40,534 bases of DNA from Phoronis australis (taxonomy: Eukaryota; Animalia; Phoronida): NCBI GenBank assembly GCA_002633005.1, contig NMRA01001202.1, positions 1 through 40,534 on the forward strand, given 5' to 3'. This document shows positions 1 through 40,534 of this stretch, in pieces (position 1 is the first letter of the stretch; every line of letters begins with the position of its first letter). The notes beneath the pieces were generated by a model that did not search any database, was not told the origin of the DNA, and was given only the letters and a program-made list of their open reading frames with translations. A program made the translations under genes and the position numbers.

Positions 1-391
1 ACATGGGCAATTAAACAAAGGCCATGTTCGAAAAATAGGTTGATTGAAGGAGTATTTGTTTGACTTGGGAGGAGTTTAAGACATGAACGGCCTCCACAGG
101 CCGGGTATCCCTCTATGTGCAAAAGATACTTATATTATAGAGCAATGACTTTGACAGTTTAATCAGTGAGAGGCATTTAACAGAAAAGGCTTCTGGCATA
201 TGGAGTTCCTATAGGAAGGCCACATGCAGTCTCTAACTCGGGGCCATACTGAGACGTACTGTCTACACTTACTAATCAATTACTTCACACTATAGTTTCA
301 GGCCAGCAAACTGACTGCATGGCTATATGTAATTTGCAAAAACTATTCATGACCAGTGACCGTGCTCTCACCTCAGTGACCACTGTCTCTA

Positions 392-930
392 AGAGACGGT
401 GTAGCTCCTATAGGAACTTCATACACCGGAAGTTTTTCAGCGAGTTATGCCTGATACTGAGTCCCGTTGTTAAGTACCTTTTGCACATAGAGGGACATCT
501 TAAGAGGCCATGGATGTAAATTCAATTCCTTCCAACTCAAAGAAATTAACTCCTGTTATCAAACTTTTTCTTTGAGCAGTCCCTCGTTCAGTTTCCAAAA
601 TTGGTAACTCGCCATTTTCATTCTGCGCACGTCAGGGGATTGACGTCTACCACCTACCGCGCACAGTGTTAAAAATGACGAGTTGCCAATTTTGGGAACT
701 AACGAGGGACTGCTCAAAGAAAAACCCCTTCCTGCAAAATGTACCTCGGTTATAACCATAGTTAATCATGGTCAATCATGGTAACATTTCGCAGGGGAAG
801 TTTGAGTTGGAAGGAATTAAATACATCGACGGCCTCCTAAACTAGGTGTCCTTTGCGCAAAAGGTATTTATAACAACGTGACTTAGATGCTTCCGACGTA
901 TGAAGCGTCTATAGGAGCTCCACCATCTCT
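392..930. mobile_element. Foldback/MITE with nested inverted repeats (copy B: about 25826-26355)
   Basis: Outer arms 392-540 and 803-930; inner arms about 565-619 and 672-725; a further diverged arm copy at about 58-222. Confidence 0.75.
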
Positions 931-974
931 ACTGCAGAGAGGTAGTAGAGATGGTGCTCATACTCTATGCTGTC

Positions 975-1397
975 CGTGAACTTGGAATCCTGCTTAATCT
1001 CAAGATTGAGCGGAAGTGAGTTTTGCGTGAACTTGGAATTGAATATTCTTTAAGACAAAAAGGTGAAATTCTTGTTAGTGAAAAGAATTTTTGTATTAAT
1101 TGACCTCGCGATCAACCAGTTTCTCCTCCACCGTAACTTGTGTCTCTGAACCAGAGGAATATGTGAATGGTTAAATCGATTGGGTTTGGTGAAACTGATT
1201 GCCCGTAGTTCAAAAGATTGGTTAAAATTGACAATATTTTATTCAAATGTAACTTGATTAAGTGCAGTGCAAATTAAACATTTATGAACATGAACATGAT
1301 TATTTGAGTGAACTTGTCAAGTTGTCTCACGTATTCCAAGTTCACGCAACACTCAATTCTGCTTAATCTTGAGATTAAGCAGGATTCCAAGTTCACG
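975..1397. mobile_element. MITE with TIRs of about 64 bp (GTGAACTTGGAATCCTGCTTAATCTCAAGATT...)
   Basis: Inverted termini at 975-1039 and 1334-1397. Counterpart at 26407-26828; fragments at about 16590-16745, 35481-35580 and 40172-40258. Confidence 0.85.
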
Positions 1398-1811
1398 TAG
1401 AGCAATCTCTTGAGTCAGCTAAACTCTAAGGGTACGCAGGGTTACGTGTTTTACTGAGACAGCTAGCATATTGGAAGTTACGAGAAGTCTTGACACCGCA
1501 AGATAGAAATACAAAGCCATATTTCATCTGCTAACTAAAACCTACGTATGTGAGTATTATGTGAGAAAAAATCCAGCTCCAGTCCAGGACTCAGTGACTT
1601 GTCACCAGGCTAGACACGGACCATTCATAACCAGAAACAAACAAACAACTACGTACTTAGGCGTGCACAAACACTCAATCCTACATTCGTATTCCACACA
1701 ACGACATAAAGAGGATTGGCACATACCAACTCAATAAAATTCACAGATACAGATTACGGTTTTGACCGTTCACCGGTTCACGCATCGTTTGTTGCCATTG
1801 ACTTTCCTTTC

Positions 1812-1887
1812 TCTAGTTCTCTGTATGTCCGCTAGGAGGTAGAGATCACGTGCTCTATATCTCCTAGCGGACACGTAGGGAACTAGA
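1812..1887. repeat. Imperfect hairpin of about 76 bp centred on CACGTG (copy B about 27448-27523)
   Basis: CTAGTTCTCT..TGTCCGCTAGGAG...CACGTG...CTCCTAGCGGACA..AGGGAACTAG. Confidence 0.85.
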
Positions 1888-1990
1888 TAGGGGTCAACTC
1901 TTCTTTTTTTATCTCATTGATTGGATCTTCTGTTACTAGTGTGTTAGGAACTTACTTGACTACTTTTTCACCATCCGGGAATCAAGCTAT

Positions 1991-2875
1991 GGTGTCATAT
2001 ACGGCACCCAGCGTATTTCTGTTTTTCCTTATAAATACTCACATATGTGGGTCGAATATATGAAATGACTATTATTTTTCTATCTTGCATTGTTAATACT
2101 TCTCCCAACTTCCAACATGCAGTCGTAATATCAACAAATTTTTCGAACTCGATGAACTTGCGGAGACGCCATGTTTGAATGTGGTTGTATTATTGCGCCA
2201 CCTGTGGATGACAACTACGTCGTGTACATGTAAAGGAAATTTCAATCACAGTATTTTTTTCGTGGCAATGTTATCCGCCGGCACTGCACACTTTTGCAGA
2301 GGTAATTCAAATTAAGAAGAATGAGCTGTTGTGGATAGTAATGATCCTTATATACCACCACTAGCTTATTTAAAGTACGTGGTCGTCTGGTAAAAAAATG
2401 TACGTCAGAACAACGCCTTCTCCAAGGCCCCGGCGTAAAGCGCGTGGTCGTTTGGAGGAAAAATGTTCACCCGACCACACGCGATACGAGACTTGAGCAA
2501 AATCGCATCGGGCCGGGGTCGGTACCGAAAAAAAATTAAAGCCTCTGCTATGCTCTCTGAGTCAATTAAAGTACGTGGTCGTCTGGTAAAAAATGTACGT
2601 CGGAACCACGCCTTCTCCAAGGCCCGTAAAGCGCGTGGTCGTTTGGAGGAAAAATGTTCCCCGACCACTGACACGCGATATGAAACTCTTGAGCAAAATC
2701 GCATCGGGTCGGTACCGAAAAAAATTAAAGCCTCTGCTATGCTCTCTGAGTCAATGATTAACTTGAAGTACGTGGTCGTCTGGTAAAAAAATGTACGTCG
2801 GAACCACGCCTTCCGTCCAGCAAGGCCCTCAAAACGCGTGGTCGCCTGGAGGAAAAAAGGTTCACCCGACCACAC
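1991..2875. mobile_element. Second copy of the transposon left end, truncated at N 2876
   Basis: Near-identical to 4479-5240 including about 100 bp of left flank. Likely an alternative haplotype or a local duplication. Confidence 0.8.
2372..2875 (+). repeat. Subterminal tandem repeat, about 195-bp unit (2.5 units here; 2 units at 4860-5242)
   Basis: Units begin AAGTACGTGGTCGTCTGGTAAAAAA at about 2373, 2569, 2766, 4861 and 5054. Each holds inverted GTGGTCG...CGACCAC/GAACCAC pairs. Confidence 0.9.
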
Positions 2876-5680
2876 NGAACATTCTGAAACATGAGTGCAT
2901 CATTTGTTAGCAGGAAAGTACATTATGGGCCACATTTCAAGAAAGAGAAAGAAGTATAGCTTTCAAAAACAGGTACGTGTTTTTTAAAAATACATCTTAG
3001 TGTTTTCCATGTGTGTTTCAGTATTATCACCAGTTGTTTTTTAACTTGTTCTGCCCCTTGGCTGCCTAGGCCTTAGACAATACTGCTGACCCAGTAGAGA
3101 CGATGATCATACCATACGTACTTCATATGCCGGATACTTTTCGGCAAATTATGTTCCTATCAATTTAGAAGTACCGCGTAGAGAGATGCCTCTGAGGAGG
3201 TAGTTAATGTTTTCATTTGTTCCCAGTTTAAACAAATACTCCTGCAATCGAACACTCCATTCAGTTGCCACATCGACACTGCTTGCGCTAAGGGATAATC
3301 CTATGGCGTTATAGTGATTTTAAAGCACTTTAAGTCAAAAAAATTTGAGAAGGTTAAATGGAGTAGATGGTTGCAAACAACATGCCCAAGTGGCCGTCAT
3401 CCCCTGCCGAAGTCTCAATTTTTTGTAAACATTAATTACTTAGGTAGCTGCAATGATAATTAGATTAAAGTGCCTAAGTGGCCATCGTCGCCGTTGAAAT
3501 TTGAGGACGATTGAAGCCACTGTCCAACGTCGATTACCTTAAGTGTAAATCGATTGACTATGGTTTGAGCATCTGATTTTAAAAAATTGAATTTCAATCA
3601 CTGCACTGGTATATCAGCTGATTTATTTTCAGTTGCATCAACTAATCTAATTATTAGGCGATCAACATTTTAGGCGACAGATAAGACGGCATGTAAATTT
3701 GTTAGGCTGGTGGTGGATCAGTTCCTGATAAGTCCGTCTGAAAAAAGTTGCATGCCAACTCACTCATAGTTGAATGATAAATTAGTGTTAACAGTTCGGG
3801 TTTTTTTCAGTTGGACTTGTATCGCAAGCAACAGCTCAGTCCAGAGNAACACCTGGAATATTGGGGGAAGAAAGCTATCTCTGCCCCCAACCTTTCAATT
3901 GGTTGAGGGGCACCCCCCACTCCTCAGTATCTCTTCTTCAGCAGATCCATTTGATGTTTATTACATTCCTGACCCCCCTGGACAAAATCCTACAGGTTCG
4001 GTACCTGCACATTCTCCAATAACCTATTTCCATCTGCTCAGCTCTTATTACTGAGTCTCCCTCTTGCTTATGATTTATTTCTCGTAATTTACATTACCCT
4101 TGCTGCCCAAATTTTTTCTTGGATTACTCTATATTTTGCCTATGTGTATTTTTCCATTATAGTGCTCGTGTTTTTTGTTTTCAATATTTTAAACAAAGAC
4201 ACTTCACTGACAATTTTGAATTTGACAAACTAAGATCGGCAATAGTGAATGCCTTCCGTACTTCGTCGGCCCACACACACCCGCTAGGTGTCGCCACGGT
4301 CCATGACACAATAATGGCGGCGGCCTTGGTGAATAGTCTTGTTAGCGTCTTTGCCCGTCTTTGATAGGGGTCATCGTAAACCACGTGACTTCAACTCTTC
4401 TTTTTTATCTCATTGATTGGATCTTCTCTTACTAGTGTGTTAGGAACTTACTTTTTCAGCATCCGGGAATCAAGCTATGGTGTCATATACGGCACCCAGC
4501 GTATTTCTGTTTTTCCTTATAAATACTCACATATGTGGGTCGAATATATGAAATGACTATTATTTTTCTATCTTGCAGTGTTAATACTTCTAGTCCCAAC
4601 TTCCAACATGCAGTCGTAATATCAACAAATTTTTCGAACTCGATGAACTTGCGGAGACGCCATGAATGTGGTTGTATTATTGCGCTACCTGTGGATGACA
4701 ACTACGTCGTGTACATGTAAAGGAAATTTCAATCACAGTATTTTTTTTCGTGGCAATGTTATCCGCCGGCACTGCACACTTTTGCAGAGGTAATTCAAAT
4801 TAAGAAGAATGAGCTGTTGTGGATAGTAATGGTCCTTATATACCACCACTAGCTTATTTAAAGTACGTGGTCGTCTGGTAAAAAATGTACGTCGGAACCA
4901 CGCCTTCTCCAAGGCCCGTAAAGCGCGTGGTCGTTTGGAGGCCAAATGTTCACCCGACCACACGCGATATGAAACTCATTGAGCAAAATCGCATCGGGTC
5001 GGTACCGAAAAAAAATTAAAGCCTCTGCTATGCTCTCTGAGTCAATTAACTTGAAGTACGTGGTCGTCTGGTAAAAAAATGTACGTCGGAACCACGCCTT
5101 CCGTCCAGCAAGGCCCTCAAAGCGCGTGGTCGTTTGGAGGAAAAATGTTCACCCGACCACACGCGATATGAGACTTGAGCAAAATCGCATCGGGTCGGTA
5201 CCGAAAAAAAATTAAAGCCTCTACTATGCTCTATGAGTCAATATTATATGTAAATTGCGACTCGATTGCCAGTTTGTGTAACCATAGATTATAGACAACA
5301 GATTCGCAACTCCGGCATATGCTTACATGCTGAGCTGAACTCTCCTGACCTTTCTGCTGCAGTTTCCGGTTAGTGTATTTTGACGAGAACTACTTGCCTT
5401 CTTTTTTACTGTTCAAAACAACGAAAAAAATATTAATTTCGGCATTGAAACGCTTTTCAAAATCTTTCAATAGTAGAAGTGTTGGTATTGTGAGTACTTT
5501 TGGCAATGCTACTGGTAATTAATTACAAAATTCAAACTTCGGTGCCGACTGATTATGTCGTCTGCTTGCCCAATAGCAGCATAGTTATCGGACAGTTTTT
5601 GATTTATGGTTCATATAGGCCTACTGAGAAAACTACGAAAGCATGTTTATAAATCAACATTCTCAACTTGAAGTGAGCAG

Positions 5681-5717
5681 TTCTTCTGGGAACTGTTGAG
5701 TGGCTCTTAAAAGGGCC
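5681..5717 (-). terminator. Histone-type 3' stem-loop (distal) with purine-rich downstream element
   Basis: The - strand reads ccAAC-GGCCCT-TTTA-AGAGCC-ACTCA (one C-A mismatch), then AGAAGAA 14 nt downstream (5687-5681), the position expected for a U7-binding HDE. Confidence 0.7.
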
Positions 5718-5742
5718 GTTGGTTGCAGCTATAGCGTGAAAT

Positions 5743-5758
5743 GGTTCTTAAAAGAACC
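5743..5758 (-). terminator. Histone-type 3' stem-loop (proximal)
   Basis: The - strand reads caAC-GGTTCT-TTTA-AGAACC-Attt, a perfect 6-bp stem with 4-nt loop matching the replication-dependent histone consensus. It lies 10 nt after the TGA at 5769-5771. Confidence 0.75.
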
Positions 5759-5768
5759 GTTGAATAAT

Positions 5769-6234
5769 TCAACATAATTCACACAGTATACCATGCTCAC
5801 TCAAGTACTGAAGGTCCTCTTTATTCAAGTTTTCATCTGGGAAGGTTGGATGAAAACAGGAAATGACAATATCGATGACAGTTGTAACACCTTATATAAA
5901 TGTTACCGTTCTCCAACGATATCACGAAGCCTGCCTTTTTCAGTTCTTGTTCCTGGATTCAGAAGTAGCCCTGAACCATAGGGAAAAAAGACGTACTACG
6001 AAAACAAATCAAATTTTGAAAATCATCGCCTTCGTGTGATTACGTGTCGCTGTCGCCAGACTGTTGTTCCTCCCCAACATCAATGTCGAAAATCGACGTT
6101 ACAAGTGATGGAAACTTGTGTCCTTTGTTTCTAACTTTTAACCCATTTTTTAAGAAAGGGGTGTACTGATTTTGTCTAACGTTCATAGAGCATAACTTTT
6201 GGTTTTTACAATGCATTAATTGTGTTGAATGCAT
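5769..6234 (-). pseudogene. Intronless BIR (IAP-repeat)-like pseudogene carried inside the transposon
   Basis: The frame of ORF 6234-6040 continues past two stops as ...CFRSTSFFPMVQGYF*IQEQELKKAGFVISLENGNIYIRCYNC, then after a frameshift IDIVISCFHPTFPDENLNKEDLQYLSEHGILCELC*. This matches BIR hallmarks RxxSF, LxxAGF, CxxC and H-x6-C. The C-to-H spacing (about 27) is longer than the canonical 16. Confidence 0.55.
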
Positions 6235-6347
6235 TCATATTAGGTGGCTTCATTGAGTTGAACAGAAAATAAAATAAATGTAACACAAGATAAAGTTTTG
6301 AAAATAAATAGAACAGTAAAACAGGACTCCCTAAAAATCGAGCTGTT

Positions 6348-6404
6348 TTCAAAAACTTTGCGCCATTGGTGATCTGATTGGTTCATGCATTTACGGCGGG
6401 AAAA
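6348..6404 (-). promoter_or_regulatory. Cell-cycle-type promoter motif cluster upstream of the BIR-like ORF
   Basis: On the - strand: E2F-like TTTTCCCGCC (6404-6395), CCAAT twice (6381-6377, 6369-6365), GGCGC, and CHR-like TTTGAA (6353-6348), about 115-170 bp before ATG 6234. Confidence 0.5.
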
Positions 6405-7557
6405 TAATAGACCAAGTATCGTGCACGTGTGCACTGTAGCAACACTTTGTATCTTATTCTTATTTGGCCAATCTGTTGATACATTAAATTTCCTTATTTA
6501 TGCCCATCCTGATTTGACTGCAACTTGAGCTTGTTGGGTTCTACCATATATTGGGTTGGCATTGGGACCCACATGATGCTTACTCGAATGGGCTTCATTT
6601 TACCAATTATTTCAAATTGAGGTGAAGTAAATAAACAAAGTGGGTGATTATCATCACCAGAATTTCATCATTAGTATCTTTTGCCGGGTGCTCAAATTTT
6701 CTGAGACTAGGGATTGGGCAGATTTGTAAGGTAGAAGTGTTTCGCTGGATTTCCAGGTCTGTGGCGTTATTTATACCGGACCAAAATTAAAAAAACAGAC
6801 CTTTGTTTAAATCAGGAGCTGCATGATACACATTTATTAGACGTGCGCAGGCATTGCACTGATCACTTGAAACCATTTTTATGGTTTATTAATATATAGT
6901 TAAACCAAGCTGAGGAGCTTGAAACCTGATTCAAGGCAATTTTTGGCAGTGGTATTTTCTGAAAACTACAGCTCGTCGCAACTGTCTGTTACCGGTAAGA
7001 TGCCCCTGGCCCGCGGGTCCAGCACATTCATTTGCTGGAGCTCGAACACTGTAAGATTGACAGATATTTTTAACAATTATCTCCTGAGTTGGGCACGAAA
7101 GAAATAGTTACTTATGAAGCAAACTCTGGTCATAAACGGTTATAGCATTTACTGTTTACTTAATTACACGCGCCGGTAGCCAGGGGGGGAGGGTTCGGAA
7201 AAGGTCCTCCTAACTACTATACAGTTTCGGCCCAGCCGTGCATAGTGCGAGATTCCGGTGGGTGAGGTTGAGGCACAACTATTCAGTAGGTCGCGCTCAC
7301 GAAATGATGCGATCTTGACATGAATTTGATGAATGTATTGTACCTATCAATTTTCCTACTTCATATTCTTTTAAAAATGTCAGTATGTACTCATTCGTAA
7401 CACATACAGACAATTTCGCATTAGCATGAAATCCAAACAAAGCGTTTTAATAACAAGCGCGTTGTTTTTGGTATACTTACACCAGGCAGAGCCGCATCTA
7501 TGAACCGATGCATCGTTTTACTTTTTGAATTTAAAAGAACAAAAATTACACCTGAGC

Positions 7558-7715
7558 CAGAGCGGATCCACGAGTTTTAGTTAGGGGGGCCAGGGAAGAG
7601 TATTAGTCAGGATTTTGCCAGTCAGACATTCGCACCCTTGAACTGCGAAATGGAATGAGGAAGAGTTTATGGGGGGCATGATCTCTTGGTCCCTTCTGGC
7701 ACTAAATCCGTCACC
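7558..7715. mobile_element. Degenerate CAGTGGCGGAT-type MITE nested in the large transposon
   Basis: CAGAGCGGATCC...G-run...AATCCGTCACCG imperfect termini; no clear TSD. Confidence 0.45.
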
Positions 7716-8555
7716 GAGTCCGAGACAGGTAATAGATTCGTGGCACTATGCCCTTTGGGACCTATTTGTTTTAGTTCCTTCCCGACCTGGTGCTGGATGC
7801 AGGTCTTCCCCCTACAACATGTTGCGCTTTAGGCCTACCGCTCGGATGATGGCAGAGGACCTCGCCACGCAGGGCTGGTAGTCGGTAGAGGCCACCTAAT
7901 ACGGCAGGTGTTTATCTCGCGGACCACGCGGCAAGCTTGCCGCACTTGCCAGCTAGTGCGAATTTAGACTTACTATACCTACTATACACACCACACTTTC
8001 TACGTAAATGGGCGATAATCGGTATATTCTTTACCTAACTGAGCATTTCATATTTTAAATTGGTTATTACATATTTCGTTTTACAACATTGCCACATGAA
8101 CAACACCAACTTTTCCATAATAGGCAAAACACAAATTTCAATTACATATTGAAATGCTTGTGTTCTGTGTGCACCGACAAGAGATGCATTTTATAACAAG
8201 TACTGAAACACACAATTCTTCGTTAGATTTTTAATTTTATAAGTAACAACAATCACACCATGATTATTCTTATTCAACATGATAAACGGTGGCAATTGCA
8301 TTTCAAATGAATGACTATACAAGCAGCCTAGCGTTTTCTAGGACTCGTTTTATAAGACCATCGTAGCGGAAGTGGTCTGGTTTTCATCCACAGGTAGATA
8401 CTTGCAAAACTGACCGTTTACTACACTTCAAAATGACACCTATACCTTATTAAAACAGCCACCCCTCAAAATATTCCAACGTAGGGGTGGCTATCGTATA
8501 CTCCTTGAATTTGAACGGTTTCAATTTGCTTTTAAATGACCAGTTTCTTTTAAAG

Positions 8556-8980
8556 GGGCCGTGGTCCCGACGGATATTTTTTTTTACCATACGACCACGC
8601 ACTTTAAACGATTTAGAGAGGGTTGTCGGGGCAGTCAATTTTAGTCCCTACACGTACCTGACACAATTTTTCTCGAGTCTCAGATCGCTTGTGGTCGGGC
8701 GGTCATTTTTTCTCCTAACGACGGCGTGGTCCCGACGGATATTTTTTTACCATACGACCACTCGCTTTAAACGACTTCGACAGTGCTTGCCTTGTGGGCG
8801 GGAGACAATTTTTCGTCTTTACGACCACCACTTCCATCAGCAGCGTGGCCCGCGGAAATAATTCATACACGACGACCACGTTCAACTTCGTGGTCCAAGC
8901 GGATAAAATTTATCCATGCGACCATAGGTTTTAATTGGAGTTAAATTAATCCTATGTAGCGTGTGGCTGGTGGGACCACT
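8556..8980 (-). repeat. Right subterminal array, an inverted and diverged version of the left-end repeats
   Basis: GGCGTGGTCCCGACGGATATTTTTTTACCATACGACCAC resembles the reverse complement of the left-unit core. At least five GTGG...CGACCA pairs are present. Confidence 0.8.
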
Positions 8981-9565
8981 AAATCATCTTATTCAGCGAA
9001 CTGGGTAATACTGCAGCCTACACGGTGGGTTTAGTATAAGTCTGAGTAAACTATCTCGTAGTCATTTGGTGGTTATTTACACGACGTGCGTTCTCTTATT
9101 TTCAAAAGATGGCGTCAGTACGGGAGGGAATTTAGACGAGTACGGGAAATTCGTTCGTATTTGTGCAAGACTGGCTGTTTTAAAGCAAAAATAGCATCGC
9201 AAGGGGAGTATAGAATTTGCCTAGAAAGCATTGGTACCCAAGATAGTAACTTTATTTACCCAAAAAGGTGTAATTTATGGGAAAAACAGAAGTACGTTGG
9301 GTGCCATATTTGACACCAAGCTTGGTCCCTGAACAGATAAGGCTGCAGCCGCGGCCAAATTGCTAGAAGTAGGCCAGGCTTGGGGGCAGTTTTGAGACAG
9401 GTGTTGCACGTAGGCCCAGTGAATCCGGTTTATTTGTACTTGTGAACATGTTATTGTTGGGAATAAGACGAGCCGGTAGATGCATTCTTCAAGATGGTGG
9501 CCCCCTGTCATTTACATTGACATTGCAGCGCCAGCTGTGCATTGCCGATTAGCGAATAAGAAGTC

Positions 9566-9898
9566 CAGTGGCGGATTTAAGGGGGGGGTAAGGGGCCATG
9601 GTCCTCTCTAAAATTATCCCAGATTCAATATGACAATATGGCAGTTGGGGGATGTGCAAATTGCTGACTAACACATGCGCACACCAGGGGGGCTTGGGGG
9701 GGGGGCGGGGCGAATACACAATGTCAATGCATAGGCCCTAATTGAACAAACCCATTTTTTTTAATGTCCTCAAACTCAAAAATTCGAGACCCCTACATCC
9801 CTACATTTTTGGCTGGGCTATCGCATGAGGCGAAATTCTGGTTATTCCTAGCTGCACCCTAGTAGCCCCCCCCATTCAAAATCCTGGATCCGCTCCTG
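9566..9898. mobile_element. CAGTGGCGGAT-type MITE with 5-bp TSD AAGTC
   Basis: Ends CAGTGGCGGAT...ATCCGCTCCTG, with AAGTC at 9561-9565 and 9899-9903. The copy B equivalent starts at 27889 and runs into the gap. Confidence 0.75.
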
Positions 9899-12477
9899 AA
9901 GTCGGTTGCAATTTCCCCAGGTAGTCCTCAAACAAANTTTTGGCTGGGCTATCGCATGAGGCGAAATTCTGCTTATTCCTAGCTGCACCCTAGTAGCCCC
10001 CCCCCATTCAAAATCCTGGATCCGCTCCTGAAGTCGGTTGCAATTTCCCCAGGTAGTCCTCAAACAAAGACAAGCCCGTCGCCAAAAAAGGAAACCACGG
10101 TTGTTGATTGACAGCACTTTTGGACCACATTCTTGGAATCTGTCACCAGATTCGCTTTAAGAGTCGGTCAGTGTGCTGCGGCCTGCATGTGCTAGTGTGG
10201 TTCAGTAGAGTGAAAAATGCCATTTTTTCCTCTCGTTGGAGTATGAGAAAGGGCTAAAAATACATGTCTGAGTAATTTTTTGTGTTCATGTGTTGGGATT
10301 TTGATGTGAAATGATCACTATGCAGTATTCTTTACATGTGGTTTTTGACCGAGTGAAGAGAAGGTGATGGGGCCATTTTGTTACTTGCTAGACAGTATGT
10401 GAGAACTGCTACATGGCCCAAGAACGAGTTTGTGGCCTATTTTTAAATTACGTTGCACATTAGCTCGCCAGAGGACGTGGGTCTAANGGGGATCAGGGCG
10501 AATGAACAATGTCAATGGATAGGCCTTAATTGAACAAACCCAGTTTTTTTAAGGTCCACAAATTCAAAAATTCGAGACCCCTACATCCCTACATTTTTGG
10601 CGGGGCTATCGCATGAGGCGAAATTCTGGTTATTGAGAGTCAATCAGCCAGTGTGATGCGGCCTGTGCCAGTGTGGTTCAGTAGAGTGAAAAATGACATT
10701 TTTTCCTCTCGTTGGAGTACGTGAAAGGGCTAAAAATACATGTCTGAATAATTTTTTGTGCTCATCTGTTGGGATTTTGATGTGAAATGATCACTATGCA
10801 GTATTCTTTACATGTGGTTTTCGACCGAGTGAAAAGAAAGTGATGAGTCCATTTTGTTACTTGCTAGACAGTGAGAACTGTTATGTGGCCCAAGAACGAG
10901 TTTGTGGCCTATTTTTAAATTCCGTTGCACATTAGCTCGCCAGAGGACGTGGGTCTAAAAAGTTTTTGAGAAGGTGAAGACCTTTTGCATGCGGAACATT
11001 TTCTCTTGAGCAGTAGTTGCATAAAATGCTGACAAAATAAGAATTTAGGAAACTAGCGCTTTTGAGATTTCATCTTGAACATATACAAGGCCATCAAACG
11101 AAATATGATTATTGTTATTGATACCGTTGTTTTGCTATTGATGTATACCTTCTTTTTTTCCTTAATCTTACTATAGACATGGTCGTGTATTCCACATAAT
11201 ATCAGATTGGTACATGAAAAGAATCCTACTTTGACACCCTCACCAGTCGAGATTGGGCAACTCGGCCAATTTGCATACCATAGAATCTGGTACACTTTAG
11301 TCTGTTACTAGCATGGTTTGTACTGTAAAGTCATCATAAAACAATTTTTGGTAATTTTCCCTTTATTTTCAGTAAAGTAATCAGGTGTTGAAAATGAAAG
11401 AATTGCAATTATTCTTGAGGAAAATACATTTGGGAATTACCATATTTACAAAATTATAGCTCCATGAATACATTTCTCTATGCACACTCTACTACTTTTA
11501 AGAGTTTCACTTTTTATTGGTCGTGCAGTTTTTAACGACATAATAATCCTATATTTCTACTTCCAGCTGTTGATATCGGTGAGGGGAATTGATATGAATC
11601 TACATAAGGGCAAGAGGTCACTGCTGATGTGAGTAATGAAGGCATAGATGTCACCATTTTTAAGGGACACGTGGATAGCCCAAATGAAACTTATGGTCTT
11701 GGATGTCATGCTGTACATAATGGCGGCAGTGCAAGGGATCTGAGGAGAGCCACATCAAGCCAGAGGTATTCCAAGAGCTGACTGGTGCTATTAGAGTCTC
11801 CTGGATACAGGTTTATGGAGTGTGCTGGTGANTCCATGAATACATTTCTCTATGCACACCCTACTACTTTTAAGAGTTTCACTTTTTATTGGTCGTGCAG
11901 TTTTTAACAACATAATAATCCTATATGTCTACTTCCAGCTGTTGATATCGGTGAGGGGAATTGATATGAGTCTACATAAGGGAAGAGGTCACTGCTGATG
12001 TGAGTAATGAAGGCATAGATGTCACCATTTTTAATTGACACGTGGATAGCCCAGATGAAACTTATGGTCTTGAATGTCGTGCTGTACATAATGGCGGCAG
12101 TGCAAGGGATCTGAGTAGAGAGGAGAGCCATATCAAGCCAGAGGTATTCCAAGAGCTGACTGGTGCTATTAGAGTCTCCTGGATACAGGTTTATGGAGAG
12201 TGCTGGTGAATATGTAACAGGTTCTCATCAGGTAGCATTGTTGTGGCGTGTTGTAACTGATTAATCACTTAGTTGCAGAAAAAAATGTTCTCTTGTGCAT
12301 TTGACAGAACTGACTGTTGAGAGACCATACCAGTGCTTGCGGATTGTCTTTTAAACGTATGTGATCTTTTCGAACCTACAAGAATACGCTCTGGTATGAT
12401 ACGATTCGTGTGCAGTGCTTGTGGGTTGTCTTTTAAACTAAACTTGTTCATCGTAAAAGCTTGTGCCGTGGTGAGAA

Positions 12478-13290
12478 ATGCACAAATGCACCAGGTGTGG
12501 AGAGTCTTTGAAACTGAATTGTGATCTTGATAATAACATAGAAATGCACATTGATGAGAGACCATACCTGCCTAGCACGAGTGGAAAGTTCAGTAATACC
12601 TGTGTTGTACGCACACAACCACACAAAAGTGTGAGATCTTACAAATGTACTGTGTGTGGAAAGTCGCTTTCTGGGAACTTAGCTCTTGTTGAGCACACTA
12701 GAACACATACTGGGGAGAGGCCACACAAGTGTACTGTGTGCAGAAAGTCATTTTCAAGGCGTTTTGCTCTGCTTTTACACACAAGATTACACACTGGTGA
12801 GAGACCATACATGTGTGCTGTGTGCGGAAAATCATTTCCAGGAAATACTGGTCTTGCCGAGCACACAAGAACACATACTGGTGAGAGAGCCTACAAGTGT
12901 ACTGTTTGTGGAAAATCATTTGCGAGGAATCATAACCTCATTGTACATATGAGAACACACACGGGTGAGAGACCATACAAGTGTGACGTGTGTGGAAAGT
13001 CGTTTCCAGCGACAAAAAATTTGACTTCACACACGAGAACACACACTGGTGAGAAACCATATAATTGTTTTGTGTGTGGGAGGTCGTTTTCACAGAGAGG
13101 CACTCTTGTTGAGCACACAAGAATACACACTGGAGAAAGGCCTTACCAGTGTAATGTGTGTGGAAAGTCATTTTCATCGAAAAATAGCCTGAAAGCACAC
13201 ACAAGAACACACACGTGTAATGTGTGTGGAAAATCGTATTTACATCGTAGTCGACTGGTCAGGCACAAAAAAACTCACACTGGTGAGTGA
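12478..13290 (+). CDS. Tandem C2H2 zinc-finger protein, copy A: 8 canonical fingers, shortened paralog or allele of copy B
   Basis: 270-aa ORF with TGERP linkers. Relative to B it has an in-frame loss of three fingers (hybrid finger 5/8), loss of linker residues GDKRYK before finger 11, and a CGA>TGA stop at 13288-13290 that removes finger 12. Confidence 0.8.
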
Positions 13291-13860
13291 CCTTTTGGGT
13301 GTACTGTGTGTGGAAAATCCTTTAAAAGAAATTATGTTCTCATTGCGCACATTAAAAAACACACTAGTGAGAGGCTGTAGAGTTTGCAATGTATGTGAGA
13401 GAATAATGGCTGATCACATGACAACAAGCATAGACAAGAGATCATACTAGTGTGACGTGTGGCGAATCATTTCCAAAGAGTTACCACCTCTGAATTCATG
13501 CAAGAAAACAAACAAGTGAAAGACCATACAGGTGTTTTACTTATGGAAAGCAGTCTTCAAGTTCTTCTCTTGTGCACAGGGTTTAGGCTGGTGAGAGGCC
13601 ATACAACTGTTCTCTGTGTGTGGGAGGTTGTTTCGACTGGAAGATAGTCTTGTTGTTCGTATAAGAAAGCTACCACTGAGAATCCCTACTGGTGTAGTGT
13701 ATGTGTGTGGGAAGTCATTTTTACAGAGTAGTTATCTTCCTAAGCACACACAAACACACACTGTTGAGAAAACCTTCAAATATATTGTGCGGAAAATTGG
13801 TTTCAGATAATAGTATTCTGGCTAAGCATGCAAATAATACACTTTGATAAAAGACCATCC
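13291..13860 (+). pseudogene. Untranslated finger 12 plus decayed C2H2 fingers downstream of the copy A stop
   Basis: [24 protein letters not shown] follows the TGA, then the same broken remnants as in B, e.g. [19 protein letters not shown]. Confidence 0.75.
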
Positions 13861-16800
13861 ATTCTTATGTTTAGTATTACAGTAATGTTGTAATCCTTTG
13901 CACTGATAAATGACTGCCTTTTTGGATTAAAGCCTCTATGAAACGCTTCATTTTATAGATAAGGATTCGTACAAAAGTGGCCAAGGAGGTTTCAATATGT
14001 ACTTGTGTATGTTTGTTGTTTTAATTTAAAGTGGGTATTGGATTTTAGTGAGGTACTTTCAGAAAGTAATTGGCACCTAGTGGTGGTGCTACAAAGTACA
14101 GGTCATCCACCAGTCATGTCTTGTGAATGCTTAATCTGTGCTTTTCTAGTCCAAACTGTTGATGAATGCCTTTGGCACCAACTTATAACTTCAGGTCTTC
14201 AAATTTAGTGCAACTCATATTGTTTTTTCACAATAATTATTGGTCTACTTATGCACTAACTCGATTAATGAGAACCCTGGCCAGAAACTAGTATTAGCAA
14301 AAGATCTGGATGTTTAACACGAATCCTAAAAACAAATGCCATCTGCTCAGTGATTAGCAAATGATACATGATGATAGACCTCTGGGAGTCTTACCTCTGA
14401 ACCGAAGTCATAGCTTCTGTCATCAGACCAGGGTTTGATTGCAGCTAAGGCTAAATGTCAGAAACAAAACAGTGGCTAGAATCATTAATACATTTCCACT
14501 CTGGCCAAACTGCTTGATGCAAAGTTTGGATCATTGTAGCCTAAATACTAGTGGTTTTATCTTCTTTACATTTTAACGTGATATGGTCAAGTGATAAGAT
14601 GATTTTACTAGGTATTATTTGTTTGCTTAATGAATAAGAAACCTCAGCTTTGTAAATATTGTAATCATAGTTTATTATTGTTATATTTGAGTTTGTAAGC
14701 TGCAACTATTTCACTGTTATGTATGTGGCTGATCTAGGATTACCATAAGGGGGAGGACAACATTTTGCCTCGGGGAATTGCGCTTAGCGCGACTTTATGT
14801 GCACTGGCGGGAGGGGGGCGGGGATGTGGACCTCCTCTTAAAAAAACAGAAAATTTCGGTGGTCTAAAAAAACTGCAACGATTCCGCCGCGATCTGGGGT
14901 CTGAACCCCCCCTCATCCGCTACTGGTCCTAGTTACTGAACTTAATATTTCCTCACGCTTTATGCTGTTGCTGTTTCCTTTTGGATGCGGCAGGCAACTG
15001 AAGTGGGGGGGAGGGGCGCCTATGTGTTTTACTGATGGGCATTTCAACGTTGATTTATATTGGATACTTACAAAATTATGTTAGTATACCTCAGCTGCAC
15101 GACTGTTGTATTGTTTTCAGGATGAACTGTTCTGTTCGATCTGACGTTTGTTGCAGTCACTAACTTTTATAACACTCCATCAGCTTATTTATTTTTAATA
15201 TCAACTTATATAAACTTTTTACTTATATAACGACGTGATGCCTTTCGCTGATCTACCGAGGACAACACGCCAATGTGCAGCTCAAAACTAGTGAATAACA
15301 CAGCTGCGGCCAATTTAACTTCAAGAAGTTGAATTTCCCCGAAAATTGTTTAAAAAAGTAACCTTTATTATTTGAGGCCAAATAGTTTTCCCAATTGTTT
15401 TTTAGACTACACAATTTTTCTTAAGCTGATCAAAGCATTTTTCCCGGAATCTGGGGTAATTCTTGGACCCTGGCCGGAGATCGCCACCAAAACGTTATAG
15501 TGAGCCGCATGTTCAGAGCGGGTTGATATGATACAGCAGAGACATCCCGTGGCCGGGTGCATCAGATGAAGCAGTCCCTGGACACTGAAATATAGGGTCT
15601 CAACAATGTTCCTTACCTTTGCACTGTTTGTGGGCTTGTCAACTGTTACACTGATTGAGGCATGAAACGCGAAAGGTCGTCCGTCAAAAATATCTTAAAC
15701 AATTCCTGACAAAAGTACCATCTCGTAACGTACGTCTAGTACATAGTAATTCACTTTCCACTGTGAGGAATTTTCCACAAAAATTACTAGACAATTTTTG
15801 AAATATGCGCGAAAGAAAAACTGGCCTGTATGCCAAACTCATGCAGTGATGCGGCATTGCACCCGCCCTCCTGTCTGAACTGCGTACCAGCCTACTTCAG
15901 TAAAGCCTTACCAGTTGGAAGACACTGCCAAATTTGTTACTAGATAAACATCAGCTAGTAACCTGGGAGTAATTGATATTGGTCCTAGCTAGTAACCAAT
16001 GTACTCGGACCAGTAAACCGGTAAAAATCCATTCATAATCATTTATATTATCAATATGGCCTTCAAAAAGATAGTGTATGAGAAGCATAAGCGCTGCCTC
16101 ATTGATTGTAGTTCCGTAACATCTGTTTTGGTTCATCCCGGCTCAAATGCGAAAGACGTGTTTTTTTTTAATCAAAACACTACAAAAGTAGCAGAGAACG
16201 TTTTCAAGTTTTGCGGCGGGCTGTGTTCATCAGAGACTATTGTACAACAACGCGACTTCTGAGGCAAATATTTTGCTCATGATGCGATGAATGTAAGAGG
16301 GCTAATTTGTTGCGAACTCGCCGGCTGGAGCAGGTCACTGTAAATGGTATTGGCAGAAAGAATAATTCCTCGTGGTTTGTTGAACCCCTGTTATATGTAA
16401 ATTTATAGAGTTTTGTGTTTGCTATGGACGGCTCAAGTGAAGCACCCGTGGAATTTCTAGTCCGGAGTGTCATACCTTGTAGTATATATATACAGTGTAT
16501 TGGGGACGATCAGAAGCTGAGGACGCCTGTGCTGGCTGCTACCGACCACCTGGCGGCACGCAGGGAACCAGCGAGCCCATAACCAAGTCTTGTTGTACTT
16601 CAACTTGGAATCCTGCTTAATCTCAAGAATAAGCGGAAGCGAGTCTTGCGTGAACTTGGAATTCCAAGAACAAGCAAGTGATCTTGAGATTAAGCAAACT
16701 GCCAAACCCCGTACGTGAACTTGGAATCTTGCGTGAACTTGGAATTAAACGGCTGCCTGGCACACAATCACAGAACAAGGCGCTTGGGCTGAAATTGTTA

Positions 16801-18610
16801 CTGAAGCGGTAGGCTACGGAGAGAAAAGATTTGTAAAAAATTGAGATAAAGCTTCCGTTGCCTGGTCATGAATACTGGTTCAGGGACTGGAATAACAAAT
16901 CATTTAAGGGCTGTATTGTGATTACATGTCCCTCAGTAATGCACTGGGCATTCGAGGTCATAGCCCTACGGCTACGGTGGTCATTTGAGTCGTATTATTT
17001 CTGTGTTGTTGCCTATTCCAATATAAAAATAAAGCTTGATGTTTGAATTTAGTGCCTGGTTGACGTTTGATCAAGAGGTGAATTAAACATTCTCTAACTG
17101 GCTGCAATACATTTTAAATGTTTTTTTTTCTATTACCTTTAGAGCACTTCTGTCAGAGCACATTCGCAGTTTTTTCTACCTAATTCCGAGTTTAAGCAAG
17201 CCACACTGGTTTTTTAAACTTGGAATAATTCAATTTCTTCTCTAAAAAATTCACGATGTGAAACAAACCTTCTCTTAATGATTCAATACAATGTAAATGC
17301 ATTTTCTATTACTTTCGAAACACCTATGGTGGCATTGCCTGATTTCACTTCTTTTATTATATAGTTGACTATTTGAAGTACAATCTTATGAATCACTATT
17401 TTGCAATAAAGAAACGCCAAAATTGTAAAATATTTTTCTAATTTTTCGAAGGCTAATTACTATGCTACAAGTGATAAAGACTCCATTTTAACAAAAGTGC
17501 ACGTAGTTTAATCGTAGGTATTGTTCTTTCAAACGTAACTACACATATTTTAGAGTAAAATTTTCCTGTGACACAAATGAGACCAAAGTGTGTGTCATTC
17601 AAACCATACCTACCTTCATTATCAATTATTGTATGCATTGTTTGACGGTAAAATGCAAGATATGAATGACCAAATGACCAGCTTTACAACCTCTGATAAC
17701 TCAGACCTCTAGTGTTTTATGACATTATACATTACAAAACAAGGTTATTAATTACGATGACGTGGAATTCTATTTATACGAGTATTCTTATTGAAAATTT
17801 TGAAAATGAATAACTTCTTTCCATCCATATTATGCGCTAGTAAGCAATGATTTACCGGCAGTACTTCAAATATTTAACACAACATGTCGTACAAGTGGCT
17901 TTCAATTTTGTCAACATTAGCAACAAAAATAAATATTAAGACAAATTCCGTCTACCTGATGTTGGCTTGGTTTGATGTCATAAAACAATGTCTTGTAAAG
18001 TTCAATATTTGCAGCATAGTAATCAGCCTCAGAAAAATGGAGAGTTTGGCAATTATTTCTGACATGCCAAATTACTGTGCCATACATTGTGCATAAAATG
18101 ACTACATATTCATAAACCTATCAAAAATGTCTGGTAAACTTTCCAATGTTTGCAACGAAGTTCAACGTTTAAAAAATAAAAGAGTTTGGAATAATCATAA
18201 GACTTATCAAAAAACAAACTAGAGATTTCCAAAAGCATGTTACCACTGACAAAATAGAATAAGAATGAGACTGTCAAAATCTGACACTAGTAACAAACAG
18301 TAAATAGAATTTACAATAAAAATAAATCTTTGATAAACTTAATAAATTTACAAAAAGTAACCTGTCGTACATAGAAATGCTCAAACTATTGCAAGTAAAT
18401 GAATAAACAAATTATCACGGCAATCATAAACTATGTGAAAATAGTCCATTCTTGCTTTCTAGCTGGACCTTTGAACAACAATTCATAAAAAACTGACAAC
18501 AAGTGTGAACAAATTTGCAAAAAAATAAACCCTGAACAGCGCTACATTTCAAACTCCGACAAATCTTATCTAGATACATTTACATGTCAATTTTTTTGGA
18601 ACTAACTGAC

Positions 18611-20084
18611 CCCTTTCTGTCGGTGTTTTCAACAAGCTGGAAGTTAACATATTGGAAAAAGATATTCTATCACTCCAACTGTCCTGCCAAAACGTCTTCT
18701 CGAGTGTTTTACGCAATTGAGTTACTGACAATCTACTTGTATCATACAGGATTCAGGTAGCCTGCACATACCACACAATCATGACAAAATGTACATTTTA
18801 GGATCACTTGAACTGACAACTGCTTGAATGATCATGCCATTGTCTTGCTGCGCAGTGTGTAGTTTTTGTACCTGGCTGTGAGCGTAGATTCTTTTTAATT
18901 GCATACCTGATTGAACATCCCATGTGTAAATCATACTGTCCGAACCAGTCACAATTTGACAACCATCTGAATTGAACGCAACTGCATTTACCTGGAAATA
19001 AGGTACAATTCATTCATTGATACATGTACGTCACACACACTCAAATATTGCCAAATAAGATGGAAATGCATGCTGTAGTGAGGAATTAAAGGATAACAAT
19101 TGCATGCCCTCCTACCAGGGACCAGTTGTGTAACACCTAGTCTAGGTTGCATGTTCTCAGTAACAGTGCAATTGATTGTAAACGACAATGACATCTGGGT
19201 CATGTTTTATCAAAAGCTGAAATTCCGTTTTAAAATTATTGCAGTTAATTAATGTGGCTCACGAAGGAGACCGTTAAATCTGGATAAGAAAATTGCAATG
19301 TTTTTAATCTTCTAAACCGGACTTGTGACCGTTGATAAAACAAGCCTGAAGACTACGGTAAATGACTGACCAAGGTACCTTCACCGTATTCTACATTTTC
19401 TACTGGTAGATATAAGTTCAAAGATGTACTAGGTTTTCGGCCAAATTAGCAATAGAACACTGAGAATGATTGCTGATTATGTATCGTATTTATATAATAT
19501 GATGGTATTTGTATTTCCTTGTTGATGGTGGACTGATTAACCATCGAAACAATGGAGATTGCAATAACAGTCTCTGTAAACAACTCACCAAACTGTCGAC
19601 CTCTATTTTTTTCACAACATCCCCCAACTGTGCATTCCATACAGTGACATGACAACTGTTGTCGCTGGTTACAACAAGATCTCCATCACCTGAAACTGCA
19701 GCAATGGTAAGCAATAAGCAAATTCTAATATTCAGTTTTACAAAATTCGTAAAATAAAGCAGTTAAGAACTGACTGTGTTTTTCTTTATTAAATTACAGC
19801 ACTATAAACTAATTTAGTGGGCCACCTTTGGGTACAGCAAAAACAAACTGCATACATGTATCTTTTTGGTTAGCGCAAGCACTTGCACTACATCCCCTAG
19901 TGAGCAGTCATGTGATGGATTCTGTCAAACTAGGTCTAAACAGGGTATTAAGCATGAACAATCAACCCAAATGATGATTGTTCACTAATCCTTTAAACTG
20001 TTAAACACAGTTTTGCTTACCTTGATACGATATGATTCCACTATCACTACTTTCTGGCTGAACTTGACAAGTCTTAACCTTTTC
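18611..20084 (-). pseudogene. Multi-exon WD40-repeat pseudogene segment (APAF-1-like by eye)
   Basis: AG/GT-bounded, phase-compatible exons: 20084-20021 (EKVKTCQVQPESSDSGIISYQ), 19695-19589 (VSGDGDLVVTSDNSCHVTVWNAQLGDVVKKIEVDSL), 19472-19263 (two stops), 18991-18872 (VNAVAFNSDGCQIVTGSDSMIYTWDVQSGMQLKRIYAHSQ), 18761-about 18611 (one stop). Confidence 0.7.
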
Positions 20085-20445
20085 CTGCAACACAATGAAT
20101 GATTTTTATTGGTTACCAAAACCATTCTTCTTATAATTAGCAGCAGTGCATTGAAACAGTATCAGTAGTGATGCAGTAGTGCTAAACATTTATTCACGGT
20201 ATGCTGAAAAAACTGTTCAGTGATTACAGCACTGATTGTCCACGCAAACACACTGATAGTTTGCTAATATTGAATCAAAATATTATTTTGAAAATAATTA
20301 ACGTGAAAGACAAACAATAAAAAAAGGGAAAATCTTGCTGGCAATTAAGAACATGGAGCATGTGAAACTACTCGGCTTTGAACTGGTTCACCAATTTACG
20401 AAGTTTATTTTGAAAATTACGGTACACATTCTCCAGTTCGAACAG

Positions 20446-23400
20446 TCTCTAAAATTTGGGACAAAGAAATTTAAGCCCAATCCTCGATTCCTAGGTTACT
20501 GAAAACTAGTATATGAGGGTTCAACAAAAATAATATAACATTTCTCAAACAAGAGAATCTGAAGCTATCATTTCCTTGAGAAATAGAATGATAACATACA
20601 TCTTAAACAGACGTGACGGGGCTGAGTGATTCTTTTTGATTGGCTGAAGCTTGCCACCAGGTAGAATAGCCTTGCCTCGAAGGTAGTATCCATGACGACC
20701 TCCAATAGGCGACACTCTAAAACTATCCACAGCGCTTCGATTAAATGTCCTTGTGTCCATGGTTCATTTTTCAGCATTACTGAAAGCCAAGCAATTATTA
20801 TAAACATTACTTAACAATAACACTAAGATGAAACAAGAATGTGTGACTGTACACCTATTGTCCAACTCCATACATTACAAAAACGTATTCACACCAGAAT
20901 CAAAAACCTTGTATTACCAGAAACATCAAGTTCAGACGGAGATGATAGATGAGTGTGGAGCTCTGCATGGTTGTGACGAATAAGTATACTTAGGAGACTG
21001 ATTCCAAGAGCATACTTACCAACAGGTGTAACAGTGTAATGAGATTTGTCAGTCAAAGGGAAGATATAATTATACAACATGTTTTCTTATAAAAGGGTGC
21101 TTTTTCTGACAAATTTTCTAACAAGAGCAACGCAAAGCGTTGAAATGCGCCCACGAATGCACGGATAACGGTGTACTTCTAGGGGTGTTTATTTGGAAAA
21201 CAAGAGCAACGCAGAGCGTTGAAATGCGCCCACAATTGCACCATATACGGTATCCTTCTAGGGTTGTTTATTGGTACCATAAAGTGGCCAGTCGAGGGTA
21301 TATTTTTTATGTAGTATGTTGTACTTTGCAAAATGGAAAGGCATGGTCATTGTCTCCTCAATAAGCTAAGGGGCAAAATGTGAGTGATCTTCGTAATACA
21401 AGCACATCCTATACATCAGTTGCTTAAAACACCACAGAAACATAGAATTAAAAACAAATTTACCAACATACGAGATTAGCACAGCATTAGAATGCCAGAA
21501 ACAAATTTCTACTTGGAACTTTTTCTTCATAGTCACGAAGTAACACAAAGTATACACCTGAAGAAATATGAAAATACAGAGGTCAATGTAAAATACTTAA
21601 ATTGCCACTAAAGGCATACCGGTAGTCAGAATCATCCCAAAGTCGTCATCGTCCGTTGTCAACGTCACATAAATACACTTGCTAAATTTAGTAAAGATCC
21701 TGCAAACGGTTTGGGAGATACAGCCATGGGCACAAAAAAAACTGCCCCTAGGAGATGCCACAGTAATCAAAGTCATGGGAAATTCAGCGTCAACCGTCCT
21801 CTTCACAGTAAGAACATATATGCCAATTTTCACAATCATACTTAGAGCGGTTTGGTTGATAGAGGGGTGGACGCCAAAAAACAGACTCAAAAACAATAAA
21901 AATAGCCACTGGGTGTCGCAAACTAGGTCTAATCCATCCGAAAACGGGAGGATAGCGTCATTGCACTAATAGGTGCTTACATACTAAATTTCATGAAAAT
22001 CCGTTAAGGACTTGTGAAGATAATGAGGTAAACGTAAAACAATAAAATTGCCACTAGGGAGCACACTGGTAGGCGGATCCGTCCAAAAGTCGTCATCGTC
22101 TGTTGTTAATATCATATAAATATACTTATTAAATTTCGTAAAGATCCTGCGAACAATTTAGGAGATACAGCCATAGGCGCAANTCTCTAAAATTTGGGAC
22201 AAAGAAATTTAAGCCCAATCCTCGATTCCTAGGTTACTGAAAACTAGTATATGAGGGTTCAACAAAAATAATATAACATTTCTCAAACAAGAGAATCTGA
22301 AGCTTTCATTTCCTTGAGAAATAGAATGATAACATACATCTTAAACAGACGTGACGGGGCTGAGTGATTCTTTTTGATTGGCTGAAGCTTGCCACCAGGT
22401 AGAATAGCCTAGCTTGCCTCGACGGTAGTATCCATGACGACCTCCAATAGGCGACACTGTAAAACTACCCACAGTGCTTCGATTAAATGTCCTTGTGTCC
22501 ATGGTTCATTTTTCAGCATTACTGAAAGCCAAGCAATTATTATAAACATTACTTAACAATAACACTGAGATGAAACAAGAATGTGTGACTGTACACCTAT
22601 TGTCTAACTCCATACATTACAAAAACACATTCACACCAGAATCAAAACCCTTGTATTACCAGAAACATCAAGTTCAGACGGAGATGATGGATGAGTGTGG
22701 AGCTCTGCATGGTTGTGACGAATAAGTATACTTAGGAGACTGATTCCAAGAGCATACTTACCAAAAGGTGTAACAGTGTAATGAGATTTGTCAGTCAAAA
22801 GGATGATATAATTATACAACATGTTTCCTTATAAAAGGGTGCTTTTTCTGACAAATTTCCTAATAAGGGGGTGCCTTTTCTGACCAGATTCCCTAAAAAT
22901 CCATTCACTTTGAGGACTCGAAACTCCATAAACCCTTTTTATCTATCAAACATACTCTGGATTCTTAACATGATACTTTGGTTGTAGAGACATGGACATT
23001 TTAGCAACATTACTTCTAGTCACTGTTTCTGTCTTAAAGATTTAAAAANATTTTTCAGCATTACTGAAAGCCAAGCAATTATTATAAACATTACTTAACA
23101 ATAACACTGAGATGAAACAAGAATGTGTGACTGTACACCTATTGTCTAACTCCATACATTACAAAAACACATTCATACCAGAATCAAAACCCTTGTATTA
23201 CCAGAAACATCAAGTTCAGACGGAGATGATAGATGAGTGTGGAGCTCTGCATGGTTGTGACGAATAAGTATACTTAGGAGACTGATTCCAAGAGCATACT
23301 TACCAAAAGGTGTAACAGTGTAATGAGATTTGTCAGTCAAAAGGATGATATAATTATACAACATGTTTCCTTATAAAAGGGTGCTTTTTCTGACAAATTT

Positions 23401-23590
23401 ACTAATAAGGGGATGCCTTTTCTGACCAGATTCCCTAAAAATCCATTCACTTTGAGGACTCGAAACTCCATAAACCCTTTTTATCTATCAAACATACTCT
23501 GGATTCTTAACATGATACTTTGGTTGTAGAGACATGGACATTTTAGCAACATTACTTCTAGTCACTGTTTCTGTCTTAAAGATTTAAAAA
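20446..23590 (+). repeat. Locally duplicated/triplicated segment across single-N joins, containing exon-like - strand blocks
   Basis: 20446-21120 matches 22184-22862; 22509-23048 matches 23050-23590; junctions at N 22183 and 23049. Confidence 0.85.
21121..22182 (+). mobile_element. Helentron/HINE-like non-autonomous insertion with internal tandem repeat, truncated at N 22183
   Basis: Interrupts sequence that is uninterrupted at about 22862 and 23404. Starts ACAAGAG with hairpin CAACGC-AAA-GCGTTG (repeated at about 21199). Internal repeat of about 450-bp period (about 21598-21733 versus 22045-22182). Inserted at an AA/TT site. Family call is by resemblance only. Confidence 0.55.
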
Positions 23591-23699
23591 TCTAGATGTC
23601 CAAGAATTCCTATGAATCAGCCAGCTAGTTGTAGGAAATACACTCCTACAAACAGGTGGTGTTATGCAACAATATGCCCTACGACACAGTTAGTTTTAT

Positions 23700-24884
23700 G
23701 AAATTCACTTCAACACAATGATGGCATTTATGGAAAGATGCCCTTCCAAATGGTAATTTTTATGAAACTCACTTCAGACCTACAAACGGTTGATGCTTCC
23801 AGAAACAATTCCCTTCAAAAGGGTGAAACTTTCATGGAACGAGAGTGCATACCATTGCTCCGTCATCCACTTGGAATGTGACATGTTGCCCTTCTTTCCA
23901 GCATCTCACAGTAGAGTGGTTTATCAGTTGGGTTATCTGTACTAACAGCATTGATCAGTTCACCGTGTAAGCTATCACTTGTATCATGAACACTGTAGAC
24001 ACACCCCTTTTAGGGAGACTGGGGTCAGACTGGGTGTTTTTGCAAAATATTTTTTCTGATGACAAGTATTACATAATTTGCTGTATGCAGGGCACAGTTG
24101 AGTATTTGTGCAGAATTTGTACTGTTTTAGATGCGAGTTGACATCATTGAGGCCGTTTGTCGTTCTTTTGCGACACTTAATTCACCTCTGTCAGCGTTTC
24201 CTGAAATCTGGCGTAATTGAGTGTGCGTAGTTTCAATACAATTTGCAAATGTCAACACAGAGTTCAAGTCTTAGATTTGGTTCCAGTGTAATAGGCGTTT
24301 TCTGGTTTTTGAGGTGAGCACGCCTATGACTAATCGATCGCTCAGGAGAGTATCCTATAGACATTCACAGAAGTTGCAAGTTTTTGCAATTTTTTTCACT
24401 TCAGTGAGGTAAGTTTCAAATGATTCTCCCGATCGTTGATTTTGTGCATTAACATGATACTGCTCAAAAGTTTCATTAGTCTTTCTGGGAAAGCAGTCAT
24501 CAAGCATTCTTAAAGTGTCATGTTCGTGTCTTTGGGGTCACAGATGTTGTAATTCGAGTGCTTCAGTGCCCATCACCAAGATTAAAAATGCACATTTTTA
24601 CGCCTCCGTACGAGAGTCAATGAATTCAGTCAGAGTGACGGAGCACGAACTAGGTCAAATCTGAACCACTTATTCTATTCTGAGTTTCAGCGCAATCTTC
24701 ACTGAAAGATTGAATCACAACGGTCCTGGGTCGATCCTTTCCGCTACCGGCAACATGCAACAATCAGCTGTACAACTGTGTTGTTGAGAAAAACATGGCT
24801 TTTCAGGGAGTCATTCAAATAAACGTTTATTAACTACTAAAGATGGGACAAATGTGCATGCGCAAGGGAACAGCTGTTCTAACA
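23700..24884 (-). mobile_element. Truncated, decayed Ty3/Gypsy LTR retrotransposon (putative 5' LTR, gag, protease)
   Basis: Gag motifs TNETFEQY...NQRSGESFETYLTEVKKIAKTCNFCECL*DTLLSDRLVIGV...TRKRLL, zinc-knuckle remnant CPAYSKLCNTCHQKKYFAK, protease-like VTFQVDDGA (about 23857-23883). A TGTT...AATAAA...CAACA segment at 24884 to about 24777 is the candidate LTR. No RT or integrase seen. Confidence 0.85.
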
Positions 24885-26406
24885 GTACCATCAAGAATAT
24901 TAGCGCTGGCAAAAAGCTAATGACATCTAATTTGGTCACCCTGTGTTCTTTGTAGTGTCTTATGAAATTTAGTAACAGTTATATACACTACAAACCGTGT
25001 AGTATTGCACTGTTTGTAAATCCTTCTAGTATATCAAGATACATGGTTGTTCTTCATTCCATAACCAGTGTTTGTAGTTTTTAGCTTATAACTTCATCGA
25101 TTTTTAAAAATCAAAAACCATAAAATTGATATTTTCAGCTGAATACAGCCAAAAATTATCGGTTAATGCTTTTTGAAAACTGTCCAGTATGTACAGGCAG
25201 AGACGTTTACTATGTACACTTTATGGCCGGGTAACACTTAATTGGGTCGACTAACGCTCGCACCGGACAAAGCGGTGACACAACTGTGTCCAATTCTTGT
25301 GCCACGCTCTCTTTGATGCTCCAAACAAGACTGAAGAAGCTGAGCAGTGAAAATTCCTGCATATAATTAGAAGTGCACATTTTCCTTGCAAGCGGTGGCA
25401 TGAAAGTTGCCAACAGTTGCCAACATGAGCAACTAAACAAAGGGCATGTTCGAAAAAAGGTTGATTGAAGGAGTATTTGTTTGACTTGGGAGGAGTTGAA
25501 GACATGAACAGCCTCCACAGGCCGGGTGTCCCTCTATGTGCAAAAGATACTTATATTGTAGAGCAATGACTTTGATAGTTTAATCAGTGAGAGGCATTTA
25601 ACAGAAACAGCTTCTGGTATATGGAGTTCCTATAGGAAGGCCACATGCAGTCTCTAACTCGGTGCCAGATTGAGACGTACTGTCTACACTATTTTGTCTT
25701 ACTAACTAATCAATTCCTTCACACTATAGTTTCAGGCCAGCAAACTGACTGCATGGCTATATGTAATTTGCAAAAACAATTCATGACCAGTGACCGTGCT
25801 CTCACCTCAGTGACCACTGTCTCTAAGAGACGGTGTAGCTCCTATAGGAACTTCATACACCGGAAGCTTTTCGGCGAGTTATGCCTGATGCTGACAAAAT
25901 ATGAAAGTCCCATTGTTGATAAGTACCTTTTGCACATAGAGGGACATCATAAGAGCTAGGCCATGGATGTAAATTCAATTCCTTCACTCAAAGAAATTAA
26001 CTCCTGTTATCAAACTTTTCTTTGAGCAGTCCCTTGTTCAGTTTCCAAAATCGGTAACTCGCCATTTTTCATATGACGTCATACCACCTACCGTGCTCAG
26101 TGTTAAAAATGACGAGTTGTCAATTTTGGGAACTAACGATCGGGATTGCTCAAAGAAAAACCTCTGCGAAATGTACCTCGGTTATAACCATAGTTAATCA
26201 TCATCATGGTAACATTTCTCAGGGGAAGTTTGAGTTGGAAGGAATTAAATACATTGGCGGCATCCTAAAGGTGTCCTTTGCGCAAAAGGTATTTATAACA
26301 ACGTGACTTAGATGCTTCCGACGTATGAAGCGTCTATAGGAGCTCCACCATCTCTACTGCAGAGAGGCAGTAGAGATGGTGCTCACAGTCTATGCTGTCC
26401 GTCACT

Positions 26407-26828
26407 GTGAACTTGGAATCCTGCTTAATCTCAAGATTGAGCGGAAGTGAGTTTTGCGTGAACTTGGAATTGAATATAAGACAGAAAGGTGAAATTTTTG
26501 TTAGGTGAAAAGAATTTTTGTATTTATTGAATTCGCAATCAACCAGTTTCTCCTTTACTGTATCTTGTGTCTCTGAACCAGAGGAATATGTGAATGGCTA
26601 AATCGATTGGGTTTGGCCGGTGAAACTGATTGCCCATAAGTTCAAAAGATTGGTTACAATTGACAATATTATATTCAAATGTAACTTGATTTAGTGCATT
26701 GCAAATTAAAAATTTATAAACACGAACATAATTATTTGAGTGAACTTGTCAAGTTGTCTCAGGTATTCCAAGTTCACGCAACACTCACCTCTGCTTAATC
26801 TTGAGATTAAGCAGGATTCCAAGTTCAT
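26407..26828. mobile_element. Same MITE in copy B
   Basis: Colinear with 975-1397, both TIRs present. Confidence 0.85.
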
Positions 26829-26857
26829 GCACCTACAGCATTCTCTTGACTCAAGAG

Positions 26858-26976
26858 AGTTAAACACGTAACCTTGCGTAACCAGGGTTACCCTTAGAGT
26901 TTAGCTGACTCAATCAAGACTTGAGTCAGCTAAACTCTAAGGGTAACCCTGGTTACGCAAGGTTTCGTGTTTAACT
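26858..26976. repeat. Near-perfect 119-bp hairpin
   Basis: 56-bp arms (26858-26913 and 26921-26976), one mismatch, 7-nt loop. Confidence 0.92.
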
Positions 26977-27128
26977 GAGACAGCTAGCATATTGGAAGTT
27001 CCGAGAAGTCTTGACACCGAAGATAGAAATACAAAGCCATATTTTATCTGCTAACTAAAACCGACCTATGTGAGTATTATGAGAGAAAAAGTCCATGCAG
27101 TTCCAGGACTTGCTTGTCACTTTTACCA

Positions 27129-27234
27129 CAGGCGTCCTCAGCTTCTGATCGTCCCCAATACACTACATATAATAGTTAATACTAGTAGTATTATATGTAG
27201 TGTATTGGGGACGATCAGAAGCTGAGGACGCCTG
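27129..27234. repeat. Perfect 106-bp hairpin
   Basis: 46-bp arms (27129-27174 and 27189-27234), 14-nt loop. Single arms occur at about 16493-16529 and 35381-35416. Confidence 0.92.
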
Positions 27235-27964
27235 GGGGCTAGACACGGACCATTCATAACCAGAAACAAACAACTACGTACTTAGGCGTGCACAAACACT
27301 CAATCCTAAATTCGTATTCCACACAACGACATAAAGAGGATTGGCACATACCAACTCAATAAAATTCACAGATACAGATTACGGTTTTGGCCGTTCACCG
27401 GTTCACGCATCGTTTGTTGCCATTGACTTTCCTTGGAGCTGAAACTCTCTAGTTCTCTGTATGTCCGCTAGGAGGAAGAGATCACGTGCTCTCTATTTCC
27501 TAGCGGACACGTAGGGAACTAGAAAGGGGGTCATCGTAAACCACGTGACTTCAACTCTTCTATATTTATCTCATTGATTGGATCTTCGCTTACTCTGTTA
27601 GTGTGATTAGGAACTTACTTGACTACTTTTTCAGCATCCGGGAATCAAGCTTGGTCACTAAACAGATAAGGCTGCAGCCGCGGCCAAATTGCTAGAAGTA
27701 GGCTAGGCTTGGGGGCAGTTTTGAGACAGGTTTTGCACGTAGGCTCAGTGAATCCGGTTTATTTGTACTTGTGAACATGTTATTGTTGGGAATAAGACGA
27801 GCCCGTAGATGCACTCTTCAAGATGGTGGCCCCCTGTCATTGACATTGACATTGCAGCTGTGCATTGCTGATTAGCGAATGAGAAGTCCAGTGGCGGATT
27901 TAAGGGGGGGGGCAAGGGGGCCATGGTCCTCTTTAAAATTATCCCAGATTCAATTTGGCAGTTC

Positions 27965-28390
27965 NNNNNNNNNNNNNNNNNNNNNNNNNNNNNNNNNNNN
28001 NNNNNNNNNNNNNNNNNNNNNNNNNNNNNNNNNNNNNNNNNNNNNNNNNNNNNNNNNNNNNNNNNNNNNNNNNNNNNNNNNNNNNNNNNNNNNNNNNNNN
28101 NNNNNNNNNNNNNNNNNNNNNNNNNNNNNNNNNNNNNNNNNNNNNNNNNNNNNNNNNNNNNNNNNNNNNNNNNNNNNNNNNNNNNNNNNNNNNNNNNNNN
28201 NNNNNNNNNNNNNNNNNNNNNNNNNNNNNNNNNNNNNNNNNNNNNNNNNNNNNNNNNNNNNNNNNNNNNNNNNNNNNNNNNNNNNNNNNNNNNNNNNNNN
28301 NNNNNNNNNNNNNNNNNNNNNNNNNNNNNNNNNNNNNNNNNNNNNNNNNNNNNNNNNNNNNNNNNNNNNNNNNNNNNNNNNNNNNNNNNN
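27965..28390. other. Assembly gap (426 N)
   Basis: Run of N; the flanks correspond to about 9645 and about 10414/10886 in copy A. Confidence 0.99.
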
Positions 28391-29071
28391 TGGCCCAAGA
28401 ACGAGTTTGTGGCCTATTTTTAAATTACGTTGCACATTAGCTCGCCAGAGGACGTGGGTCTAAAAAGTTTTTGAGAAGGTGAAGACCTTTTGCATGCGGA
28501 ACATTTTCTCTTGAGCAGTAGTTGCATAAAATGCTGACAAAATAAGAATTTAGGAAACTAGCGCTTTTGAGATTTCATCTGGAACATATACAAGGCCATC
28601 AAACGAAATATGATTATTGTTATTGATACCGTTGTTTTGCTATTGATGTATACCTTCTTTTTTTCCTTAATCTTACTATAGACATGGTCGTGTGATCCAC
28701 ATAATATCAGATTGGTACATGAAAAGAATCCTACTTTGACACCCTCACCAGTCGAGATTGGGCAACTTGGCCAATTTGCATACCATAGAATCTGGTACAC
28801 TTTAGTCTGTTACTAGCATGGTTTGTACTGTAAAGTCATCATAAAACAATTTTTGGTAATTTTCCCTTTATTTTCAGTAAAGTAATCAGCTGTTGAAAAT
28901 GAAAGAATTGCAATTATTCTTGTGGAAAATACATTTGGGAATTACCATATTTACAAAATTATAGCTCCATGAATGCATTTCTCTATGCACACTCTACTAC
29001 TTTTAAGAGTTTCACTTTTTATTGGTCGTGCAGTTTTTAATGACATAATAATCCTATATTTCTACTTCCAG

Positions 29072-29524
29072 CTGTTGATATCGGTGAGGGGAATTGATAT
29101 GAGTCTACATAAGGGCAAGAGGTCACTGCTGATGTGAGTGATGAAGGCATACTGATGTCACCATTTTTAAGGGACACGTGGATAGCCCAAATGAAACTTA
29201 TGGTCTTGGATGTCATGCTGTACATAATGACGGCAGTGCAAGGGATCTGAGTAGAGAGGAGAGCCATATCAAGCCAGAGGTATTCCAAGAGCTGACTGAT
29301 GCTATTAGAGTCTCCTGGACACAGGTTCATGGAGTGTGCTGGTGAATATGTAACAGGTTCTCATCAGGTAGCATTGTTGTGGCGTGTTGTAACTGATTAA
29401 TCACTTAGTTGCAGAAAAAAAGATGTTCTCTTGTTGTGCATTTGACAGAACTGACTGTTGAGAGACCATACCAGTGCTTGCGGATTGTCTTTTAAATGTA
29501 TGTGGTCTTTTTGAACCTACAAGA
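29072..29524 (+). pseudogene. Decayed N-terminal linker-coding part of the zinc-finger exon (copy B; equivalents at about 11567-11831 and 11939-12477)
   Basis: Follows the acceptor-like ttctacttccag. Translates as VDIGEGN*YEST*GQEVTADVSDEG / TDVTIFKGHVDSPNETYG...EESHIKPEVFQE, an acidic linker with an IKxE motif, stops and frameshifts. Confidence 0.5.
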
Positions 29525-30799
29525 ATGCGCTCTGGTACGATACGATTCATGTGCAGTGCTTGTGGGTTGTCTTTTAAACTAAGCAACCGTCTTGTTCATC
29601 GTAAAAGCTTGTGCCGTGGTGAGATGACGTACAAATGTACCAGGTGTGGAGAGTCTTTGAAACTGAATTGTGATCTTGATAATAACATAGGAATACACAT
29701 TGATGAGAGACCATACCTGCCTAGCACGAGTGGAAAGTTCAGTAATACCTGTGTTGTACGCACACAACCACACAAAAGTGTGAGATCTTACAAATGTGCT
29801 GTGTGTGGAAAGTCGCTTTCTGGGAACAGTGCTCTTGTTGAGCACACTAGAACACATACTGGGGAGAGGCCGCACAAGTGTACTGTGTGCAGAAAGTCAT
29901 TTTCAAGGCGTTCTGCTCTGGTTATACACACAAGATTACACACTGGTGAGAGACCATACATGTGTGCTGTGTGCGGAAAGTCATTTCCAGGAAATACTGA
30001 TCTTGCCAAGCACACAAGAACACATACTGGTGAGAGAGCCTACAAGTGTACTGTTTGTGGAAAATCATTTTCGAGGAATCATAACCTCATTGTACATATG
30101 AGAACACACACGGGTGAGAGACCATACAAGTGTGACGTGTGTGGAAAGTCGTTTCCAAAGAGCTGCCACCTCAGTGTTCACATGAGAACGCACACTGGTG
30201 AGAGACCATACAAGTGTATTGTTTGTGGAAAGTCGTTTTCTATGAATTCTTCTCTTATTGTACACACAAGACTGCACACTGGTGAGAGGCCGTACAAGTG
30301 TTCTGTGTGTAGCGAGTCATTTTCACAGAAAGGTCATCTTGTTATCCATGGAAGATCCCACACTGGTGAGAGTCCCTACAAGTGTTCTGTGTGTGGCAAG
30401 TCATTTACAGCGAAAAATAATTTGACTTTGCACATGAGAACACACACTGGTGAGAGACCATATAATTGTTCTGTGTGTGGGAGGTCGTTTTCACAGAGAG
30501 GCACTCTTGTTGAGCACACAAGAATACACACTGGAGAAAGGCCTTACCAGTGTAATGTGTGTGGAAAGTCATTTTCATCGAAAAATAACCTCACAGCACA
30601 CACAAGAATACACACTGGTGACAAACGATACAAGTGTAATGTGTGTGGAAAATCGTTTTTACAGAATAGTTACCTGGTCAGGCACACAAAAACACACACT
30701 GGTGAGCGACCTTTTGGGTGTACTGTGTGTGGAAAATCCTTTAAAAGAAATTATGTTCTCATTGCACACACTAAAAAACACACTAGTGAGAGGCTGTAG
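29525..30799 (+). CDS. Tandem C2H2 (Kruppel-type) zinc-finger protein, copy B: 12 canonical fingers plus 3 degenerate N-terminal fingers, no recognisable effector domain
   Basis: Open frame with 12 C-x2-C-x12-H-x3-H units joined by TGERP-type linkers. The ORF-track start at 29474 is GTG; the first in-frame ATG is 29525 (others at 29549 and 29624). The true start is uncertain. Confidence 0.9.
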
Positions 30800-31280
30800 A
30801 ATTTGCAATGTATGTGAGAGAATAATGGCTGATAACATGAGAACAAGCATAGGCAAGAGACCATACTAGAGTGACGTGTGGCGAATCATTTCCAAAGAGT
30901 TACCACCTCTGAATTCATGCAAGAAAAAACACAAGTGAAAGACCATACAGGTGTTTTACTTATGGAAAACAGTCTTCAAGTTCTTCTCTTGTGCACAGGG
31001 TTTAGGCTGGTGAGAGGCCATACAACTGTTCTCTGTGTGTGGGAGGTTGTTTTGACTGGAAGATAGTCTTGTTGTTCGTATAAGAAAGCCTACTGCTGAG
31101 AATCCCTACCGGTGTAGTGTATGTGTGTGGGAAGTCATTTTTACAGAGTGGTGATCTTCCTAAGCGCACACAAACACACACTGTTGAGAAACCCTTCAAA
31201 TATATTGTGCGAAAAATTGGTTTCAGATAATAGTATTCTGGCTAAGCATGCAAATAATACACTTTGATAAAAGACCATCC
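30800..31280 (+). pseudogene. Decayed C2H2 fingers downstream of the copy B stop (probable 3' UTR)
   Basis: Broken remnants such as ICNVCER..., GKRPY, GESFPKSYHL*IH, SERPYRC, AGERPYNC and VCGKSFLQS, with stops and frameshifts. Confidence 0.75.
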
Positions 31281-33591
31281 ATTCTCATGTTTAGTATTAC
31301 AGTAATGTTGTAATCCTTTGCATTGATAAATGACTGCCTTTTTCGATTAAAGCCTCTATGAAACGCTTCATTTTATAGATAAGGATTCTTACAAAAGTGG
31401 CCAAGGAGGTTTCAGTATGTACTTATGTATGTTTGTTGTTTTAATTTAAAGTGGGTATTGGATTTTAGTGAGGTACTTTCAGAAACTAATTGGCACCTAG
31501 TGGTGGTGCTACAAAGTACAGGTCATCCACCAGTCATGACTTGTGAATGGAGATCAGCTTAATCTGTGCTCTAAAAAATGGAGGAGAAACTTTGGGTTTT
31601 CTAGTCCAAACTGTTGATGAATGCCTTTGGCACCAACTTATCAACTTATAACTTCAGGTCTTCAAATTTAGTGCAACTCATATTGTTTTTTCACAATAAT
31701 TATTGGTCTACTTATGCACTAACTCGATTAATGAGAACCCTGGCCAGAAACTAGTATTAGCAAAAGATCTGGATGTTTAACACGAATCCTGAAAACAAAT
31801 GCCATCTGCTCAGTGGTCAGCAAATGATACATGATGATAGACCACTGGGAGGCTTACCTCTGAACCGAAGTCATAGCTTCTGTCATCAGACCAGGGTTTG
31901 ATTGCAGCTAAGGCTAAATGTCAGAAACAAAACAGTGGCTAGAATCATTAATACATTTCCACTCTGGCCGAACTGCTTGATGCATTGTTTGGGTCATTGT
32001 AGCCTAAATACTAGTGGTTTTATCTTTTTTACATTTTAACGTGATATGGTCAAGTAATAAGATGATTTTACTAGGTATTATTTGTTTGCTTCATCAATAA
32101 GAAACCGTAGCTTTGTAAATATTGTAATCATAGTTTATTATTGTTATATTTGAGTTTGTAAGCTGCAACTATTTCATTGTTATGTATGTCTCAGAACCAT
32201 TTCAAGTTGATATTACTCTACTCTGTTAAGCAATATCTGGTTATTATCCCTCTAAGCATCACTACAATGACTTTCCAGAAGTGCAACCCCTCTATTTGGT
32301 GGCAGCCTTAAAGTTTTGGACAAAATTTTGTTGTTTTGACTTTTCTCTCTATATTAGAACACTCTAACATCTTTTGCCACCATAAGAATTTATCCACCTG
32401 GCGTTTTTAGTTATTTTTCTTTAGAAAGCAGGTCCAGTGAAGATGACTCCCAGCCCGTTCTTTAAGTACAAACGGTAACTATGGTTACTTGCACCCTGTG
32501 AACTTTATTCACTGACAACAGCCAAACCAAAACCCGATGCTAAAGAAGCTAAACAACGCTGCATTATGGTAACTTTCAGTATGCAGAACAGAAATGGAAA
32601 ATTTCAACTTTTCTTCAATATCCATTTCCATTATTCAAAGCGAAAACCAGGGCTTGAAATTTTCCTCTTTTAAATAAAAGGAATTCCTCATGTTTGGTTT
32701 CGATTTCTTCTCATTTGATTTCCAGTTTTCACTCTTTTGTTTCTTTTTTATATTATTTTGACTCCATTCATGCAAAAATATTTATCACACAAACCTATTT
32801 ATTTGTGGAACCATACATTTCCTGCAAAGTTTTCCTCTTTTTTGTCATTTGGTCATATCAAGCCCTGGAAAATAGAAAATCCAATTTTGTTCAATATCAC
32901 ATTTCCAATAAACAAAATAAAAATAAAAAATTCAACTTTCCTCTAATATAATTATATGAAACGAAACGGAAAATCCATCTTTTGTTTATTGATTATCTCA
33001 GTTCCTGGAATGCAAATCGAAAATTGTAAATACAATGTTCTTCAACCCTCGAACATGGTTCCAAGTACTAGTTCAATCAAACTCTTATAATCTGCGACCT
33101 TGCAACATGCAAGCTGCAGGTCACACATGGCGCTGTCGAGAACCTAGGACCACTAGCACTGATTTTTATTTCACTTGGCGAATAGCGTTTATGGACAGTC
33201 AATGTGACGTTATGGATTCTAGTTTGATTGACGGCACGTTGTAAACGATTTGATTCTAGATGAATATGGCAGACGGATCATCATGATAGGGCGGGGCAAG
33301 TGCCACAGCACAACTGACAGTGTCAACGAAACTGAAACTTGGACCGACTACAGCTATATGTAGTGTACACGTTCGACAGTGAGAGAATTAGATATCAGTA
33401 TTACATGGAACCACGTTCGAGATTCGCAGTTCCATATTTTACGAGGCCGGAATCATGAAAATTACTGTGTTCAAAAACAGGTCCAGGTTATAAAATTAAA
33501 TTCACTGGAACATTGGGCATAGCACATTTTGGGTTACGCTGAAAAGGATGAGTACTGCCGAAATTTAGGTATGGGCGATTGGGTATTGTTA

Positions 33592-33904
33592 CAGTGGCTG
33601 ATCTACGATACCATAAGGGGGAGGGCAGCATGTTGCCTCGGGGAATTGCGCTTAGCGTGACTTTATGTAAACTGGCGGGAGGGGGGCGGGGATGTGGACC
33701 TCCTCTTAAAAAAACAGAAAATTTCGGTGGTCTAAAAAAACTGGCAACGATTCCGCTGTGATCTGGGGTCTGAACCCCCCCCCCTCCCCTCCCTCATCCG
33801 CTACCGGTCCTAGTTACTGAACGTAATATTTCCTCACGATTTACGCTGTTGCTGTTTCGTTTTGGTTGCGGCAGGCAACTGAATGGGGGGGGGGGGCGCC
33901 TATG
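33592..33904. mobile_element. Same MITE family, TSD TGTTA/TGTTC (copy A equivalent 14725-15024 is 5'-clipped)
   Basis: CAGTGGCTGAT...GGCGCCTATG with near-matching 5-bp flanks. Confidence 0.7.
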
Positions 33905-36156
33905 TGTTCTACAGATGGGCATTTCAACGTTGATTTATATTGGATACTTGCAAAAAATGTGAGTATACCTCAGCTGCACGACTATTGTATTGTTTTCACG
34001 ATGAACTTTTCTGTCCGATCCGACGTTTGTTGCAGAGTCACTAACGTTTATAACACTCCATCAGCTTATTTATTTTATCAACTTATACAAACTTTTTACT
34101 TATATAACGACGTGATGCCTTTCGCTGATCTACCGAGGACAACACGCCAATGAGCAGCTCAAAACTAGTGAACAACACAGCCGCGGCCAATTTAACTTCA
34201 AGAAGTTGAATTTCCCCGAAAATTGTTAAAAAAGGTAACCTTTACTATTTGAGGCCAAATAGTTTTCCCAATTGTTTTTTAGATTACACAATTTTTCTTA
34301 AGTTGATCGAAGCACTTTTCCCCGAATCTGGGGTAATTCTCGGACCCTGGCCGGAGTTCGCCGCCAAACCTTATAGTGAGCCGCATGTGTTTTGCCTCTG
34401 ATCAGAGCGGGTTGGTATGATACAGCAGAGACATCCCGTGGCCGGGTGCATCAGATGAAGCAGTCTCCGGCCACTGAAATATAGGGTCTCAACAATGTTC
34501 CTTACCTTTGCACTGTTTGTGGGCTTGTCAACTATTACACTGATTGAGGCATGAAACGCGAAAAGCCATCCGTCAAAAATATCTTAAACAATTCCTGACA
34601 AAAGTACCATCTCGTAACGTACGTCTAGTACATAGTAATTCACTTTCCACTGTGAGGAAATTTCCACAAAAAATCACTTGACAATTTTTGAAATATGCGC
34701 GAAAGAAAAACTGGCCTGCATGCCAAACTCATGCAGTGATGCGGCATTGCACCCGCCCTCCTGTCTGAACTGCGTACCAGCCCACTTCAGTAAAACCTTG
34801 CCAGTTGGAAGACACTGCCAAATTTGTTATTAGCATAAACATTAGCTAGTAACCTGGGAGTAATTGATATTGGTCCTAGCTAGTAACCAATGTACTCCAG
34901 TAAACCGGTAAAAATCCATTCATAATCATTTTTATTATCAATATGGCCTTCAAAAAGATAGTGTATGAGAAGCATAAGCGCTGCCTCATTAATTGTAGTT
35001 ACGTAACATCTGTTTTCTGTTCATCCCGGCGCAAATGCAAAAGACGTGTTTTTTCATCAAAACACTACAAAAGTAGCAGAGACTGTTTTCAAGTTTTGCG
35101 GCGGGCTGTTTTCATCATAGACTAATGTACAACAGCGCGACTTCTGAGGCAAATATTTTCCTCATGACGCGATGAATGTAAGAGGGCTAATTTTTTTGCG
35201 AACTCGCCGGCTGGAGCAGGTCACTGTAAATGGTATTGGCAGAAAGAACAATTCCTCGTGGTTTGTTGAACCCCTGTTTTATGTAAATTTATAGTGTTTC
35301 GTGTTTGCTATGGACGGCTGAAGTGAAGCACCCGTGGAATTTCTAGTCCGCAGTGTCATAGCTTGTAATTATATATAAATAGTGTGTAGGGGACGATCAG
35401 AAGCTGAGGACGCTTGTGCTGGCTGCTACCGACCACCTAGCGGCACGCACGGAACCAGCGAGCCCATAACCACTGAAGCCTTGTTGTACTTCAACTTGGA
35501 ATCCTGCTTAATCTCAAGAATAAGTGGAAGTGAGTGTTACGTGAACTTGGAATTCCAAGATCAAGCAAGTTTAAGCAAGCCACGCCCTTGCTTATTAGCT
35601 TTACAAAGTCACTTGGTGAACCAAACATTTTCTGGCTGGTTAAAATATGTTGTAAGCACTGGCAACTTTTTTCTTACCTTGAGACTTTATTGAACACGTT
35701 AACAATTATTTTCTTCCGAATTCCACGTTTAAGCAGGCCAATCTATTTTCCCTTTACAAACCCTATGTTGTGAAGTAAGCATTCCCTGAAAGATTACAAG
35801 ACATTATGAACAAATTTTTTTATCCCTGTAAATTATCGGCGATTAATTTTTACCCAATGCCAAGTTTAAAAGATGACTGTAGCAAAAATAATGCAGCAGT
35901 AAACCGGTTCTAACATACACAAAAAACTCACATTTGCACGAGTTGCGATCCAAACAAAACGGATTCACAATTTATTGTAAAAACACTAATGCTGACAGCA
36001 GTCTCTGATTGGCTGATATGTCAGTGGTTGGGCATCGACTGCTTATCACATATTTCTGCTCCATATTGGGGCATTGAGTGGATAGAGTTTACATTGCGTT
36101 TTATGTATCACCGATTCTTATTATTTACTGTTTGCCAGTGTAGCAAAAAATTCTCC

Positions 36157-36302
36157 ATGCCTTTTTGTATGACACCTAGTTGTTCAAACTCTGAGAAAAA
36201 GGTGTCGTCCAAGAGGGCAGACATAGGACACCATCCGTTGCCCTTGCCTTGGTACAAAGCTGTATGCTAAATTAATTCAAAACACAATACTGTTCCCTTT
36301 AA
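36157..36302 (+). pseudogene. Possible THAP-domain remnant
   Basis: MPFCMTPSCSNSEKKVSSKRADIGHHPLPLPWYKAVC*, then YCSL* in a shifted frame. Fits the THAP pattern M-P-x-C-x4-C-x-N...H-x-x-P...W...CSxH. Confidence 0.45.
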
Positions 36303-37776
36303 TAAGCAAACTTGGAATCAATATCTTTTCATTTCACAAAAAACTAAGCGGTGAAGCAAGCTTTTTCTCGCAGATTACAATAAACTGTAAACGCAATTCC
36401 TGTTCTTCATACTACTCTAACACATTAGCATTCGTCTTCTACATAATTTCAAATTTAACCAGTACTTAAAACAGTATGGGGTTTCACATTTTCAATTTTA
36501 TAAAAAAAATTTAATACCTTTAATGAGACACTTTCATGGACAAAAATGAAATTCTCGAGTTGGGCTCATTCTTTTTGGAAAGCTCAGGGGGTCACGGAAA
36601 ACATGTTCTCCATGTTAGTGCAGGTAGACCGTAGTCTCTCACTGGAGATGATGTATGTTACAACGAAAATGGTGGATATTTTTTTTAAGATATTTAAAAA
36701 TAAGAATGTGATTTTGCTTTAACAATATCTGCATGGACAGGTCTAAGTTGTTATTTTTTCCAACATACCACCAAACTATAACACAACATAAAACATACTC
36801 TGTAAAGGTATAAAGGCTGGCAAACAGTATTTTTCAAACTAAACTACACAATGTCCTAATTTGACAAGGCTAATAAAATATTTGTTTCTTTTCCAATAGA
36901 ATCCAATCCAATTCTAGCTAAATCTCAACAAAAACAACTTATTGCGCAAGACAAATCACAAACAAAAAATTAAGGACTAGACACAATGTCGACATTCAGC
37001 TCTGACGAAAGTTCGACTACGTAAACTGACAAATTATTCTAGCAAGAAGTTTATCAAAATTTGGCAGTCTTGGAGACTTCTGTTGGCATCAGGTGATACA
37101 TAGTCACATCTAAAATGCTCTCTGTCCCCACCAAGGTTTGAACCCAGGACTTTCTGCTAACCCGTTAGTCAACACCTGATGTGATCAACATATTGCGTAT
37201 GTGAAGACCAACAGTTACACGACATCATTCACAGCGCAGTAAAAAAAAAGTGTTCAAGCATCAGGTTAAGGTTATGGGTGATCCTAGACAAATGTCTAAA
37301 CTTGGTAAAGCGGTTAACATATCTTGCAAATGGCTGATAGGATTCCAATAAAAACTTTCAGATCTTGTACTTTACGCTCTGTTCCCCATCAGGCTTTTAG
37401 AGATTGTCTTTTGACTGATCTACTTTGGCATGGGAGGGCTAGCTAAAACAGGGATTTTCAGTAATTTCATGAAAAACTCAAACGTTGATTGAAACGAAAA
37501 GGGTTCCTAAAAAGAAAACAGAATCGGCATTTTTCGGATTCCATCTTGAACATTTATATAAAAAGAAAATTGGTCATGTTATCGATTCCACTGTTTTGTT
37601 ATGAATGTATTCCCTTTTCCCGAATCTTATTAAAAATATGGTCAAGGGACCCAATTTATGGCAGATTGAATATAAAGTCATTATATGCGGACTCTCTACT
37701 TTCATGAATTAAAGTAGTGTTTTAAAAAGTTAAATTCCAAAGTTTGTAGATATTTGTCAGTAAGGTGCCACATAAC

Positions 37777-38368
37777 CTTATGTCCCGACATTAAACTTTG
37801 GGTTACTCATGTTGTTTCATTACGACAACTGATACTTCTGTCCTCTGATTGTCTGGAACAAAGTTTGATAATTTTGACCCACCACCCTGTGGAATAACAC
37901 TTCATTTACGCCACCAAGATGTCACGCAACTAGCAATGTGACCAATCAGATACCCTAAAAATCATAAACCCTGACAACAAAGTAAGCAAACAATGTCAGT
38001 ACATCAAACTTAGCATTAAAGAAGCATCAGTAGCCATTTAATAAAAGAAATATCAGGTAGATTAGGTTACATAGACCTGAGAGGTACATATGCTGCATTT
38101 AGGGTGATTCACTGGCAAGCAGCTTCAAATGCTGTAACAGCAATGGGGTCCTCCAACTTTGGCTAATCTGTTGACCTACAGACAGGGCACAGTAGCACGA
38201 ATGGTTATCACCGCTTCTGCGTAAGCGACAAAGATGTTCACTAACATGTGCTGTCAATGAGACCTGTTGTGTGGCCCTGATTTAGTAGCTTGAATGTACT
38301 GCGTCAGCTGAGGAAGACTCCTCCGCTTATCCGTGACTTTCATGAAGACAGGAAGCTGCTTGGAACCT
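37777..38368 (-). pseudogene. Decayed WD40 exons (possibly NACHT-WD/NWD-like)
   Basis: 37929-37777 is AG/GT bounded and reads LR/HLGGVNEVLFHRVVGQNYQTLF/SEDRSISCRNETT*VTQSLMSGHK (two frameshifts, one stop). About 38368-38100 reads SKQLPVFMKVTDKRRSLPQLTQYIQATKSGP/VSLTAH. Confidence 0.55.
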
Positions 38369-38691
38369 CTTTAAAATAAATAGAATAGTTTAAATTCCAT
38401 TTATGCAAACATGATAATGCTACATACAAAACTCTTCAATCAAAAATACGCATTACTGACAAAATTGTTTTCATGTTGACGTGCATAATACCTGTGACAA
38501 ATACATATACGAGTTTTGAAGAGTGAACAAGGATCCAGATTTATTGTCAGTAGTTGAATGTTGAATCTATAAGGAAATCAAGTAAATGGAAAATCTATTA
38601 TTCTCTGTTTCCACATTTTGACAAAGATAATTTATTTGTCAGCAGATTCAAACAAGATCACCCATCGCATTCAAGTATTGTATGTACTATA

Positions 38692-38994
38692 CAGTGGCGG
38701 ATTTAGGATACCATAAGGGGGGGGGCGGCCCAACATGTTGCCTCAGGGAATTGGGAAAAGCGCGATTGTATATGCACAGGGGGGCCCGAAAGTTGGGGGA
38801 GCTGAGGATGAAGACCTTCTGTTCCGAAAATTTATCGGTGGACCAAAAAAGGGGAACACGATTCTGGGATCTGAGACCCCTCCATCCGCTACCGGTTCTA
38901 GTTAGTGAACTCTCTTTTTCTTCACGCTTCACGCTGTTTCTGTTTCATTTTGCTGGTGGCAGCGAAGGGGGGAGGGGGCGGGCCCCCGCCTATG
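38692..38994. mobile_element. CAGTGGCGG...CCGCCTATG MITE with 5-bp TSD CTATA
   Basis: CTATA at 38687-38691 and 38995-38999. Homologous along its length to 33592-33904 and 14725-15024. Confidence 0.75.
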
Positions 38995-40288
38995 CTATAG
39001 ACAACTACATGTAAATACAACCTATAAATGAAAGCGTTGATGGAACAAACACGTTCCTGACAACCTTCAAGGACAATGACAACTGCATAAAAAGCTGAAA
39101 ATCACCTATCTTGCATAACGAAAAACTAATATTAACACAACTTAGATATGTCATTACCTCTGTATGCTCCTCACTCACATGGGAACGTTTGCCAGTGTAT
39201 CAAACATTACTGTATGCCACCATGTTTCAGTCCAGATGTTAAATGTTATCAACTTTATTTAGAGATGTCGACAACCTGCAAAAGACGCATATGCATATGT
39301 TACCTCACTCAGTCTAACATGGTTGCTTTTCAAACAGCGAATGCTGGGCAGTGGTTTGTAAGCTATTGTGCCAAAGCATGTGCTATGGACAGTATTATTT
39401 CCCTGGGCCACTTTTGTCTGTTACATACATTGGCGTATTGTTATGTGGGTCTGTACTGAGCAGAGAAAGGCAAAAATATCGTAGGCCAGAAAAGTCTAAT
39501 CATCTCTATGAGAACATTCAAAACCTGTCAACAGAACTTCAGAGAGTTGTGTTCTGTAACTTTTGTCTGATTGTCATCAATATTTAGACCTGATGACACC
39601 ACACAGCATACCAATGAAAAACTAATATTCATTAAATTGCACGGTTAAAAATGATATGAGTATTTCCACTTTATTTGCCAAAAATAACACTTTTACTCAA
39701 CAAGCGTTATCTGAACTTTTTCCTCAATAAAATAAGAAAGAATTACAGATCCCTGCTTAGGCCATTGGCGATGTCATAAGTGAGATATAAATGAAAACAC
39801 TTCCACCAATTACGAACAAATTGCGAGCTCCAAGCACTGGCGTATACACGGGGGATGAGGTGGCAGTTAAACGGTGCATGACAAGCTGTTCAATGCAAAA
39901 CACCTAACGGTACGGTACATTCATTGTATCCTAGCTCTTAATGATCTTAATCCTTTTCATTACAAAGGTCCCAGGTTGCCAGTCATTTCAGCCCCTCGGT
40001 CACAAACCCAACCATCCCAGTCAAACCACCTTTGGAAACAATTACCAAGACCAGAATAACATACAGAATGGGCAATAAAAATAATTCAAACAGAAACAAT
40101 AACTCACGACAAACAAATTCATGTCCACCATTCGAAGTTTTAGTTAACAGTTGCACACTAGATGTCGGAAATGCTTGCTTAATCTCAAAATCACTTGCGT
40201 GAACTTGGAATAGAAATTTATTCCATGTTCACTCATGATTCTAAGTTGAAGTACAACACAACAGCGCTTGGCATTGGTTTATCAGTAG

Positions 40289-40534
40289 GTGAACTTGGAA
40301 TCCTGCTTAATCTCAAGATCGTGTATATATGCGCGAACTTAGAATTGAACATTCATTTGGTCAATTAGGTGAAATTTTTTTTCAGTGTAAGGACTTTTTG
40401 TAGTTATTGGCCTCATGATCACCCATTTTCTCCTTAAACGTGAATTGTGTCAAGGATCGGGGGAATTATGTGAATGGTTAAAGCCATTGATAAGATCCGC
40501 TAGTAGTTGCAAAAGGATACATTATTTTATTAAC
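40289..40534 (+). mobile_element. Diverged independent copy of the GTGAACTTGGAATCC MITE, running off the window end
   Basis: The TIR plus internal sequence aligns by eye to 976-1240. Confidence 0.75.

Follow-up and report, generated by a model that had tools for sequence, protein, structure and literature searches.

Twin histone-type stem-loops behind a decayed non-histone gene in a likely transposable element of Phoronis australis

A decayed gene on the minus strand of Phoronis australis contig NMRA01001202.1 is followed by two histone-type stem-loops. We think it probable, if well short of certain, that the element in which it lies is multi-copy and likely transposable, that the copy at hand has decayed, and that its intact counterparts likely produce mRNA in the histone style, lacking poly(A) and processed by SLBP and U7, steps that we infer from the evidence below. 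The gene is predicted to work like a histone gene at its 3' end, and the element is likely a case of mobile DNA that borrows the histone-message pathway. The 40,534-nt stretch of the contig that was analyzed (the window) is repeat-rich animal DNA in which C2H2 zinc-finger genes are present.

The gene stops at 5771-5769, and a histone-type stem-loop with a perfect 6-bp stem (5743-5758, minus strand; Rfam Histone3, 22.8 bits, E = 1.5e-3) follows after a 10-nt gap, both exactly where an earlier note on this DNA had placed them. That note's second stem-loop, succeeded by ACTCA and a purine-rich element, is present as well (5702-5717, minus strand; 28.2 bits, E = 1.5e-5), with a single C.A mismatch in the window copy. 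Beyond hairpin 2 and its ACTCA lies a candidate histone downstream element (5681-5690, minus strand), which includes AGAAGAA at 5687-5681 and places GAAGA at +16 from the hairpin. Both hairpins score lower than the Histone3 gathering score of 34 and so were missed by a default Rfam scan. Chance hairpins were rejected as an explanation: the 20-nt hairpin consensus matched twice in the window and was absent from 100 of 100 shuffles. Hairpin 1 alone folds at -7.0 kcal/mol (z = -4.05); in the complete 3' region of the window copy, the best fold cross-pairs both hairpins. Hairpin 2 stands in an AC-rich context for cleavage, with a properly spaced purine tract; hairpin 1 has neither, and no downstream element belonging to it was found. 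Hairpin 2 is the likely processed 3' end, as predicted from these features. PMC5054213 gives the U7 box as UCUUU, with which GAAGA at +16 could pair through one G.U pair, although this holds for the general box only; as read from its sequence, the downstream element of the window copy appears weak. Neither AATAAA nor ATTAAA occurs between the stop and the element end at 5283.

The hairpins are kept in other copies of the element. At the mismatched position of hairpin 2, a pairing base was found in 108 of 111 RNA reads, in 2612 of 2620 units of contig depth in sequencing run X4, and in 384.5 of 384.5 in run X2; the one contig of organism B pairs there too. The mismatch is therefore nearly private to the window copy, and both hairpins persist elsewhere while the ORF of the window copy decays.

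That ORF is intronless (5769-6253, minus strand; candidate start codons at 6253 or 6238) and, at roughly 155-160 codons, fits the length of about 155 given previously. It is spread across three frames with internal stops, and its breaks lie near 6206, 6176, 6146, 6040, 5959, and 5858. Among the best-supported differences, 722 of 847 units of contig depth in X4 lack the stop at 6040-6042, and 68 of 117 RNA reads from other copies show an indel where the frame breaks near 5858. The window copy is dead. A protein homologue search covering 1.84 billion representatives returned three matches, of which P0003 (66%, E = 4e-25) and P0005 (55%, E = 5e-6) are unnamed singletons from short contigs; P0004, a repetitive 2930-aa sequence, was dropped as spurious. 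By these alignments, the ORF is assigned to a real, small, non-histone protein family. P0005 spans the break near 5858 in one frame and shares the terminal CxxC, indicating that the stop before hairpin 1 is the real end of the gene. The absence of introns is apparent from the colinearity of the ORF with P0003 and P0005, and no minus-strand splice joint was among those listed in the RNA data. The claim that no histone ORF is present holds for 5283-10500: six frames of this stretch (with X at stops) matched neither a histone nor any other Pfam family, so that neither a histone remnant nor a transposase lies there, and the ORF instead matches P0003 and P0005. A leftover histone gene was accordingly rejected; the locus does not code for a histone, as a replication-dependent histone gene would.

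The product of the ORF is Cys/His-rich and looks, at the level of its motifs, like a PHD-like (C4HC3) zinc finger. Composite Cys/His spacing from P0003, P0005, and the frames of the window is CxxC-x34-CxxC-x4-H-x2-C-x24-CxxC, where 34 and 24 are approximate; no single record holds all eight zinc ligands, and the window copy is without the first pair. C4HC3 is the ligand pattern of PHD and RINGv fingers. The label "BIR-like" that the gene had been given earlier did not survive. It had arisen from the small size, an "EL..AGF" stretch, CxxC, and a late His and Cys, yet the spacing of a BIR zinc site (CxxC-x16-H-x6-C) is absent from all four sequences checked (P0001, P0002, P0003, and P0005), and Pfam gave no BIR match, so BIR identity was rejected. 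Searches of Pfam, PHROGs, NCBIfam, and PDB sequences with the ORF or its homologues found no credible family. A word-based homologue search found none for P0001, only P0005 itself for P0005, and none among longer proteins. In the ESM Atlas, P0005 had no usable match, and the best match of P0003 (0.81) reached the level of a lead only. Two AlphaFold models were poor (pLDDT 46 and 49), and fold searches with them returned nothing usable, a result that, given such models, does not inform on the fold.

Upstream of the ORF, on the minus strand, an E2F-like site (TTTCCCGC, 6403-6396), two CCAAT boxes (6381-6377 and 6369-6365), and a CHR (TTTGAA, 6353-6348) form a promoter-like cluster (6348-6403) that was reported earlier and is indeed there. 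The window contains a single combination of E2F with two CCAAT boxes, where 0.045 per 40 kb would be expected. In other copies the CHR reads TTCGAA, not TTTGAA (55 of 55 RNA reads); both are among the three commonest functional CHR forms in PMC4176359. Among copies, the CHR is thus predicted to change only into another functional form. The same paper keeps the E2F/CHR (DREAM) promoter type apart from histone promoters and describes CHR and E2F sites as mostly absent from histone genes (PMC4176359). The "histone-style control" proposed for this gene is therefore restricted to its 3' end, where it stands; for the promoter it does not, because this is of the E2F/CHR type. No TATA box was found in the promoter region of the ORF, and no transcription start site near the CHR is visible in three RNA runs. 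CHR promoters peak in G2/M, a stage when hairpin mRNAs normally get degraded, and so a tension remains between the G2/M expression that the CHR predicts and the reading of a histone-type end.

The element was studied through public sequencing runs, 8 of 10 listed runs being mapped. Contigs aligned to 5250-6300 numbered 866 in X4 and 242 in X2, most of them less than 99% alike, and 19 came from a run bearing another organism label; the element is a family of many divergent copies, for which depth is no copy number. Its left end (5283-5318, plus strand), defined by a pile-up of read and contig breaks, begins with CATAG and probably represents a terminal inverted repeat. The breaks accumulate at 5281/5283, and the flanks beyond are mixed, with an agreement at 5283 of 0.45-0.53 in three RNA runs and 0.46 across 11 contigs in X2. 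Many reads depart at 5318 into one other sequence; the tip of about 36 bp also occurs in a sister repeat of greater abundance, suggesting that the two families have a short terminal repeat in common. We take the CATAG terminus to be a signature of the P superfamily; a P-element terminus signature was not found in the literature searched. Upstream of the promoter, divergent reads and contigs cover the element without interruption (6404-6850); at about 6850 this cover gives way to a further abundant repeat (about 6852-6965). The earlier description of the locus as transposon-borne is likely right, given the many divergent copies and the sharp left end with mixed flanks. No transposase was found in 5283-10500, and neither the right end of the element, an inverted partner of its left end, nor a target duplication pair was found in the window.

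Other repeats surround the element. The piece at 6852-6965 belongs to a highly transcribed repeat, other copies of which, to judge by loose ends, have a tRNA-like B-box, and so it is possibly a SINE; no tRNA genes were found. Two copies (92%) of a repeat with a tandem internal unit of about 190 bp occupy 1894-2875 and 4367-5246, the latter ending just left of the hairpin-bearing element. Long, near-perfect palindromic small repeats lie at 1812-1890, 26858-26976, 27126-27237, and 27445-27526. Blocks 89-98% alike are duplicated (1-1417 versus 25423-26853; 10886-15783 versus 28391-34672) with N gaps beside them, and the large ones each carry a C2H2 zinc-finger gene (12475-13290 and 29462-30799). 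They represent either a segmental duplication or two haplotypes assembled in tandem.

Three RNA runs (X8, X9, and X10), picked by species label and of unspecified library selection, were read to 18-19% each. They cover the element family on both strands, and only 64 of 1679 X8 reads are at least 99% alike to the window copy, implying that the RNA reads stem from other copies. Sense-strand depth did not drop past the hairpins (20 to 22 to 39 in X8; 33 to 36 to 48 in X9), and no pile-up of molecule ends was listed in the three runs. RNA also covers the sequence upstream of the promoter and the antisense strand, a pattern that fits element copies read through inside host transcripts. The expectation that ordinary RNA-seq would miss this family is contradicted by these runs, which cover it on both strands and through the hairpins. 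With selection unspecified and many source copies, the data show read-through RNA and are still compatible with a hairpin-ended mRNA. A GT..AG intron (5368-5942, plus strand) belongs to an antisense transcript that runs inward from the left end and skips both hairpins. Its splice joint (5367>5943) was seen in 8 reads of X8, 8 of X9, and 0 of X10, with the first mate on the minus strand in all; sixteen splice reads in one orientation fix the library strand and establish the antisense transcript. This spliced plus-strand transcript, 5283-5367 joined to 5943, enters the ORF; it may be the 5' portion of a transposase mRNA or a regulator acting in antisense.

The same 3' design recurs behind other genes. 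A scan of metagenome contigs with the exact twin-hairpin pattern found 12 loci, none of them relatives of the window's element; the exact pattern was absent from 596 Gb of prokaryote genomes, and a narrower one from viral contigs. Histone3 recognized 11 of the 12 with an E value no higher than 0.01, and the gathering score is reached by 4. Each array comprises 2-7 hairpins. Of 74 pairs at the two stem positions left free, 68 were Watson-Crick and 6 were G.U; none was C.A, although the search pattern permitted such pairs, and tandem copies are not independent. An RRRGA downstream tract was found in 4 of 13 outside arrays. Upstream DNA was present for 10 of the 12 loci and absent for 2, and no histone family was found at any of the 10 (covered by the long ORFs at 7 loci and by three upstream frames at 4). 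A frame of at least 90 codons ends 6-83 nt before the first hairpin in 7 of 10 arrays with long upstream DNA; random window sites show this arrangement in 4% of cases. The seven include the transposase of L001, the Elongin C-like gene of L004, and a probable Polinton polymerase, all described next.

A histone-type end on a transposase is seen most clearly at locus L001 (1239-3280, minus strand), where seven histone stem-loops in tandem and a purine tract lie behind an open 601-codon piggyBac-type transposase (PF13843, E = 3e-94). In L004 (82-705, minus strand), four histone stem-loops follow an intronless, divergent Elongin C-like gene (E = 3e-8). The frame of L008 (1-1014, plus strand) ends 6 nt before twin hairpins, and L009 (92-2198) has two converging genes, each of them ending in twin hairpins; from polymerase motifs, we presume both to be Polinton genes, and the frame of L012 to be MADF-like, although no library confirmed these assignments. 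The long ORFs of L002 and L009 are not alike, and no relatives of the P0005, L008, or L009 frames were found in viral contigs. Two near-consensus histone stem-loops in L013 (1663-1678 and 2639-2654, plus strand), which we take to be a flavivirus-like record, lie inside a long viral polyprotein frame; one was a single-hairpin search match, treated as unrelated, and the other lay outside that search result. Unrelated non-histone genes elsewhere show the twin-hairpin design as well.

In the reading that we favor, the E2F/CCAAT/CHR promoter would drive transcription of intact copies in cells that divide or belong to the germline, and DREAM would silence that promoter in resting cells. SLBP would bind both hairpins, and the purine tract that follows hairpin 2 would pair with the U7 snRNP, leading to a cut about 5 nt past this hairpin. 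Hairpin 1, retained in the mRNA, would serve as a second SLBP site and may raise export, translation, or stability. Given such a promoter and such a 3' end, the element would express its accessory protein in SLBP-rich, replicating settings such as oocytes, embryos, and stem cells.

The hairpins could instead be SLBP-binding sites (a translation enhancer, a stabilizer, or an SLBP decoy) in longer read-through or polyadenylated RNAs that undergo no U7 cut. This is unlikely in our view, if the best placed of the alternatives: the continuation of sense RNA beyond both hairpins, arrays with more hairpins than one cleavage needs, and the rarity of a clear downstream element in the outside arrays all speak for it, whereas the cleavage context and well-spaced purine tract that set hairpin 2 apart from hairpin 1, and the lack of a poly(A) signal as far as the element end, speak for processing.

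It is quite improbable that an ancestor of the element once acquired and duplicated a histone 3' end that has been carried neutrally since then, with the ORF and promoter as unrelated debris. Gene-fragment capture by transposons happens, a young family of copies conserves all its content, and the window copy is dead. Such a capture is hard to square, however, with the lack of a histone coding remnant, with the spacing of 10 nt between a hairpin and the genuine stop of a protein family seen in independent records, with stems that differ between the two hairpins and yet are each paired, and with a design that recurs behind unrelated genes, none of the 10 with upstream DNA being a histone gene. 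Lastly, a dispersed host gene family, or part of a larger, virus-like (Polinton type) element rather than cut-and-paste cargo, which would still use the histone-type end, is very improbable: neither a transposase nor a second terminus is in view, and the presumed Polinton genes of L008 and L009 (by their motifs) bear the same twin hairpins, but the end is sharp, its flanks vary, its 36-bp tip is common to another repeat, and viral contigs and viral structures gave no match.

A wider reading than the one we favor for the locus is tentative, and we would put it somewhat short of probable. Tandem histone stem-loops may be a general and convergent signal by which animal mobile DNA (cut-and-paste transposons, Polinton-like elements, and their cargo genes) is expressed, yielding SLBP/U7-made, poly(A)-less mRNAs for dividing or germline cells; here it would serve a PHD-like chromatin reader that helps the element to target host chromatin or to escape it. 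Invertebrates at large would then have non-histone U7 substrates of a class so far hidden. Histone mRNAs are taught to be the sole clients of the SLBP/U7 pathway, which would gain a second clientele if mobile-element genes used it. In that event poly(A) RNA-seq would undercount transposon expression, and elements could match the timing of their proteins to replication or to oocytes rich in SLBP. As a search handle the twin-hairpin motif is cheap, and it returned no histone gene at 10 of 10 testable loci. The full-text literature searched, including PMC13525598, PMC4455052, PMC10045372, and 10.64898/2026.08.17.745202, yielded no description of histone stem-loops behind transposon or other non-histone genes; subscription journals, Repbase Reports, and supplements were outside its scope, and a prior description there is possible. 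The accessible text of the adintovirus paper PMC8502044 does not mention stems, hairpins, or polyadenylation, and that of 10.64898/2026.10.14.759114 does not mention non-histone or transposon cases.

Of the known systems, the 3' end of animal replication-dependent histone mRNAs (RF00032 and downstream element, with SLBP, the U7 snRNP, and CPSF73) is matched by a 16-nt hairpin flanked by AAC on its 5' side and AC on its 3' side. Like histone genes, the locus has a hairpin near the stop, no intron, a purine tract about 16 nt downstream, and no poly(A) signal behind the stop, and a consensus 3' stem-loop does lie close to the stop, though below the gathering score in the window copy. It differs in being a non-histone gene in a repeated element, with two tandem hairpins and a TATA-less E2F/CHR promoter; according to PMC5054213, histone mRNAs are apparently the sole mRNAs processed via the stem-loop/U7 route. 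With DREAM/MuvB promoters it shares an E2F site, a CHR preceded by two CCAAT boxes, and the lack of a TATA box, the full set of sites being present in its sequence; those promoters, however, are defined in mammals, and at the locus the CCAAT boxes are just 12 bp apart. PHD and RINGv fingers resemble the composite ligand pattern, but the first loop of the ORF family is unusually long, and no Pfam, PDB, Atlas, or fold match links the two, while BIR proteins resemble the ORF only in the features that suggested them at first and differ in their zinc-site spacing. With TIR DNA transposons that carry cargo, of the P superfamily or others, the locus shares dispersed copies, the sharp CATAG end, varied flanks, a tip common to two families, and an inward spliced transcript; they differ from the locus as found in having a transposase, a second end, and a target duplication.
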